Part shown: positions 1 through 58,707 of the stretch, in pieces
Position numbering within the stretch: the first letter of the stretch is position 1
Layout: each line of letters opens with the position of its first letter
Origin: Gemmatimonadota bacterium
GTDB taxonomy: Bacteria > Gemmatimonadota > Gemmatimonadetes > Palauibacterales > Palauibacteraceae
Reading direction: 5' to 3'
Length of the DNA: 58,707 nucleotides
NCBI GenBank assembly: GCA_039588495.1
Contig: JBDGZR010000014.1
Coordinates: 1 to 58,707, forward strand
Notes under the pieces: model-generated
What the model saw: the letters and a program-made list of their open reading frames with translations, nothing else
Told to the model about the DNA's origin: nothing
The model's database searches: none
Made by a program: the position numbers and the translations under genes

Positions 1-1257
1 AAGGGGCTCTTCTTCCTCGCCGCGGTCCTGCTGGCGGTGTTCTGGTTCGTGGGCTTGTTCGGTGCGGGGTCGCTGGTCGACGTGCTCGAGGTGGGTGGCT
101 TCAGCCAACGACTGAATCCGTTGGCCATCCAAGCCACCGACAAGGTGCTCCCCTTCCCTCACGAGCATGCGCGAGAGCTGATCGTGCAGCCGATCGCCCT
201 TCCAATCTCGCCGGCGCACGAAGTGGAGATCGGCACGCTGGAAAAGACGGCGATCGTTCCGGAGTACACGCTGCCTCCGGGTGTAACGCTGAGCCCGATT
301 CAGGGGGTGTCCCGCTTCCTGCACGACTTCCTGGTCGGTAAGTACGGGGCGATCACGATGGCCCTCAGCTACGCCTTCGCGATCGTGCTGCCGATCGTCA
401 CGACCTTCTTTCTCGTCTTCAGCATGCTCGAGGACTCCGGGTACTTCCCGCGGATGGCGATCATGCTCAACCGCAGCTTCCGCCGGATCGGTCTGAACGG
501 GAAGGCCGTTCTGCCGATGATCCTCGGGCTGGGTTGCGCGACGATGGCCACGATGACGACGAGGATCCTGGAGACCCGCAAGGAGCGTCTGGTGACGACC
601 ATGCTCCTGGCGCTCGCCGTCCCCTGCTCGGCACAGCTCGGCGTGCTCCTGGCCATGATGGCGACGCTCTCCCCGATGGGGGCCGTGGCGTGGCTGGGCC
701 TGGTGGCGGGCATCCTGCTGGCCGTGGGCTGGCTCAGCGCCCGCGTCTTCGGGGGCGAGACGAGCGAGTTCATACTGGAGATCCCTCCGATCCGTCGCCC
801 TCAGCTCTCGAACGTGATCGTGAAGACGCTCAGTAGGCTGGAGTGGTACCTGAAGGAGGTGATCCCGATCTTCGTCGTGGGTACGGCGGTTCTCTTCCTC
901 CTGGACAAGCTCCGGCTTCTGGACTGGATCTCGAGGGCCGGAGAGCCGCTGATCGCCGGCTGGCTGGGCCTGCCGGCCGAGATGTCCAACGCCTTCCTGG
1001 TGGGCTTCATGCGCCGGGACTTCGGCGCCGTCTACGTGCTCGACGCCGTGCAGGCCTCTGAGCCGCTTCTCACCCAATTGCAGATCTTCGTCGCCATGGT
1101 GACGATCACCCTGTTCATGCCTTGCGTCGCGACCTTCCTGATGATCGCCCGCGAGCACAGCACGAAGGCCGCGCTCCGCATGTCGGCGTTCATCTTCCCG
1201 TTCGCCTTCCTGGTGGGCGGGCTCGTCTACAGGCTCGGACGATGGCTCCCCCTCTAG
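1..1257 (+). CDS. feoB: Ferrous iron transporter FeoB, C-terminal membrane portion; the 5' end lies outside the window
   Basis: The frame is open from nt 1 and stops with TAG at 1255-1257. It is polytopic and hydrophobic, with FeoB gate-domain-like stretches (GLGCATMATMTTRILETRKERLVTTMLLALAVPCSAQLGV). It is followed by a FeoA-domain gene. Confidence 0.9.
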   Translation, partial: KGLFFLAAVLLAVFWFVGLFGAGSLVDVLEVGGFSQRLNPLAIQATDKVLPFPHEHARELIVQPIALPISPAHEVEIGTLEKTAIVPEYTLPPGVTLSPIQGVSRFLHDFLVGKYGAITMALSYAFAIVLPIVTTFFLVFSMLEDSGYFPRMAIMLNRSFRRIGLNGKAVLPMILGLGCATMATMTTRILETRKERLVTTMLLALAVPCSAQLGVLLAMMATLSPMGAVAWLGLVAGILLAVGWLSARVFGGETSEFILEIPPIRRPQLSNVIVKTLSRLEWYLKEVIPIFVVGTAVLFLLDKLRLLDWISRAGEPLIAGWLGLPAEMSNAFLVGFMRRDFGAVYVLDAVQASEPLLTQLQIFVAMVTITLFMPCVATFLMIAREHSTKAALRMSAFIFPFAFLVGGLVYRLGRWLPL

Positions 1258-1718
1258 GCGCGGCGGAGCTGCCGCCGACCGCGGCACCGGGTGCCCTGGT
1301 CACCTGCCCGATGTGCGGGTACGAGTTCGATCGGGATGACACCCTGTGCGGACACGGCTGCCCGCTCGGCTCTCTGTGCAACCTCGTCCGCTGCTCCAAC
1401 TGCGAGTACGAGTTTCCGGACGCGCCGCGCCGGAGGTCATGGCTCAGGAAGTTTCTGTCGCGCTCGATGAGGCCCGCGAGGCTGCCGCCCGACGTGCGGG
1501 CGGTGAGCGCGCTCGCCCCCGGCGAAGCCGCCACGGTGGTGTGCCTGGGCGAGCGGAACGGCGCCCGCTACGGGACGCTGTCGGTCTTCGGCATCGTGGC
1601 CGGCGCGGAGGTGACCCTCATCCAACGCCGGCCGGCCTGCGTCGTGAGAATCGGTGAGACCGAGCTCGCACTCGATCCGGAGATCGCCGCCGATCTTCTC
1701 GTGAGGCCCTCCGTCTGA
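1242..1718 (+). CDS. FeoA-domain protein with an N-terminal Cys-rich zinc-ribbon-like segment
   Basis: ATG at 1242 overlaps the feoB 3' end. N-terminal segment: CPMCGYEF..CGHGCPLGSLCNLVRCSNCEYEF (8 Cys). C-terminal FeoA/SH3-like segment: VVCLGERNGARYGTLSVFGIVAGAEVTLIQRRPACVVRIGETELALD. Confidence 0.75.
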   Translation: MAPPLGAAELPPTAAPGALVTCPMCGYEFDRDDTLCGHGCPLGSLCNLVRCSNCEYEFPDAPRRRSWLRKFLSRSMRPARLPPDVRAVSALAPGEAATVVCLGERNGARYGTLSVFGIVAGAEVTLIQRRPACVVRIGETELALDPEIAADLLVRPSV

Positions 1719-1752
1719 GCCGCGGCTCACGTCGCCGTGGCCCTCCGCTCGA

Positions 1753-3267
1753 TTACATCTTCTGCCAGTCTTCCGACTGCTCGAACGCCCAGGCGGCGCG
1801 GTAGATCGTCCCCTCCTCGTACTGCCCTCCGACGAGCATCAGTCCGACCGGCAGGTCGCCGCTCAGCCCACAGGGCACGGACATGGCCGGGTGGCCCGTG
1901 ATGTCGAACTGCTGGGTGTTCACGAGCATCTCGAGGCCGCGCTGGATCACCACCGCGCGGGAGGCGTCGGGTGGAGGCAACGGCGGCGCGACCATCGGCG
2001 TGGTCGGCATGAGGAGGAGGTCGAAATCGGAGAGCACCTCGTCGTAGGCCCCTCGAAGCTGTCGCCGTAGGTTGGTCGCCTTCGCGTAGTAGCGCCCCCG
2101 GTAGCGCCAAAGGCCGTACTGGCCAGCCAGCATGAAGAGCTGGAGCGTCTCGGGCAGCTCCCCGGTTCGCTCCCTCCATCCCTCGCATGCCTCGCGGAGG
2201 CTCGGCACGGCGAGTCCCTGCTGGTTCTGGCCGAAGCCGTAGTCCCACATCATCTGCCGCATGGCACCCTCGGCGGCGATCGGGATGAATATGGCGGCGC
2301 CGGCCAGGTGCATGGGGATCGAAACCTCCCCGACCTCGGCGCCCAGCTCCCGGAGGCGCTCGGCGGCCCTCAGCACCGCGGCATCCACTTCGGGCTCCGA
2401 GGTCGGCGTGCCGAAGCCCTCTTTTACGACCGCGATTCTCAGCCCGACCGCCCCCCCGCCGGCCACCTCCGTATACGCTTCCGGCCCGACCCCCTTCTGG
2501 CGACCGTCGATCCCATCGGGGCCGGCGATGACCTCGAGAAGCAGAGCGTTGTCGTGCACGCTGGCCGTCATGGGTCCGGCATGATCGAAGGTGCTCTCGA
2601 TGGACATGATCCCGGTGTAGGGCACGAGGCCGTGCGTCGGCTTCATGCCGTAAATGCCGCAGAAGGAGGACGGGAGACGTATGGAACCGCCCTGGTCGCC
2701 ACCGATCGCCATCTCCACCTCGCCGGCCGCCACCAGCGCCGCGGAACCCGAAGAGGAGCCGCCGGTCGTATGAGTGGGGTTTCTCGGATTCAGCGTCGGT
2801 CCCTGGGCGCAGGTGTGGCTGCCACCCGATACGCAGAAGTTCTCGCACACCGCCTTCCCGACGATCACACCCCCGGCGTCCAGGATCCGGGTCACGATCG
2901 TCGCATCCACCTCGGGCACGTATCCCTCGAGGATGGAGGTGCCGCCCGCCATCGGGACTCCGGCGAGGCAGATACAGTCCTTGAGGACCACCGTCCGCCC
3001 GGCCAGCGGGCCCTCCGGCGCACCCTGAACGGTCGTCTTCACGTACCAGGCCCCGTACTCGTTCTCGTCGCCCTCGGGCCTGTAACCCGACTCGCGTGGA
3101 TACCGCACGTCGGGCAGGTAGTCCGGCATAGCATCCACGGCCTCGTACGCGGCGAAGACATCCGCCATGAGCTCGCGGAACTCGCCCAGGTCGGTGTCCG
3201 TCAGCTCGAGGCCGAGCTGACTCGCGACCTCGCGCATGTCCGACATGCTAGGAGCATCGAAAGCCAT
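1753..3267 (-). CDS. Amidase (amidase-signature family)
   Basis: 504 aa. Contains the GGSSSGSAALVAAG amidase-signature motif. AAAGGAGAG Shine-Dalgarno sits just upstream of the ATG at 3267. Confidence 0.9.
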   Translation of the reverse strand: MAFDAPSMSDMREVASQLGLELTDTDLGEFRELMADVFAAYEAVDAMPDYLPDVRYPRESGYRPEGDENEYGAWYVKTTVQGAPEGPLAGRTVVLKDCICLAGVPMAGGTSILEGYVPEVDATIVTRILDAGGVIVGKAVCENFCVSGGSHTCAQGPTLNPRNPTHTTGGSSSGSAALVAAGEVEMAIGGDQGGSIRLPSSFCGIYGMKPTHGLVPYTGIMSIESTFDHAGPMTASVHDNALLLEVIAGPDGIDGRQKGVGPEAYTEVAGGGAVGLRIAVVKEGFGTPTSEPEVDAAVLRAAERLRELGAEVGEVSIPMHLAGAAIFIPIAAEGAMRQMMWDYGFGQNQQGLAVPSLREACEGWRERTGELPETLQLFMLAGQYGLWRYRGRYYAKATNLRRQLRGAYDEVLSDFDLLLMPTTPMVAPPLPPPDASRAVVIQRGLEMLVNTQQFDITGHPAMSVPCGLSGDLPVGLMLVGGQYEEGTIYRAAWAFEQSEDWQKM

Positions 3268-3352
3268 TCCATCTCTCCTTTCGGCTGTTACATGAGCGGC
3301 GACCGGCGTGGTTCTAAGCTCTCCGCCTGGGCCCGGAGCTCACCGAGCCGCA

Positions 3353-4261
3353 TCACTCCACCAACGCCGAGTAGGCGGCCGCGATCCGTGCGGCGACGCG
3401 TGCGTTATCCTCCAGAAGCGCGATGTTCACGTCCAGCGTGCGCCCGGCGCTCCCGGCGGCGAGGCGGTCCAGCAGGAACGGCGTTACCTCCTTGCCTCGA
3501 AGCCCCCTCTTTTCGGCCGCTTCAACCGCTGCCGCTACCAGCGACTCCAACTCCGCGGGATCCAAAGCCGAACCGGCCGGCGGTGGGTTGCAGAACAGGA
3601 CGCCGCCCGGCAGGCCAAGCCGGCGCAGGCGCGCGATAAGCCCGGCCGCCTCCTCGGGGGAGTCCGCCCGATGCTCCAGCCCGAGGCCGCTGCTGCGCGC
3701 ATAGAAGGCAGGGAAGCTGCCGGTGCCGTATCCGACCACCGGCACCCCCAGTGTCTCGAGGGCCTCGAGCGTGAGAGAGAGATCCAGAACGGCCTTCGCG
3801 CCCGAGCAGACGACGGCGACCGGAGTGCGCCCGATCTCGGCCAGGTCGGCCGAGATGTCCATGCTTCGCTCGCCGCCCCGGTGCACGCCCCCGATACCAC
3901 CGGTGGCCATCACGGCGATGCCGGCGCGGCCCGACGCGAAGGCCGTGGCGGCAACGGTCGTGGCGCCCGCCGAACCCGATGCTGTCAGCGCAGCCAGGTC
4001 GCGCGTGGTCGCCTTGGCGATCCCCTCCCCCTCCGCCAGAGAGGCGACCTCCTCGGCGGACACCCCGATGACCACCGACCCTCGGAGCACCGCCACCATC
4101 GCGGGCACGGCACCTTCCTCTCGCACCGCGGCTTGCATCCGCTCCGCGGCCTCGAGGTTCCGTGGCGAGGGAAGGCCGTGCGCGATCACGGTACTCTCGA
4201 GGGCGACCACGGCGGCTCCAACGTCCAGAGCATTCGCCACTTCCGGACGAACGTCGATCAA
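3353..4261 (-). CDS. psuG: Pseudouridine-5'-phosphate glycosidase
   Basis: VVALESTVIAHGLP and GGIGGVHRG motifs, colinear with E. coli YeiN as I recall it. TTG at 4261 has AAGGAG 6 nt upstream. The alternative GTG at 4312 would overlap psuK by 29 nt. Confidence 0.88.
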   Translation of the reverse strand: MIDVRPEVANALDVGAAVVALESTVIAHGLPSPRNLEAAERMQAAVREEGAVPAMVAVLRGSVVIGVSAEEVASLAEGEGIAKATTRDLAALTASGSAGATTVAATAFASGRAGIAVMATGGIGGVHRGGERSMDISADLAEIGRTPVAVVCSGAKAVLDLSLTLEALETLGVPVVGYGTGSFPAFYARSSGLGLEHRADSPEEAAGLIARLRRLGLPGGVLFCNPPPAGSALDPAELESLVAAAVEAAEKRGLRGKEVTPFLLDRLAAGSAGRTLDVNIALLEDNARVAARIAAAYSALVE

Positions 4262-4283
4262 GTCCCGCTCCTTGTGAGGGCGC

Positions 4284-5246
4284 TCACGGCGAACGCCAGG
4301 GCTGGTCCGCACGATCCTCTCGAGCGCGTTCGATCACGCGGTCGGAGGAGAGCATGGACAGGTTGCCCCCCCTTTCGAGGACGAGGCTGGCGGCAGCCAG
4401 GCCGAGCTGGAGCGGATCACCTCGCCTCCCGGGCAGGCCGAAGATGTAGCCGGCGATGAGAGCGTCGCCGGCACCGGTCACGTCGCTGAGCGGCCCCTGG
4501 GGCGTGATAGCCGGGACCGCTTCGCATCGGGCCTCATCGACCACGAAAACGCCCTCGGCGCCGAGCGTGACGACCACCGCGCCCGGGCCCATCTCCAGGA
4601 TCCGCCCGGCCGCCCCCGCAACCTGATCCTCGCTGGTCACCGCCGGCATCCTGCTGAGCGCGCCCGCCTCGTGACGATCCGGGAAGAGCACATCGACTTC
4701 GGAGAGTACGGGCCTCAGCCGCTCCGACTTGGCCACCGACACCGGATCGGCCAACACCGTCGTGCCGGCCTGCTTCGATGCGACGAGCGCAGAGAGCGCT
4801 GCGGCCGGAAGGTTGGCATCGACGAACCAGATCCCGCGATCCGACAGAGCCGGGGCAAGGCCTTCGGCCCAGGTCGGGTCAGCCTCCTCGAAGATCTCCA
4901 TGTCGGCGAGGCCGAACTCGAGACGACCGCTCGGGCCGAGCACGGCCGTGTAGGCGCCCGTCGGGTGGCGCGCGGAGCGCGTGACGCCGGCGACGTCCAC
5001 GCCTGCATCGTCCAGGCCACCCATGAGGATCCGCCCCGCCTCGTCTTCCCCGACGATCGAGAAGAGCGCGACATCGCACCCGAGCCGGGCAAGGGCCTCG
5101 GCCACGTTGCGTGAGACGCCCCCCGGCTTGAGGGTAGAAACGACCGGATTCGACGTTCCGGGCCTGAGCGGGCCGGAGGTCTGGACACGGCGATCCATGC
5201 TCGTGCCCCCGACGCAAGCGATCGAGGAGGAACCCGGCTCTGACAT
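4284..5246 (-). CDS. psuK: Pseudouridine kinase (PfkB carbohydrate-kinase family)
   Basis: PfkB motifs (VGGTSMD near the N-terminus, DVTGAGDALIAGY near the C-terminus). It lies immediately upstream of psuG on the same strand. The start is taken at the ATG at 5246 (alternative 5255); the ORF extends to 5384 but that part is not protein-like. Confidence 0.85.
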   Translation of the reverse strand: MSEPGSSSIACVGGTSMDRRVQTSGPLRPGTSNPVVSTLKPGGVSRNVAEALARLGCDVALFSIVGEDEAGRILMGGLDDAGVDVAGVTRSARHPTGAYTAVLGPSGRLEFGLADMEIFEEADPTWAEGLAPALSDRGIWFVDANLPAAALSALVASKQAGTTVLADPVSVAKSERLRPVLSEVDVLFPDRHEAGALSRMPAVTSEDQVAGAAGRILEMGPGAVVVTLGAEGVFVVDEARCEAVPAITPQGPLSDVTGAGDALIAGYIFGLPGRRGDPLQLGLAAASLVLERGGNLSMLSSDRVIERAREDRADQPWRSP

Positions 5247-5462
5247 GCCCCACATCCTCTCGTGCGCGAGCCCGTCGGGCAACGGAGGGAGCCCTTCCCT
5301 CATCCACTGCCCCGAGCCATCATTCGTCCCTTGCCCACTCACGCCGAGGACGGCGATGTCCGGCAGCCCCGGTTTTTTCCGCAAGTGAGTGATAGAGGCC
5401 CACCGGTTGACCCGGCAACCGACCCGGCAACCGATTCGAGACGAGACCAGAGGAGACAGAGT

Positions 5463-7235
5463 ATGAAGTTCGGTGACATGGCGGGATCAGACGTCCAGCG
5501 TCGCAGTCCGGTGTTGGGAGGGCTGACCGGAGCGGTTTTTCTCTCCTTGGCTGTCCTGGTGGCGGCCTGCGCGGACCGTTCGGCGGGAGATGGAGAGGAG
5601 GGGGACGCACCATCGGCGGGTGAGGCAGGGGCCGGCGAGCTGGACGCAGCCATGCTCGTGGCGCGCTACGCCGCGCCGGTCGAGGGCCAGCCGGGCTCCG
5701 TGACGCTTTACGACGACCTCGGAGCCTACCATAAGGAGATCACGACGAGCTCGTCCGAAGCCCGGGGCTACTTCGACCAGGGACTGCGGCTCCAGTACGC
5801 GTTCAACCACGCCGAGGCGATCCGCGCCTACGAGGAGGCGCTCCGCTACGATCCCGACTGCGCGATGTGCTGGTGGGGAATCGCGCTGGCCTCCGGCAAC
5901 AACATCAACGCGCCGATGGACCCGGAGAGCGGGCGAAGAGCCTACGCGGCAGCTCAGCGGGCGTTGGAACTGGCCGACGACGCGAGTGCCGGCGAGCGTG
6001 CCCTCATCGAAGCCCTTACCCATCGCTACGGCCTCGACCCGGAGGCGGAGCGGGTCGCTCTCGACTCGGCCTACGCGCGTGCGATGGGCGGCGCGGCCGA
6101 ATCGCATCCCGAGGATGGCGACGTGCTCACGCTCTACGCCGCCTCGCTCATGAACCTGAGCCCGTGGGCCTACTGGGAGGGGGAGGAGCCGCGGCCGGGC
6201 ACGGACGAGATCGTGGGGTCGCTTACTCGAGCGCTTGAGCTCGATCCGGACAATCCCGGCGCCTGCCACTACTACATCCACTCCGTGGAAGCCGCGTTCC
6301 CGGAGCGCGCGGTCGAGTGCGCCGATCGGCTGGCGGCCCTCATGCCGGGAGCCGGCCACATCGTCCACATGCCCGGCCACATCTATATCCGCGTCGGCCG
6401 CTACTCCGATGCGGTCCGCGCGAACGAGCACGCCGTGCACGCGGACGAGGGATACATCCAGGATCAGCGACCGGTGGGCCTGTATCCGAGCGCCTACTAC
6501 CCGCACAACTACCACTTCATGTGGTTCGCCGCGACGATGGCGGGCATGAGCGAGAAGGCGATCGACGCCGCCCGAACGGTGGCTCCCAAGGTGCCGCACG
6601 ACGTGGCGGAGCAAATCTACTGGATCCAGACCGTGCTTGTCCTTCCGCAGCTCGCCTATCTGACTTTCGGTCGCTGGGAGGACGTGCTCGAAGCTCCGAT
6701 GCCCGCATCGGATCTTCATACGGCGACCACGATGGCACACTACGCGCGCGGCATCGCCTTTGCCGCGACGGCGCAGGGCGCGGAGGCGGCGGCCGAGCTC
6801 GACGCGATCGATCTTCTCATGGCCGAGCAGGCAATCCCGGAGGACGAGCAGGGTCCGAACGCCGTCATCATGATCGCTCGGCACTCTCTGGCCGGCGAGA
6901 TCGCGCTACGCAACGCAGACGCGGCGGGCGCGGTCGAGCACTTCCGCGCGGCAGCCGAGATCGAGGACGGCATGATCTACGAGGAGCCACCCCTCTGGTA
7001 TCTTCCGGTGCGTCACTCGCTCGGCCGCGCACTTCTCGAGGCAGGGCTCCCGGCCGAAGCCGAGGAAGTCTACCTGCAGGATCTCGAGCGCTTCCCCGAG
7101 AACGGCTGGGCACTGTTCGGGCTCACGCAGGCTCTGCGGGCACAGGGGAAGGCCGCCGCGGCGGACGAGGCGGAGGGCCGGTTCCGCGAAGCCTGGTCAG
7201 GAGCCGACGTGGAGCTCACCGCGTCGAGGTTCTGA
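5463..7235 (+). CDS. Lipoprotein with TPR-like repeats, function unknown
   Basis: ATG at 5463. Signal/lipobox-like LSLAVLVAAC. Helical repeat-like segments (EAIRAYEEALRYDPDCAMCWWG...). G/C third-position bias holds throughout. Confidence 0.8.
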   Translation: MKFGDMAGSDVQRRSPVLGGLTGAVFLSLAVLVAACADRSAGDGEEGDAPSAGEAGAGELDAAMLVARYAAPVEGQPGSVTLYDDLGAYHKEITTSSSEARGYFDQGLRLQYAFNHAEAIRAYEEALRYDPDCAMCWWGIALASGNNINAPMDPESGRRAYAAAQRALELADDASAGERALIEALTHRYGLDPEAERVALDSAYARAMGGAAESHPEDGDVLTLYAASLMNLSPWAYWEGEEPRPGTDEIVGSLTRALELDPDNPGACHYYIHSVEAAFPERAVECADRLAALMPGAGHIVHMPGHIYIRVGRYSDAVRANEHAVHADEGYIQDQRPVGLYPSAYYPHNYHFMWFAATMAGMSEKAIDAARTVAPKVPHDVAEQIYWIQTVLVLPQLAYLTFGRWEDVLEAPMPASDLHTATTMAHYARGIAFAATAQGAEAAAELDAIDLLMAEQAIPEDEQGPNAVIMIARHSLAGEIALRNADAAGAVEHFRAAAEIEDGMIYEEPPLWYLPVRHSLGRALLEAGLPAEAEEVYLQDLERFPENGWALFGLTQALRAQGKAAAADEAEGRFREAWSGADVELTASRF

Positions 7236-7273
7236 CCTCCACGTCCGACGATACCCGAGGGACGGGAGGAGAG

Positions 7274-7861
7274 ATGGAGAAGACGGCGGCAGGGCTCGCT
7301 CCCGTGATCACGGCCGAGAGGGCGGAGAAGATCCGAACGGCGGTGGAGCGAGGCATGCAGGTCATGGAGCGGCGTGACACGGTCGGCCGAGGCACCGCGA
7401 TCACCAGGGTGCGCACGATCGATGGCTTGACCTGCGAGGTGGAGGACGGATCCTGGAACCTCACCGTGGACATGAGCTCCAAGGGGGGAGGCGAGGGCCG
7501 GGGACCGGACCCTGGTGTGCTGGGTCGTGGCGCGCTCGGCTCCTGCCTGGCGATCGCGTACGGCATCTGGGCCTCCCGGCGCGGCGTCCCGATCACGGCG
7601 CTCGAGGTCGAGGTACAGGCCGATTACGACGTGCGTGGGCAGTACGGCATGGATGAGAGCGTCCCGGTCGCCTACGGCGAAGTCCGCTACGTCATCTCGG
7701 TCACGAGCGACGCGCCCGAGTCCGAGGTTCTCGCGGCCCTCGAGGACGCCGAGGCGCACTGCGTGTACCTGAAGATCTTCACGGAGCCGCAGCGCGTTCG
7801 CCGCGAGGTCAGGTACATGAGGCCCGAAAGCCGGGCGGGAGGAACGCAACAGGATGGATGA
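7274..7861 (+). CDS. OsmC/Ohr family protein
   Basis: ATG at 7274 with GGGAGGAGAG upstream. OsmC-like pattern with two Cys (GALGSCLAIAYG ... EAHCVYLK). Only the 3' third of track ORF 6317..7861 is protein-like. Confidence 0.85.
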   Translation: MEKTAAGLAPVITAERAEKIRTAVERGMQVMERRDTVGRGTAITRVRTIDGLTCEVEDGSWNLTVDMSSKGGGEGRGPDPGVLGRGALGSCLAIAYGIWASRRGVPITALEVEVQADYDVRGQYGMDESVPVAYGEVRYVISVTSDAPESEVLAALEDAEAHCVYLKIFTEPQRVRREVRYMRPESRAGGTQQDG

Positions 7862-7899
7862 CAGACTCCAACGCCGGATTCAGCGCTAAGGCTGGGACA

Positions 7900-7922
7900 G
7901 GTCGGCCGAAACCGGCCTGACC
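7900..7922 (+). terminator. GC-rich hairpin downstream of the OsmC-family gene
   Basis: GGTC-GGCCG / CGGCC-(T)-GACC: 9 bp stem with a 1-nt bulge and an AAAC loop, 39 nt after the stop. There is no clear U-tract. Confidence 0.4.
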
Positions 7923-8013
7923 GCGTCTCCGTAGTTGATGGCATGACTCGCCCCCGTGCGGGCGCGGGTCCAGAAGCGGGACGGGCTGGCAACCAACGGC
8001 GGCGAGCGGAGAG

Positions 8014-10497
8014 ATGACGGGCGGCAGAGGCGGCAGCAGAGGAGGCTTTCGGCAGACACTCACGAGGCTGGCGCGAAGCCCCGGCTTCACGACGATAACG
8101 GTCCTTACCCTCGGGATCGGCATCGGAGCCAACACGGCTATCTTCAGCGTCGTCAACGGGATCCTCCTCCGGTCCCTTCCGTACCCCGACCCCGGCCGAC
8201 TCGTCGGCCTGTGGCACACGGCTCCCGGCATCGACATCCCGATCTTCGAGCAATCCGACGGCTCCTATCTCTATTACGAGAGCGAGAATCGGACACTCGA
8301 AAGCATGGGGATCTTCGGGAACACATCGGTGAACCTGACCGGCGGTGAGGAGCCGGAGCGTGTCGACGCCGCGTTCGTGACCTCCACCCTGTTCTCGACG
8401 CTGGGAATCGTTCCGGAGCATGGCCGAAGCCTGATCGAGGCCGACAACGAGCCGGGTGCGGAAGCTGTCGTCATACTCGGCCACGGCCTGTGGAGCAGGA
8501 GGTTCGGAAGCGACCCCGCCATCCTCGACAAAACGGTTCTCATCGACGGCGAAGCACACAGGGTGATCGGCATCATGCCGGTGGACTTTTCCCTGCCGGT
8601 CAGCGACTCCGAGCTCTGGACGGCCCTCGAGATCGACCCTGCCGAGGCCACCACCGGCAGCTTCCGCTGGTTTTCCGTCGGCCGCTTGAAGCCCGGCGAG
8701 TCGGCGGAGAGCGCCCAACGCGATCTGGATCGACTGAGAGGGAGGCTTCCGGAGGCATATCCGGGCGACTTCCTGACCGCGCAGATGATGGAGACCGCGC
8801 AGATGGAGGCGATCGTCCATCCGCTCATCGAGGATGTGATCGGGGACGAGAATCTGGAGCGGTCGCTCTGGATCCTGCTCGGGACCGTGTTCTTCGTCCT
8901 GCTGATCGCCTGCGCCAACGTGGCGAGCCTGTTTCTGGTCCGGGCGCAAAGCCGGCACAGGGAGGTCGCGCTGCGGGTGGCTCTCGGAGCGGGAAGGAAG
9001 CGCCTCGCGCGGTTCTTCCTCTCCGAGAGCCTGATCCTGGCCCTGGCCGGCGGCGCCCTGGGTCTGCTGCTGGCCTTCGCGGCGACCCGGATTCTCGTGC
9101 TGCTGGGCCCCGACAGCATTCCCAGGCTGGAGGCGATCGGCATCGACGTAACCGTGCTCGCATTCACCTTGGCAGTCTCCCTGCTGGCCGGCCTGCTGTT
9201 CGGTTCCTTCCCGCTCCTGCGCTACGCACGGGCGAACATGGTGATGGCACTCAAGGAGGGAGGGCGTGGCGGAGGTACGGGACGCGAGCGCGACCGCGCG
9301 CGTAAGCTCCTCGTCCTGTCACAGCTGGCGATGGCGTTCGTCCTCGTCGCCGGGGCCGGCCTCATGACCCGGAGCTTTCAGAAGGTGCGGGACGTGGACC
9401 CCGGATTTGAGGCCGAGGGAACCCTGACGTTCAGGGTCTCCCTGCCGAACGCTGAGTACGATTCGCGCGCGTCCATCGGCGGATTCTACGGCCAGCTGAT
9501 CGAGCGGCTGGAAGGGCTTCCCGGCGTCACCCACGTGGGGGCCGGCAGCAAGCTTCCGCTCCGTCAGAGCGGACACAACATGAGCATCGTCTCGATCGCG
9601 GATCACCCCGTCGACCCGGGGGACCTCCCACCGGTGTCGAACTCGCAATACGTGACGGCGGGCTTCCTGGAGACGCTCGAGGTCCCCCTGCTGGAGGGCC
9701 GAACCTTCGATCGGGCGGACCATTTCTCGAACACGCGGGCGGTCGTCGTCAATCGCCCCTTCGCCGAGCGGCACTGGCCGGGAGAGAGCGCGCTCGGGAA
9801 GCGCGTCCACCCGAGCCTGGCGGACGATGAGCCGCCGTGGCTGCAGGTCGTTGGCGTCGTCGGGGGAGTGCGGGACTACACGCTGCCGGAGGAGCCGGAG
9901 CCGATTATCTACTACCCGGTTACCGGGGTCGAGGAGCTGGAAGACTTATTCTGGCCGCTGTCCATGAGCCTCGTTTTACGGACCGAAGCGCCGCCGGCCT
10001 CGCTCGCTCCTCTCGTCCGCGCTCAGGTTCGCGAGCTGGACCCGAACCTCCCCGTAGCGGATGTGTCGACGATGGAGGAGGTGGTCTCCGAGTCTACGTC
10101 GCAGCTCGGATTCGCCATGTTGCTGCTGGCCGTCGCCGCCGCCATCGCTCTGCTGCTGGCGGCGATCGGCATCTATGGCGTGATGTCCTACGACGTGACC
10201 CGGCGCACCCGGGAGATCGGGGTTCGGATGGCCCTCGGCGCGCAGTCGGCCGCCGTGAGCGCCATGGTCGTGAAGCAGAGCGCGACGATCGCCGCGATCG
10301 GCTTGGCGGTCGGGCTGGCCGGCGCCTTCGGCCTCACGCGCCTGATGCGGGCGCTGCTCTTCGGCGTGAGCCCGATGGATCCAGCTACGCTCGGCTTCGT
10401 GCTCCTGACGCTCTTCGGCGTGGCGCTGCTGGCCAGCTACCTGCCGGCCCGCCGGGCCGCCGCCGTGGATCCGCTCGTCGCGCTGCGGGCAGACTGA
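8014..10497 (+). CDS. Duplicated FtsX-family ABC transporter permease (MacB-like, ADOP type)
   Basis: 827 aa. Two modules, each a TM helix, a large periplasmic domain and an FtsX 4-TM block. N-terminus FRQTLTRLARSPGFTTITVLTLGIGIGANTAIFSVVNG is typical of this family. Confidence 0.9.
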   Translation: MTGGRGGSRGGFRQTLTRLARSPGFTTITVLTLGIGIGANTAIFSVVNGILLRSLPYPDPGRLVGLWHTAPGIDIPIFEQSDGSYLYYESENRTLESMGIFGNTSVNLTGGEEPERVDAAFVTSTLFSTLGIVPEHGRSLIEADNEPGAEAVVILGHGLWSRRFGSDPAILDKTVLIDGEAHRVIGIMPVDFSLPVSDSELWTALEIDPAEATTGSFRWFSVGRLKPGESAESAQRDLDRLRGRLPEAYPGDFLTAQMMETAQMEAIVHPLIEDVIGDENLERSLWILLGTVFFVLLIACANVASLFLVRAQSRHREVALRVALGAGRKRLARFFLSESLILALAGGALGLLLAFAATRILVLLGPDSIPRLEAIGIDVTVLAFTLAVSLLAGLLFGSFPLLRYARANMVMALKEGGRGGGTGRERDRARKLLVLSQLAMAFVLVAGAGLMTRSFQKVRDVDPGFEAEGTLTFRVSLPNAEYDSRASIGGFYGQLIERLEGLPGVTHVGAGSKLPLRQSGHNMSIVSIADHPVDPGDLPPVSNSQYVTAGFLETLEVPLLEGRTFDRADHFSNTRAVVVNRPFAERHWPGESALGKRVHPSLADDEPPWLQVVGVVGGVRDYTLPEEPEPIIYYPVTGVEELEDLFWPLSMSLVLRTEAPPASLAPLVRAQVRELDPNLPVADVSTMEEVVSESTSQLGFAMLLLAVAAAIALLLAAIGIYGVMSYDVTRRTREIGVRMALGAQSAAVSAMVVKQSATIAAIGLAVGLAGAFGLTRLMRALLFGVSPMDPATLGFVLLTLFGVALLASYLPARRAAAVDPLVALRAD

Positions 10498-10555
10498 ACC
10501 CAGCAAGACAATCGGCGCTAATTGTGGTATAGTCATGGGTTCACGGATTAGCGCC
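10496..10555 (+). promoter_or_regulatory. Interleaved inverted repeats in the lower-GC leader of the radical SAM gene
   Basis: GAACCCA (10496-10502) pairs with TGGGTTC (10536-10542). GGCGCTAAT (10514-10522) pairs with ATTAGCGCC (10547-10555). The two helices interleave, so they are either mutually exclusive or form a pseudoknot. Confidence 0.3.
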
Positions 10556-10641
10556 TGAAGCGCGGAAATCTGCGCTGCCATCTCATAAAGGCATTCAATG
10601 ACATCTTTTGCGACCGACCTCGCGGCCGGGCCTGAGGTTCT

Positions 10642-12207
10642 TTGAAGAGGCTCCGCGTCGGTGTCGTCGACCTCGTAGCCAGGGCCCCCACCAAGGCGCT
10701 TTACGCCCGCGTTCTGCACCCCAGCCTGGCCGGACTCATGCCGCAGGCGGTCGCCGCCTGGGTCGAAGAGATGGGGCATGACGTTCACTACGTGTGCTTT
10801 ACCGGCTTCGAAGACCTCGTCGAGGAGCTGCCCTCCGACACCGATATCATCTTCATAAGCGCCTTTTCGCAGGCCGGGCAGCTCGCCTACGCCGTGAGCA
10901 ACATGTTCCGCTCACGGGGAGCCGTGACCGTCCTCGGCGGGCCGCATGCGCGCTGCTACCCGGACGACGCGCGGAAGTACTTCGACTTCGTCCTCGGACT
11001 CACCGACCGATCGATCATCGAGGAAGTGCTGCGCGACCACGCGCCCCACCGCCCGTTCGGGGTCCACCTGACGGCGGACCAGCAGCCTCGACATCTGCCG
11101 GGCGTTAGAGAGCGCTGGAAGTTCATCAAGCCGACGCTGGACAAGGCGCCCACGAGCGTGAAGGGCGTGCCGATGATCGCCAGCCTCGGCTGCCCCTACA
11201 CCTGCAGCTTCTGCATCGACTCGACGATCAAGTACCAGCCGCTCGGGACCGAACAGATTAAGGAAGATCTGAAGTTCCTCGTCGGCGAGATGCCGAACGC
11301 GTGGGTCGGATGGCACGACCCCAACTTCGGGGTGCGCTTCGACGAGTATATGGACGCCATAGAGGAAGGAAGCGCCGGCGGCAACCTCACCCATGGTGCG
11401 GAGAGCAGCCTGTCGCTCCTATCGGAGCCACGTCTCAAGCGGCTGCGCGACGCGGGTTTCAAGGCGATACTCCCGGGCGTCGAGTCATGGTACACGCTGG
11501 GAGACAAGTCGAAGATGCGCAGTGAGGTGGGGATGGAGAAGGTCAGGAGGGTGTCGGACCATGTGAACATGATCCTCGACTACATCCCTTACGTTCAGAC
11601 CAACTTCGTCCTCGGGCTCGACAGCGATGCCGGACCGGAACCGTTCGAGCTCACCAAGCGCTTCATCGACCTCGCCCCTGGGGCTTTCCCGGGCTACTCG
11701 CTGCTCTCCGCCTTCGGCGAGGCCGCTCCGCTCAACCTGGAGTTCCAGAGGGAGGGCCGGGTCCTGCCGTTCCCGTTTCACTTCCAGAACAACCACCAGG
11801 CCATGAACGTCCGCCCGAAGAACTACGACTGGCCGGAGTTCTACGAGCAGGTGATTGGTCTCACGAAGTACAGCTTCTCGTGGAAAGCGATCGCCCGTCG
11901 TGCGAAGGCGACCCAACGCAGCTTCGCCACCTGGATGAACGTCGTACGGGCAATCTCCTCCGAGGGCTTCGGCCGGGCCAAGTACTTCGCGACGCTGTTG
12001 GACGGGCTGGAGAGCGACCTCTCCATGCGGAGGTTCTTCGAGGGCGAGACTCGGGAGCTGCCCGCTTTCTTCGTCGATCGCCTCCGAGACGATCTCGGGC
12101 CGATGTGGGAGTGGCTGCCCGAGGGTGCGTTGCACCACGACCCCAACGCCTACCTCAAGAAGATGAACGGGGACATGCCCGCCGTGAAGGCCGTCGCGGG
12201 CGGATAG
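10642..12207 (+). CDS. B12-binding-domain radical SAM protein
   Basis: TTG start. N-terminal Rossmann-like B12-binding-type domain. CxxxCxxC cluster motif GCPYTCSFC. 521 aa. Confidence 0.85.
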   Translation: MKRLRVGVVDLVARAPTKALYARVLHPSLAGLMPQAVAAWVEEMGHDVHYVCFTGFEDLVEELPSDTDIIFISAFSQAGQLAYAVSNMFRSRGAVTVLGGPHARCYPDDARKYFDFVLGLTDRSIIEEVLRDHAPHRPFGVHLTADQQPRHLPGVRERWKFIKPTLDKAPTSVKGVPMIASLGCPYTCSFCIDSTIKYQPLGTEQIKEDLKFLVGEMPNAWVGWHDPNFGVRFDEYMDAIEEGSAGGNLTHGAESSLSLLSEPRLKRLRDAGFKAILPGVESWYTLGDKSKMRSEVGMEKVRRVSDHVNMILDYIPYVQTNFVLGLDSDAGPEPFELTKRFIDLAPGAFPGYSLLSAFGEAAPLNLEFQREGRVLPFPFHFQNNHQAMNVRPKNYDWPEFYEQVIGLTKYSFSWKAIARRAKATQRSFATWMNVVRAISSEGFGRAKYFATLLDGLESDLSMRRFFEGETRELPAFFVDRLRDDLGPMWEWLPEGALHHDPNAYLKKMNGDMPAVKAVAGG

Positions 12208-12347
12208 GGCCGAACCGCCCGATCTGTGGTGTAACCCTCCACGCACCTGATCGCGTCCTCCGAGTATGCGTGATCGCATGCAACAGAAAGGCACCCACGC
12301 TGATCTCGGCTTCCGGTGGAACGCTGTCCCAGGTGGACGCCGCAAAG

Positions 12348-13241
12348 CTAGGGGCAGATGACTCCGCTGTATTCGTATGTGCTCGTGAATGTGGGCGGGA
12401 AGTTGGCACCGTCGATGGTCCGTTGCACCGCGAGATCGCCGCGTCCGGGATAACGCACCCGGAGGCGGCCGGTGAAGTCGACGACGGCTCCCGGCCCGGG
12501 CTCGACCAGACTCACGTAATCTCCCCAGAGCTTCAGATCCCTTCCGACAAGTTCAGGGACGGTGCCGCTGGTGATCGAAACGGCATGGACCGCGGGCATG
12601 TGCCACTCGCCGCCACTCCGGCTCGCACGGCCAGCCAAGCTGAAGGTGGTCCCCTCGAGATCGCCCTCGATCGTTCCCAGCCAATTCGTCTCGCCGATTG
12701 AGCCGCGAACGGCGACTGGGTCTCCGTGCGCGGCGAGCGTGTTGATCTCGGAGGCGAGGCCGAAATAGGCGGGCCGAATCTCCCGGGCGATCGCCAGGGC
12801 GTAGGATTCGTGGATCGCCCGGATCTCCGGCTCGAGGATGCTGCGGCCCGCTTCCGTCAGCTCGGGCGGCTCCGAGGTTCTGTCGAGCCCGTCGAGGGGG
12901 TCGAGGAGAAAGACCATCTCGAGTCCCAGTGCCTCCAGGAAGTAGGCGAGTCCTTTCGTTTCGGCGACCAGCTCGTCGAGCTCCTCGCCGGCGAAGAGCC
13001 GCTCCCATGGCACGGCCTGTTGGATGATCGCGTACTCCGCCACCTCGGCCATCGCTTGCGCGGTTGCGATAATGCTCGCCTCGGTGGGCTCGGGCGGTAT
13101 CAGGCCCCAACCCATCGCGTACGTGCGGGGTTCGGCACCAGGAGGAGGAGGCCCGGACGGACCCTCCGGCGGATCTCCACCGCCGCAGGCGGGTGGCAGC
13201 ATCACGAGTAGGGCGAGGCAACCGAAGAGACGACGAGGCAT
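12348..13241 (-). CDS. Hypothetical lipoprotein
   Basis: ATG at 13241. Signal MPRRLFGCLALLVMLPPAC (lipobox-like). Coding-type G/C3 bias. I recognise no family. Confidence 0.6.
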   Translation of the reverse strand: MPRRLFGCLALLVMLPPACGGGDPPEGPSGPPPPGAEPRTYAMGWGLIPPEPTEASIIATAQAMAEVAEYAIIQQAVPWERLFAGEELDELVAETKGLAYFLEALGLEMVFLLDPLDGLDRTSEPPELTEAGRSILEPEIRAIHESYALAIAREIRPAYFGLASEINTLAAHGDPVAVRGSIGETNWLGTIEGDLEGTTFSLAGRASRSGGEWHMPAVHAVSITSGTVPELVGRDLKLWGDYVSLVEPGPGAVVDFTGRLRVRYPGRGDLAVQRTIDGANFPPTFTSTYEYSGVICP

Positions 13242-13307
13242 GACTATAGAACATCCATGGGACCGTGGAGATCCATGCCGAATCCGCATCCTGTTGAGCC
13301 GCAAAGC

Positions 13308-13333
13308 GAAAGCCCCGCCGAAGCGGGGCTTTC
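13308..13333 (-). terminator. Rho-independent-type terminator after the 13383..14150 gene
   Basis: 11-bp stem GAAAGCCCCGC / GCGGGGCTTTC with a 4-nt loop. On the minus strand it is followed by GCTTTGCGG. Confidence 0.65.
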
Positions 13334-13382
13334 GGACCTACTGCCCAGGTCGATACCGCCCACGCTCGAGGTGGGCGTCGTG

Positions 13383-14150
13383 CTATTCTGGTGCCGGTTT
13401 GGTGATCTGCCTCTCCCAGATGTAGTCCGTGTGCGAGTCGCAGATCTCGCTGAATCGGTCGAGCGCGATCGGGTTCTCCTCGAACAGGTCCTCGAAGATC
13501 GCGCTTCTCGCGGCGAGCAGAGAGTTCAGGTCTACGGCGTCGATCACCGAGATCCTGCGGTACTGGCCGCCGATGTTGTGCTCCAGCCAGCCCCAGCTGG
13601 TGATCGTCCCCTCTTCCACGTGCTTGTTGTAGACGTCCGCGAATACGTTCTCGACGATACGGGACGCGCGGTCCTCCTCCGTGAAATCGCACACCATGTA
13701 CGTGGACAGCGACACGGACGGACGACCCTGCGCGAGCGTGGGATCGGAGGCCGCGGCCATCGTCCAGACGTAGTCGTCGTGTGACGGGCAGACCTGGGTC
13801 AACTCTTCGGACGCTTCCCCGGCTTCCGCGATCATGTCATCGATCAGGGCGTCGCGGGCGGTCATGACCGAGGGGACGTCGGCCGACACCATGTAAAGCA
13901 AGCGGCGCCAGTGGCCGCCGGTGTGGTGGGAGTACCAGCCCCAGGCGCTGATGGCGCCGCTGTCGATGTGCCGATCCAGGATCGGCCCGATGCTCTCGGC
14001 GATGATCGTGTCCGCTCGAGCCTCCTTCGACTCGTTGCAGTGGAAGTAGACACCGAAAACGGCGGGATCCGGCACGTCATCCTGTGCGAGAGCCGGCACC
14101 GGCGCCAACAGAGCGCACAGCGCCGCCGCGAGGGTGAGTCGCGACTTCAT
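13383..14150 (-). CDS. Secreted protein with two tandem ~115-aa domains, unknown family (paralog A)
   Basis: Signal peptide MKSRLTLAAALCALLAPVPALAQ. Internal duplication; each half carries C..ADxI..G.I[ST].W[GS]W..H..GG.[WY]RR..C.[SA]H.DY[IV]W. It is a paralog of 28598..29362. Confidence 0.8.
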   Translation of the reverse strand: MKSRLTLAAALCALLAPVPALAQDDVPDPAVFGVYFHCNESKEARADTIIAESIGPILDRHIDSGAISAWGWYSHHTGGHWRRLLYMVSADVPSVMTARDALIDDMIAEAGEASEELTQVCPSHDDYVWTMAAASDPTLAQGRPSVSLSTYMVCDFTEEDRASRIVENVFADVYNKHVEEGTITSWGWLEHNIGGQYRRISVIDAVDLNSLLAARSAIFEDLFEENPIALDRFSEICDSHTDYIWERQITKPAPE

Positions 14151-14195
14151 GTGATCCTCCTTGGGATGGGACGGGACGATTAGCGCAGTCGGCCC
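14151..14195 (-). promoter_or_regulatory. Conserved 5' leader shared with the paralog at 29363..29404
   Basis: The 24-nt block GATCCTCCTTGGGATGGGACGGGA (plus strand, 14153-14176) is identical to 29365-29388. It includes the AAGGAGGATC SD on the minus strand and is followed by a shared GCAGTCG(G)CCC. Confidence 0.6.
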
Positions 14196-14334
14196 AAGGG
14201 TACGAGCGCCGGCGCCTCTCGGGCAATCCCCCTGCCGTGCCGCGCCAAATCACGCTCATGTTCGGACCGGGCCCCTGGCCAAGCCCGGACGGAATCCCTG
14301 GTCCCGCGTGGACGCGGGAGGTTAATTCTGAGCC

Positions 14335-15204
14335 ATGAGCGCCCAATCCGAGATCGGAGCCCTGCGGCGTATGGTGCTGAAGCACCCTCGCGAGGCTTTC
14401 GTCAGCGACCTGTCGATCGCTCGCCAGTGGCGGGACCTGGGATACCTCGGCCGACCCGAGCTCCACCGTGCCGTGGATGAGTTCGACGCCCTGGTCGAGC
14501 TGCTCGAGGGCTTCGGGATCGAGGCCCTCTTTCTTCCTCGAGACGACGATGTCGGTCTGGACTCCCTCTACGTGCGGGACGCCGCGGTCGCGACGGACGA
14601 CGGACTGATCCTCTGCAACATGGGAAAGGATGAGCGGCGGACAGAGCCCGGGGCTTTGGAGAGAGCGGTGGGCGAATGGGGACTCCCGATTCGAGGTGCC
14701 ATCACCGGAGACGGTATCCTCGAGGGCGGAGACGTCGTGTGGATCGACGACCGGACGCTCGCCGTCGGGCGTGGCTATAGGACGAACGAGGAGGGGATCC
14801 GCCAGCTCGGGGAGATCCTGGGCGACAGCATCGACGAGCTGGTCGTCGTTCCACTACCCCACCACCGCGGCCCGAACGACGTCTTTCACCTGATGTCCGT
14901 GCTTAGCCCTATCGACAGGGACCTGGCGCTCGTCTACTCGCCGCTGCTCCCGGTGCCGTTTCGCGAGTGGCTGCTCGCGCGCGGTACATGGCTCGTCGAG
15001 ACTCCCGAGGGCGAGTTCGATTCTCTCGGCTGCAACCTCCTCACTTTGGCTCCCCGGCGGTGCGTGGCGGTCGCGGGGAATCCGGCAACTCTTGGGCGGC
15101 TCGAATCCGCAGGCGTGGAAGTCCACGTCCTGCGTGGCCAGGAGATGTGCCTCAAGGGGCTCGGCGGCCCCACCTGCTTGACCCGGCCCCTGGAACGAGG
15201 CTAG
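14335..15204 (+). CDS. Dimethylarginine dimethylaminohydrolase / amidinotransferase-superfamily hydrolase
   Basis: 289 aa. Guanidino-modifying-enzyme pattern with the C-terminal nucleophile motif GLGGPTCLTRPL, plus an internal HLMSV. Confidence 0.78.
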   Translation: MSAQSEIGALRRMVLKHPREAFVSDLSIARQWRDLGYLGRPELHRAVDEFDALVELLEGFGIEALFLPRDDDVGLDSLYVRDAAVATDDGLILCNMGKDERRTEPGALERAVGEWGLPIRGAITGDGILEGGDVVWIDDRTLAVGRGYRTNEEGIRQLGEILGDSIDELVVVPLPHHRGPNDVFHLMSVLSPIDRDLALVYSPLLPVPFREWLLARGTWLVETPEGEFDSLGCNLLTLAPRRCVAVAGNPATLGRLESAGVEVHVLRGQEMCLKGLGGPTCLTRPLERG

Positions 15205-15240
15205 CGGGCCTTCGGGTCGGCCCCGACGTCGAGCCCCGGC

Positions 15241-16833
15241 CTACCGGGCGTGCTTCCCGGCCCGGAGCACCTCCCGCGCGGCGTTGTACCCGGCCGTGCC
15301 GCCGACCCCACCACCCGGATGGGTGCCCGCGCCGCACAGGTAGAGATCCCGAATCGGCGTTCGGTATTGGGCGCATTCGGGAACGGGCCGCATGAAGAAG
15401 AGCTGGTCGAGCGCCATCTCCCCGTGGGATGCGCACCCTCCGGCGAGCCCGTACACATCCTCGAGATCCGCCGGCGTGGCCACATGCCGGTCGAGAACCG
15501 CCTGGTCGATGCCCGGCGCGTACTCGGAGAGCGTCTCCACGACGCGATCGCCCAGCGCCTCTCTCCGATCCGCGTCCCAGCACCCCTCCTTCAGCTCGTA
15601 GGGAGCGTACTGGACGTAGACCGACATCGCGTGCTGTCCCGGTGGAGCGAGGGTCGGGTCGGTCAGGGAGGGGATAACGGCCTCCAGGTAGGGAGAGCGG
15701 GACACCCCTCCGTACTTGGCGTCGTCGTACGCCCGCTCCAGATAGTCGAGGCTGGGGCTGATGCGGACGACGCCCTCGAGGAGCTCCGGGTGGTCGGCCG
15801 TTCCGCCGAACCGGGGAAGCTCCGCCAGCGCCAGGTGCACCTTCGCGAACGCGCCCCGGGTGCGGATGTTCTTCACCTTCCTGACGAACTCGGGATCCAG
15901 CTCGGTCGGCTCGACGAGCCCGAGGAAGGTGCGCTTCGGGTCCGCGTTGGACACGACCCGAGCGGCGTCGATCTCTTCGCCGTCGCTCAGAACGACCCCG
16001 GTGACACTCCCTTCCGTGGTGCGGATCCGCTCGATCTCGGCGCCGGTGCGGATGCGAGCGCCATTGGCCAGGGCGGCCTCTGCCAGGGCTTCGGTAAAAC
16101 TGCCCATCCCGCCGGTGACGAGCTCGGTCCTTCGCAGCACCTCGGCCTCGGGCGACAGCCCGCCCAGCAGCAGGTAGGCCGTGCCGGACGCCCGCGGGCC
16201 GAGGAAGATCCCGCTCACGCCAAGCGCGGCCAGGAGTCCCTGCAGCGGCTCCGATTCGAACCACTCATCCAGCAGCTCGGCGGCCGACATCGGCAGCACG
16301 CGCAGGACCTCGGTCAGCTCCCTCCGCCCCAGACGACGCAGGCGCAGACCCAGCTCCATGAAGGCCAGAAGATCCCGCGAGGCGGCGGGTGGAAGTTCGG
16401 GAGGCGTCGTCGAGGCCACGTGTCGCAGAAACCGGACCGCTGGAGCCATCGCGGCGCCGAAGCGCGACCACCGTGCCGCATCGTCCGGGGAGTGACGTCG
16501 AATCTCTTCCGCCGTCTTCTCCGGATCCCGCCAGATGGCGAGGTGGTCTCCGCCTGGAAGGGGCGCCAGAACGGCGAGGTCCGGTCGCCGAACCTCCAGA
16601 CCTTGACCACCGAGCCCGAGGTCTCGGACCACGCGGCGATCCAGGTGCCCGAGCCGGTGCGCGCAGCTATCGAAGCGGAAGCCGGGGAAGAGCTCTTCCG
16701 TGACGGCCGCACCCCCCACGACCTCGCGACGCTCCAAAATGAGGACGCTCAAGCCGGCCCGCGCCAGATAGGCGGCGCAGACCAGCCCGTTGTGACCGGC
16801 TCCGACGAGCACCGCGTCGTATCTCTCGCTCAC
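15241..16833 (-). CDS. FAD-dependent oxidoreductase, PYROXD2 / COG1233 (phytoene-desaturase-related) type, copy 1
   Basis: GTG at 16833 overlaps the upstream stop (GTGA). N-terminal dinucleotide fold YDAVLVGAGHNGLVCAAYLARAG. C-terminal GAGTHPGGGV. About half its residues match the adjacent copy by eye. Confidence 0.85.
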   Translation of the reverse strand: MSERYDAVLVGAGHNGLVCAAYLARAGLSVLILERREVVGGAAVTEELFPGFRFDSCAHRLGHLDRRVVRDLGLGGQGLEVRRPDLAVLAPLPGGDHLAIWRDPEKTAEEIRRHSPDDAARWSRFGAAMAPAVRFLRHVASTTPPELPPAASRDLLAFMELGLRLRRLGRRELTEVLRVLPMSAAELLDEWFESEPLQGLLAALGVSGIFLGPRASGTAYLLLGGLSPEAEVLRRTELVTGGMGSFTEALAEAALANGARIRTGAEIERIRTTEGSVTGVVLSDGEEIDAARVVSNADPKRTFLGLVEPTELDPEFVRKVKNIRTRGAFAKVHLALAELPRFGGTADHPELLEGVVRISPSLDYLERAYDDAKYGGVSRSPYLEAVIPSLTDPTLAPPGQHAMSVYVQYAPYELKEGCWDADRREALGDRVVETLSEYAPGIDQAVLDRHVATPADLEDVYGLAGGCASHGEMALDQLFFMRPVPECAQYRTPIRDLYLCGAGTHPGGGVGGTAGYNAAREVLRAGKHAR

Positions 16834-18416
16834 GGCCGGTGCTCTTTCAGGATCTGCTGGGCCGCCAGCCGCCCGGGGGCGCCGCACACACCACCACCCG
16901 GATGGGTGCCGGAGCCGCACTGGTACAGGTTCGCGAGCGGCGTGCGGTAGTTCGCCCAGGCCGGTGCGGGGCGCAGGAAGAAGAGCTGATGCAAGGAGAG
17001 CTCGCCGTGGAAGATGTTTCCCTCGGTGAGTCCGAACGTCTCCTCCATGTCAGCCGGCGTGACGACCTGCCGGTGGATGATGGCGTCCCTGACGTTGGGC
17101 GCGAAACGGCAGAGGGTGTCGATGACCGTGTCGCCGAACGCCTCGCGCCTCTCGTCATCCCAGCCGCCATTCAGCGCGTACGGAGCGTACTGCACGAAGA
17201 TCGACATCACGTGCTGGCCCGGCGGCGCCATGCTCGGGTCGATCATCGAGGGGATGATGATGTCCATGTAGGGACGACGCGAGAACTCGCCGTATTTGGC
17301 ATCGTCGTACGCCCGCTCCAGGTATTCGACGCTGGGACTGATCGACATGGCACCGCGCAGGTGCGGCCCGACGCCCGGCAGCGCCGTGAAATCGGGTAGC
17401 TCGGCCAGCGCGAGGTTCACCTTGCCGGACGATCCGCGGATCCGGAAGCGCCGGATCGAGTCTACGAACTCGGACGGCAGCTCATCCGGCTCGAGCAGCC
17501 CGAGAAAGGTCCGCTTGGGATCCAGGCCGGACACGACGAGGCGCGCCCTGATCTCCTCGCCGCTCTCCAGAGCGACGCCGACCGCTCTGCCACCCTCGTT
17601 GAGGATCCTCTCGACGGACGCCTCCGTCCTGATCTCAGCCCCCAGGCTTCGTGCCGCGGACGCGATCGCCTCGCTCACCGCTCCGGTCCCTCCACGCGCG
17701 AACCCCCAGGCGCGGAACGCACCGTCGATCTCGCCCATGTAGTGGTGGAGGAGCACGTACGCGGTACCGGGTGATCTCGGGCCGAGAAAGGTGCCGATGA
17801 TCCCGCTGGCCGCCATCGTAGCCTTCAGCGCCTCCGTTTCGAACCACTCGTCGAGGTAATCGGCCGAGCTCATGGTCATCAGCTTCACGAGAGCGGTGAG
17901 CTTCTCGCTTCCCAGATCGCGAAAGTGGCGCCCCAGGCGGGCCATCTTGGCCAGGTTTCCGGGTCTCATGGATCCGGGGTCAGGCGGTGCCATGCCGAGG
18001 ATCGGCTTTACGGCCATCGCGAGCTGGAGCATCAGCTGGCCGAACTCGTCGTACGCCTCCGCGTCACGCGGAGAGTGGCGGTAGATCTGCCGCCGGGTCT
18101 GATCGTGGTCGGCCCAGCGGACCAGATAGTCGTCGTTCGGAAGCGGCGTGAACGTGCTCTCGAGCGGCAGGATCTCGAGACCGTGTCGGGCGAGCTCCAG
18201 ATCCTGGATGATCTCGGGTCTGAGCAGGCTTACCACGTAGGAGCACACGCAGTACTTGAACCCGGGGTAGACCTCCTCCGTTACGGCAGCGCCTCCCAGC
18301 ACCGGCCGTCTCTCCAACACCAGGACATCGAGACCGGCGCGCGCCAGGTAGGCGGCGTTGACGAGGCCGTTGTGTCCGCCCCCGACGATCACGGCGTCGT
18401 AGTCCCGAGGCTTCAC
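16830..18416 (-). CDS. FAD-dependent oxidoreductase, PYROXD2 / COG1233 type, copy 2
   Basis: GTG at 18416 overlaps the upstream stop (GTGA). YDAVIVGGGHNGLVNAAYLARAG; VTEEVYPGFKYCVCSYVVSLLRPEIIQDLELARHGLEI closely resembles human PYROXD2 as I recall it. C-terminal GSGTHPGGGV. Confidence 0.85.
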   Translation of the reverse strand: MKPRDYDAVIVGGGHNGLVNAAYLARAGLDVLVLERRPVLGGAAVTEEVYPGFKYCVCSYVVSLLRPEIIQDLELARHGLEILPLESTFTPLPNDDYLVRWADHDQTRRQIYRHSPRDAEAYDEFGQLMLQLAMAVKPILGMAPPDPGSMRPGNLAKMARLGRHFRDLGSEKLTALVKLMTMSSADYLDEWFETEALKATMAASGIIGTFLGPRSPGTAYVLLHHYMGEIDGAFRAWGFARGGTGAVSEAIASAARSLGAEIRTEASVERILNEGGRAVGVALESGEEIRARLVVSGLDPKRTFLGLLEPDELPSEFVDSIRRFRIRGSSGKVNLALAELPDFTALPGVGPHLRGAMSISPSVEYLERAYDDAKYGEFSRRPYMDIIIPSMIDPSMAPPGQHVMSIFVQYAPYALNGGWDDERREAFGDTVIDTLCRFAPNVRDAIIHRQVVTPADMEETFGLTEGNIFHGELSLHQLFFLRPAPAWANYRTPLANLYQCGSGTHPGGGVCGAPGRLAAQQILKEHRP

Positions 18417-19615
18417 GGGGCGTTCTCCATCGCGCGTTTGCGGGGCGGGTCGTAGAACGGCTTGTTCACGACCCTCGCCTCGGCCCGCTTTCTCCGATGC
18501 TCGACGGTCACCTCCATCTCCAGCCGCGTACCCGGGCCTGCCCACCCGGTCCGGAGATGAGCCAGGGCGATGTACTGCTTGAGAACCGGCGACCAGCAAC
18601 CGCTCGTCGCGTATCCGACCTGCTCTCCCCCCGAGTAGACCGGAACCGATGTGCGCCACGCGGTGGTCGGGAGCCCGGGCGGCAGCCCGGCCTCGGCGTA
18701 GAGCCGCTCGATCGAATCCCACTCGATCTCCAAGCCCTGGAACTGCCACTCCGGTTCTCTCTCCTTCTCCGCCGCAAGGGCCTGGCGGCCCACGAACGGG
18801 CCCTTGTCAAGCTTTACGGTCCAGCCGAGATCCAACTCGAAGGGCGAGGATTTGCGCTCCTCGATCAGCGCCTTGTTCGCGGGGATGTAGTCGACGTCGA
18901 TGAGCGGCAGCCCGGCCTCGATCCTCGCCACATCCAGCGCCAATATGCCGGCCGGAATCAGACCGTACGCGGCTCCGGCCTCTACGAGCCCGTCCCAGAG
19001 AGCCACGGCCTGAGCCGCCTCGACCCAGAGCTCGTACCCGAGGTCACCCGTGTAACCAGTGCGGGAGATGGTTGCCGGGATGCCGGCCACCCGGGCGTGG
19101 GTGAGCTTGAAGAAGCCCAGGTCGCCCAGCGGGACATCCGATATCCCCTGGAGGATCTCCCGCGAGGCGGGCCCCTGGAGCGCGAGCGCCGCCAGCGCCT
19201 CGGTGATGTCCCCGATCGTGACATCGAGGCCGGTGGATACATCCTGCAGCCAGCGCAGGTTCGGCTCCGCCGCCGTGAGGCGAAAAGCATCCGGGTCGAG
19301 ACGTGACAGCGTCCCGTCATCGATGACCTTGCCCGCCTGATCGCACCAGGGGGTGTACAGAACCTGGTGCACCGCGCAGCGGGCGACGTCGCGGGGGATA
19401 AGGCGATTCAGAAAGCGCTCCGCATCGGGCCCGGTGACGTGGTACTTGTACAGAGGCGAGACGTCGATCAGCGCGGCGGCGGTGCGGATCGCGAAGTACT
19501 CGCGATCGTGAAGGAGTTCGTACGAGCCGGCCACGATATAGCCGGCCCAACGACGCCAGTTGTGCGCCTGGCAGAGAGCTGCGGTCCTGGCGTGGAACGG
19601 CGTGCCTCTGAGCAC
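18413..19615 (-). CDS. Aminomethyltransferase (GcvT/folate-binding) family protein, stand-alone
   Basis: GTG start with GAGAGGAGA upstream. GcvT-type motifs (ALIDVSPLYKYHVTGPDAERFLN, ISRTGYTGDLGYELW). No gcvH or gcvP nearby. Confidence 0.85.
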   Translation of the reverse strand: MLRGTPFHARTAALCQAHNWRRWAGYIVAGSYELLHDREYFAIRTAAALIDVSPLYKYHVTGPDAERFLNRLIPRDVARCAVHQVLYTPWCDQAGKVIDDGTLSRLDPDAFRLTAAEPNLRWLQDVSTGLDVTIGDITEALAALALQGPASREILQGISDVPLGDLGFFKLTHARVAGIPATISRTGYTGDLGYELWVEAAQAVALWDGLVEAGAAYGLIPAGILALDVARIEAGLPLIDVDYIPANKALIEERKSSPFELDLGWTVKLDKGPFVGRQALAAEKEREPEWQFQGLEIEWDSIERLYAEAGLPPGLPTTAWRTSVPVYSGGEQVGYATSGCWSPVLKQYIALAHLRTGWAGPGTRLEMEVTVEHRRKRAEARVVNKPFYDPPRKRAMENAP

Positions 19616-19823
19616 CGAACGTCTCCTCTCTCGTGACGCAACGGAGGCCGACCGTTCTCAGATGGCAGCCCCATCGCCGAGAAGCAAGGGCCGCGGGTGT
19701 GGATCAAGCCACGCGAGGCCGCCGAGGACTCGCGGAAGCAGCACGCTTGCCGGGCCGTACGGGCGCGGAGCATACTGGGCGCGTTCGTTCAGCCGTTCAC
19801 CGACTCACCGGATCGAGGAAGCC

Positions 19824-20777
19824 GTGGCCGGTTACGCGCGCGTCCAAGCGTTGATTGATGCGGATCGCCCCGCGCTGCTCGACGGGGCGCTGGGCAGCGA
19901 GCTCGTGCGCCGTGGCGTGCGCTGGCGCTGGCACGGCCTTCGCACCGATCCGCAGGAGGTCGCGTCGCTTCACGTCGAGTACATCGAAGCCGGGGCGGAC
20001 GTCATCCGCACCAACACCTCGCAGCTGAACCACCGACTCTACCTCAACGTCTTCCGCAGCCCGGACCACATGCGGCACATCGGAGCGCCGGGGCTGGAGA
20101 CGCGCGCCCATGAGCTCACGGTGCGGGCGGTCGATCTCGCCCGCCAGGCGCGCGACACGACCGGACGGGACGTGGCCATAGCCGGCGTCATGGCGCCGCT
20201 CGAGCACCCCTTCAGGCCGGACCTTTCCCCCGACCCGGCCGAGGCTCGCCCCGAGCACTGGCAGATCGCCTCCTGGCTCAAGGAGGGCGGCGTGGATCTC
20301 ATTCTCCTGGAATCCATGAACACCGTCGGCGAGGCACGGGCGGCGGCCGAGGCAGCAATCAGCTCCGGACTGCCGGTGTGGGCCAGCTTCGTGATCGGCC
20401 CGGAGGGCGACGTGCTCGGTGGTGACAACCTTGGAGAGTGCGCCCGGGCCATGCAGGCCCTCGGCGTGAAGGCCGTGCTGGTGAACTGCGCACCGCCGGA
20501 AGACATCGGCCCGGCCGTGAAGAGCCTGTCAGCCGAAACGGATCTGCCAATAGGTGCCTTCGCCCACATCGGCAAGTTCGACCCTCCCTCATGGAAGTTC
20601 GAGTTCCACCCGCAGTTCGCCGCTGCAGATGACTGGCCGCCCGGCCGCTACGCCGAGGCCGCCGCCGGCTGGCGAGATGCCGGAGCGCGCGTCGTGGGCG
20701 GGTGCTGCGGCACCGGACCCGCGCACGTAGCGGCACTGCGCGATGCGCTCGGCCCGGCAGCGGGGGAGGACGCATGA
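19824..20777 (+). CDS. Homocysteine S-methyltransferase-domain protein 1
   Basis: GTG at 19824 with GAGGAA upstream. LLDGALGSEL at the N-terminus, C-terminal GGCCGTGPAHV (Zn/Hcy-binding Cys motif). The upstream part of ORF 19560.. is not protein-like. Confidence 0.8.
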   Translation: MAGYARVQALIDADRPALLDGALGSELVRRGVRWRWHGLRTDPQEVASLHVEYIEAGADVIRTNTSQLNHRLYLNVFRSPDHMRHIGAPGLETRAHELTVRAVDLARQARDTTGRDVAIAGVMAPLEHPFRPDLSPDPAEARPEHWQIASWLKEGGVDLILLESMNTVGEARAAAEAAISSGLPVWASFVIGPEGDVLGGDNLGECARAMQALGVKAVLVNCAPPEDIGPAVKSLSAETDLPIGAFAHIGKFDPPSWKFEFHPQFAAADDWPPGRYAEAAAGWRDAGARVVGGCCGTGPAHVAALRDALGPAAGEDA

Positions 20778-21697
20778 GCTATCACGCGATCCGCTCCCGT
20801 ATCGACGGGGGTGACGTGGTGATCCTGGACGGCGCCATCGGGACCGAGATCCTCCGGCGTAACCTCTCCTGGGCCGATCATCGCCTGAAGGACGAGCCGG
20901 ATGCTATCCGCGACCTTCACGCGGACTACATCCTCGCCGGTGCGGACGTGCTCACGACGAACAGCTTTCAGCTGGCCCGCCGCAGCTTCCTGGGGCACTT
21001 CCGTGACGAGGCCCACATGCGCCACATCGGTGCGCCCGGGCTCGAGAATCGGGCTGGCGAGCTGCTGGCGGCCTCGGTGGAGCTGGCGCAGGAGGCGCGC
21101 GCCAGTGTGGCCACGGAGCGATCCGTGGCGATCGCCGGTGCCGTCACGACGCTCGAATGGTGCTTCCGTCCGGACCTGGCTCCCTCCGAAGCCCAGATGC
21201 GGGGAGAGTACCGCGAGATCATGGAGGTGCTCGCGGACGCCGGGGCGGATCTGATCCTCCTCGAAACGGTGAACAGCATCCGGGAGGCCTCGGTGGGCCT
21301 GGCGGCGGCGAGCGAGGCAGGCCTTCCCTGCTGGGTCAGCTTCGTCTGCGACGAGGATGGCCTGCTGTTTACGGGGGAGACGATGGCCCAGGCGCAGGAG
21401 GCGCTCGCCCCGCTCGAGCCGGACGCGGTCATGGTCAACTGTGCCCCGCCGGATGACACCACCGCGGGCCTTCGCGAGCTACTCGAGAGTCGGAGCGAGC
21501 CGTGCGGACTCTATCCGCACATCGGCCGCTTCGACCCGCCCGAGTGGCTGTTCACCGACGAGTATCCGCCGCCGCGCTATCTGGAGGAGGCGGAACGGTG
21601 GGCCGATATGGGGGCGCGTATCATCGGCGGATGCTGCGGCACGACCCCCGAGCACATCCAGGCGATCGCACGTCGCCTGGGCGACGGAGCAGCCTAG
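20774..21697 (+). CDS. Homocysteine S-methyltransferase-domain protein 2
   Basis: ATG at 20774 overlaps the preceding stop (ATGA). ILDGAIGTEI and GGCCGTTPEHI motifs. Paralogous to the preceding gene. Confidence 0.85.
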   Translation: MSYHAIRSRIDGGDVVILDGAIGTEILRRNLSWADHRLKDEPDAIRDLHADYILAGADVLTTNSFQLARRSFLGHFRDEAHMRHIGAPGLENRAGELLAASVELAQEARASVATERSVAIAGAVTTLEWCFRPDLAPSEAQMRGEYREIMEVLADAGADLILLETVNSIREASVGLAAASEAGLPCWVSFVCDEDGLLFTGETMAQAQEALAPLEPDAVMVNCAPPDDTTAGLRELLESRSEPCGLYPHIGRFDPPEWLFTDEYPPPRYLEEAERWADMGARIIGGCCGTTPEHIQAIARRLGDGAA

Positions 21698-21772
21698 ACC
21701 AGCTGTCGGAGAGCAGGCCTCCGAGCCGCCTTGGCCAGGAGCGAGGTGATCGAAGTGGGCGAAGCCACGCGA

Positions 21773-22306
21773 ATGCGGCGGAACGACCGGGCGATGGATG
21801 ACGGCTGGATCCGTGCGTTTCTCGCGACGGCCCCGGTCGGCGTCGTCGCGACGGTGGATGACGGACAGCCGTTCCTGAACTCCAACCTCTTCGTGTACGA
21901 CGAATCACGTCACGCGATCTACGTGCACACCGCCCGGACCGGGCGAACGCGGGGCAACATCGAGGCGGACGAGCGGGTCGCCTTCACGGCGTTCGAGATG
22001 GGTAGGCTGTTACCCGCCGACGAGGCGCTCGAGTTCAGCGTCGAATACGCCGGCGTCGTGGCCTTCGGGAGGGCGACGGTCGTCGTCGACGCCGAAGAGG
22101 CGGAGGAGGGCCTCCAGCTGCTGCTGGACAAGTACGCCCCGCAGCTGAGGCCCGGCCGCGACTATCGACCGATCACCCCCGATGAGCTGCAGCGGACCTC
22201 CGTCATGCGGATCGACGTCTCGGAATGGAGCGGAAAGCGGAAGGAGGCGGAACCCGACTTCCCGGGTGCCTTCCGCTATCGCGACCAGGCACCGGGAGGG
22301 TCGTGA
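21773..22306 (+). CDS. Pyridoxamine 5'-phosphate oxidase-like FMN-binding family protein
   Basis: The MRRNDRAMDD... N-terminus is typical of the NimA/PNPOx-like split-barrel family. The alternative TTG at 21731 lacks an SD. Confidence 0.72.
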   Translation: MRRNDRAMDDGWIRAFLATAPVGVVATVDDGQPFLNSNLFVYDESRHAIYVHTARTGRTRGNIEADERVAFTAFEMGRLLPADEALEFSVEYAGVVAFGRATVVVDAEEAEEGLQLLLDKYAPQLRPGRDYRPITPDELQRTSVMRIDVSEWSGKRKEAEPDFPGAFRYRDQAPGGS

Positions 22307-22322
22307 GCCCCGTAGGGTCCCT

Positions 22323-22421
22323 CTATCTCTTCTTCTTCCGCCGGGCGTGCAGCTGGCGCCGCTTCTTGCGGCCCATCTTTCGACGCCCGGACTTTTTCAG
22401 CTTCGGCCTTTTTCGAGCCAA
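22323..22421 (-). CDS. Candidate 32-aa highly basic micro-protein (bS22-like?), not in the ORF track
   Basis: TTG at 22421 is preceded by AGAAGGGGA, with 4 nt (TTCC) between it and the TTG. It encodes (M)ARKRPKLKKSGRRKMGRKKRRQLHARRKKKR and stops with TAG at 22323-22325. It resembles the actinobacterial/Bacteroidetes small ribosomal protein bS22 (..KKRRKRMSKKKHRKLL..) as I recall it. Confidence 0.4.
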   Translation of the reverse strand: MARKRPKLKKSGRRKMGRKKRRQLHARRKKKR

Positions 22422-22638
22422 GGAATCCCCTTCTATCGTTGCATCGCCCTATGTCGGCGCACTCTGCGACCCCACCAACTAGCGGGTCGAGGGGCCTCGC
22501 GTCAACCGACCGCACGGGCGAACCCGCGGTCGCCGCGGACGCTGCAGACGTTCTGTCGGCGCGGCCGGTCTGGCTGCGACGGCTCGTCGGCTGCACGTTG
22601 TCGGGTCAATTCTCGGACAGGAGACACCAGGAGGCACG

Positions 22639-24750
22639 ATGAAGCTCAAGCTCCCGTTGACCGTAGCCGTCGGCGCAGCCGTCGCCATCGCCGGCTGCAC
22701 GCAGCCTGACGCCGGATCGCAAGGCACGGCCGCCGAGGGCGGAACGGTCGTCGACGGCGAGACGCTGGCCGCCGTGGGGAACGGCGAGAACTGGCTTGCC
22801 TACGGGAGGAACTTCAGCGAGCAGCGTTACAGCCCGCTCGCGCAGGTGGATGACGGCAACGTCTCCGAGCTCGGCGTCGCCTGGTACGTCGATCTGCCCA
22901 ACGACCGCTCCCTCACCGGCACCCCGCTGGCGGTGGACGGCACCCTCTACTACGAGGGGAGCTACAACGTTCTCCGTGCCGTCGATGCGAAGACCGGTGA
23001 GCTGCTGTGGGAATACGATCCGCAGGTGATCGAGACGGCAGGTGACCGACTTCGGGTGGTGTGGGACTACAGCCGCGGCATCGCCTTCTGGAAGGGTGCG
23101 GTCTACCAGGCGACGATGGACGGCCGCCTGATCGCCGTCGACGCGCGGACCGGCGCCGAGCTGTGGAGCCAGATGACCTTAGACCCGGAGCTGCCGCTCT
23201 ACATCACCGGCGTCCCCAAGGTCTTCAAGGACAAGGTGATCATCGGAAACGGCGGGACGGAGTTCGGCGCGATCCGCGGCTACGTGACAGCCTACGACGC
23301 GGCCACCGGCGAGCAGGCCTGGCGTTGGTGGACGGTGCCCGGAAACCCGGCCGACGGCTTCGAGAACGAAGCGATGAGGATGGCCGCCGAGACTTGGACG
23401 GGCGAGTGGTGGAAGGTCGGCGGCGGCGGCACGGTGTGGAACGGGATCACCTACGATCCCGATTTTGACGTCGTCTACCTCGGAACCGGCAACGGGGCTC
23501 CGTGGAACCCGAAGATCCGGAGCCCGGAGGGCGGCGACAACCTGTTCCTCTGCTCGATCGTCGCCCTCGACGCCGACACCGGCGAGTACCGCTGGCACTA
23601 CCAGACCACGCCGGCCGAGGCCTGGGACTACAACTCCAACATGGACATCGTGCTGGCTGACATCACGGTCGAGGGCCGCGACGTGAAGGCCCTCATGCAC
23701 GCCCCCAAGAACGGCTTCTTCTACGTGATCGACCGCTCAACCGGCCAGCTCATCTCGGCCGAGCCGTTCGCGAAGACGACCTGGGCCACGGAGATCGACC
23801 TCGAGACCGGCCGGCCCGTCGAGGTCCCCGGCGCCCGCTACGAGGAAGGCGAGGTGGAGATCTTCCCGAGCGCCTGGGGCGCCCACACCTGGCACGCGAT
23901 GTCGTACAACCCCGGCACCGGTCTCGCCTACGTCCCTACGATGGACATCGGCGCCGTTTACTCGGACGAGGGCATCGACATTCAGACCTGGGAGTCTCCC
24001 GACTGGACCTTCGAGGGCGCCGGACTGGACATCACGGTCGCGGGGGCCGAGACCTCGGTGAGCGCCCTCAAGGCGTGGGATCCGGTGGAGCAGAGAGCCG
24101 CCTGGGAGGTGCCGCTGCCGGGCGTCTGGAACGCGGGCACGCTGACGACGGCTGGCAACCTGGTCTTACAGGGCCGGGCGGACGGCCGGCTGTTCGCCTA
24201 TCGCGCGGACGACGGCTCGGTGCTGTGGAGCGTCGACCTCGGCTCCGGGATCTCCGCGGCTCCGATCACGTATGCGGTCGACGGCACCCAGTACGTCTCC
24301 ATCCTCGTCGGTTGGGGTGGAGGGATGCCCGCATTGGGCACCACGCTGCCGGCCCAGCATGGATGGGCCTATCGGGTGCATCCGCGCCGGCTGGTGACCT
24401 TCGCGCTCGGCGGCGAGCTGGAGCTGCCGCCCTCCCCGCCACCTTTCTTCCCCGAGCCGCTCGTCACGCCCGACTTCGTGGTCGACCCGGCGCTCGCGGA
24501 GGCCGGAGGATCGATCTTCCCCGGCAAGTGCGCGATCTGTCACGGCTTCGGGGCCGTGGCGGGCGGGTCCGCGCCGGATCTGCGCGCTTCTCCCGTCGTG
24601 CTCTCGCGCGAGGCGTTCATGGAGGTGGTGCTGGGTGGCGGCCGCAGGGAGATGGGGATGCCGCAGTTCAGCGATCTGTCCGAAGTCCAGGCCAGCGCGC
24701 TTCAACACTACATCCGCTCGCAGGTGCCGAACGAGGCGGAAGAGGAGTAG
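22639..24750 (+). CDS. PQQ-dependent alcohol dehydrogenase, quinohemoprotein type (C-terminal cytochrome c domain)
   Basis: 703 aa. Lipoprotein-type signal (VAIAGC). Eight-bladed propeller W-motif repeats. C-terminal heme site CAICHG with a downstream Met. CAGGAGG SD. Confidence 0.9.
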   Translation: MKLKLPLTVAVGAAVAIAGCTQPDAGSQGTAAEGGTVVDGETLAAVGNGENWLAYGRNFSEQRYSPLAQVDDGNVSELGVAWYVDLPNDRSLTGTPLAVDGTLYYEGSYNVLRAVDAKTGELLWEYDPQVIETAGDRLRVVWDYSRGIAFWKGAVYQATMDGRLIAVDARTGAELWSQMTLDPELPLYITGVPKVFKDKVIIGNGGTEFGAIRGYVTAYDAATGEQAWRWWTVPGNPADGFENEAMRMAAETWTGEWWKVGGGGTVWNGITYDPDFDVVYLGTGNGAPWNPKIRSPEGGDNLFLCSIVALDADTGEYRWHYQTTPAEAWDYNSNMDIVLADITVEGRDVKALMHAPKNGFFYVIDRSTGQLISAEPFAKTTWATEIDLETGRPVEVPGARYEEGEVEIFPSAWGAHTWHAMSYNPGTGLAYVPTMDIGAVYSDEGIDIQTWESPDWTFEGAGLDITVAGAETSVSALKAWDPVEQRAAWEVPLPGVWNAGTLTTAGNLVLQGRADGRLFAYRADDGSVLWSVDLGSGISAAPITYAVDGTQYVSILVGWGGGMPALGTTLPAQHGWAYRVHPRRLVTFALGGELELPPSPPPFFPEPLVTPDFVVDPALAEAGGSIFPGKCAICHGFGAVAGGSAPDLRASPVVLSREAFMEVVLGGGRREMGMPQFSDLSEVQASALQHYIRSQVPNEAEEE

Positions 24751-24765
24751 CGGCGGAGCGGTTTC

Positions 24766-26046
24766 TCAGTTCGGGGCGTGCACTCCCGGCCCGCCGTAGT
24801 TGCGCTCTGATCCGACCGTGGGCCCGCTCGGATTCAGGGGCCCGCGGTCGTTCTCCTTCCTGGCGATGTACTGACGGATCGAGCCCGGAAACGGCTGTGT
24901 CTGCGCGTTCCGCCCCATGGGGTCCGAGTACCATATCTCGGGCCCTTCGGCGTTGCTGAGGCGGTTGGAGTTGATGTCGAAGCTCCGGCGCACGCCGTTG
25001 AACGCCGACCGGGGATCGTCGAAGCTCAGGTTCTGCAAGAAGCCTTCCCCCGTGCTCTCGGCGCAGGCCCCGCCTCGCGCCCGCCGCCCACCGATCGTCT
25101 CGTAGCAGATGTCGATCGGGCGTCCTGTGTTGTTGGGCTTCGTGGCATCGTAGAACCGGCTCGGAAGGAAGACGTTGAAGTAGGGGTTGAAGGATGCCAG
25201 CCGGTGCCCGCCCACCGCTCTCACCTGTGCCGAGATCTGCCAGCTCTCGAACAGCGCCTGCCGATCGTTCGAGCGCTCGCCCTCACGCACCAACATGAAC
25301 TCCTCCACGCAGCTGCGGTCGGGAATCCGGCGTTTGCCGCCGCCTTCGGGAGAGTTCGGGGGCGAAGGTGGCCCCACGTGCACATGCACGTCCCCATCGC
25401 AACGCCGCACGAACTCTCCCGGTGTGCCTATCGCGGTCAGCATGGTGACGCCGAACGCGGTCCCATCCGAACAATCGATGTGATAGATGATCTCGTGGAG
25501 GTTGTTGGTGAACGCATCCTTCGAGTGCGAACCCTGGTGCATCTTCGTGAGGACGTCGCAGCGGATCTCGAACACGGCCGACGAGGCGTCGCCTCCGAAC
25601 TTCATCCGCACGTCGTTCTCCCACTCGACCTTGTGCCCGACGTGGTCCTCGTGGCGCGCCGTGAACGGGTCGTAGATGTCCAGCTGCTCGTTGGCGTAGC
25701 CGAACTGGATCGGCCCCACCTTGCCGAACAAGTCGGAATCGGAGGGGTCGCGGCCGTGCTCGTGGCCGAACGTGCACCCGGTCGCTGGATCGACAGGAGG
25801 ATGCCAGGTCGGATAGAGCTTTCCATCCGGCCCCTCGGCGGCGTACGAATCGTGCGACTGCTTCGTGCACGTGTCCTGTGAGCTCGGCTCCCAGCGGCCG
25901 TAGGCCGCGCTGAAGCCGTTGGGCGCGATCCCGGGGCCGGATGTATTGGTCTCGCAGGCCGGGGCAAGGAAAATCAGGAGCAGGAAGAGCACGAACAGGA
26001 CCCGCTTCCGGGCCCGAGAGGACGGGTCGACGAACGGTGCGTACAC
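24766..26046 (-). CDS. Cys/His-rich lipoprotein, unknown function
   Basis: GTG at 26046 has GGAG 6 nt upstream (the ORF extends to 26070). Signal RKRVLFVLFLLLIFLAPAC. Motifs HPPVDPATGCTFGHEHG, HEDHVGHKVEW, and many Cys. Confidence 0.7.
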   Translation of the reverse strand: MYAPFVDPSSRARKRVLFVLFLLLIFLAPACETNTSGPGIAPNGFSAAYGRWEPSSQDTCTKQSHDSYAAEGPDGKLYPTWHPPVDPATGCTFGHEHGRDPSDSDLFGKVGPIQFGYANEQLDIYDPFTARHEDHVGHKVEWENDVRMKFGGDASSAVFEIRCDVLTKMHQGSHSKDAFTNNLHEIIYHIDCSDGTAFGVTMLTAIGTPGEFVRRCDGDVHVHVGPPSPPNSPEGGGKRRIPDRSCVEEFMLVREGERSNDRQALFESWQISAQVRAVGGHRLASFNPYFNVFLPSRFYDATKPNNTGRPIDICYETIGGRRARGGACAESTGEGFLQNLSFDDPRSAFNGVRRSFDINSNRLSNAEGPEIWYSDPMGRNAQTQPFPGSIRQYIARKENDRGPLNPSGPTVGSERNYGGPGVHAPN

Positions 26047-26072
26047 GGCCGGCTCCTGGTGGATGGTCACTC

Positions 26073-26708
26073 CTAGTGGATCGTCACGCCGACGCCGCCC
26101 TGCCAGAGGACGAAGCCGACGCCGTTGATGACCTCGTCGCCGTTGAAGCGCAACGCGCCGGAAGGGGCGACGAGCACGTTGAAGAAGGGAACGATGGAGA
26201 CCTTCGGGGAGACGAGCTGCTCGTATCCGAGCCCGAGCGTGGGGCCGAACGTCGTCGAGGTCACGGCGTCCTCGCCGTCGGCCGAGCGGAAGCCGATGAC
26301 GCCGCCGCCACCCTTCAGGTAGAGGTTCGTGTCGGCAGGATACCAGTAGGCCACGAAGCTGACCGCTCCCATGGATTGCGTGGCCTCTTCTCGACCTGCG
26401 AGCCAGCCCGTGAGCTCACCGCCGAGGAGAATGCGCGGGCTGACCGTGCCGCCCAGACGAAGGTATCCCGACCAACCCGCCTGGACGCTGCCATCGCAGA
26501 TCTCACAGAAGACACGGTCGAAGCCCGCACCCAATCCGGCGCCCATCGATTCTGAGCCCGACACAGCCGAAGCCCCCGCCTCCTGTGCCAGGGCTCTACC
26601 CGGGTGGAAAGGGTGGAAGGACAGGAGCGCTCCGAGAAAAACGGTCGCCGAGATGATGGCGGATCGGCGCACCGCTGTCGCGGCGCGATGGCCCCGTGAA
26701 CGCTGCAT
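26073..26708 (-). CDS. Outer-membrane beta-barrel-like protein
   Basis: ATG at 26708 with GGAG 7 nt upstream. Signal peptide ending ALAQ. Alternating Gly/aromatic beta-strand pattern. Its stop lies 2 nt from the downstream ORF boundary. Confidence 0.65.
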   Translation of the reverse strand: MQRSRGHRAATAVRRSAIISATVFLGALLSFHPFHPGRALAQEAGASAVSGSESMGAGLGAGFDRVFCEICDGSVQAGWSGYLRLGGTVSPRILLGGELTGWLAGREEATQSMGAVSFVAYWYPADTNLYLKGGGGVIGFRSADGEDAVTSTTFGPTLGLGYEQLVSPKVSIVPFFNVLVAPSGALRFNGDEVINGVGFVLWQGGVGVTIH

Positions 26709-26954
26709 GAACTGGCTCCGTGTTTGGCTCCGCGCCACCGACTCACTCCCCAGGTGCCGGCGGCGACGGGGATCGGAATCTCAAACTCGGTGCCATGCGG
26801 GCCGCGAGCTTCGTTTAAGCGCTTGCCGCTTCGACTTGCGGGGCTTCCGGCGTCGCCGCCCCTTCCGGTGGGAAGGGCACTTTGTTCTGACGATTGTTCA
26901 ACGATTACTTAGAAAGCCAAGCAGCGAGGCAACGATGGAACCGAGAACCCGGCC

Positions 26955-28499
26955 GTGAAGCTCGCACGGCTGGTCGAGACCTGGCAGCGGTTAACCGAAA
27001 CGGGAGGCCGGAAGGTCAAGATCGATCGGCTGGCGGAGATCCTCGGGGGTATGGATCCGGACGAGATTATCATCGGGGTGAAGTACCTGGCGGGCGAGCT
27101 CCCCCAGGGCCGGCCCGGGATCGGACCCGCAACACTGCGAAAGGCAGACCCCGGGGCCGCGGCGCCGACCGCGGAGCTCACCCTTCGGGATGTGGACGAC
27201 GGCTTCCAGCGAATGGCGGACGCGAGCGGTCCGGGCTCGACGGGTGAGCGTGTCAGGCTCCTTCGCGACCTCCTTCAGCATGCAACCGAGCCCGAGCAGG
27301 CCTTCCTCCGGCGCTTGGTCTTCGGCGAGCTCCGGCAGGGAGCCGGGGCCGGCTTGATGGTCGATGCCGTGGCGCTCGCCGCCGCCGTTCCGAAGACGAA
27401 GGTCCGCCGGGCGGTGATGCTCACGAACGACCCGGGTAAGGTGGCACGCGTGGCGCTGGCCGGCGGCTCGGAGGCGCTCCAACAGCTCGGAATCAGGCTC
27501 TTCAAGCCCGTTCAACCGATGCTTGCCCAGACCGCTGAGGACGTGAGCGAGGCCCTCGGCCATCTGGAGCGCGCTGCTTTCGAGCCGAAGCTGGACGGAG
27601 CCAGGATCCAGCTGCACAAGTCCGGCGGCGACGTCCGCATCTTCACCCGGAGGTTGAACGACGTCACGCCGGCCCTGCCGGAGATCGTCGAAGCGGTCCA
27701 GGCCTTACCTGTCCGCGAGATCATCCTCGACGGAGAGGCGATCGCGCTGAGCGCCGGCGGTTCACCCCTCCCCTTCCAGGTCACGATGAGCCGCTTTTCG
27801 AGCAGGCTTGACGTGGAGCGGCTACGCGTTGAAAGGCCGCTCAGCCCTTTCTTCTTCGACTGTCTCTACCTGGACGGAGCGGCCCTGATAGACGAGCCGG
27901 CCGCCGAGCGCTTCGCGGCTCTCGGTGACTGCCTGCCGAGTGCGCTACGTCTTGATCAGATGGTGACAGAGGAGCCGGAGCAGGCTTCGGCCTTCCTGGA
28001 ACGGGTCATGAAGACGGGCCACGAGGGCGTGATGGCAAAGATGCTGGACGCGCCGTACGCGGCGGGCGGGCGCGGGCGCGCCTGGCTCAAGATCAAGCCC
28101 GCCCACACGCTCGACCTGGCGGTCCTGGCCGCCGAGTGGGGCCACGGAAGGCGCCGCGGCAAGCTCAGCAACCTCCACCTCGGCGCCCGGGACCCCGATG
28201 GCGGCGGATTCGTCATGCTGGGAAAGACTTTCAAGGGCATGACCGACGCCATGCTCGCCTGGCAGACGGAACGCTTGCTCGCGCTCGAGACGCGGCGCGA
28301 GGGAATCACGGTGGTCGTTCGCCCCGAGCTGGTGGTCGAGGTCGCGTTCAACGAGGTACAGTCCAGCCCGAAATACCCCGGCGGGTTGGCCCTGCGCTTC
28401 GCGAGGGTGAAGCGCTATCGGGAGGACAAGCGCGCCGCGGAGGCGGATACGATCGAGACCGTGCGGGCGATCTTCGAGGCGCGAAACCCCTCGGAGTAA
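26955..28499 (+). CDS. ATP-dependent DNA ligase (Lig1/LigB type with N-terminal DNA-binding domain)
   Basis: Adenylation motif I EPKLDGARIQLH. Motifs EGVMAK, LKIKP, and a C-terminal OB-fold (LRFARVKRYREDK). GTG start. Confidence 0.9.
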   Translation: MKLARLVETWQRLTETGGRKVKIDRLAEILGGMDPDEIIIGVKYLAGELPQGRPGIGPATLRKADPGAAAPTAELTLRDVDDGFQRMADASGPGSTGERVRLLRDLLQHATEPEQAFLRRLVFGELRQGAGAGLMVDAVALAAAVPKTKVRRAVMLTNDPGKVARVALAGGSEALQQLGIRLFKPVQPMLAQTAEDVSEALGHLERAAFEPKLDGARIQLHKSGGDVRIFTRRLNDVTPALPEIVEAVQALPVREIILDGEAIALSAGGSPLPFQVTMSRFSSRLDVERLRVERPLSPFFFDCLYLDGAALIDEPAAERFAALGDCLPSALRLDQMVTEEPEQASAFLERVMKTGHEGVMAKMLDAPYAAGGRGRAWLKIKPAHTLDLAVLAAEWGHGRRRGKLSNLHLGARDPDGGGFVMLGKTFKGMTDAMLAWQTERLLALETRREGITVVVRPELVVEVAFNEVQSSPKYPGGLALRFARVKRYREDKRAAEADTIETVRAIFEARNPSE

Positions 28500-28511
28500 C
28501 CGTTGAAGAAC

Positions 28512-28539
28512 CGAGAGCCCCGCATCCACGGGGCTCTCG
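28512..28539. terminator. Strong hairpin between the convergent ligase and paralog-B genes
   Basis: CGAGAGCCCCG / CGGGGCTCTCG: 11 bp stem, 6-nt loop, lying between the stops at 28499 and 28598. No clear U-tract on either strand. Confidence 0.55.
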
Positions 28540-28597
28540 CTCGAGGTCCGGGCCTGGGCCTGCGCATTGCCTGCCAGGCTGCGCCCGCCTTGCGGTC

Positions 28598-29362
28598 CTA
28601 CGGCCTGGAGATCTCGACATCCCAGACGTAGTCCGTGTGAGAGTGGCAGGTCTCGGAGAAGACCCCGAGTGCTCCCTCGGCCATCTCCCCTATCTTCTCG
28701 AATATCGCGTCGCGGCCGTTCAGCACGCCGTTCACGCTCGCGCCGTCGATCACGCCGAGCCGGCGATACTTCCCGCCGACATCGTGAGAGTGCCAGCTCC
28801 AACCGGTGATCGTCCCGTCCGCGACCGCGTCGTCGAACACGCCGCTGAAGACCTGCGTGTAGATCTCGTCGGCCAGATCCTCCCTGGCGAAGTCGCACTC
28901 GAAGTACATCGAGAGCCCGAACTCCGGCCGTTGGCCGATCCCGGCCTCACCGGAGCCGCCCTCGTAGTTCCATATGTAGTCGTCGTGCGCCGGACAAATC
29001 CGGTTGAACTCCTGGACCAAGCCCGAATCGTCCGCCTGGTTTTCCTCGATCATCGCCCCTCTCGCCGTCAGAAGAGCCTCCCGCGAAGGCGCGGTGTAGT
29101 AGGCGAGGCGGCGCCACTTTCCGCCGATCCGGTGGGAGAGCCAGCCCCATGCCGTGATGTTGCCTGCCGCCAGGTGCTTGTCATAGATCGGCGCGAAGTG
29201 CTCGTTCACGATCGTGTCGGCGCGCGCCGCTTGCCCCTGGCTGCAGTAGAAGTAGGCAGCGAGGCTCGCCGGTTGATCCTCCTGCGCGGAGGCCGGGGAA
29301 GGCAGCAGCAGCGGCGTCAGCAGCGCGCCAAACCCCAGGATAAGGGAAAGTCTGGGTTTCAT
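28598..29362 (-). CDS. Secreted protein with two tandem ~115-aa domains, unknown family (paralog B)
   Basis: ATG at 29362 with AAGGAGGATCCG upstream. Signal MKPRLSLILGFGALLTPLLLPSPASAQ. Same duplicated motif set as 13383..14150. Confidence 0.8.
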   Translation of the reverse strand: MKPRLSLILGFGALLTPLLLPSPASAQEDQPASLAAYFYCSQGQAARADTIVNEHFAPIYDKHLAAGNITAWGWLSHRIGGKWRRLAYYTAPSREALLTARGAMIEENQADDSGLVQEFNRICPAHDDYIWNYEGGSGEAGIGQRPEFGLSMYFECDFAREDLADEIYTQVFSGVFDDAVADGTITGWSWHSHDVGGKYRRLGVIDGASVNGVLNGRDAIFEKIGEMAEGALGVFSETCHSHTDYVWDVEISRP

Positions 29363-29404
29363 CGGATCCTCCTTGGGATGGGACGGGAGTTTTGCAGTCG
29401 CCCT
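29363..29404 (-). promoter_or_regulatory. Conserved 5' leader shared with the paralog at 14151..14195
   Basis: Identical 24-nt block at 29365-29388, followed by GCAGTCGCCC. Confidence 0.6.
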
Positions 29405-29573
29405 ACTAGTACGCGCACTGGCCAGCACCGTCAAACCATGGTGGGGTCGTTTGCCGACCGCCGGTGGCGCTAGATTCACCCCTTCGTGCGTGGGCTTCCG
29501 TCGGAAGCGGGAACGTCCAGTTCACGCGTCTCTCCCAGGCGCCGGCCATCAGATCGAAATCGGAGGAACGAGA

Positions 29574-30422
29574 ATGCTCGATGCTGCCAGAGCCACCGCC
29601 ACCCTGGCCGCCGTCGCTGTCGCCGGCCTCGGTCAAGCCGTTCGGGCGCAGGCCCAGGAACAACCGGCGCAGCCGCCCGACGCCGAGCGGGCCCTCTCGC
29701 GCCTCGCCGAGTCCCCACGGCACGGCGAGTGGGTCGAGTATGACGCCGGGGGCGCCGATACGGTGACGGCGTGGGTCGTCTACCCGGAGCGAAGCGACAA
29801 GGCGCCGGTCATGATCGTGATCCACGAGATCTTCGGGCTCACCGACTGGGTGCGGGGCGTAGCCGATCAACTGGCCGCCGAGGGCTTCATCGCGATCGCC
29901 CCCGATCTGCTGAGCGGGAAGGGGTTCGACGGCGGCGGCACAGATTCCTTCTCGCCGGAAGACGTCCGCAAGGCGATCCGGGAGCTGGACCGAGACGAGG
30001 TGAACCGGCGGCTTCGAGCCGCGGCCGGTTACGCGACCGCGCTCCCGGCGGCGACATCCAGGGTGGGCAGCGTCGGCTTCTGCTGGGGAGGCTCCACGAG
30101 CTTCCGTTTCGCGACCGCCTGGGACGACCTGGACGCGGCCGTCGTCTACTACGGCGGATCTCCATCGGCCGAATCCCTGGCAACCATCGAGGCCCCCGTT
30201 TTGGGCCTGTACGGGGGAGATGACGCGCGCGTGAATTCCACGATCCCCCCGGCCAAGGAGGAGATGGAGCGCCTGGAGAAGGTGTACGAGACCGAGATCT
30301 ACGACGGCGCGGGACACGGTTTCCTGAGACAACAGAGCGGTCGAGAAGGGGCGAACCAGAGAGCCTCCGAGCAAGCCTGGGCGCGGACGCTGGCATTCCT
30401 GCGCGCCCAGTTGGAGGAGTAG
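29574..30422 (+). CDS. Dienelactone hydrolase family protein (secreted)
   Basis: ATG at 29574 with GGAGGAACGAGA upstream. Signal peptide. VMIVIHEIFGLTDWVRGVADQLAAEGFIAIAPDL and GFCWGG nucleophile-elbow-like motifs. Confidence 0.85.
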   Translation: MLDAARATATLAAVAVAGLGQAVRAQAQEQPAQPPDAERALSRLAESPRHGEWVEYDAGGADTVTAWVVYPERSDKAPVMIVIHEIFGLTDWVRGVADQLAAEGFIAIAPDLLSGKGFDGGGTDSFSPEDVRKAIRELDRDEVNRRLRAAAGYATALPAATSRVGSVGFCWGGSTSFRFATAWDDLDAAVVYYGGSPSAESLATIEAPVLGLYGGDDARVNSTIPPAKEEMERLEKVYETEIYDGAGHGFLRQQSGREGANQRASEQAWARTLAFLRAQLEE

Positions 30423-30426
30423 GAGC

Positions 30427-31797
30427 ATGCGTGCGGTTGGAAGCGGCCGATATGGGCTCGCGACGCTCGCGTGTGTACTGTGCTCGCTGACCGCCGCTAC
30501 TCCGCGGACGGCGCCCGCGCAGGCGATCGCCGAGCAGGCGGTGTCCGCGGCGGCGGTTCCGAACGCGGCCGCGCCCACGACGCACCCTGCCCACCAGCGC
30601 ATTACGAGCCGGCAGGCCTTCGACGCCGAGGAGGCGATGGAAGCCTACCTCGCGACGCTGGATGAGGAGACGAGGACCAGGTCGAAGGAGTACACGGAGG
30701 GCGGCTACTGGCTGGGCATCATCAGCCTGTTTTACGGGCTCGCCGTCGCCTTTTTCCTGCTCAACACGGGGCTCTCGGCCCGCATGCGGGATATCGCGGA
30801 GCGCATCTCGGGCAGGAAGCCGCTCCAGACGGCCCTGTACGGCGTGCAGTACATCCTGGTCACCACGCTCCTGCTCCTGCCCTTATCGGCCTATTCGGGC
30901 TTCATCCGCGAGCACCGATACGGCTTCTCGACGCAGAGCGTGGGCGGCTACATCTCGGACCGATTCATCGGGTTGGCCATTTCGCTTGTCCTCGTGAGCA
31001 TCCTGCTCGTGCTTCTGTATGGTGCCATCCGGCGCGCTCGACGCACCTGGTGGATCTGGGGGGCGGGGGTGAGCCTGGGGTTCCTGGCCGTGATCGCGTT
31101 CATCTCGCCCGTCTATCTCGCCCCGCTGTTCAACCAGTACGAGCCACTCGAAGAGGGGTCGCTCAAGGATCGCATCCTCGCCATGGCTCGCGCGAACGGC
31201 GTTCCGGCCGACGAGGTGTACCGGTACGACGCCTCGAAGCGGACAACAAAGATCAGCGCCAACGTGAGCGGATTCCTCGGCACGACGCGCATCTCGCTCA
31301 ACGACAACCTCCTCGACCGAGGGACGGACGAAGAGATCGAGGCGGTGATGGCGCACGAGATCGGCCACTTCGCCCTCAACGCGGCCGGCGAGATCTTCGT
31401 CTTCTTCGGTATCGTGCTCATCGTGGGCTTCGCCTTCGTTCGCTGGGGATTCGATCGGGCACTGGCGCGATGGGGCTCCGGCTGGGGCGTGCGGGATGTA
31501 GGCGATGTGGCGGGCCTTCCCCTCTTTCTCGTCTTGTTCTCGCTCTACTCCGCCGCGATCACTCCGATCACGAACGGATTCATCCGCTCCAACGAGGTCG
31601 AGGCCGATATCTACGGCCTTAACGCGGCACGCGAGCCGGACGGGTTCTCGACGATCATCCTCAAGCTCGGAGAGTACCGGAAGGTGGATCCCGGCCCGCT
31701 CGAGGAGTGGCTGTTCTATGACCACCCGAGCGCGAGGAACCGCATCCTCATGGCGATGCGCTGGAAGGCGGAGCAGCCGGAGTATCGGCGCGACTAG
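30427..31797 (+). CDS. M48 family (Ste24/HtpX-like) integral-membrane zinc metallopeptidase
   Basis: Starts 4 nt after the preceding stop. Multiple TM helices. HEIGHF (HExxH) with a downstream NEVEAD. Confidence 0.85.
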   Translation: MRAVGSGRYGLATLACVLCSLTAATPRTAPAQAIAEQAVSAAAVPNAAAPTTHPAHQRITSRQAFDAEEAMEAYLATLDEETRTRSKEYTEGGYWLGIISLFYGLAVAFFLLNTGLSARMRDIAERISGRKPLQTALYGVQYILVTTLLLLPLSAYSGFIREHRYGFSTQSVGGYISDRFIGLAISLVLVSILLVLLYGAIRRARRTWWIWGAGVSLGFLAVIAFISPVYLAPLFNQYEPLEEGSLKDRILAMARANGVPADEVYRYDASKRTTKISANVSGFLGTTRISLNDNLLDRGTDEEIEAVMAHEIGHFALNAAGEIFVFFGIVLIVGFAFVRWGFDRALARWGSGWGVRDVGDVAGLPLFLVLFSLYSAAITPITNGFIRSNEVEADIYGLNAAREPDGFSTIILKLGEYRKVDPGPLEEWLFYDHPSARNRILMAMRWKAEQPEYRRD

Positions 31798-31803
31798 CTC
31801 CCG

Positions 31804-33597
31804 CTACCGTCCGAAAACCGCCAGGAGACCTGTCGTAAGGAAGGGGATGTAGGTGATCAGCAGCACTCCCACGCCCAGAATGAGGAGGAACGGCACGGCG
31901 GCGCGGTAGAGGTCGAGCAGGGGCCTATCGAAGCGGTAGGACGCGAGGAAGAGGTTGAGCCCGACGGGGGGCGTCAGGTACCCGAGCTCGAGGTTGGCCA
32001 CGAAGATGATCCCCAGGTGGATCGGGTGGATCCCGAACGCCGCGCCCAGGGGCACGATGAGCGGCACGATCACCACGGTGGCCGAGAAGATGTCCATCAC
32101 CGCGCCGACCAGGAGGAGGAAGAGGTTCAGGCAGAGCAGGAAGACGATCCGCGAGTCGATATGGCTCTGCACCCACTCGAGCGCGCGACTCGGGATCATC
32201 GCGTCTACCATGTAGCTGCTGAACCCCATCGCCATGCCGAGGATGAGCAGCACGCCCCCGATCAGCACGAGACACTGGTGGAAGACGCGCGCCAGATCGC
32301 TGCCCAGCGAGACGTCGCGGTGCACGAAACACTGGACGACGACGGCGTAGAGCGCCGCGAGCGCCGCCGCCTCCACCAGCGTGGCGATCCCCCTGAAGAT
32401 CACGAACAGGACGAGGATCGGAAGGAGTAGCTCCCACTTCGCGTCCCAGAGCGCCCGTAACGCCTCCCGCCGCTCGAACGGCCTGCGCTCGACTCCGCTC
32501 TTCATCCCCTCGCGCACTCCCCAGGCCGCGACCAGCGAGATGAGCAGGATCCCGGGGATGATCCCACCGATGAAGAGGTCCTCGATGGGAACGCTCGCCA
32601 CGATCCCGTAGAGGATCAGGGGAAGAGCCGGCGGAAGAAGCAGGCCGAGCGAGCCGGACGCCGTCAGCAGGCCGAGCGAGAAACGCTCGTTGTAGCGATC
32701 CTCCCGGAGAACCTGGAACAGGAGGGCGCCGAGGGCGAGAATCGTCACGCCCGAGCCGCCGGTGAAGACGGTGAAGAAGCCGCAGACGAAGGCGCAGACG
32801 ACCGCCGTTCCACCAGGCACCCACCCTACGAAAGCGCGAAAGAGGTTCAGAAGCCTCGATGACGCCTTCCCTTCGGCGAGAAAGAAGCCGACCAGCGTAA
32901 AGAGCGGAATCGCGGCGAGGGTCGGATTCACCGATAGGCTGTACGTCTCGATCAGGACCGCCACCGGCGGGACTCCATCCGCCATGAAGAGGAGAGCGGC
33001 AATCCCCCCGAGCGCGGCGAAGATCGGACCTCCCAGAAGGGTGGCCGTGAGCACGAGCAGAACGCCGGGCCAGCTCGGTTTGGCCTCCAGGATCCCCGGG
33101 AACTGCGCCAGGAGAAGGCCCACGACGACGCCGAAAATGGCCACCGACCTCCCCTTCCAGCTGTCGGCCGAGCGCCAGACCAGCCTGAGCCCGATCAGCG
33201 CGAAGGCGATGGGCATCACGACCTGAGCCACCCACACGGGGATCATCTGGGTGAGCATCGTCCCGGCGAGCCTTTCCTCCAGAACGAGATCGATGCCGGC
33301 TCGGAAGAAGAGCGCGCAGACGCCGGCAGCGACCGCCGAGGCGAGGCGCCCTCCCGCCGTTCGTATCTTGCCCTCGGGGAGGAGCTGGCCGGTGGCAAGG
33401 GAAAGGAGCCGTCCATCGCGAGCGGCCAACGCGGCACCGAGGAAGGCCACCCAGAGCGTCAGGTGCCGCTCGACCGAGATCGCCGCCGGAATCCCCGTTC
33501 CGAGCTTGCGGAGCGGGATCTCCAGGAGCGGCAGGAGGACCATCGCGCCCAGTGCGAGGCCCGCCGTCGCCTCTTCGAGCTTTCGGAAGGCTTTCAA
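31804..33597 (-). CDS. TRAP transporter fused small/large permease (DctQ-DctM fusion)
   Basis: 597 aa, about 16-17 predicted TM segments. N-terminal DctQ-like part followed by a DctM-like part. TTG start. Downstream of the DctP-type gene. Confidence 0.88.
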   Translation of the reverse strand: MKAFRKLEEATAGLALGAMVLLPLLEIPLRKLGTGIPAAISVERHLTLWVAFLGAALAARDGRLLSLATGQLLPEGKIRTAGGRLASAVAAGVCALFFRAGIDLVLEERLAGTMLTQMIPVWVAQVVMPIAFALIGLRLVWRSADSWKGRSVAIFGVVVGLLLAQFPGILEAKPSWPGVLLVLTATLLGGPIFAALGGIAALLFMADGVPPVAVLIETYSLSVNPTLAAIPLFTLVGFFLAEGKASSRLLNLFRAFVGWVPGGTAVVCAFVCGFFTVFTGGSGVTILALGALLFQVLREDRYNERFSLGLLTASGSLGLLLPPALPLILYGIVASVPIEDLFIGGIIPGILLISLVAAWGVREGMKSGVERRPFERREALRALWDAKWELLLPILVLFVIFRGIATLVEAAALAALYAVVVQCFVHRDVSLGSDLARVFHQCLVLIGGVLLILGMAMGFSSYMVDAMIPSRALEWVQSHIDSRIVFLLCLNLFLLLVGAVMDIFSATVVIVPLIVPLGAAFGIHPIHLGIIFVANLELGYLTPPVGLNLFLASYRFDRPLLDLYRAAVPFLLILGVGVLLITYIPFLTTGLLAVFGR

Positions 33598-33639
33598 GGA
33601 CGGAGGCTCAGTCTCTGTCTTGTGTCTGGCGAAGCCGGA

Positions 33640-34692
33640 TCAGGGACTCGAGCCCGCGGCAGCCGCCGGGCCGCGCCGGTACTCGGCGCGATACTGGAGA
33701 GCGAGATCCAGAACGTCTGCAGGAACCATAGTGGTCCGGAAACTCTCCGCGAAAGACTCCGCCGCCGCTCGCCAGGGATTGGCTTCCCCCTCGACGTCCA
33801 CGCGAATCACCTCGAGGCCTCGCATGATCATCTCCGCCAGAGACTCCGCGTCCTTTTCGGGAATCTCGACCGCCTGCCGCTCGCCGGCCCGACGAGCCGA
33901 CTCGAGGAGCGCCTCGCGATCGTCTTCCGACATCTTCTCCCAGGCTCTCTTGTCGATGACGGTAGCTCCGACGAGGGGGGCGAAGCCCGGAGACAGCACG
34001 TATGGCGTGTGCCGGTACCACTGAAACGCGAGAGCACCGAGCGGCGGAGCCGGCAGACCGTCGATCATCCCGCTCTGCAGACCGACCATGATGTCGGTCG
34101 ATGAGAGCACGACGGGGTTGTAGCCGTTCTGTCTCCAGAGACGCGTCATCCGGTCGTCTCCCGCCCCCGTGTACATCTTCACCCGCCTGAGATCCGAGAC
34201 CGTGGGAGTCGGGAACTTCGAGAAGAAATGCAGCCACCCGCCGTAGCCCCAGTGGAGGGTCACGAGTCCCTGCTCCTCCAGCCGCTGCCTCAGCAGCGGC
34301 CCCAGGCGATGGAGGACGAAAAAGAATTCCTCGATCGAGGCGAAGAAGAGCGGGATCTGGAAGACGTTGAACGCATCGTCCAGCTCGGCCAGCCCCGTCA
34401 CGGTCAGCGTCGCTCCCTGAAGCTGCCCGTGCCGGATCTTGCGCAGCGTGGCCCGATCGTCGCCCGCAACGCCGCCCGGGTAGATGACGAGTCGCACCCT
34501 TCCGTTCGTGGCCTGCTGCCACTCGTGACCCATGTCCTCGAGTATGCGGTGCCACGGCGAGCCGTCGGGCGCGAGAGTGGCGAGCTTTACACGCGCTCTC
34601 TGCGCCAGAGCCTCGTCGGGTGCGAACGCCACCAGGCATCCCATCGCGAGCGCCGCGACCCGTAGCACCCGGTACCTATGTCTCCACGTCAT
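33640..34692 (-). CDS. TRAP transporter substrate-binding protein (DctP/TatP type)
   Basis: ATG at 34692. Signal VAALAMGCLVAFAPDEALAQ. Periplasmic-binding-protein length and gene context. Confidence 0.82.
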   Translation of the reverse strand: MTWRHRYRVLRVAALAMGCLVAFAPDEALAQRARVKLATLAPDGSPWHRILEDMGHEWQQATNGRVRLVIYPGGVAGDDRATLRKIRHGQLQGATLTVTGLAELDDAFNVFQIPLFFASIEEFFFVLHRLGPLLRQRLEEQGLVTLHWGYGGWLHFFSKFPTPTVSDLRRVKMYTGAGDDRMTRLWRQNGYNPVVLSSTDIMVGLQSGMIDGLPAPPLGALAFQWYRHTPYVLSPGFAPLVGATVIDKRAWEKMSEDDREALLESARRAGERQAVEIPEKDAESLAEMIMRGLEVIRVDVEGEANPWRAAAESFAESFRTTMVPADVLDLALQYRAEYRRGPAAAAGSSP

Positions 34693-34711
34693 CCCTCTCC
34701 CTCTCCCTCTC

Positions 34712-35632
34712 CTACTCCAGGAAGTAGTCCTCCACATGATCGAGCATGTAGCGAGCGCGCTTCTGCGCGATGAGGTTCTGCAGTCGATTGTCCGGATCCT
34801 CGTGCGGGTCTATCGCCAGCGCCTCCAGCATCAGCCTCTCGAAGCGCTCCCTGTCCTGCTCCGGCAACATCACGCTCGTGGCGTAGGTGGCGTAGGTACC
34901 CGCCAACCGCCCCCCGTTCAACTCGAGAGCACGCTCGAAGTGCTTGCGCGCCTCCTCGGGAGACCCACCCATGCTGGCCGGAAGGCCGCGCAGCATGATG
35001 AACACATCGTGAATCGTGCCATCCCTGAACGTCTCATCCAGCTCGAGGACGCGCTCCATCATCGCGATTACCGCCGGCAGGTCGGCGATCAGGTCCGGAC
35101 GATCCTTGCCCCGTGAGATCGCCGCACCCCAGGCAGCCGCGGTCCAATAGAGCAGCGAAACGTCCTCCAAGGTAGTGCTGGCGACCGCAGCCTCGGGGTC
35201 GACGAGCAGGCGCTCCTCGAGCCCTGGATCCGCCAGCTCGAGGCCGCGCATGCCGTACCTCTTGGCCCTTAGAAACAGGTTCAGCGCCCGCTCCAACTGC
35301 TGCTTCGAGCGCTCGTAGTCCTCTTCCTCCAGGAGAATCGCGTCGGTCTCGACGCACACGTAGGCGTACTGAGCGAACCCCTGGGTCGCGTTGAGCAGCA
35401 ACCGGTCGCTCTCGGGCTGCTTCGTGAGCAGACCCTCGACCGTCGAGAGCGCGAAGGGGATGGACTCGCAGACGAACTCGGGATCGTCCCCGGACGACCA
35501 CACTTCGGCGGTCGATTCCATCATTTCCGTCACGCTGTTGGCGGCCATCTTGTTGACGGCACCGCAACCGCTCAACGGAAGGAGAATGAGCGACGCGACC
35601 GTCCAGACGGCTTTTCCGACGCTTCGCTGCAT
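34712..35632 (-). CDS. TRAP-associated TPR-like lipoprotein (TatT family)
   Basis: ATG at 35632. Lipobox LLPLSGC. All-helical repeat protein immediately upstream of the TRAP binding protein and permease. It resembles the T. pallidum TatT family as I recall it. Confidence 0.7.
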   Translation of the reverse strand: MQRSVGKAVWTVASLILLPLSGCGAVNKMAANSVTEMMESTAEVWSSGDDPEFVCESIPFALSTVEGLLTKQPESDRLLLNATQGFAQYAYVCVETDAILLEEEDYERSKQQLERALNLFLRAKRYGMRGLELADPGLEERLLVDPEAAVASTTLEDVSLLYWTAAAWGAAISRGKDRPDLIADLPAVIAMMERVLELDETFRDGTIHDVFIMLRGLPASMGGSPEEARKHFERALELNGGRLAGTYATYATSVMLPEQDRERFERLMLEALAIDPHEDPDNRLQNLIAQKRARYMLDHVEDYFLE

Positions 35633-35744
35633 GCCCACCCTTGCTCTGGTCACGTCGTCGATCGGCAGCGACTGCTGCCGGCACCTCAGATCTGGCACCA
35701 CGAGGTTCGGCACCCCAACATAAGGAGGGCTTGCGCGGAACGGC

Positions 35745-36527
35745 ATGGCCGCTCCGGATGTTCAAGACGTAATGCCGCCATTTCGAGGACGACGAAACGC
35801 CATTGATGCAATCAAGATCCCTCCGGTGACCAGAACCGCTGCGCGTCGCTGGCTTCGTCTGTGGGCTCTCGTCCTCGCCCCGATGGTCTTCCTATCCTGC
35901 AGCGGCGATTCGGGACCGGCAGAGATCGTGGCCCCGGCGCGGGACCTGATAACCCTTCGCGTTCGTGTTCATCTCCTCTCCTCCGACTTCGCGCCTCTGA
36001 GTACGGAGCTCACGGAAGACGAGGTGGTAACGGTCTTCGGGCGCGTGAACGCGATCTGGCAGCAAGCCCTGATCAGGTGGGAGATCGAATCGATCCTTCG
36101 CGAGGATGCGTTGAACGAGGACGCGTTCGCGGCGATGATGAGCGGCCAGGTCCCGGTCTCCGAGGATATCATCGCCTCGGCGCTGCCCAGAGAGAACCTT
36201 CTGTCGGGGGAGTGGGACGTGTTCCTCATCCGCACGCTGGGCGGGATCACCGGCGGCATCTACTTCCCTGGCATACCGGCGGCGTTGTCGGCCGAGCTCG
36301 ATCCCGACGGCCAACGAGAGCTCACGCGCGCCACCGCACGGATCCTCGCCCACGAGCTTGGCCACTCACTGAGCCTCCCACACGTGGCGTGCACCTCGGC
36401 CGGCAACCTCATGTCGCCCGGCTGCCCGGCCGCGGATCGCACGAAGCTGTCCGAAGACCAGGTGGAGGCCGCCCGACAGCAGGCCCTGACCGGACACCCC
36501 TACGGCACCCGACTGGCCCTCAACTGA
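35745..36527 (+). CDS. Metzincin-like zinc metalloprotease lipoprotein
   Basis: Signal WLRLWALVLAPMVFLSC. Extended zinc motif HELGHSLSLPH (HExxHxxxxxH). The start could also be the ATG at 35772. Confidence 0.7.
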   Translation: MAAPDVQDVMPPFRGRRNAIDAIKIPPVTRTAARRWLRLWALVLAPMVFLSCSGDSGPAEIVAPARDLITLRVRVHLLSSDFAPLSTELTEDEVVTVFGRVNAIWQQALIRWEIESILREDALNEDAFAAMMSGQVPVSEDIIASALPRENLLSGEWDVFLIRTLGGITGGIYFPGIPAALSAELDPDGQRELTRATARILAHELGHSLSLPHVACTSAGNLMSPGCPAADRTKLSEDQVEAARQQALTGHPYGTRLALN

Positions 36528-36571
36528 CGGGCCGGCGCCGCCGCCCGAGGGCCTGCCCGACGAACCCGCGC

Positions 36572-38152
36572 TTAACCGAAGATGATGGTGAGGGCCACGA
36601 GTAGGGAGAGGATGGCGGCAAACTCCGCCACCAGGAGCCAGGCCAACGTCCGCGCTGACTTGTCCTCCAGCGCCACCGCGGTGGGGCCACCGCGTCGATC
36701 GCCGGAGCTCGGAGATCCGCCACGCCCTCCGATGTGCCCGATCAGAACGGCCACCAGACAGCCCGCCAGGTTCCACCAGAGCCAGGAGACGCCGGGAGCT
36801 CCATAGGCAAGAAGGAGATTGGCGGCGACGCCAGCCAACCCCCCGACCACCGCCGAGCGTCCGTCTGCGCGCTTCGAGCGCCAGGCGAGAAGAAACAGGG
36901 CCAGCATCGGCCCGTAGAGCACGCTTCCGACCCGATTGATGGTCTCGATCACCGTCTCCCCGCTGGTCGAGAGCCACCAGCCGGCCGCCGCCGCCCAGGC
37001 GCCCCAAGCCAGCGTGCCGAAGCGAGCCCAGAAGATTCGAACGCGCCCGGCGGCTTCGCCGCGGGATGGAAAGAGCTCCTCCATCGTTACCGCCGACATC
37101 GAGTTGAGGGCCGAGTCGATCGAAGAGAGCGCGGCGGCCAGGAAACCGGCCACCGCCACACCGAGAACACCCACCGGCAGATAGGCGACTACGAACTCCG
37201 GTACGAGTGCATCGGGGGGCTGGCCGACGAGCCTGGCGGCGAAGGACGGCTCCGCGGCGAGAAACGCTGCCAGGAGCAGGCCGAAGACGCAGTAGGTGAG
37301 AACGAGCGGGAAGCGAAGCATCGCGGCCAGAAAGAGCGCTTTCCTGGCCGCGCCTTCGGTCGGCGCCGCGATGATCCGCTGTGCCTGGGTCTGGTCGGTG
37401 CCGTAGTACGCGACGTACAGGAAGAAGCCGCCGAAGAGCATAGGCCAGAAGCCGAACGTCGCTCCATCTCCCAGGCCGTGCCCGGCCATGTCGAGCGGTA
37501 CCAGCCTCGAGCGCTCGATCAGATCGAGAACGGAGCCTGCTGCCGCAAGACGAACCGCGAGCACGATCGACGCGAGCAGCGTGCCTCCCCACAGCAACCC
37601 GAACTGGAGGATGTCTGAGATGACGTCCGCAGCGAGGCCGCCCAGCGATGTATAGATCGCCGCGACCAGTGCCACGACGATCAGACTCGTGCCCAATCCC
37701 CAGCCGGTGAGAGCAGCCACCACGAGCGCCGACGCGTACAGGATCACACCGCTCCCGAGCCCTCGTCCCAGGAGGAAGAAGGAGGCGAGGAGTCGGCGGG
37801 CCCCCGATCCGAGGCGATCCTCGATTGCTTCGTACACGTTGGCGCCGCGAGCCCGGCGCAGAACCGGCACGCCCCAGAGAACGAGCGCGGCCATCGCAAG
37901 CGGCACGGCGAGCTCGTACTGCAGCCACTTGAGCCCGCCGCCCTCTCGCAGCGCCACGAAAGCCGGAGCTCCTACCAGCGAGATGGCGCTCACCTGGTTG
38001 GCGGCGAGGCTGACTCCGAGAGCCCAGGCGGAGATGCGACGGCCGCCCAGGTAGTAGTCGGTAGTGTCCTTCTGCCTGCGGGCGAGCCAGCCCGCCAGCA
38101 GTACCAATCCGGCCAGGAACGCGACCACGATCAGGAGGTCGAGGCTTCTCAT
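36572..38152 (-). CDS. Sodium:solute symporter (SSS) family transporter
   Basis: ATG at 38152. YYLGGRRISAWALGVSLAANQVSAISLVGAPAFV is typical of the SSS N-terminus. About 13 TM segments. Confidence 0.85.
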   Translation of the reverse strand: MRSLDLLIVVAFLAGLVLLAGWLARRQKDTTDYYLGGRRISAWALGVSLAANQVSAISLVGAPAFVALREGGGLKWLQYELAVPLAMAALVLWGVPVLRRARGANVYEAIEDRLGSGARRLLASFFLLGRGLGSGVILYASALVVAALTGWGLGTSLIVVALVAAIYTSLGGLAADVISDILQFGLLWGGTLLASIVLAVRLAAAGSVLDLIERSRLVPLDMAGHGLGDGATFGFWPMLFGGFFLYVAYYGTDQTQAQRIIAAPTEGAARKALFLAAMLRFPLVLTYCVFGLLLAAFLAAEPSFAARLVGQPPDALVPEFVVAYLPVGVLGVAVAGFLAAALSSIDSALNSMSAVTMEELFPSRGEAAGRVRIFWARFGTLAWGAWAAAAGWWLSTSGETVIETINRVGSVLYGPMLALFLLAWRSKRADGRSAVVGGLAGVAANLLLAYGAPGVSWLWWNLAGCLVAVLIGHIGGRGGSPSSGDRRGGPTAVALEDKSARTLAWLLVAEFAAILSLLVALTIIFG

Positions 38153-38186
38153 GCCGAGCCCGCTCGGTCCGAAGGGGAGGTGCGCG

Positions 38187-39131
38187 TCAGTCGGTGACCC
38201 GAGGTTCGCCGCGCGCCGCCAACTCGGAGGGTAGCAGCGCAGCGTACAGGGTGGCACAGACCGGCGTATCGACCCCGACCTCCGCGCCCAGTCTCACGAC
38301 CGCCCCCAGCTGAGCCTCGAGCTCGGACGGGCGTCCGGCATCCAGGTCGCGGTACAGTGAAGTCACGCCGTCGGCGGGCAGCCGGTCGAGGAATGCCATG
38401 GTGCGATCGGCCTCCTCCTTTGGAAGCTCGACCCCCCGCGCCACGGCCACGCTGCGGACCTCGTCCATGCATGCCTTCAGGAGCCGCCGCGTCTCCGGCA
38501 GCTCCAGGAGCACCCCGAACGGCATGCGAGCCGCGGTCCCCACGGCGCTGGTGGCCGCCATCATCTGCAGCTTGCGCCAGAGCTCGACCTGAACGTCCGG
38601 GACGAGCTCCGCACGCATGCCCCCAGCGGACCCGAGCACGGCAAGGAGCGATCGGCAGCGCTCGGTCTCATGCCCATCCAGCTCGCCGAAGGTGAGCACC
38701 GGCTCTGCCCCCACGTGCCGGATCACACCCGGCTCCGCCAGGAAGCTCATGATCCGGCACAGCCCACCCACGACCGGACCCCTCCCCAGCACGGCAGCCA
38801 GCTGGTCCGGCGCCTCTACTCCGTTCTGCAGGGGCAGAACGGTGGTATGGGAGCCGACGAGCGGCCTCATGGCCAGGGCCGCTTCGGCGACCTGCCAGGC
38901 CTTCGTGCCCACGAGGATGAGGTCGACCAGACCGACCTCCTCGGGATCGTCCGTGCATTCGACCGGAGCGACGGCGAAGTCACCGACGACGCTTTCGACG
39001 CGTAGGCCGTGCTCACGAAGGGCCGTCAGCTGGCGGCCGCGCGCGATGAACACGACGTCCTCGCCCGCCTCGGCGAGGCGACCGCCGAAGTAGCCGCCGA
39101 CCGCACCGGTACCGAAGACCGCGATCCGCAT
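38187..39131 (-). CDS. panE: 2-dehydropantoate 2-reductase (ApbA/PanE family)
   Basis: MRIAVFGTGAVGGYFGGRLAEAG Rossmann N-terminus. 314 aa. ApbA-type C-terminal domain. Confidence 0.82.
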   Translation of the reverse strand: MRIAVFGTGAVGGYFGGRLAEAGEDVVFIARGRQLTALREHGLRVESVVGDFAVAPVECTDDPEEVGLVDLILVGTKAWQVAEAALAMRPLVGSHTTVLPLQNGVEAPDQLAAVLGRGPVVGGLCRIMSFLAEPGVIRHVGAEPVLTFGELDGHETERCRSLLAVLGSAGGMRAELVPDVQVELWRKLQMMAATSAVGTAARMPFGVLLELPETRRLLKACMDEVRSVAVARGVELPKEEADRTMAFLDRLPADGVTSLYRDLDAGRPSELEAQLGAVVRLGAEVGVDTPVCATLYAALLPSELAARGEPRVTD

Positions 39132-39172
39132 CGAGGCGACGAGACGCTACCAGGAGCCGGGTGTCCGGGCGG

Positions 39173-41344
39173 CTATTCGGCGATCCCCAGTTGATCCAGC
39201 ACGAAGGCGTACTCCAGAGCAAGCTCCTCGTACCGCTTGTAGCGTCCCGACGCGCCGCCGTGTCCGGCATCCATGTTCGTCTTCAGGAGAAGCAGGTTGT
39301 CGTCGGTCTTCAGCGCCCGGAGCTTGGCCACCCACTTGGCTGGCTCCCAGAACTGGACCTGCGAGTCGTGCAGCCCCGTGGTGACCAGCATGGAGGGGTA
39401 GTTCTTCGCTTCTACGTTGTCGTACGGCGAGTACGAGAGGATGTAGTCGTAGTACTCCCTCTCATCGGGGTCGCCCCATTCATCGTACTCGAAGCTGGTC
39501 AACGGGATCGACTCATCCAGCATCGTCGTCACCACGTCCACGAACGGGACGTGGGCCACGACGCCCTTCCACAGGTCCGGGCGCATGTTCGCGACCGCGC
39601 CCATCAGGAGCCCCCCGGCACTCCCTCCTCGCGCGAAGAGGAGGTCAGGGCTCGTGTAGCCCTCCTCGATCAGGTACTCGGCCGCGTCGATGAAGTCGGT
39701 GAACGTGTTCTTCTTGTGCAGGAGCTTTCCGTCGTCGTACCAGGAGCGGCCCAGCTCCTGGCCGCCCCGGATGTGGGCGATCGCGTAGCCGAACCCCCGG
39801 TCCAGCAGGCTGAGCCTCGACGAACCGAAGGAGGCGTCGATGCTGGCCCCGTAGGAGCCGTAGCCGTAGAGGATGAGCGGGTTGTTGCCGTCTCGCTTCG
39901 CTCCCTTCCGGTAGACGAGCGAGATCGGTATGCGGGCTCCATCCCGGGCAGGCGCGTAGAGCCGCTCCGTGACGTAATCCTCCGTGTCGAAGCCGCCGAG
40001 GACCTCTTCCCGCTTCAGCAGAATCTTCTCGCGAGTTCTCATATCGTAATCGTAGACGGACTCCGGAGTCCTCATCGATTCGTAGCCGAACCGAAGAAGG
40101 TGTGTGTCCATCTCCCGATTGTCGTGAACCCAGGTGAGGTAGTCCGGCTCGCCGAAATCGATGTAGTGCTCCTCATCGCCGGACCAGGACCGTATGCGCA
40201 TCCGACGCAAACCGTCGCTCCGCTCGGTGACGACGAGATGATCGCGGAAGACCTCGAACCCCTCCACCAACACCTCATCGCGCGCGCCAATGACGTCCTC
40301 CCAGTACGCCTTGCCGGTCTGCACCACCGGAGTCCGCATCAAACGGAAGTTTCGGGCGCCATCGTTCGTCCGGACGTAGAAGTGCTCGCCATGGTGGTCG
40401 ATGTTGTGCTCGTGCCCGCGCTCGCGCGGGAGGAAGACGCGGAACTCCTGATCGGGCTGCGAGGCGTCCACGAACCGGTGCTCATCGGCCAGCGTGTGGC
40501 TGCACGAAATCACGACGAAGCGCCTCGATTTCGTCTTCCACACGTAGCACGAGAACTCCTCGTCCTCCTCCTCGTAGACGAGCTCGTCCTTCGACGAATC
40601 GGTTCCGAGCAGATGCCGATAGACCTGGTATGCTCGCAGCGTACCCGGGTCGCGCTTTACGTAGAAGATCGTGCGGTTGTCCTCCGCCCACGCGCTTCCT
40701 CCCGATGTGCCCGGGATCTCGTCATCCAGGAAGTCTCCGGAGTCCAGGTTCATGAAGCGAAGGGTGTAAAGACGCCGGCCGATGGTGTCCTCGGCAAACG
40801 CCAGCACGTTGCCGCTCGAGCTCACGCGACGCCCGGCCGCCGCGTAGAACTCGTGGCCCTCCGCCAGCTCGTTAACGTCCAGCATTACCTGCTCGGACGC
40901 CTCCAACGACCCCTTCTTCCGGGCATGGATCGGGTACGCCTGCCCATCTTCCGTTCGGCTGTAGTAGTAGGCATCGCCTTCGCGGTACGGCACGGAGAGG
41001 TCCGTCTGCTTGATGCGGCCCTTGATTTCCTCGAACAACACCGCCTGAAGATTCGTCGTGTGGGCCATTACGGCCTCCATGTAGGCGTTCTCCGCCTCCA
41101 GGTACGAAATGACGGCAGGGTTTTCGCGTCGATTCAACCAGTAGTAGTCGTCGACCCGGATGTCTCCGTGCTTCTCCAGCTTCTTCGGCACGACCTCGGC
41201 GGCCGGAGGTCTCGGTACCTCCGTCTCGGCCTCCTGGGCAGCCGCTCGCGATGTGATCAGCACGCCCAGAGCCGCCAATCCGGCGGCGGCCTGTGCCAGC
41301 TTCCAGGGCGCCCGCGCGCCGATCCGGCATCGTCCACCAAACAT
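39173..41344 (-). CDS. ptrB: S9A serine peptidase, oligopeptidase B-like (secreted)
   Basis: ATG at 41344 followed by a signal peptide. N-terminal propeller domain. Catalytic GGSAGGLLMG, and a downstream D...H (GHGG). Confidence 0.88.
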   Translation of the reverse strand: MFGGRCRIGARAPWKLAQAAAGLAALGVLITSRAAAQEAETEVPRPPAAEVVPKKLEKHGDIRVDDYYWLNRRENPAVISYLEAENAYMEAVMAHTTNLQAVLFEEIKGRIKQTDLSVPYREGDAYYYSRTEDGQAYPIHARKKGSLEASEQVMLDVNELAEGHEFYAAAGRRVSSSGNVLAFAEDTIGRRLYTLRFMNLDSGDFLDDEIPGTSGGSAWAEDNRTIFYVKRDPGTLRAYQVYRHLLGTDSSKDELVYEEEDEEFSCYVWKTKSRRFVVISCSHTLADEHRFVDASQPDQEFRVFLPRERGHEHNIDHHGEHFYVRTNDGARNFRLMRTPVVQTGKAYWEDVIGARDEVLVEGFEVFRDHLVVTERSDGLRRMRIRSWSGDEEHYIDFGEPDYLTWVHDNREMDTHLLRFGYESMRTPESVYDYDMRTREKILLKREEVLGGFDTEDYVTERLYAPARDGARIPISLVYRKGAKRDGNNPLILYGYGSYGASIDASFGSSRLSLLDRGFGYAIAHIRGGQELGRSWYDDGKLLHKKNTFTDFIDAAEYLIEEGYTSPDLLFARGGSAGGLLMGAVANMRPDLWKGVVAHVPFVDVVTTMLDESIPLTSFEYDEWGDPDEREYYDYILSYSPYDNVEAKNYPSMLVTTGLHDSQVQFWEPAKWVAKLRALKTDDNLLLLKTNMDAGHGGASGRYKRYEELALEYAFVLDQLGIAE

Positions 41345-41434
41345 CCCGCTGCCTCCTTCGGGTTGATCTCGTCGCCTCGCGTTCCCCGTCTCCTCGGGAG
41401 CATCGAAGGCATCCAACCGTAGCTTATCGGCCGG

Positions 41435-41917
41435 CTAGGAAGCCGGAATCCAGAACCCTTCGTGGACCCGGGCGGCCTCATCCTCGACCAGCGGTCCGAC
41501 CACCTCCAGCCGCTCGGAAGCGGTCGCCAGCACCTCGCGACACGAGAGAGCCAGCTTGCCGCCGCCTCCGGCGAGCTCATAGAAGCGGGACTGGCCGAGG
41601 CCGTATACGAGCCTGCGGACGCCTCCCCAATAGATCGCGCCGGTGCACATCGGGCAGGGCTCGGTGCTCGCATACAGGGTGCAGGCCGCGAGTGTCGAGG
41701 GATCGTGCCGAGCGCCCGCCTCCCGGATCAGGCTCAGCTCGGCGTGCGCCGTGGGATCGCGATCGGTGAGGACGGAGTTCTCGGCCTCGAGGAGCACCCT
41801 CGAGGCCGAGTCCACGAGAACGGCTCCAAAGGGATGGTTGCCACGCTCCCGGGCCCGACGTGCGGCTTCTATCGCAAGGCGAAGAAACCGCTCGTCGTCT
41901 TCGGGGCCCGGGGTCAC
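41435..41917 (-). CDS. Nucleoside/nucleotide (CDA-fold) deaminase, TadA/guanine-deaminase-like
   Basis: HAE...PCPMC zinc-binding motif. 160 aa. Confidence 0.85.
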   Translation of the reverse strand: MTPGPEDDERFLRLAIEAARRARERGNHPFGAVLVDSASRVLLEAENSVLTDRDPTAHAELSLIREAGARHDPSTLAACTLYASTEPCPMCTGAIYWGGVRRLVYGLGQSRFYELAGGGGKLALSCREVLATASERLEVVGPLVEDEAARVHEGFWIPAS

Positions 41918-41935
41918 GGCCAGGGTCCTCGGAGC

Positions 41936-43267
<1,332 letters not shown>

Positions 43268-43591
43268 TCAGGGGCGTTGGGAGCCAGGTCTTGAACGATC
43301 TGGGCTCGGGAGACAGATACTGGACTCTGCGGCAAACCGCCAGTCCCAGGGCGGCATTGACCTAGCCGCCGATCGAATCCAGCATCCGTTGTCTCGCCCT
43401 GGCGGAGTCGGCGACGTCCATCGCTCCGTGCACGCCCCGAGCGCCGGGGATCGGCAACTCTCCCACGAGGCTGTCTCTCTGACGTTGGGTGAGGGTGTCT
43501 CGCTCGGCTCGGCCGCTCTCGTCTCCGCCGGTGCAGTCCCCGGCGGCCAGGGTGGCCACGAGAACGAACCGCAGCGGCTTCAGGGCCGCTC

Positions 43592-44518
43592 CTAGTCGAC
43601 CCCGGGCTCGGGGGACCGCAGCGCGGCCCGGGCCTCCGTCTTGGCCTGGTCGATGCGCGCCTTTGCCCTCTCCAACTCTTCGCTCGCCCGGTCCAGCTTC
43701 TGGGCGACCGGCTTGGCCACCTTGTCGGTGTAGTGCTTGGCCGCGAATTCCTTTGCGTTCTGGGAACGGGCATAGATGACGCGCGCCAGCCTCAGAAAGG
43801 AGAGGATCTTGATGTAATTCCAGCCGATGTCGAACTCGAACCAGCGAGCTTTGAACTTGGCGGACCGTGGATCGGCGTGGTGGTTGTTGTGAAGCTCCTC
43901 GCCGAGTATCCAGATCCCCCACGGGTAGATGTTCCGGCTGTAGTCCCTCGTGCCGAAGTTGCGGTACCCGAGAGCGTGTCCGACGCCGTTGATGATGTTC
44001 CCCATGATCGGCATCCAGATCGCCATCGCCGACCAGACGAGGAGCCCGAGCCCGATGCCGAAGAGGTAGATGTCGAGGACGAGCATCAAAGCGAGGCCGA
44101 GCAAACGCTTGCCCTGGTAGAGGTTCCGCTCCACCCAATCGTCGGGACATCCGCCGCCGTACTTCTCCACCAACGCCGGATCGCGCGCGGCTCTCTGGTA
44201 GAAGAACACACCGCCGAGCACGATCCCCCAGAAACCGGCCACGGCCGGGGAATGGGGATCCCCTTCCTTGTCGGCGAAAGCGTGGTGCTTCCGGTGCACG
44301 GCGACCCACTCGCGGGTCACGACGGCCGACGTGAGCCATAGCCACATACGCATAATGTGCTCGACCACTGGCCGGAACTTCACTCCTTCGTGGGTGGCTG
44401 AGCGATGCAGGTAGAGCGTGACGCAGATGTTCTGCGCGTGGCCGACGGCCAGCACGAAGAGCAGCGGAACCCACCAGGGGTGTGCGAGGACGGCGTATCC
44501 GGGCATGCGGCTTTCCAC
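43592..44518 (-). CDS. Acyl-CoA (delta-9-type) fatty acid desaturase
   Basis: Three His boxes (HRSATH, HRKHH, HNNHH) with TM segments. GTG start. Confidence 0.9.
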   Translation of the reverse strand: MESRMPGYAVLAHPWWVPLLFVLAVGHAQNICVTLYLHRSATHEGVKFRPVVEHIMRMWLWLTSAVVTREWVAVHRKHHAFADKEGDPHSPAVAGFWGIVLGGVFFYQRAARDPALVEKYGGGCPDDWVERNLYQGKRLLGLALMLVLDIYLFGIGLGLLVWSAMAIWMPIMGNIINGVGHALGYRNFGTRDYSRNIYPWGIWILGEELHNNHHADPRSAKFKARWFEFDIGWNYIKILSFLRLARVIYARSQNAKEFAAKHYTDKVAKPVAQKLDRASEELERAKARIDQAKTEARAALRSPEPGVD

Positions 44519-44632
44519 AGATTCGAGAAGCGGGTGGTAATGCTCGCACCTAGGGTAGAAGAACAGAACCCCTCAGGCCAGCCGGTGATCCACCTTTGGC
44601 CGCGACTCGCCTCGCGTATCCGGGAAGGAAAG

Positions 44633-44660
44633 AGGGGCGGCCCGGTCGGGGGCCGCCCCT
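44633..44660 (-). terminator. Terminator after the SnoaL-like gene
   Basis: 11-bp stem AGGGGCGGCCC / GGGCCGCCCCT with a 6-nt loop. On the minus strand it is followed by CTTTCCTTCC. Confidence 0.6.
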
Positions 44661-44693
44661 GAAGAGGTAGGCGGGCAGCCGGGCGGATGTGCC

Positions 44694-45152
44694 CTAGAAG
44701 CCGGCCGGGGCCGCCTTCGCCGGAGCTTCGATGCCGAGCTGGTTGAGGATGCTCAGCAGATCGAAGTAGTGCCTGTTGATGTTGATGCGATCGCCCTCAA
44801 ATTCGAGCACCATCGCCGCGCGCGACGTGTACGGCTTGTGCGTGGCGGTGAACTCGCCGAACGGAGTGGCCAGAGTTCCGCTGTGCGTTCCCTTCCACAG
44901 GACTTCAATGAGCGAGAAGTCCTCGGCCGCGAAGACGTTCGTCACTTCGCCGACGAGGTCCGGAAAGGCCGTCTTCCACCCCTTCCAAACCTCTACCATG
45001 TCGGGAACGCCCTCGATGACCCGGTTCGTCGCTGGCTCGTAGTACTTTCCTTCCGCCGCCACGAGAGTCCTCATCTTCTCCCAGTCGGCGACGTTGAAGG
45101 CTTCGATGCAGTTTCGGCCGATCTTGATAAGATCGGCTGCCGCCGTTTTCAT
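44694..45152 (-). CDS. SnoaL-like / ester-cyclase (NTF2-fold) protein
   Basis: ATG at 45152 with AGAGGAGGAGCGC upstream. The pattern (IEAFNVADWEKMRTLVA..., WKGTHSG, NRHYFD) is typical of the ester cyclase family. Confidence 0.78.
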   Translation of the reverse strand: MKTAAADLIKIGRNCIEAFNVADWEKMRTLVAAEGKYYEPATNRVIEGVPDMVEVWKGWKTAFPDLVGEVTNVFAAEDFSLIEVLWKGTHSGTLATPFGEFTATHKPYTSRAAMVLEFEGDRININRHYFDLLSILNQLGIEAPAKAAPAGF

Positions 45153-45674
45153 GCGCTCCTCCTCTTGTGTGCGCTCGTCGAGCCCGTACGTCCCATGTTC
45201 CGGGCTCGCTTCAACGAGAGTGGAGATCACGCCGTGGGGAATACGCCATGCACCGGCTGCCCGCTCGTGTAGGTTCGCCACCGCGCACGTGAACCCACCC
45301 GGTCGACGCCTCGAACCACTCCTCAGGGTCCAAGGCATCGCTCGTCATCGAGCCATATCAAAAGAATGCTATCCGGAAAAACCCCGGGCCGCCATCGGGA
45401 AGGAATCGACTCGGGGCGTCCGGAAATCCTCGACTCCGTGAACGGAGCCTGGTGTCATGAGCGCGCCCCCCTGTGCGTTTTAATGAACGAGGGCCTGCGC
45501 GGAGGTGCACTCTGGTAGTGCCCGCGGGGTGACTGGTAGGCAGGGTTGGGGATAACACCCCGCCCTGGGGCGGCGTCTCTGGGTGGCGTCGTTAACCGCC
45601 TGGGGTGCCCGTAAAGGTTCGGCCTGTCCCCAGCAGGCCGAGATCAGCCTTCCCTGTCTGCCAACTAGTACCGG

Positions 45675-47000
45675 TTAGTCCCTCAGCACATCTCGCAGAA
45701 CGGCGAGCGCCCGTTCCACATCCGAGTCGGCAAAATTCAGCGAGGGGCGAAAGCGGATCGATCGGGGACCGCAGGTGAGGGTCGCGAGCCCAGCTTCCCA
45801 GCAGGCGGTCCGAACCTCGTTGCGCATCTCACCGTTCGGGAGGTCGAACGCCAGCATAAAGCCTCTGCCGCGAGCGTTGCTGACGGCCTCGAACTCCTCC
45901 TCGAGCTCGACGAGACCCCGACGGAACAGCTCGCCGACGCGCGACGCGTTCTCCACCAAGCCCTCCTCGTCGATGATCTCCAGGTAGCGTGCACACCGCA
46001 CCATATCGACCAGGTTCCCGCCCCAGGTGGAGTTGATCCGGCCGGAAACCGTGAAAACGTTGGTCGGGATCTCATCGATACGGTCCGTGGCCATGATTCC
46101 GCATACCTGCGTCTTCTTCCCGAAGGCCACGATGTCCGGCATCACCCCGAACTGCTGGAATGCCCACATCGAGCCGGTTCCGCCGACTCCGGTCTGGACC
46201 TCGTCGAAGATGAGGATCGCATCGTGCTCGTCCGCGATGCGACGGAGCTCGCGCAGGAACTCGCCGCGGAAGTGATTGTCGCCCCCTTCTCCCTGGATCG
46301 GCTCGATGAGGATACCGGCGATTCCGTCAGGATCGCGTTCGAACGCCTCCTCGATCTCCCGCAGCGAAACTGCCTCCGCGGCGGCCACCACGGTCTCATC
46401 CAGCGGATGATGGATCTTCGGATTGGAGACTCGGGGCCAATCGAACGCCGGGAAATCGGCCACCTTCACGGGATCGGTGCTCGTGACCGATAGCGCGTAT
46501 CCGGTGCGGCCGTGGAACCCCTCTTCAAAATGGAGGATCTTGTCGGCCCCGCCGTCCACACCGCGCGACCGGTTCAGCTGTGCCTTCCAGTCGAAGGCCG
46601 CCTTCATGGCGTTCTCGACGGCAGGGGCACCGCCCGCCACGAAGAAGAGATGCGGAAACCCATCCGGGACGGCGAGCTCGCGAAACGTCCGAACGAAGCC
46701 CGCGTACTCGCGACAGTACACGTCGCTGTTGGCGGGGTTGGCGAGAGCCGCCGTCATGAGCGACGCTCGGAACCCCTCGTCGTCCATTCCCGGGTGGTTG
46801 TGGCCGATCGGCAACGTGGCGAAGTAGGCGTAGCAGTCCAGGTACTCCTTACCGGTCAGCGCGTCCACCATGATCGTCCCGTGGGACTTCTCCAGATCGA
46901 TCACGATGTGGAACCCATCGACGAGGACGTTCGCCTGAAGGGTGGGAAAAACCTCGCTGGCCGGAACGGTGACGCCTTTATCCAGGATCATCTGTGACAC
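45675..47000 (-). CDS. lat: L-lysine 6-transaminase-like class-III PLP aminotransferase
   Basis: 441 aa. DEVQTGVGGTG and FGKK (PLP Lys) motifs. N-terminal region and length match the Lat family as I recall it. GTG start with GAGG 6 nt upstream. Confidence 0.8.
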   Translation of the reverse strand: MSQMILDKGVTVPASEVFPTLQANVLVDGFHIVIDLEKSHGTIMVDALTGKEYLDCYAYFATLPIGHNHPGMDDEGFRASLMTAALANPANSDVYCREYAGFVRTFRELAVPDGFPHLFFVAGGAPAVENAMKAAFDWKAQLNRSRGVDGGADKILHFEEGFHGRTGYALSVTSTDPVKVADFPAFDWPRVSNPKIHHPLDETVVAAAEAVSLREIEEAFERDPDGIAGILIEPIQGEGGDNHFRGEFLRELRRIADEHDAILIFDEVQTGVGGTGSMWAFQQFGVMPDIVAFGKKTQVCGIMATDRIDEIPTNVFTVSGRINSTWGGNLVDMVRCARYLEIIDEEGLVENASRVGELFRRGLVELEEEFEAVSNARGRGFMLAFDLPNGEMRNEVRTACWEAGLATLTCGPRSIRFRPSLNFADSDVERALAVLRDVLRD

Positions 47001-47146
47001 GAGTCGCCTCGACGTAGTGGTGAGTGGCAGGTGTGGTCGCCGAACCTCCGGTGAACTTCTTCGCTGTGCCTTCCACGGAACAAGATATCACGATTCTATG
47101 CGGGCGCATGGCCAAATGCACGCTCCCGCATCTACGTTCCCGAGTA

Positions 47147-47629
47147 ATGGAAACCAAGCCCTTCATGGTGGACGAGCGGGTCCGCTGGTCGGACGTCGAC
47201 TATGCCGGGATCATCTTCTACGGCGCCTACTTTCGATTCTTCGAGTTGGGCGAGATGGAGTTGTTCCGGGCGGCGGGCGTGCCATACAGCGACGTCTTCG
47301 AGCGCTTCGACATCTGGCTGCCGCGGGTGCACCTGGACTGTGATTTCACGTACCCGGCCCGCCTGGACGACGCCTTGAGGGTCGCGGCGTACTTCACGCG
47401 GTTCGGCACGAGCTCGATCTCCATCAAATTCGACGTGCTTCACCTGGGCACGCGCCGGCTCGCCGCCGCCGGTCACGTGGTCCTGGTCTGCACGGGCCGG
47501 GACGAGCTGAAGCCGCGGCCGCTGCCCGGAGAGCTCCGCACCATGCTCGCGCGGTTCGAGATGAGCGAGAGCGCCGCGCGAAGCCACCTCGGCTTGCTCG
47601 AAGGCTCGCCGGGCGCCGAAGAGCAGTAG
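47147..47629 (+). CDS. Acyl-CoA thioesterase (4HBT/YbgC hot-dog fold)
   Basis: ATG at 47147. VRWSDVDYAGIIFYGAYFRFFE is typical of YbgC-type thioesterases. Confidence 0.85.
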   Translation: METKPFMVDERVRWSDVDYAGIIFYGAYFRFFELGEMELFRAAGVPYSDVFERFDIWLPRVHLDCDFTYPARLDDALRVAAYFTRFGTSSISIKFDVLHLGTRRLAAAGHVVLVCTGRDELKPRPLPGELRTMLARFEMSESAARSHLGLLEGSPGAEEQ

Positions 47630-47797
47630 AGACGCGGGGGAGATCCCCCACACCAGATCGGGCAACCCACCCGACACCGGCCTCACGACCTCGTTCGTAC
47701 TTTCTCACCGGCGAGCCGCGCCTGGTATCCTCGCTTCGTTGCTGCTCGTCTAAGAACAGGGGGTTAGATCGAAACCCCTGGCGATAGGAGGGGATGG

Positions 47798-48400
47798 ATG
47801 AGACGCGCAGCATGCATCACGGTTTTTCTCTTCCTGTTGGCGCCCCCGGCTTGGGCGCAGGAGGGAGAGGAGGAGGAGCCGAAGCCCGAGGAGGCAACCC
47901 TCATCTCGGGCGGCATCGATTCGGGAGGCTTCGGTGCCCTCGTTTTCAAGTTCAGCAGCGTGAACGATCAGTTCGCCACGTTCGCAGGAGCACGGGGCGG
48001 GTGGATCATCAACCATCAGTTCGTGATCGGCGCCGGCGGCTACGGCCTCGCGAGCACGATCTGTCTGGACGAGGACGATTCGTGCTTCCTGAGGCAGATC
48101 GAGTTCGGCTACGGCGGTTTCGAGTTCGAGTACATCGGCCTGTGGGACCGAGTGGCGCACTACAGTCTTCAGCTGTTGATCGGCGGCGGTGGGGTCACCC
48201 TGCCCCTACGTGGTTTTCCCTCGGATGGGGTGTTCGTGGCCGAGCCGGCCGCCCGGCTCGAGCTGAACGTGACCAAGTGGTTCCGGCTCAACCTCGGCGC
48301 TGGCTACCGATTCGTGTCCGGATTGGATTTGGCCTCGCTGGAAAACAGCGATCTCAGCGCGTTCACCGGCGTCCTGGAGTTCAAGTTCGGCAGCTTCTGA
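47798..48400 (+). CDS. Small outer-membrane beta-barrel protein
   Basis: GGAGG SD. Signal ITVFLFLLAPPAWAQ. Alternating beta-strand pattern. C-terminal ...LEFKFGSF (terminal Phe). Confidence 0.75.
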   Translation: MRRAACITVFLFLLAPPAWAQEGEEEEPKPEEATLISGGIDSGGFGALVFKFSSVNDQFATFAGARGGWIINHQFVIGAGGYGLASTICLDEDDSCFLRQIEFGYGGFEFEYIGLWDRVAHYSLQLLIGGGGVTLPLRGFPSDGVFVAEPAARLELNVTKWFRLNLGAGYRFVSGLDLASLENSDLSAFTGVLEFKFGSF

Positions 48401-48418
48401 ATGGGCCCCCACTAAGGC

Positions 48419-48847
48419 CTAAGGCTGGACGGTAAACAGAACCGTATCGGCCGCCGGCGGCTCGAGCGGGACGTGAGAGTGGTCTGCCAGCAACGCGATC
48501 ACCCTGTGCTCACCCGGCTCGAGCTCCTCGAGCACGAACTCGGTCTGCCCGCGGCCGAGGTGGAGGATCCCGAGCACGCCCGCGGGGATGGTGTCCCGGA
48601 GCGGTGTGACGTCACGATCCACGAAGAGATGGTGGTGCGCCGTTCCCTCCCGCGGGTCCGAGGCAGGAGCGATCTCCACGCCATGAGCCTGAAGAACCAC
48701 GCGGACGTTCCCATCGGCCAGCACGGCCCGATCCGCCGGCTCGACGATCTGGACGCCGGCGGGCCCGGCGTCGGCGCAGGCGGCAAGCGCCACCACGACC
48801 AGGCTCGCCACCAGAGGTCTCACCTGCGAACACCGACTGACTTCCAC
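48419..48847 (-). CDS. DUF4399-like lipoprotein
   Basis: GTG with AGGAGG 6 nt upstream. Lipobox VVALAAC. GTAHHHLFVD motif. Confidence 0.7.
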   Translation of the reverse strand: MEVSRCSQVRPLVASLVVVALAACADAGPAGVQIVEPADRAVLADGNVRVVLQAHGVEIAPASDPREGTAHHHLFVDRDVTPLRDTIPAGVLGILHLGRGQTEFVLEELEPGEHRVIALLADHSHVPLEPPAADTVLFTVQP

Positions 48848-49044
48848 TAGCTACCTCCTGAGGGATCTTCGACACCCGCCGAAAACCCGATCGATTCGCC
48901 TGCATCGTCGGGCGCCCGGCAGGCAGGCGACCGCGAGGCGGCTACCCGGGGGAGCTCACGCCTGGGAACCAGGGAAATCCCTTCCGTGTTTCCGGAGCGA
49001 CGAGAGCAACGAACACTCGACGACTACATAGTGGAGATAGAACG

Positions 49045-49662
49045 ATGCGAAATCTACTCGCGCTCCCCGGCCTGACCGTAATCGGCCTCGCGGCACTGGG
49101 CGACCTGACCGCGGACACGCGCCCCATCGATTGGAACGTGGACGCCAGACACACCGAGATCAACTTCTCCGTCCGCCATTTCTTCACACCGGTCACCGGT
49201 TCGTTCGGTGACTACGAGATCGATCTCGATTTCGATCCCGAGTATCCCGAGAAGAGCAGCGTACGTGTGAAGATCGCCGTGGCCAGCGTCGACACGGGCA
49301 ACGAGAAGCGGGACGACCATCTGAGATCCGCGGACTGGTTCGACGCGGAGAAGTACGCCTACATGACGTTCGAGAGCAGTTCGGTGAAGCAGGTTGCCGA
49401 GAACCGCTTCCTGGCGAAGGGCACCCTCGCGATCAAGGACGCGAAGCAGCAGATCGAGCTCCCGATCACGTTGCTTGGCGTGCAGGAGATCCCTGAGCAG
49501 ATGCGGGAGATGCTCGGTGGAGTCGGCCGGGTCGCCAGCTTCGAGGCCAAGGCTGAGTTGGACAGACGGGAGTTCGGCGTGGGGGTCGGGAGCTGGGCGG
49601 AGACCGCCATCGTCGGAGCCGGGGTCGACATCACGATCGTCGTCGAAGCGAACCGACCGTAG
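49045..49662 (+). CDS. YceI family (polyisoprenoid-binding) periplasmic protein
   Basis: Signal peptide. HTEINFSVRHFFTPVTGSF and DTGNEKRDDHLRSADWFD motifs. Confidence 0.9.
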   Translation: MRNLLALPGLTVIGLAALGDLTADTRPIDWNVDARHTEINFSVRHFFTPVTGSFGDYEIDLDFDPEYPEKSSVRVKIAVASVDTGNEKRDDHLRSADWFDAEKYAYMTFESSSVKQVAENRFLAKGTLAIKDAKQQIELPITLLGVQEIPEQMREMLGGVGRVASFEAKAELDRREFGVGVGSWAETAIVGAGVDITIVVEANRP

Positions 49663-50034
49663 CTACGACCTGGCCGACCGCAGGCGGAGAGCCCTGGAGC
49701 TCGGGGCTCTCCCCGTCGGCCGATCTTCCCTCCACGCCGCTTCCCTGAACAGGGTGATCTGCCAGACGTGCTCGGGAATGTCGTGCCGAAGGATGTACGT
49801 GTCGCCGCTCGGCGTTCCCACCTTCACGTACTCGTGATCCATGCCTGGCCAACGATCATCGACGCTGGCCACCTCGTGCTCCGCGCCCGCACAGCCGAAG
49901 CGGGTCGGGATGAGAAGGCCCGCCTCTCTGAGACAGGTGACGCACAAACGCGAGGAGATTTCCCCGCACGCGAAGGAGGAATCCTCCCGATTGCAGGGCC
50001 ACTGGTGGTTCTCGTAGATATCGTATTGTCCCAT
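49663..50034 (-). CDS. Cys-rich hypothetical protein
   Basis: The in-frame ATG at 50034 gives MGQYDIYENHQWPCNREDSSFACGEISSRLCVTCL... with G/C3 bias. I recognise no family. The C-terminal tail is low complexity. Confidence 0.5.
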   Translation of the reverse strand: MGQYDIYENHQWPCNREDSSFACGEISSRLCVTCLREAGLLIPTRFGCAGAEHEVASVDDRWPGMDHEYVKVGTPSGDTYILRHDIPEHVWQITLFREAAWREDRPTGRAPSSRALRLRSARS

Positions 50035-50052
50035 AGGAATTGTCCCATAGGA
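50025..50052 (-). repeat. Perfect 14-nt tandem duplication spanning the start codon of the Cys-rich gene
   Basis: ATTGTCCCATAGGA occurs twice (plus strand, 50025-50038 and 50039-50052). On the minus strand this is TCCTATGGGACAAT twice, giving two ATGs (50048 out of frame, 50034 in frame). Confidence 0.9.
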
Positions 50053-50113
50053 AGAGAGTCTGCCTCCGAGCGTGCCCGCGCCTCGGAGGTCGGACACGGG
50101 TGACAGGTGAGAG

Positions 50114-50281
50114 ATGGCCAACTACGACTATCACTGCAAGGACTGCAAGGCGACGTTCACGATCCACGAGGCGATCTCGCGACACACGGGCAGGAAAAGG
50201 CCCAAGTGCCCGAAGTGTGGCGGGCACAGGACGGAGCAGCTCCTCTCGTCGTTCTTCGCGAAGACGAGCTCCAAGAGCTGA
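50114..50281 (+). CDS. FmdB-family zinc-ribbon protein (55 aa), not in the ORF track
   Basis: MANYDYHCKDCKATFTIHEAISRHTGRKRPKCPKCGGHRTEQLLSSFFAKTSSKS. The Y.Y.C..C...F ... CP.CG pattern is typical of the FmdB putative regulatory family. Confidence 0.7.
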   Translation: MANYDYHCKDCKATFTIHEAISRHTGRKRPKCPKCGGHRTEQLLSSFFAKTSSKS

Positions 50282-50318
50282 AGCCGCCCTCTGTAAGGTC
50301 AACCAGGCTCGCTGCGGA

Positions 50319-50621
50319 TCAGAGGTACTCCCGGTCCTGAAGCTCGGCGCAGATCTGCTTCGCCACGACCTCGAGCCGCGCCCGCGCCTTAGGGCTGGAG
50401 GCGGACTGGTTGAGCCAGCTTGCCGGCACGCGGTCGATCTCCGTGTCGTTCGGATCGCACACGCGCACATGCTCTCCTCGAGGGCCCGGGTAGCACGAGA
50501 AGTCCGACCCGGGGCTTCTTTCCGGGCAGACATCCAGGATAGCGCTCTCCAGGAGGTCGATCATCTCGTCGATCGTGAGCTTGCGCGCTGCCACCGGCGG
50601 TAATCCAGAAGCTCCGGTCAA
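50319..50621 (-). CDS. Hypothetical protein
   Basis: 100-aa ORF with coding-like G/C3 bias. No recognisable motifs and the start is uncertain. Confidence 0.35.
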   Translation of the reverse strand: MTGASGLPPVAARKLTIDEMIDLLESAILDVCPERSPGSDFSCYPGPRGEHVRVCDPNDTEIDRVPASWLNQSASSPKARARLEVVAKQICAELQDREYL

Positions 50622-50730
50622 GGGTCCCTACGCCGGCTTAATCTAAGGAGAAACGGCCCGCGGCGCGGCCCGAGCGGCCCCACGAAGGAGGGCCCGCGGC
50701 CGGTCTTTCCGGCTGCGGAGGCCAGGGATC

Positions 50731-51252
50731 TCAGAAGAGCACCCCCCCCGTGAGCACGAACTGCTCGCCGCCGGCGAGCTCGACCCGCAACTCGAAGAAG
50801 GGCAGAACCGGACCCGATCCGAAGGTCGTGCCGCCGAGCAGGTTGAGCCCGAGGTCGGTGTGCGACGACCCGTCTCCTCCGCCCTCCGACCTTCGTGAAG
50901 AATAGGCGATGTTCAACCCGCCGCCCGCGTACGGGGCCACCGCCGTCGTGCCCTCGATCTTGAACCTGTAGGCGACGTTGCCGTTCAGCTCCCAGTAGGT
51001 GCGGCTGTCGCCCGGGCCTTCGTCCGGAAAGAACCAGTCGAAGGCACCGATGATCACAAGCCTGTCGGGGGACCTCAGGTTGGCATGCAGTCGGCCTCCC
51101 AGTCCCAGCTTGGAGCTGCTCCCGTAGCTGAGCTGGGGTCCCAGGCGGATCTGTCGGGTCTGCCGGTCCTGAGCATTCAGCCCCTGAACGCCCGACGCGC
51201 AGGCAACCACCAGGAACATCATGACGGTTCGTCTCACCGTTGGTCTCTCCAT
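50731..51252 (-). CDS. Small outer-membrane beta-barrel protein
   Basis: ATG at 51252. Signal MMFLVVACASGVQGLNAQ. Beta-strand alternation. C-terminal ...VLTGGVLF. Confidence 0.75.
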   Translation of the reverse strand: MERPTVRRTVMMFLVVACASGVQGLNAQDRQTRQIRLGPQLSYGSSSKLGLGGRLHANLRSPDRLVIIGAFDWFFPDEGPGDSRTYWELNGNVAYRFKIEGTTAVAPYAGGGLNIAYSSRRSEGGGDGSSHTDLGLNLLGGTTFGSGPVLPFFELRVELAGGEQFVLTGGVLF

Positions 51253-51482
51253 ATCGGTTGTCGGGCTCGGCTCTCGGTCGGCGATAGGCCCATCAGACCC
51301 ACCGAGCATTCCACAGTGAGGCAACGGACGTGCCTGAGTGCGAAACCTCCTGATACTTCTGTATGTTATTTTTGCATATAGCGTTACATATTTGGAGACC
51401 TGCCGGAAAACCTGGAGGCGGTTACGCGTACTGCCGAGTCTCGTCAAAAAGTGCCGGCCGAGTCGCCGCGACGACTACGGCT

Positions 51483-52511
51483 CTAACGTATCGGCGATTC
51501 AGGCGCGGCCTCCTTGGGCCCGACTGCCTGCCGGCAAAACCGAAGCTCACGCGCGCTCCACGAGATGAGAAGCGGACAGCGGAGAAGGAAGGGTGAGCCG
51601 AGGAGCATCCCGGGACGGTCGTCGAGGCCGAGGCGGCCAAAGATCGGGAGGTCCGCCACTTCGCCATCCAACACCTCGAGGCTCGTCCGGCCTACTCTGA
51701 TCGATGCGATCCGAGCACCGTAGGTGGGGACTTCCTCGGAGCCGATTCCGCGAGACTGCTCGCTCACCGGCTCATCCGTGACCGTGACACCCGTCGCGTC
51801 GGCAGCCGTCGGGTTCAGGAGCAGCACTGGAGAGCCGGAATCCAGCACCGCATCGACGGCCGACCCGTTCACGTGCACCTCGAAGCGAATGATCCCGCGA
51901 CGCACTCGCTCGAACGGCACGGCGTCGTCCGGCCCCACGACCGGTCCACTGTCCTGATCGGTCGTGCCCCGCTTGTAGAGCCTTAGAGCTCGCCCGGGGG
52001 CGTCGATGAGCACGTCGTAGTACTTGAGAAGATCCGAGCCGACGATCCCATCGAATCGATGATCGTCGCCGTCGGCGAGCACTTCATCGCCGAGAACGTA
52101 CTTCTCCCAGCTTCCGGCTCGCGCGTCCCCGAGACGCAGCATCTTGGTCGTCACGACAGGTACCCGGGCCTGGCCGCTCGCGCCGCTCAGCTTCGCCTCC
52201 GCGACAGCCCGCAGCCCGAGTTGCAGCGCCAGGCTTCGGCTGATCGCGCCTGTCGTGGCCCCGGTGTCGAGGATGAAGCGGTAGGTGCGACCCCGCGCTT
52301 CCACCGGGACGATGAGCCACTCGCCGTCCACCTCGATCGGAACCTCGGCGAGGAGCTCGCCCTCCAGGCCGGAAAAGGACTCGATGCCGCCGGCGGCACG
52401 ATAATCCTGCGCACGAACGGGGAGTGCCGAGAGCAGTACGAGGGCCGCGACGATCGCCAGCGTCACGCGTCTGCTGGAGATGTACGTTCGATCGATGCCT
52501 CTCTGCCTCAT
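51483..52511 (-). CDS. Secreted two-domain retropepsin-like aspartyl protease
   Basis: Signal peptide, then two pepsin/retropepsin-type active-site motifs: ILDTGATTGAI and VLDSGSPVLLL. Confidence 0.72.
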   Translation of the reverse strand: MRQRGIDRTYISSRRVTLAIVAALVLLSALPVRAQDYRAAGGIESFSGLEGELLAEVPIEVDGEWLIVPVEARGRTYRFILDTGATTGAISRSLALQLGLRAVAEAKLSGASGQARVPVVTTKMLRLGDARAGSWEKYVLGDEVLADGDDHRFDGIVGSDLLKYYDVLIDAPGRALRLYKRGTTDQDSGPVVGPDDAVPFERVRRGIIRFEVHVNGSAVDAVLDSGSPVLLLNPTAADATGVTVTDEPVSEQSRGIGSEEVPTYGARIASIRVGRTSLEVLDGEVADLPIFGRLGLDDRPGMLLGSPFLLRCPLLISWSARELRFCRQAVGPKEAAPESPIR

Positions 52512-52705
52512 GCCCGTTCGAACGCCTCAAGACCCTGGCGGTTCCATGAGCGTCGCGCCCCACCCGCCTTCGACGAGCGCAAAAAGGAACCAGACAACCC
52601 GGGCGTCAGGCTTTCCACCACAGACCACGCCGCGAATCTCCCTACTGCCCGGGCCGGTCGCTCGAAGTAGCTTTGGGGAGCCGCGGGATCTGCCCGCAGG
52701 ACGCC

Positions 52706-54313
52706 ATGCACGACTTCCTATCGAAACTCCAGCGCTTGCTCGCCGATTTCAGACGCCGGCGAGTGTTTCGCGTCGCCGCCGTCTACGCGGTGGTGGCGTT
52801 CGTGCTCCTCGAGGTCATGGACGCCCTCTTTCCGGCGCTCCTTCTCCCCGATTGGGCGGACACCCTGGTCGCGGTCCTGCTTATCGTCGGCTTCCCGGTC
52901 GCCGTGATCCTGGCATGGGCTTACGACATCACCCCGGAGGGCGTGAAGCGCACCCCGGCCGAGGGTGGATCGGCGCCGACCCTCGATCGGGCGGACGCCT
53001 CTCCGGTGGATACACGAGCCCGCCGAGCGGCGGAATCGATTGCCGTTCTTCCCTTCGTCAACCTGAGCGGAGAGCCGGAGAGCGAGTATCTGAGCGACGG
53101 GATCACGGAAGAGCTCATAAACGCGCTGAACCAGATCGACGGATTGAGGGTCGCCTCCCGAGGCACCTGCTTCCGCTTCAAGGGGAAGACGGCGGACGCG
53201 CGCGAGGTGGGCGCGGAGCTCGGCGTCGATGCGATCCTCGAGGGAAGCGTTCGGAAGAGCGGCGATCGTCTCCGAATCAACGTGCAGCTGGCTAACGCCG
53301 GGGATGGCTTCGACATCTGGTCGGGGAGCTACGATCGACAACTCACGGACATCTTCGAGCTGCAGGACGAGATCTCCCGGTCGATTCTCGACGCTCTGTG
53401 CTGCGAGCTGCCCGGCGGCGAGGGTGCGGCGTTGATCGAAGCGCCGACGGCCGATGTCACCGCGTACGAGTACTACCTCCGCGGCCGGCAGTTCTTCCAC
53501 GAACGCCGGAAGAAGAGCCTTCGATTCGCCAGAGAGATGTTCGAGAAGGCGATCGAGATCGACCCGGACTACGCCCTGGCCCACGCCGGCGTGGCTGACA
53601 GCTGCTCACTTCTCGCCCACTGGTACCAGGACGCGCGGGAGGAGGCGAACATCGGCGTGGCCGACCGGGCGAGCCAGCGGGCGATCGAGCTGGCGCCGGA
53701 CCTCGGGCAGGCCCACGCCTCGCGAGGATTCGCGCTCTACCTCATGGGCCAGCTCGAGGAGGCCCAGAGCGAGTTCGAGACGGCCATCCGGCTCGACCCG
53801 AAGCAGTTCGACGCGCGTTACTTCCAGGCTCGGGCCTGCTACGAGCAGGGCGACATGGAGGGTGCGGCCCGATTGTTCGAGGAGGCGGCAGCGGCGAGAG
53901 AGGATCACGAGGCCCGCTACTTCGCGGCGCAGACATACACGGCCCTCGACAATGCCGAGGAAGCCGAGGCCGCTTACCGGCGCGCTCTCCCCGTCATCGA
54001 GCGGCATCTGGAGCTCAACCCGAACGACGCGCGAGCCTGGACGATGGGCGCCGTGACGCACAGCCGGCTGTCGAACCGGGAGCTGGGCCTCGAGTTCGCG
54101 GAGAGAGCGGAGGAGGTGGACCCGGAGGACGCGGCCGTCTGCTACAACGTGGCTTGTCTGTACGCGCTGGAGGGAGAGGCGGACCGCGCGATCGCCTGTC
54201 TGGAGAAAGCCGCCAGATCGGGATTCGCCCATCCCGAGTGGATCCGGCAGGACCCCGACCTGGACTCCCTGCGAGACGATCCGCGCCTTCAAGCACTCCT
54301 GGATGGGATCTGA
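52706..54313 (+). CDS. Membrane-anchored TolB-like-domain + TPR repeat protein
   Basis: ATG at 52706. N-terminal cytoplasmic helix and a TM segment. IAVLPFVNLSGEPESEYLSDGITEELINAL (TolB-N-like module). C-terminal TPR repeats. Confidence 0.8.
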   Translation: MHDFLSKLQRLLADFRRRRVFRVAAVYAVVAFVLLEVMDALFPALLLPDWADTLVAVLLIVGFPVAVILAWAYDITPEGVKRTPAEGGSAPTLDRADASPVDTRARRAAESIAVLPFVNLSGEPESEYLSDGITEELINALNQIDGLRVASRGTCFRFKGKTADAREVGAELGVDAILEGSVRKSGDRLRINVQLANAGDGFDIWSGSYDRQLTDIFELQDEISRSILDALCCELPGGEGAALIEAPTADVTAYEYYLRGRQFFHERRKKSLRFAREMFEKAIEIDPDYALAHAGVADSCSLLAHWYQDAREEANIGVADRASQRAIELAPDLGQAHASRGFALYLMGQLEEAQSEFETAIRLDPKQFDARYFQARACYEQGDMEGAARLFEEAAAAREDHEARYFAAQTYTALDNAEEAEAAYRRALPVIERHLELNPNDARAWTMGAVTHSRLSNRELGLEFAERAEEVDPEDAAVCYNVACLYALEGEADRAIACLEKAARSGFAHPEWIRQDPDLDSLRDDPRLQALLDGI

Positions 54314-54343
54314 GCGACGGATTCGCCCCGTCGCCAGCCGGAG

Positions 54344-55384
54344 CTACGCCTCCAGCAACACCTCGCGGACCCGGTCGGCGTACACCCGGCTCTCGGCATC
54401 GCCGGTGACCAGCTCGATCGCCTCGGGGCCGCCGACACCCAGATCCAGCTCGACCGCCCGTGCGATCTGCTCCTGCTCGAAGACGGCTCCGCGACTCACC
54501 TCCGGCGTCGTGCCGAAGTAACGCAGGATCGCCACGCCGACGGCGTCCAGCGCGATCCGATCGCTGCTCGCCAGCATCACCTCGCTGTCCACGCGGTGGC
54601 CCTCGTGCGGCCCCCCGTCGACGAAGGCCTCCACGCCATCCAGCAGGACGAGGTCCGGCACGTACTCGGCGTTGATCTCGGCGATCATCAGCCTCTGATC
54701 GGAGGACCTGTGCAGCTCCTTCATGTAGTCGTACGGATCGCCGGGCACCCGCTTGGCGGCGAAGCCCACCGAGTTCTTGAGCGACATGGTGAAGTGCCCA
54801 CCGAACTGGTGGGTCTTGAGGCAGCAGGCCTGGACCACCCCGTCGGCCTCCAGGACCGGACGTGGTAGCGCGAAGCCTCGGCGCCAATGGCTTCCGGGCG
54901 GGTTCACGACCCGCCACCCTGACTCGTCCAGCTCATCGAACACGACCGTGTCGAAGCCGAGCTCCTCGCCCATGCGGAAGGTGGACTTCCGCTCCATCAC
55001 GCCGCGGGTGTCGCCCATTCCGCTGCGGTCCCCGACCGTGATGCGGCCGGCACCCAACGCCTGATAGTGCTCGACGAGAGCTGCCAGCGTGTCGTTGTGC
55101 GTCGAGCCGGGGGTGTCGTGGTGGCTGTTGAAGTTCGGCTTGAGAAAGAGGTTCTTTCCCCGAGCCGTGTCGAGCTCGAGCATCTCAAGCGCTCGGCGGA
55201 CGCCCGTGGCCCGATCCCGGGTCTTGACGAAGGCCACACGCGCGGTGGCGCGCGGCCTGCCTGCGAGATCTGCACGAGGTCGCTCGATCGGCAGGCCGAT
55301 CAGCCCCGAGGCGTCCACGAGTGGCGTGGTGATCGCCACACCTGCCAGCCCGGCCGTTGCCTTTACGAATGCTCGCCGCTCCAT
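54344..55384 (-). CDS. DUF362-domain protein with a twin-arginine signal
   Basis: ATG at 55384 with GGAGGAGACG upstream. MERRAFVKATAGLAGVA Tat motif. DUF362-like core (FLKPNFNS..., LKTHQFGG). Confidence 0.78.
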   Translation of the reverse strand: MERRAFVKATAGLAGVAITTPLVDASGLIGLPIERPRADLAGRPRATARVAFVKTRDRATGVRRALEMLELDTARGKNLFLKPNFNSHHDTPGSTHNDTLAALVEHYQALGAGRITVGDRSGMGDTRGVMERKSTFRMGEELGFDTVVFDELDESGWRVVNPPGSHWRRGFALPRPVLEADGVVQACCLKTHQFGGHFTMSLKNSVGFAAKRVPGDPYDYMKELHRSSDQRLMIAEINAEYVPDLVLLDGVEAFVDGGPHEGHRVDSEVMLASSDRIALDAVGVAILRYFGTTPEVSRGAVFEQEQIARAVELDLGVGGPEAIELVTGDAESRVYADRVREVLLEA

Positions 55385-55498
55385 CGTCTCCTCCACCGGA
55401 TTGCCAACAGGAAGAGCCTGTCCCACAAGCATCCAGGCTAATGTTCTGGCCGGGTTGCGCTAGCGGGAGATCACCGCCGCGACGTGTCCGGAGAACCC

Positions 55499-56806
55499 CT
55501 ACATCTCCGCCCCCTGCTCGATCTCGTCCAGCACCTCGTCCAGTCCGGCCACCAGCTCGTCCGCGTTCTCCCGTGAGAAGACGAGCGGGGGCTTGATCTT
55601 GAGGACGTTCTCGAACGGACCATCCGTGCTGAGGAGAACTCCCCGCTCCTTCATCAGCTCGACTGCCTCCGCGGCCTCTCGCGTGGCCGGCGTGAGCGAC
55701 ACCGGCTTACGCACGAGCTCGATGCCGAGAAAGAGGCCCAAGCCGCGCACATCACCGATCATGGGGTGTCGCTCGGCGAGCGACAGGAGGCTCGTCTTCA
55801 GATGGGCGCCGACCTCGGCCGCATGCACCTGTAGGCCCTCCTCCTCGATCACGTCGAGGACCGCCAGGGCAACGGCGCAGGAGACAGGGTTGCCGCCGAA
55901 CGTATTGAAGTACTCCATCCCGGTGTGGCCCGCCTCGGCGACCCTGTGGGTCGTGACCACGGCGCCGATCGGATGGCCGTTCCCGATCGGCTTGCCGAGG
56001 GTGACGATGTCCGGCACGACCCCCTGTGTCTCGTACGCCCAGAAATGGGTGCCCACGCGGCCGAAGCCCACCTGCACCTCGTCCGCCACGCACACGCCAC
56101 CCGCCTTCCGGACGTGCCCGTAGGCTTCACCGAGATAGCCTTCGGGAAGAACGATCTGGCCAGCACAGCCAAGCATCGACTCGCAGAAGAACGCGGCGAT
56201 CTCCCGTCCGTCGGCGCGCGCTCCGGCGATCTCATCCGCCACGGCGGCCGCGTACCGCGTTGCGATCCCGGGATCCCCGTAACGGTACGGGCCGCGGTAG
56301 CCATCCGGCATCGGCGCAACCCGGACGTGCGCGGGTCTCCCCTCGCCACCGGGCCCGTCGAACTTGTAGGGACTGATCTCGATCAGCCCCGTCGTGTTCC
56401 CGTGGTATGCGCTCTCGACGACGATCACGTCCCGGTGACCGGTGGCGGAACGGGCCAACCTCAAGGCGAGCTCGTTCGCCTCGCTCCCGGAGCAGACGAA
56501 GAAGCAGACCTCGAGATCCCCCGGCATCGTCTCCGTGAGGCGTCGTGCGTACTCGACCAGGTGGTCGTGCAGGTACCGGGTGTTCGTGTTGAGCGTGGCC
56601 ATCTGGCGGGCGGCGGCGTCGACCACCCTGGGGTGGCCGTGCCCGACGTGGCAGACGTTGTTGACGCAATCCAGGTAAGCGCGTCCCTCTTCATCGAAGA
56701 GATACTGCCCCTCGCCGCGGACAATCTTGAGCGGCTCCCGGTATGCGATGCTCAGCGCCCGACCGACGTAGCGCTCCCTGAGCCGAAGGATCTCTTCCGG
56801 TTTCAT
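55499..56806 (-). CDS. Class-III PLP enzyme of the AGXT2L/phospho-lyase type
   Basis: ATG at 56806 overlaps the kinase stop (ATGA); an alternative ATG lies at 56824. [11 protein letters not shown] and [11 protein letters not shown] (PLP Lys). Paired with an APH-fold kinase, as in the hydroxylysine kinase / phosphohydroxylysine phospho-lyase systems. Confidence 0.82.
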
Positions 56807-57858
56807 CCGTTCGTCCGTGTACACGCGCGCGCCAACTCCGCACCGACCTCGTCGACGTCGAGCGTTCCCAGGACATCCAGCAGACGCCAGGCGGAAGCTT
56901 CACTGATGGTGAGATAGGCGTTCTCGGGCCGGCTCCGCTTGCGATGAGCCGAAAGGACGACGCTCATGCACAATCTGGTAAAGATCAGGTCCGGAAGAAG
57001 GAGGATCTCCGCCTCCGTCAGCGGGCAGGCGCTCTGGTAGCCCACCATGAAGTGCCGCGCCGCCGAGATCGGGTCGGCATCGTTCATCATCAGGTAGGCC
57101 ATCGCTACCGCCGGCTCGCACACCAGGTGGGTGTGCACCATGTCGCCGAAGTCGAGAATCCCGGTGAGCGCCGTCCCTGACGTGTCGACCAGAACGTTGT
57201 AATCATTGGCATCGTTGTGGATGAGCTGGGCCCTCGTCTCCCGGAGGCGCGGCAGCACTTCCTCTTCCGCACGGTCCAGGTGGGCCGCCACGAGCTCCCT
57301 TCGAGCGGGAGGCTCGACGTGCTCCAGCAGCGGACGCACTCCAAGCGCGTTTCTGAGATCCCAGGGCAGATAGCGGTGCACCGCGGCATGCGAGAAGGGA
57401 GCGAGCCGCAGATCCAGCTCGCCCAGCCCGCATCCGAAGGAGGCCAAGAGCTCCGGCCGATGTGGCCGTGCCTCCGCCAACGGCCTTCCCGGGATGAAGC
57501 GCACCAACCACACGAGATGGCGCTCGTCGTCTGCCCATGCCTCCTCGATCGCCGCTCCATCCAGGGAGAGAACGACCTCGGGCGTGGAGAGAGCCGCTGG
57601 CTCCGCCCGGCCACTCGGCCCACCCGACCGCGCTCCCGGGCACGGCTCCGCCAGGTAGCGAAGCACCTCCACCTGAGTTTCCACGAACGCCGGCTCGGCT
57701 TCCGAGCGCACAATCCTGAGAACGTACTGCTCCCCATCGGTGGCCGTGAGGCGGAAGTTCTGATCCAGCTCGCTTGGCAGATCCCGCGTCTCGGCGTCGA
57801 GTCCGTAGTGGCGCTCGGCCAGCTCTCCGGCCTCTCCGGTCGTGAAGCATGGAACGAT
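56803..57858 (-). CDS. Aminoglycoside-phosphotransferase-fold small-molecule kinase (hydroxylysine-kinase-like)
   Basis: Catalytic-loop [13 protein letters not shown] and ILDFGD motifs. The homologous N-lobe ([39 protein letters not shown]) extends upstream of the first canonical start (GTG at 57711). The only SD-supported in-frame start is ATC at 57858 (AGGAG 7 nt upstream). ATG at 57850 is in the +1 frame. Confidence 0.75.
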
Positions 57859-57890
57859 GGCCCTGCTCCTACTCTCGGCTCAGCCCGCCG

Positions 57891-58707
57891 TTACTCCCGG
57901 CTCCGACGCTCCGCCTCCTCGGTCGATCGGATCGTGATCGTCTCGAGGCCGTGCCCGTCCGGGCCGGTCTCCCGCCGTCTGAGGAGCCAGGCGAAGAAGA
58001 ACCCGAGGAAGCCCAGCGTGGAGAAGATCCACATGCCGAGCGCGTAGCCGCCGGGATTGCCCACGCTCGCGCCCGAGTAGTCGTTGGCCCAGCCGATGAG
58101 GAGGTTGAAGCCGAAGAGCCCGATGTTCTGGATCATCGTCATGAAGCCGTACGCCGTGCCAAGCTTGTTCTCATCGACCAGATACGCCACGGCCGGCCAC
58201 ATCACGGCGGGAACGAGCGAGAAGGCGATCCCCATCATCGCCATCGGGATGCGGAGATCGACGCTCGTGTACGCCATCATCAGGTAGACCGGCACGAGGA
58301 GCAGCGAACCCCACATCATGAACAGGGCGCGCTTGCCCACGCGGTCCACCATGTAGCCGAAGATCGGCGTGAAGATCATCGCGAACAGCGTGATCATGCT
58401 CGAGAGGAAGCCGCCGAACTCCCGCGTCGTGCCGTGTGCCTCGATGAAGAACTTCACGGCGAACGTCTGGAAGGGGAAGATCGCCGAGTAGAAGGTCACG
58501 CACAGCAGCACGACGTAGACGTACGACCTGGGAAACCGGAAGAGATCGGAGAAGACCACCTTCTCGGTCTCCTCCGCCTCTCCAAGATGGTATGCCTTCT
58601 CCGCCCGGTTCTCCATCAACCAGTAGATGATCGGGCCGATGATGCAGAACGTGCCGAAGGCGACGGAGATGAGCAGAGGCCACTGCCAGTTCTCGAACGC
58701 GGGCCGC
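57891..58707 (-). CDS. MFS transporter, C-terminal part; the 5' end lies outside the window
   Basis: The frame is open to the window edge (..FENWQWPLLISVAFGTFCIIGPIIYWLMENR..). Six or more TM helices. MVDRVGKR loop motif. TAA stop at 57891-57893. Confidence 0.85.
   Translation of the reverse strand, partial: RPAFENWQWPLLISVAFGTFCIIGPIIYWLMENRAEKAYHLGEAEETEKVVFSDLFRFPRSYVYVVLLCVTFYSAIFPFQTFAVKFFIEAHGTTREFGGFLSSMITLFAMIFTPIFGYMVDRVGKRALFMMWGSLLLVPVYLMMAYTSVDLRIPMAMMGIAFSLVPAVMWPAVAYLVDENKLGTAYGFMTMIQNIGLFGFNLLIGWANDYSGASVGNPGGYALGMWIFSTLGFLGFFFAWLLRRRETGPDGHGLETITIRSTEEAERRSRE

Follow-up and report, generated by a model that had tools for sequence, protein, structure and literature searches.

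The dimeric alpha+beta barrel superfamily (SCOP d.58.4, Pfam clan Dim_A_B_barrel) is well known and contains proteins with rather different functions. DABB proteins are small alpha+beta barrels which use a His and a Tyr in a pocket between sheet and helices for cofactor-free chemistry, and ABM, DABB, olivetolic acid cyclase (OAC) and IsdG enzymes have their catalytic His, Tyr, Trp or Arg in such a sheet-helix pocket. The biochemical roles of stress-responsive DABB and of NIPSNAP domains are mostly binding and not catalysis. Sulfur oxygenase reductase (SOR, ~308 amino acids) is a cytoplasmic 24-mer with a mononuclear iron site of the type H-x3-H...E and three conserved Cys residues; the enzyme uses conserved Cys and His residues. 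Chlorite dismutase (Cld) and coproheme decarboxylase (HemQ) bind heme via a His on a helix.

Here we describe two genes, A and B, in a stretch of 58,707 nucleotides from a Gemmatimonadota bacterium (contig JBDGZR010000014.1, positions 1 to 58,707; the whole stretch is called the window). They encode exported proteins of an uncurated sequence family whose models place them within this superfamily.

Two paralogous genes and their starts

A preliminary description, made from the sequence, had reported two paralogs in the window. Both open reading frames were recovered:

13383..14150, minus strand: coding sequence of paralog A, 255 amino acids including the signal peptide, stop codon included (open reading frame)
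28598..29362, minus strand: coding sequence of paralog B, 254 amino acids, stop codon included (open reading frame; HMM, E 6e-94)

The two proteins are 44% identical (E 3e-79), and a six-frame HMM search revealed exactly these two family copies and no third one in the window. For B a longer open reading frame with a GTG start, reaching position 29479, is available as an alternative. Translation more likely begins at the ATG at 29362, since this codon is immediately preceded by a conserved leader and a perfect AAGGAGG Shine-Dalgarno sequence. The window has a GC content of 64-69%, and its nearest relative is contig CAMYMV010000013.1 of an uncultured Gemmatimonadales MAG with about 90% nucleotide identity. 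In two related MAGs (CAMYMV010000013.1 and CAZEBA010000007.1) A and B share a contig, with a distance of about 15 kb between them.

The codon-position GC bias of the genes is gene-typical (GC3 0.82-0.88). Both paralogs are under purifying selection, with dN/dS values against their orthologs of 0.15-0.40 for A and 0.21-0.34 for B, and gene A is partly covered, at low depth, by metatranscriptome contigs (RNA). A and B are real, expressed genes.

Export signal

14085..14150, minus strand: signal peptide of A, residues 1-22, MKSRLTLAAALCALLAPVPALA, followed by QDD (sequence reading and heuristic)
29285..29362, minus strand: signal peptide of B, residues 1-26, MKPRLSLILGFGALLTPLLLPSPASA, followed by QED (sequence reading and heuristic)

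Both N-termini contain a K/R n-region, a hydrophobic core of 12 amino acids and an AxA-type site (ALA before QDD in A, ASA before QED in B). The Sec signal peptides that had been proposed for both proteins are supported by a simple heuristic which scores the n-region and the hydrophobicity of the h-region, and 127 of 138 full-length family members passed it as well. Direct reading of the N-termini of A and B revealed neither a twin-arginine motif nor a lipobox. By sequence reading and heuristic, both proteins have the properties of a Sec-exported soluble periplasmic protein.

Tandem repeats and conserved residues

Behind the signal peptide each paralog consists of two homologous repeats of about 110 amino acids each:

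13746..14072, minus strand: repeat 1 of A, residues ~27-135 (AF2 DSSP, conservation); beta1 30-37, alpha1 40-63, beta2 69-77, beta3 83-89, alpha2/3 92-120, beta4 123-134; motif residues Y35, C38, D47, H75, G78, G79, W81, R82, R83, C121, H124, D126, Y127, W129
13395..13724, minus strand: repeat 2 of A, residues ~143-252, beta-alpha-beta-beta-alpha-beta (AF2 DSSP, conservation, profiles); motif residues Y151, C154, D163, W186, W188, H191, G194, G195, R198, R199, C237, H240, D242, Y243, W245
28952..29278, minus strand: repeat 1 of B, residues ~29-137 (alignment to A, offset of +2 residues)
28601..28930, minus strand: repeat 2 of B, residues ~145-254 (alignment to A, HMM)

Profiles of the N-terminal and the C-terminal halves matched each other over 106 columns with an hhalign probability of 100% and an E value of 7e-49. 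The internal tandem duplication, which the preliminary description had recognised by eye, is therefore certain. It is older than the separation of A and B, since the N-halves of the two paralogs are 41% identical to each other and only about 29% identical to the C-halves. An alignment of the four halves of A and B yielded 20 invariant columns, among them Y..C, A..I, G.I..W.W, H..GG..RR, R.A and C..H.DY.W, and every shared motif listed beforehand is contained in these columns. Both halves thus keep every motif, whereas many duplicated barrels show decay of one half.

A loss of these motifs in a wider alignment, which would have spoken against a family of this kind, was not observed. They were kept in an alignment of 63 homologs with 22 invariant columns, and also in 64 more diverse representatives, where the four Cys residues are the only strictly invariant columns. 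In the latter set Y35, D47, G65, H75, G78, W81, H124, D126, Y127 and W129 are at least 90% conserved, as are most of the repeat-2 equivalents of the conserved repeat-1 residues. The distant members P0203 and P0222 retain the Cys pair, GWG..H including the His of beta2, and C..H.D, while Y35 and the RR pair are replaced; judged from the alignment, this pattern would fit a constant core with variable specificity residues.

Full single-repeat secreted homologs with their own signal peptide also occur. One of them, P0187 with 138 amino acids, is a complete gene located internally on two independent contigs. These homologs score about equally against the N-half and the C-half profile, and they would have to homodimerise.

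Predicted fold and position of the Cys pairs

AlphaFold2 modelling with the 63-sequence alignment resulted in a full-length model with a pLDDT of 91.4 and a pTM of 0.84, and the model of a single repeat reached a pLDDT of 93.9. DSSP assigned the order beta-alpha-beta-beta-alpha(-alpha)-beta twice to the full-length model and a beta-alpha-beta-beta-alpha-beta unit once to the single repeat. Using Foldseek against the PDB, the full-length model matched tandem or dimeric members of the superfamily over 230-250 columns (probability 1.00, TM 0.55-0.73, 7-13% identity). A Foldseek search with one repeat had been suggested as a check of the guess that the fold is ferredoxin-like or a dimeric alpha-beta barrel; it retrieved DABB, NIPSNAP and ABM relatives at 4-16% identity. 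The guess is thus supported by the high-confidence models and by Foldseek, and according to these models A and B belong structurally to the dimeric alpha+beta barrel superfamily. We consider it highly probable that both the predicted pseudo-dimeric alpha+beta barrel fold and the export are correct.

In repeat 1 of A, DSSP locates C38 at the end of beta1 and C121 two residues before beta4, which is opened by H124, D126, Y127 and W129. H75 closes beta2, G78-G79 form the beta2-beta3 turn, W81, R82 and R83 open beta3, and R45, A46 and D47 are found early in helix alpha1. The conserved His residues are located on beta2 and beta4 and none on a helix (AF2 DSSP combined with conservation in 64 members). 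The strands of a ferredoxin-like sheet have the order 4-1-3-2, which makes beta1 and beta4 antiparallel neighbours and should place the last residues of beta1 next to the first ones of beta4. We infer one disulfide per repeat, which links the Cys that ends beta1 to the one preceding beta4. This bond is probable, and it is consistent with a Cys pair that is strictly invariant, placed on neighbouring strands and part of an exported protein. The remaining conserved residues appear, from DSSP and the expected strand order, to gather at the same end of the sheet as the Cys pair.

Family status and distribution

The preliminary description could assign A and B to no family, and this also holds for the databases: single sequences, two profiles and 64 members searched individually gave no above-threshold match in Pfam-A, NCBIfam or the PDB sequences. 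Sub-threshold matches to GCE_fung and Lant_dehydr_C in 5 of the 64 members and to thiopep_ocin (E 0.012) were treated as chance, and no weak Pfam family recurred among the 64 members. A single-sequence search of 5.8 billion proteins with paralog A identified 79 homologs with E values down to 1e-150; all 79 clusters are annotated as 'hypothetical' and none contains a family-relevant Pfam domain. A single-repeat profile searched against the same 5.8 billion proteins found only family members, with no family-related Pfam annotation, and a full-text search found no literature on such a family.

How widely the family is distributed had been left as a question, and a profile search was used to answer it. 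Among 1.84 billion representatives, clustered at 50% identity, 544 proteins were found at E<=1e-3, most of them with about 250 amino acids, and 129 at E<=1e-30. Within 185,579 species genomes 290 loci encode a relative. The best 80 of these 290 loci all originate from MAGs, with no cultured isolate among them, and belong mostly to three phyla: Gemmatimonadota, Acidobacteriota (Sulfomarinibacteraceae, Thermoanaerobaculia, Vicinamibacteria, Holophagae) and Gammaproteobacteria (Steroidobacteraceae, Lysobacterales), with a few others. The habitats are chiefly marine or estuarine sediment, mangrove and soil. Some genomes contain several paralogs, and tandem copies occur.

Neither the sequence family nor its combination of an export signal with two invariant Cys pairs and two fully conserved repeats has been curated. 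Since the fold is that of a well-known superfamily, the novelty lies at the level of the family and not of the fold. The family is clearly delimited, has invariant residues and is modelled with confidence, which would justify an entry in Pfam or as a DUF. It could expose periplasmic chemistry in Gemmatimonadota and Acidobacteriota, understudied phyla with a high abundance in sediments.

A shared promoter and leader

14151..14226, minus strand: promoter and leader of A (ortholog upstream alignment); -35-like TTGCCC 14226-14221, -10-like TACCCT 14202-14197, CGACTGC 14191-14185, C-rich tract with AAGGAGG Shine-Dalgarno sequence 14175-14156
29363..29434, minus strand: promoter and leader of B (ortholog upstream alignment); -35-like TTGACG 29434-29429, -10-like TACTAG 29411-29406, CGACTGC 29400-29394, C-rich tract and AAGGAGG also present

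A stretch of 23 nucleotides, CCCGTCCCATCCCAAGGAGGATC, is identical upstream of both genes (14153-14175 for A, 29365-29387 for B). No other copy with up to 3 mismatches exists in the window, and none was found in 100 shuffles. The promoter boxes of A and B were assigned by reading an alignment of the upstream regions of 8 A-orthologs, 6 B-orthologs and the two window copies; a consensus scanner did not call those of A. This alignment contains four conserved blocks separated by variable spacers, the -35-like TTGCCC/TTGACG, the -10-like TAC...T, CGACTGC, and the C-rich tract with AAGGAGG. The coding regions of A and B have an apparent dS of about 0.83, which is near saturation, and because the leader was kept while they diverged to 44% amino acid identity, it is under selection. 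It is probable from the upstream sequences that A and B share their regulation and are translated at a high level.

In 241 million metagenome records the 19-20-nucleotide core of the leader occurs in 25 stretches, 14 of which precede family genes of the clade of the window. The other 11 precede other genes or none and lack the CGACTGC and promoter blocks; these matches are chance-like, and a wider regulon motif was rejected. A structured RNA is ruled against by the leader having no match in Rfam and a fold stability not above that of shuffled controls (z +0.4 to +0.6). A riboswitch is less likely than a site bound by a protein or sRNA or a promoter of a special class. The shared leader offers a starting point in the search for the regulator and the inducing condition.

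Genomic neighbourhood

12348..13241, minus strand: lipoprotein gene directly 3' of A, conserved +1 neighbour of A-orthologs
14335..15204, plus strand: ADI/DDAH-like gene of the amidinotransferase superfamily, divergent from A (Pfam ADI/DDAH_eukar)
29574..30422, plus strand: dienelactone-hydrolase-family gene, divergent from B, ATG at 29574 (Pfam DLH)

Genes were called on 86 sequences (85 loci and the window), and the neighbours of 85 family genes in 82 of them were clustered. This revealed neither a universal neighbour nor a conserved operon partner across the 82 loci. The preliminary description had pointed out that each paralog is divergent from a hydrolase gene. Pfam confirmed the identity of both neighbours, but the pairing is limited to close Gemmatimonadota orthologs and is lost elsewhere; because it is absent in other lineages, it is probably inherited synteny and not a functional link.

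At all 10 Gemmatimonadota A-ortholog loci the divergent ADI/DDAH-like gene is present, and two CrtI-family FAD oxidoreductases lie beyond it. At 9 A-ortholog loci a lipoprotein gene of an unknown family follows 3' on the same strand, together with a convergent B12-binding radical-SAM gene; the lipoprotein gene of the window agrees with its orthologs only over its first 176 codons. B-orthologs are flanked on one side by the divergent dienelactone hydrolase, an M48 peptidase and a fused TRAP DctQM transporter, and on the other side by an ATP-dependent DNA ligase. The dienelactone-hydrolase-family gene of the window has a signal-peptide-like N-terminus of its own.

The only true operon was found in one gammaproteobacterial group, where the family gene comes first in a tight operon that includes an MFS transporter (8 loci) and, at 5 of the 8, also a class-I SAM methyltransferase. 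The genomic context points to no pathway. By eye, many of the neighbours in other lineages are housekeeping-like (for example DnaE2, LeuRS-LptE and FabV-like). GCV_T-domain genes appear in three contexts, which is within chance for a common domain.

A possible role and its alternatives

A and B are most probably exported via Sec to the periplasm, where the two tandem ferredoxin-like repeats of each protein are predicted to pack as one pseudo-dimeric alpha+beta barrel, with every repeat braced by the probable disulfide between the end of beta1 and the region before beta4. At one end of the sheet each repeat would present the His of beta2, the Trp-Arg-Arg with which beta3 begins, His-x-Asp-Tyr-x-Trp of beta4 and Arg-Ala-Asp of alpha1. 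From this arrangement we infer the location of the pockets, the catalysis and the nature of the ligand. As in ABM and DABB enzymes, small-molecule pockets could lie between the sheet and the helices, and two equivalent sites are expected because both repeats keep the complete set of conserved residues. The most likely function of these pockets would be to convert a small periplasmic compound in a cofactor-independent reaction of the acid/base or oxygen-dependent type, or at least to bind it tightly, and the Arg pair suggests that this compound is anionic or aromatic. Different paralogs would probably have different substrates and be co-regulated through the common promoter and leader. We put forward this reading, a periplasmic disulfide-braced barrel with two equivalent pockets that acts as a small-molecule enzyme or binding protein, as the most likely of those considered, but as a tentative proposal. 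A more far-reaching version seems doubtful to us. In it, the family would represent a novel class of periplasmic enzymes which work without a cofactor and contain, within one disulfide-stapled barrel, two symmetric active sites for a small and possibly anionic or aromatic compound in sediment and soil bacteria; in Gemmatimonadota a regulator that binds the dedicated promoter and leader element of the two paralogs would control them.

Some observations speak against a pocket. Many members of the superfamily are not enzymes, and the Asp of alpha1 and the Arg-Arg of beta3 could instead form a structural salt-bridge network. In addition, the neighbours vary by lineage, and ligand, cofactor and activity are not deducible from sequence.

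It is also conceivable, though rather unlikely, that A and B are non-catalytic periplasmic proteins which are abundant, very stable and disulfide-braced and have a stress-protective, chaperone-like or ligand-buffering function, comparable to stress-responsive DABB proteins or NIPSNAP domains. The best superpositions of the single repeat, with NIPSNAP and uncharacterised dimeric ferredoxin-like proteins, would agree with such a function, as would the several paralogs per genome, the tandem copies and neighbours which lack a conserved enzymatic partner. An abundant protein would likewise be expected to be encoded by a solitary gene that has a promoter of its own and a perfect AAGGAGG as ribosome-binding site, as seen for A and B. 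However, His, Asp, Tyr and Arg residues that are near-invariant in both repeats and in three phyla exceed what stability or a chaperone function usually needs. If the family should nevertheless turn out to consist of plain binding or stability proteins, it would be an ordinary DUF.

The Cys pair together with His and Asp could also serve as ligands or redox-active groups of a metal- or heme-binding redox protein, for example in a Cys/His(/Asp) site for Cu, Zn or Fe, in a heme pocket with an Arg-propionate contact, or as a persulfide Cys of the SOR type. C..H.D and the second Cys are located at the same end of adjacent strands, the full-length model matches SOR and chlorite dismutase/coproheme decarboxylase, the heme oxygenases IsdG and IsdI are matched by the model of a single repeat, and the family is frequent in lineages of marine sediment such as Sulfomarinibacteraceae. 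These matches show just 4-13% identity, however, and Pfam gave no match to the families of SOR, chlorite dismutase, DyP and ABM. Sequence signatures of SOR, Cld and IsdG are absent, and neither an HxxxH...E iron motif nor a His on a helix is present among the conserved columns. For a Cys pair separated by 83 residues in an exported protein a structural disulfide is the simpler explanation, and genes for heme uptake or metal homeostasis are not recurrent among the clustered neighbours. We therefore regard this function as improbable. GC-rich DNA yields many long spurious open reading frames, but an artefact, in which A and B are chance reading frames and motifs or belong to a family curated under another name, is refuted by the gene-typical GC3, purifying selection on both paralogs, transcripts, hundreds of homologs in three phyla, confident AF2 models and searches that gave no curated match.

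Comparison with described barrel proteins

The proposed barrel with two equivalent pockets can be compared with four groups of known structures. SOR and chlorite dismutase/coproheme decarboxylase (HemQ) are two-repeat alpha+beta barrels like A and B, with TM values on the query of 0.50-0.66, the upper value being reached by SOR; SOR and coproheme decarboxylase matched the full-length model with a Foldseek probability of 1.00. They differ from mature A and B, which have about 230 amino acids compared with ~308 in SOR. The SOR iron motif HxxxH is absent from the conserved columns of the family (63 and 64 members), and A, B and the 64 members have no Pfam match to SOR, Cld, HemQ or DyP.

DABB proteins, represented by the Passiflora hydroxynitrile lyase 5xzq and by 8s4e from Brassica, are the top Foldseek matches of the single repeat (E 5e-5). 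In contrast to A and B they are single-domain homodimers, which share 11-15% identity with the single repeat and no common motif. Further matches of the single repeat were the ABM protein Rv0793, IsdG, IsdI and olivetolic acid cyclase.

The best geometric fit to A and B is shown by NIPSNAP and uncharacterised dimeric ferredoxin-like proteins (1vqy, 5ixu, 2op5, 2od6, 2pgc), which superimpose on the single repeat with TM 0.65-0.77 and an rmsd of 2.6-3.6 A (NIPSNAP 1vqy, TM 0.71-0.77); 2pgc matched the full-length model with TM 0.73 on the target and an rmsd of 3.6 A. The identity to A and B is 8-13%, with no Pfam match and no sequence relationship. The Pfam models DABB (PF07876) and NIPSNAP (PF07978) are not matched by A, B or the 64 members, and the likeness to both groups is structural only. 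Since the NIPSNAP and 2pgc-type proteins have no assigned function of their own, none was transferred from them.

Tandem ABM-like proteins gave the best Foldseek E values with the full-length model: the anthrone-oxidase-like 5f9p (E 5e-9), the putative monooxygenases 3f44 and 3mcs, and PenE 9kdp span E values of 5e-9 to 6e-7 and TM values of 0.55-0.64. Like A and B, they contain two ferredoxin-like repeats per chain, which form a pseudo-dimeric barrel of about 210-240 residues. The Pfam ABM model (PF03992) does not match A, B or the 64 members even at E<=10, and A and B differ from these proteins by an identity of only 7-13%, a different set of motifs, the signal peptide and the two invariant Cys pairs. 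To our knowledge the tandem ABM-like proteins reside in the cytoplasm and have no such Cys pairs, and exported, disulfide-braced dimeric alpha+beta barrels with both halves fully conserved, as predicted for A and B, seem unusual among the members known to us.

Shared leader of paralogs A and B

The genes of the two secreted two-repeat proteins, paralog A (13383-14150) and paralog B (28598-29362), both on the minus strand, are preceded by a common set of conserved blocks.

14151-14226, minus strand: promoter/leader of A, conserved blocks common to B
29363-29434, minus strand: promoter/leader of B, conserved blocks common to A
13312-13324, minus strand: weak hairpin resembling a terminator (stem of 5 bp, T-rich tail)

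The blocks comprise a -35-like box, a -10-like box, the motif CGACTGC and a C-rich tract with AAGGAGG, and a stretch of 23 nt located just 5' of the start codon (CCCGTCCCATCCCAAGGAGGATC) is identical in both leaders. They are kept in the orthologs of A as well as in those of B, although the A and B proteins are only 44% identical. An Rfam search with the leader gave no match and RNA folding revealed no stable fold. Judged from the boxes TTGACG...CGTAC, an alternative (ECF-type) sigma factor might be a candidate for promoter recognition. The weak hairpin follows the stop codon of A, ahead of the downstream lipoprotein gene, and is a hint that A might be transcribed by itself.

Divergence and copy number

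Compared with the closest MAG contig (CAMYMV010000013.1), A shows a protein identity of 96% and a dN/dS of 0.17, whereas B reaches only 81% with a dN/dS of 0.26. Since the sequence flanking A and that flanking B both match the contig at about 90% identity, these values indicate that paralog B is evolving faster than A.

Paralogy is common in the family. Tandem gene pairs on the same strand were found at the loci L013 and L082 (one Gemmatimonadales and one Steroidobacteraceae MAG), and in several further MAGs two copies are located on separate contigs. In addition, there are homologs of 131-149 aa with a single repeat.

P0176, P0185, P0187, P0195, P0204; L111 1737-2153: homologs with one repeat, each having a signal peptide of its own

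P0187 is a complete single-repeat gene present on two independent contigs. Such proteins would have to homodimerise and may represent the form preceding the internal duplication.

Surroundings of paralog A

14335-20162 and 10642-12207: conserved surroundings of A
12348-13241, minus strand: lipoprotein gene, breakpoint near 12713
8014-10497: MacB/FtsX-type permease gene

The conserved surroundings contain an ADI/DDAH-like amidinotransferase-fold gene, two adjacent CrtI-family FAD oxidoreductases and a B12-binding radical-SAM gene, and in some relatives also a GCV_T folate-binding gene. All NCBIfam scores of these genes were under the cut-offs; the group may constitute an uncharacterised pathway of its own.

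The lipoprotein family has no Pfam match. The window protein matches its 363-aa orthologs only within residues 1-176 (88% identity); their C-terminal half, in which a VEGGW motif appears by eye to resemble a glycosidase nucleophile, was not found anywhere in the window and is replaced by about 120 unrelated codons. The affected region comprises 570 nt in the nearest MAG versus 498 different nt in the window, and the breakpoint could reflect a rearrangement, a pseudogene or an assembly join.

For the segment 7264-10291 (about 3 kb, most of the permease gene) no equivalent exists in the closest MAG contig, where only a 92-aa remnant is left. Since the relatives L008 and L012 contain the full gene, a deletion in this MAG is probable.

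A gammaproteobacterial operon

Within one group of Gammaproteobacteria, the family gene is the first gene of a tight operon that also contains an MFS transporter gene (8 loci).

L003 6001-8889, L005 6001-8818, L004, L057, L061, L063, L081, L082: loci of the MFS operon

A class-I SAM methyltransferase follows at five of these (L003, L004, L005, L063 and probably L082); its best NCBIfam matches, to ArsM- and UbiE-like models, were weak and all under cut-off. Upstream of the operon, L003 and L004 carry divergent genes of the formaldehyde-detoxification type (GFA, Zn-ADH and esterase).

Follow-up and report, generated by a model that had tools for sequence, protein, structure and literature searches.

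The window analysed here, a stretch of 58,707 nucleotides (58.7 kb) of Gemmatimonadota DNA, harbors seven genes whose coordinates and domains agree, on Pfam analysis, with those given in a preliminary description of the region (Table 1). A GcvT-like gene and two flavoprotein genes, FlavoA and FlavoB, form a translationally coupled minus-strand operon in that order, hereafter the triad, with 4-nt GTGA overlaps at both stop/start junctions. The two genes of the homocysteine S-methyltransferase family, HMT1 and HMT2, overlap through an ATGA; these previously claimed overlaps were confirmed in the sequence. The region separating operon and HMT pair shows no Rfam family at E <= 1 and no sigma-70-like site was found in it, while on the other side the DDAH-like gene converges on FlavoB across a 36-nt gap. 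No purU, folD, metF, Rieske oxygenase or betaine transporter gene is present within the 58.7-kb window.

Table 1. Genes and intergenic region of the locus, in window coordinates.
Feature	Position	Strand	Basis
ADI/DDAH (guanidino-group-modifying) superfamily hydrolase, 289 aa	14335..15204	+	PF02274 78.8 bits; PF19420 33.5 bits
FlavoB, PYROXD2-type FAD flavoprotein, 530 aa	15241..16833	-	PF01593 (Amino_oxidase) 82 bits; N-terminal Rossmann fold
FlavoA, PYROXD2-type FAD flavoprotein, 528 aa	16830..18416	-	PF01593 (Amino_oxidase) 73 bits; N-terminal Rossmann fold
GcvT-like folate-binding protein, 400 aa	18413..19615	-	PF01571 207.7 bits; PF08669 61.6 bits (Pfam)
Divergent intergenic region between triad operon and HMT pair, 208 bp	19616..19823	.	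Sequence read
HMT1, homocysteine S-methyltransferase family, 317 aa from a plausible GTG start at 19824 (ORF could begin as far upstream as 19560)	19824..20777	+	PF02574 180.8 bits
HMT2, homocysteine S-methyltransferase family, 307 aa	20774..21697	+	PF02574 209.2 bits (score of the longer ORF 20702-21697)
Nim/PNPOx-like split-barrel protein, 191 aa	21731..22306	+	PF12900 86.5 bits; PF01243

Among curated models, the GcvT-like protein best matches that of the TMAO demethylase (Tdm) C-terminal half, with 298 bits, and it stays below the cut-offs of both GcvT models (TIGR00528, 168.5 vs 235.85; PRK00389, 229 vs 300). Solved structures yield the same ranking, the best relative being Tdm residues 407-785 (9q5a, 201 bits) against 152 bits for true T proteins. 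The Asp of the DDG motif is kept and aligns with Asp96 of the Thermotoga maritima T protein, and the SRTGYTGDLGYE and R-IEAG motifs are also retained in the alignment. We propose this protein as the C1 acceptor subunit of the triad.

Concerning the flavoproteins, their designation as PYROXD2-type holds well, since FlavoA aligns over its full length with oyster PYROXD2 at 45% identity (541 aligned columns, E 2e-154) and FlavoB at 38%. The two are 50% identical to each other. FlavoA, whose orthologues in other phyla show 49-86% identity, is the slowly evolving paralogue; the faster-evolving FlavoB belongs to a lineage that split from FlavoA plus eukaryotic PYROXD2 (96% NJ bootstrap), and keeps the GxGxxG and GTHPGGG motifs while residues invariant in FlavoA and PYROXD2 are replaced. 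Both fall outside the carotenoid desaturases: crtI_fam scores them at 123-127 bits (cut-off 238), the best curated model, the CrtO ketolase, at 324-358 bits (cut-off 1000), and FlavoA is only about 20% identical to CrtI (81.5 bits). Weak Pyr_redox_2 matches (Pfam) cover about 40 N-terminal residues and correspond to the Rossmann motif only. The AF2 model of FlavoA (pLDDT 92.7) matches CrtI-type desaturases first (4rep, TM 0.79; 4dgk) and flavin amine oxidases next, so the predicted fold, common to C-C desaturases and amine oxidases, does not discriminate between them.

To describe conservation of the locus, GTDB species genomes were scanned with FlavoA and 80 loci (49-78% identity), the best 80 of at least 596, were analysed; the resulting synteny statistic describes the FlavoA clade, not the entire family. 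Among the 56 loci with sufficient flank, a GcvT-like gene lies within 8 kb in 53 and is directly adjacent in 50, and a second flavoprotein follows FlavoA in 53. Three different gene orders occur, spread over about ten phylum-level lineages, with carriers in Gemmatimonadota, Acidobacteriota, Chloroflexota, Actinomycetota, Dormibacterota, Planctomycetota, Bacteroidota, and Gamma- and Alphaproteobacteria. Kiloniella laminariae DSM 19542 is one carrier that can be cultivated. The L003 type, which among bacteria comes closest to eukaryotic PYROXD2, lacks the GcvT neighbour. The adjacency of GcvT-like and flavoprotein genes suggested by the preliminary description is hence conserved. The island proposed there as a single unit is not: the PNPOx-like, DDAH-like and HMT genes are not constant companions, and the conserved functional unit is the smaller triad of GcvT-like protein, FlavoA and FlavoB.

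Genes surrounding the triad were counted in 88 loci. The alpha subunit of a Rieske oxygenase of the quaternary-amine demethylase type is found in 24 of them; among solved structures it is closest to the stachydrine demethylase Stc2 (3vca/4qup) and the carnitine monooxygenase CntA, and among curated models GbcA fits it best. An APC amino-acid permease occurs in 18 loci, PurU (402 bits, cut-off 223) in 10 and a BetI-type repressor in 9, and PotF-type binding proteins and class-III aminotransferases also recur. Taken together, the BetI-type, Rieske, permease, PotF-type and aminotransferase neighbours point to amines. A DmdA-like gene adjoins the triad in two loci, L070 and L071, scoring 384-400 bits against a cut-off of 410.

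Other members of the former island are less regular. The DDAH-like protein belongs to the superfamily as previously stated, although its scores on the curated DDAH and ADI equivalog models fall far short of the cut-offs (78 vs 340 and 87 vs 414 bits). It is weakly related to Pseudomonas aeruginosa DDAH (3rhy, 47.9 bits), the His of the HL motif aligning, and has a C-terminal GGPTCLTRP Cys motif. Its gene accompanies the triad in four loci of two phyla, next to it in L001, L086 and L068, in the last of which it lies immediately upstream of the GcvT-like gene and in the same orientation; it should be considered an occasional neighbour, and at most an occasional feeder enzyme. The split-barrel domain of the PNPOx-like protein stands, with the label corrected, since NimA-related proteins are its closest structures (1w3o, 84 bits). 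Among L001-L088, the closely related contig L086 is the only place besides the window where its gene occurs with the triad or HMT pair, and the Pfam gene tables of L089 and L090 contain none; the protein is probably outside the system. A PQQ dehydrogenase gene is found with the triad only in close relatives of the window, and we propose that both genes are bystanders.

The HMT pair shows its own pattern of occurrence. HMT1 and HMT2 are 45% identical, and HMT2 homologues with 62-85% identity are found in Gemmatimonadota, Acidobacteria, Chloroflexi, Zixibacteria and Bacteroidota. HMT1 has the Zn-site motifs VNCAPP and GGCCGT, and is below the curated cut-offs for MmuM (113.7 vs 215) and BHMT (102.9 vs 338); the structure closest to HMT2 is Escherichia coli MmuM/YagD (5dml, 96.6 bits), BHMT reaching only about 50. 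In the five other pair loci sampled by HMT (L086-L090) the order is fixed, HMT1 always being first, and the triad adjoins in three and is absent from two: L086 and L087 share the divergent layout of the window, and L090 has a different arrangement that includes an APC permease. Not one of the 80 flavoprotein-sampled loci contains the pair. The preliminary description saw in these enzymes a second way out for the methyl groups of the same amines; this is improbable on chemical grounds, since tertiary and secondary amines are not known to act as methyl donors. In other genomes the equivalent position is occupied by the Rieske quaternary-amine oxygenase or the DmdA-like enzyme, which suggests that the HMT pair acts upstream, on an onium precursor. 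The pair would most likely be one of several interchangeable first-step modules for onium (quaternary ammonium or sulfonium) substrates.

Domain fusions in eukaryotes provide independent evidence. Of the 120 best relatives of the protist protein P0164, 21 have a glutathione-dependent formaldehyde-activating (GFA) domain (PF04828) fused N-terminally to a PYROXD2-type flavoprotein, including one annotated as Perkinsus olseni PYROXD2; the fusion is thus repeated among protist PYROXD2 proteins. The part that GFA domains play in catalysis is itself disputed. In humans, urinary TMA and plasma DMA are associated with variants at the PYROXD2 locus, lower PYROXD2 expression going with higher TMA (PMC3169529), and these variants also track N6-methyllysine and N6,N6-dimethyllysine (PMC9730628, PMC7878905, PMC13352909), which bears out the link to methylated amines that the preliminary description drew from metabolite GWAS. 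No paper tying PYROXD2 to GcvT or folate was found in the literature searched.

On the basis of gene content, homology, conserved synteny and domain fusions, we favour, with a probability of roughly 0.6, the reading of the triad as a split, tetrahydrofolate-linked oxidative N-demethylase (N-methyl-amine dehydrogenase) with the HMT pair as front end. The core of the earlier proposal is retained here, backed by gene adjacency, flavoprotein placement and the human associations, and shorn of island unity and the HMT outlet. The three proteins would act as a complex in which the FAD flavoproteins turn a tertiary or secondary amine into an iminium by oxidising its N-CH3 bond. The GcvT-like subunit would then hand this carbon, at the oxidation level of formaldehyde, to tetrahydrofolate, so that 5,10-methylene-THF and the demethylated amine are formed. 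The two differentiated paralogues could serve two successive demethylations, from tertiary to secondary to primary amine, or alternatively form a heterodimer of catalytic and auxiliary subunits. The HMT pair would be a lineage-variable front end that passes the first methyl of a quaternary-ammonium or sulfonium precursor to homocysteine, a role that the Rieske oxygenase or the DmdA-like methyltransferase may take in other genomes.

The same architecture could serve a folate-linked, C1-releasing oxidoreductase other than a methylated-amine N-demethylase, where the flavoproteins oxidise a methyl group borne on oxygen or sulfur, or else the C-N bond of an amine, the cleavage of which leaves an aminomethyl fragment, and the GcvT-like protein still takes the C1 unit. 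The GcvT family includes the aryl O-demethylases LigM and DesA and the S-demethylase DmdA, a DmdA-like gene adjoins the triad in two loci, the fold carries no chemical specificity, and homocysteine methyltransferases, whose member MmuM is the closest solved structure here, accept sulfonium donors too. We nevertheless regard this as unlikely, given that LigM and DesA models score the GcvT-like protein at only about 62-63 bits against 298 for Tdm and 229 for GcvT, that the recurrent neighbours, including the Stc2/CntA/GbcA-related Rieske protein, are amine-pointing, and that the human associations all concern N-methyl amines (PMC3169529, PMC9730628).

Two further readings are less likely still. 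A variant glycine-cleavage-like system, with the GcvT-like protein as true aminomethyltransferase and the flavoproteins in an L-protein-like or disulfide-reductase role, would suit the T-protein domain architecture, the PRK00389 score, and the disulfide reductase implied by the PYROXD2 name and the weak Pyr_redox_2 matches. It is very improbable considering the sub-threshold GcvT scores, the greater proximity to Tdm, and a flavoprotein fold of CrtI/amine-oxidase rather than glutathione-reductase type; moreover, no recurrent cluster of GcvH or GcvP size lies beside the triad among the clustered loci, and neither gene is among the scanned window ORFs. Slightly less credible again is a reading of the flavoproteins as desaturases or ketolases of CrtI/CrtO type that act on a lipophilic isoprenoid or lipid, next to a functionally unrelated GcvT-like gene. 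CrtO as best model, the desaturases heading the structural matches and the 'phytoene dehydrogenase-like' annotation that homologues bear in their sources speak for it; the scores are far below the cut-offs, carotenoid-synthesis genes are absent from the scanned window ORFs and the recurrent neighbours, chance cannot explain a GcvT adjacency that holds in 53 of 56 loci and in three arrangements, and the protist GFA fusions and human methylamine associations are left unaccounted for.

For the favoured N-demethylase reading, a final point concerns human PYROXD2, an orphan enzyme, for which the pairing in the triad suggests a directly testable function, the removal of methyl groups from amines. 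Over its whole length the GcvT-like protein aligns with the C-terminal domain by which TMAO demethylase captures formaldehyde, and with the T proteins it shares the conserved Asp and Arg motifs.

The window has a G+C content of 64–69%, and the nearest relatives of its proteins are those of Gemmatimonadota MAGs. Pfam recovers every gene named in the preliminary description, with the domains attributed to it, at the positions collected in the table below. The gene of the GcvT-like protein and those of the two PYROXD2-type flavoproteins, FlavoA and FlavoB (A and B, the three genes together being the triad), overlap by a 4-nt GTGA at both junctions and are translationally coupled, and the two homocysteine methyltransferase genes, HMT1 and HMT2, are joined by an ATGA overlap. 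A and B are paralogues with 50% identity, HMT1 and HMT2 are 45% identical. Rfam yields no riboswitch or other RNA element match in the divergent region or elsewhere in the window, the promoter scan shows no promoter-like site, and terminator-like sites are at background level only. No one-carbon recycling gene and no Rieske oxygenase was found among the ORFs scanned elsewhere in the window.

Other parts of the window hold a class-III aminotransferase-family gene that overlaps a same-strand APH-family phosphotransferase gene by 22 nt, a pair which we take to resemble the kinase and phospho-lyase couples of phospho-amine catabolism, as well as a second class-III aminotransferase. They also hold a TRAP-type transporter cluster, composed of a fused DctQM permease, a DctP binding protein and a TAtT (T-component), with an SSF-family symporter close to it.

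Coordinates of the genes and clusters considered, in the window and in homologous loci of other genomes (L handles)
Sequence	Feature	Positions	Strand	Assigned with
Window	255-aa protein, no Pfam domain	13383-14150	-	
Window	ADI/DDAH-superfamily (DDAH-like) protein	14335-15204	+	Pfam
Window	FlavoB (B), PF01593 flavoprotein	15241-16833	-	Pfam
Window	FlavoA (A), PF01593 flavoprotein	16830-18416	-	Pfam
Window	GcvT-like protein, PF01571+PF08669	18413-19615	-	Pfam
Window	HMT1, PF02574 homocysteine methyltransferase	19824-20777	+	Pfam
Window	HMT2, PF02574 homocysteine methyltransferase	20774-21697	+	Pfam
Window	PNPOx/Nim-like protein	21731-22306	+	Pfam
Window	PQQ-dependent methanol/ethanol-family dehydrogenase, C-terminal cytochrome c	22639-24750	+	TIGR03075, 560 bits (above cut-off)
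Window	TRAP-type transporter cluster	31804-35746	-	
Window	SSF-family symporter	36572-38257		
Window	Second class-III aminotransferase	45675-47000		
Window	Class-III aminotransferase-family gene	55499-56824	-	
Window	APH-family phosphotransferase gene	56803-57711	-	
L070 (Gemmatimonadota)	DmdA-like second GcvT-family gene	11256-12449	+	
L071 (Gemmatimonadota)	DmdA-like second GcvT-family gene	5136-6293	-	
L085 (Kiloniella laminariae DSM 19542, NZ_KB893134.1)	Catabolic cluster with triad	270-17209		
L087 (CP070823)	Short flavoprotein B gene	5231-6009	-	
L089 (Zixibacteria)	HMT tandem between mirror-image clusters	632-16321		
L091	P0164, GFA-flavoprotein fusion (816 aa)	1437-3887		

The three genes recur together in many other genomes. 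Two complete Gemmatimonadota genomes share only the triad GcvT-A-B, the HMTs and the PNPOx-like gene being absent from both. A synteny scan of one genome per GTDB species, queried with an alignment of 40 family members, provided the 80 most similar of at least 596 loci (49–78% identity to FlavoA), whose gene content was mapped by tblastn with the window proteins. Among the 56 well-flanked loci, i.e. those whose flanks extend 3 kb or more upstream and 4.5 kb or more downstream, a GcvT-like gene lies no more than 8 kb from A in 53 (adjacent in 50 of these), and a second flavoprotein follows immediately downstream of A, again in 53, figures that cover the A clade and not the whole PYROXD2-type family. 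The gene adjacency proposed from the window is thus found again in other genomes. Three arrangements are seen: co-directional GcvT-A-B in Gemmatimonadota, some Chloroflexota, Planctomycetota and Bacteroidota; GcvT divergent from A-B in Acidobacteriota, Actinomycetota and Dormibacterota; and A-B-GcvT in Gamma- and Alphaproteobacteria, among them Kiloniella laminariae DSM 19542, a cultured isolate. The triad has been kept through these rearrangements in about ten phylum-level lineages, which constitutes strong evidence for a functional unit. L003, a singleton of 51% identity, lacks an adjacent GcvT gene. In L087 the B gene encodes only 260 aa, with A, the GcvT-like gene and the HMT pair intact, and may be a pseudogene or an assembly frameshift.

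The GcvT-like protein displays the complete T-protein architecture (PF01571, 207.7 bits; PF08669, 61.6 bits) and scores under the curated GcvT cut-offs (TIGR00528, 168.5 vs 235.85; PRK00389, 229.3 vs 300; PRK13579, 130.9 vs 459). Its best curated match is the C-terminal GcvT-like domain of trimethylamine N-oxide demethylase, Tdm (298 bits vs a cut-off of 1100, positions 386–761 of the 763 of the model), and Tdm is also its best solved relative (9q5a, chain residues 407–785, 201 bits vs 152 for true T proteins), the two aligning end to end with the N-terminal extension included. Scores against the C-terminal domains of DMGO and DMGDH are 111 and 95 bits, and the soxA model gives 174 bits (cut-off 1164). 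The Asp of the DDG motif aligns with Asp96 of the T. maritima T protein (1woo), as do the GYTG-E and R-EAG motifs with their equivalents in that structure, all of which we take to be conserved folate-site motifs.

Relatives of the flavoproteins were sought among 1.84 billion representative proteins. Those at ca. 45% identity include proteins whose sources name them PYROXD2, from oyster, mayfly and flatworm (names taken from the cluster look-up), and a choanoflagellate homologue. FlavoA aligns end to end with PYROXD2 of the oyster Magallana gigas at 45% identity (541 aligned columns, E 2e-154), and FlavoB does so at 38% (E 4e-107). FAD motifs are kept in both paralogues, with GGGHNG in A and GAGHNG in B as the N-terminal Rossmann motif and GTHPGGG near the C-terminus. 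The PF01593 match is full-length (residues 16–523), whereas PF01266 matches short Rossmann stretches only; the sequence suggests that "pyridine nucleotide-disulfide oxidoreductase" is a misleading name, because just a ~40-residue Rossmann motif matches those families. Foldseek with the AlphaFold (AF2) model (pLDDT 92.7) retrieves carotenoid desaturases as the nearest solved folds (4rep, TM 0.79); next come flavin amine oxidases and dehydrogenases, namely NicA2, 6-hydroxynicotine oxidase, MAO and putrescine oxidase. Since this fold permits both C-C and C-N oxidation, its comparison cannot choose between them.

A neighbour-joining phylogeny (72 sequences, 100 bootstraps) splits the B sequences from A plus the eukaryotes in 96% of replicates, renders the GcvT-linked A clade monophyletic in 87%, and groups eukaryotic PYROXD2 with the GcvT-less singleton L003 in 97%. 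The slowly evolving paralogue is A, with a mean pairwise identity of 62% as against 43% for the faster B. From 93 near-invariant columns of A, 70 are fully kept in five eukaryotic sequences and 40 in B, where a His replaces the Tyr of the S-Y motif of A/PYROXD2 near residue 60 and another replaces the Asn near residue 466. Tree and column conservation therefore make PYROXD2 an A-type protein and B a differentiated partner. Homology of animal PYROXD2 to A and B is full-length; however, eukaryotes have one gene only, which carries a targeting extension, the animal protein being mitochondrial, and the bacterial proteins nearest to the eukaryotic form are singletons that lack an adjacent GcvT gene. 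We know of no GcvT partner for eukaryotic PYROXD2.

Protist members of the family carry a glutathione-dependent formaldehyde-activating (GFA) domain instead. P0164, from a contig with eukaryote-type neighbours, has an N-terminal GFA domain (PF04828) fused to the PYROXD2-type flavoprotein. The same PF04828 plus PF01593 fusion is present in 21 of its 120 best relatives, from protist sources (P0442-P0479, P0539), and one of these, from Perkinsus olseni, is annotated as PYROXD2. Extra-long family members were also considered as GcvT fusions, which was rejected for the seven checked: six have no additional Pfam domain and the seventh is the GFA fusion. With a folate-binding partner in bacteria and a formaldehyde/glutathione domain in protists, both associations point to carbon release at the level of formaldehyde.

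Neighbours of the triad were obtained by de novo clustering of the locus ORFs, annotation with Pfam, NCBIfam and PDB, and re-mapping on 88 loci. The most frequent are a Rieske/Ring_hydroxyl_A oxygenase (24/88) and an APC amino-acid permease (18/88), followed by formyltetrahydrofolate deformylase PurU, which scores above its cut-off, and an aldehyde dehydrogenase (10 loci each), a BetI-type TetR repressor and a class-III aminotransferase (9 each), and a PotF-type binding protein (6). Among solved proteins, the Rieske oxygenase is most closely related to the stachydrine demethylase Stc2 and the carnitine monooxygenase CntA; among curated models, GbcA matches it best (142–161 bits, cut-off 670). 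The Rieske gene forms a GcvT-A-B-Rieske operon in Gemmatimonadota (L007, L011, L018) and Bacteroidota (L069); in L012, whose contig ends 602 bp upstream of A, the order A-B-Rieske is seen. In two Gemmatimonadota loci (L070 and L071) a DmdA-like second GcvT-family gene adjoins the triad, scoring 384–400 bits against a cut-off of 410 for the curated DMSP demethylase (DmdA). In Kiloniella laminariae (L085) the triad lies within a large catabolic cluster that also encodes a PotF-type ABC transporter, an acyl-CoA dehydrogenase, a BetI-type repressor, a class-III aminotransferase, an ADP-forming acyl-CoA synthetase, an aldehyde dehydrogenase and an FNR/2Fe-2S reductase; reductases of this kind partner Rieske monooxygenases. 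What these neighbourhoods have in common is the import and breakdown of methylated, often quaternary, amines, C1 units passing to the folate pool.

Concerning the other genes around the triad in the window, both HMTs are clear PF02574 members (180.8 and 209.2 bits for HMT1 and HMT2) with the three zinc-binding cysteines, the VNCAPP and GGCCGT motifs being present in both. MmuM provides the nearest structure, and no curated model reaches the cut-off that would fix the methyl donor, neither MmuM (PRK09485, 113.7 and 147.3 bits vs 215) nor BHMT (PRK07534, 102.9 and 83.8 bits vs 338). Homologues of HMT2 with 62–85% identity come from the same soil phyla. The pair is a fixed-order tandem in all five other loci inspected: L086, a close relative of the window, has the same layout; in L087 it is divergent from GcvT-A-B, without the DDAH-like and PNPOx-like genes; L090 combines HMT-HMT-APC permease, convergent with ALDH-B-A, with a divergent GcvT, in an Acidobacteria-like arrangement; and L088 and L089 have the pair without the triad. 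It is found in none of the 80 loci sampled by flavoprotein, so that its link with the triad is real and recurrent, but a minority case. In L089 the tandem is flanked on either side by a cluster of molybdopterin oxidoreductase and xanthine/CO-dehydrogenase-family subunits, the two clusters being mirror images of each other. Secondary and tertiary amines are not methyl donors, and elsewhere Rieske or DmdA-like genes occupy the equivalent position; hence we infer, by analogy, that the HMT pair would act upstream of the triad, moving the first methyl of an onium substrate to homocysteine.

The DDAH-like protein passes at superfamily level only (PF02274), with 78 bits vs 340 for NF045660 and 57 vs 450 for NF045658. 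The His of its FHLMS motif aligns with LHLKT of P. aeruginosa DDAH and a Cys is present in the C-terminal GGPTCLTRP, presumably the catalytic residues of this guanidino-modifying superfamily; by sequence it is a distant member with Cys and His intact. Its gene accompanies the triad in four loci in all (the window, L001, L086 and, co-directionally, L068 from Marinimicrobia), and was therefore rejected as a core component; the L068 position keeps alive the possibility of a feeder role. Homologues of the adjoining 255-aa protein are encoded at the corresponding place in L001 (69% identity) and L086 (75%). The PNPOx/Nim-like gene was discarded as a part of the system, being restricted to the window and L086. 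The PQQ quinohaemoprotein dehydrogenase was likewise rejected as a partner, its adjacency being confined to the closest relatives: in the window and L086 its gene borders the locus, and in L001 it and the GcvT-like gene are immediate divergent neighbours. From these positions, the HMT-HMT-PNPOx cassette looks like an insertion between the dehydrogenase and the triad. The preliminary description had treated the triad, the HMT pair and the DDAH-like and PNPOx-like genes as a single island. Its reading finds support for the core triad, but not for the island as drawn, whose remaining genes are variable.

In humans, biallelic variants of PYROXD2, a conserved mitochondrial flavoprotein, have been reported in a severe infantile mitochondrial disorder, and its QTLs for methyl-lysines, TMA and DMA are among the strongest human metabolite QTLs (PMC8777681, PMC9730628, PMC13352909). 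Variants have been associated with trimethylamine in urine and dimethylamine in plasma, and reduced expression accompanies higher TMA (PMC3169529); further associations are with N6-methyllysine, N6,N6-dimethyllysine and N2-acetyl-N6,N6-dimethyllysine (PMC9730628, PMC7878905, PMC13352909). The biochemical role was still described as unclear in 2022 and in July 2026 (PMC8777681, PMC13352909). Full-text literature searches returned nothing linking PYROXD2 or "phytoene dehydrogenase-like" proteins to GcvT, folate, demethylation, betaine catabolism or operons.

Taken together, the data favour, with a probability of roughly 0.6, a triad that is a split, folate-linked oxidative N-demethylase, in which the oxidation of N-methyl groups would fall to the PYROXD2-type flavoproteins and the capture of the released carbon on tetrahydrofolate to the GcvT-like subunit of the putative complex. 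Homology, synteny and the domain fusions are demonstrated here; catalytic activity, complex formation, substrate and the part played by the HMT pair are inferences. Some other kind of C1-releasing oxidation is an alternative that we regard as unlikely, the recurrent neighbours centring on methylated amines. A glycine-cleavage-like system, with which the complete T-protein architecture would be compatible, is quite improbable: the GcvT-like protein scores under all curated GcvT models, the window ORFs scanned show neither gcvH nor gcvP, and none of the recurrent neighbour clusters is of their size.

Least probable of all is a lipid or carotenoid desaturation by the flavoproteins, the GcvT-like gene being an unrelated neighbour. 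CrtI, CrtD and CrtO do share with them the fold, the N-terminal FAD motif and the C-terminal GTHPGGG. However, identity is only 16–20%, CrtI (4dgk) scores 81.5 bits, and A and B stay far under the family cut-offs (TIGR02734 crtI_fam, 122.8 and 126.7 bits vs 238.1; CrtO NF045689, 324 and 358 vs 1000), which answers the question of desaturase membership raised in the preliminary description. Carotenoid-biosynthesis genes are absent both from the window ORFs scanned and from the recurrent neighbour clusters of the homologous loci, where the constant partner is a folate-binding protein.

Extending the N-demethylase reading to the whole family, and taking bacterial, protist and human roles jointly, PYROXD2 may tentatively be viewed as an ancient, unrecognised class of N-methyl-amine dehydrogenases, a proposal for which we see somewhat less than even odds. 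In bacteria, the A/B pair with its GcvT-like subunit would strip the second and third methyls of trimethylammonium compounds onto tetrahydrofolate, candidate substrates being glycine betaine, gamma-butyrobetaine or delta-valerobetaine, and trimethyllysine. An interchangeable first-step enzyme (Rieske oxygenase, DmdA-like protein or HMT tandem) would precede it. In protists the fused glutathione/formaldehyde domain would replace the folate partner, and human PYROXD2 would be the missing mitochondrial demethylase of free N6-methyl- and N6,N6-dimethyl-lysine, which, if true, would explain its metabolite QTLs. The bacterial operon offers a directly assayable hypothesis for an orphan disease and GWAS gene, N-methyl oxidation with the carbon passing to folate, and this hypothesis draws on three independent lines: multi-phylum synteny, the protist GFA fusion and the human metabolite associations. 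If correct, it would also add a new enzyme architecture for betaine and methylamine catabolism in Acidobacteriota, Gemmatimonadota and Chloroflexota, abundant soil phyla in which these pathways are poorly charted, and would affect the annotation of "phytoene dehydrogenase-like" genes in thousands of genomes.

Comparison with known demethylation systems shows where the triad would stand. Rieske enzymes of the GbcAB/BmoAB, Stc2 and CntAB kind are encoded directly downstream of it in Gemmatimonadota and Bacteroidota (L007, L011, L012, L018, L069), and PF02574 genes, as in betaine-homocysteine methyltransferase, lie beside it in the window, L086, L087 and L090. Unlike the characterised first-step betaine modules, these neighbours remain under the enzyme cut-offs (GbcA 142–161 vs 670, BHMT 84–103 vs 338), and, unlike BHMT, the triad-linked HMTs form a fixed-order tandem. 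Tdm, whose C-terminal GcvT-like domain is the nearest solved and curated relative of the GcvT-like protein, uses that domain to capture formaldehyde from its methylamine substrate onto THF; its N-terminal catalytic domain (residues 1–406 of 9q5a) is absent from the triad, where two flavoproteins take its place, and the demethylation of TMAO is redox-neutral whereas the triad chemistry would be oxidative. In DMGDH/DMGO, SARDH and 4-methylaminobutanoate oxidase an FAD amine-oxidising module is combined, as it would be in the triad, with a GcvT-fold THF module that captures the C1 unit as 5,10-methylene-THF, but there the flavin module is of the DAO family (PF01266) and fused to GcvT in one chain, whereas the triad has two differentiated paralogues of the CrtI/PYROXD2 type (PF01593, COG1233) and a GcvT-like protein as a separate polypeptide. 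SoxABDG resembles the putative triad complex in being multi-subunit, with a GcvT-like THF site in SoxA serving a separate flavoprotein subunit, and in its genomic association with purU (and folD), the triad adjoining PurU in 10 loci; it differs in the Rossmann domain of SoxA, the DAO-type SoxB, and delta and gamma subunits without counterpart in the triad. The triad stands outside the DMGDH, SARDH and Sox families, because its flavin module belongs to another family and its parts are separate proteins, and by analogy it would probably work like the dimethylglycine and sarcosine dehydrogenases and the heterotetrameric sarcosine oxidase.
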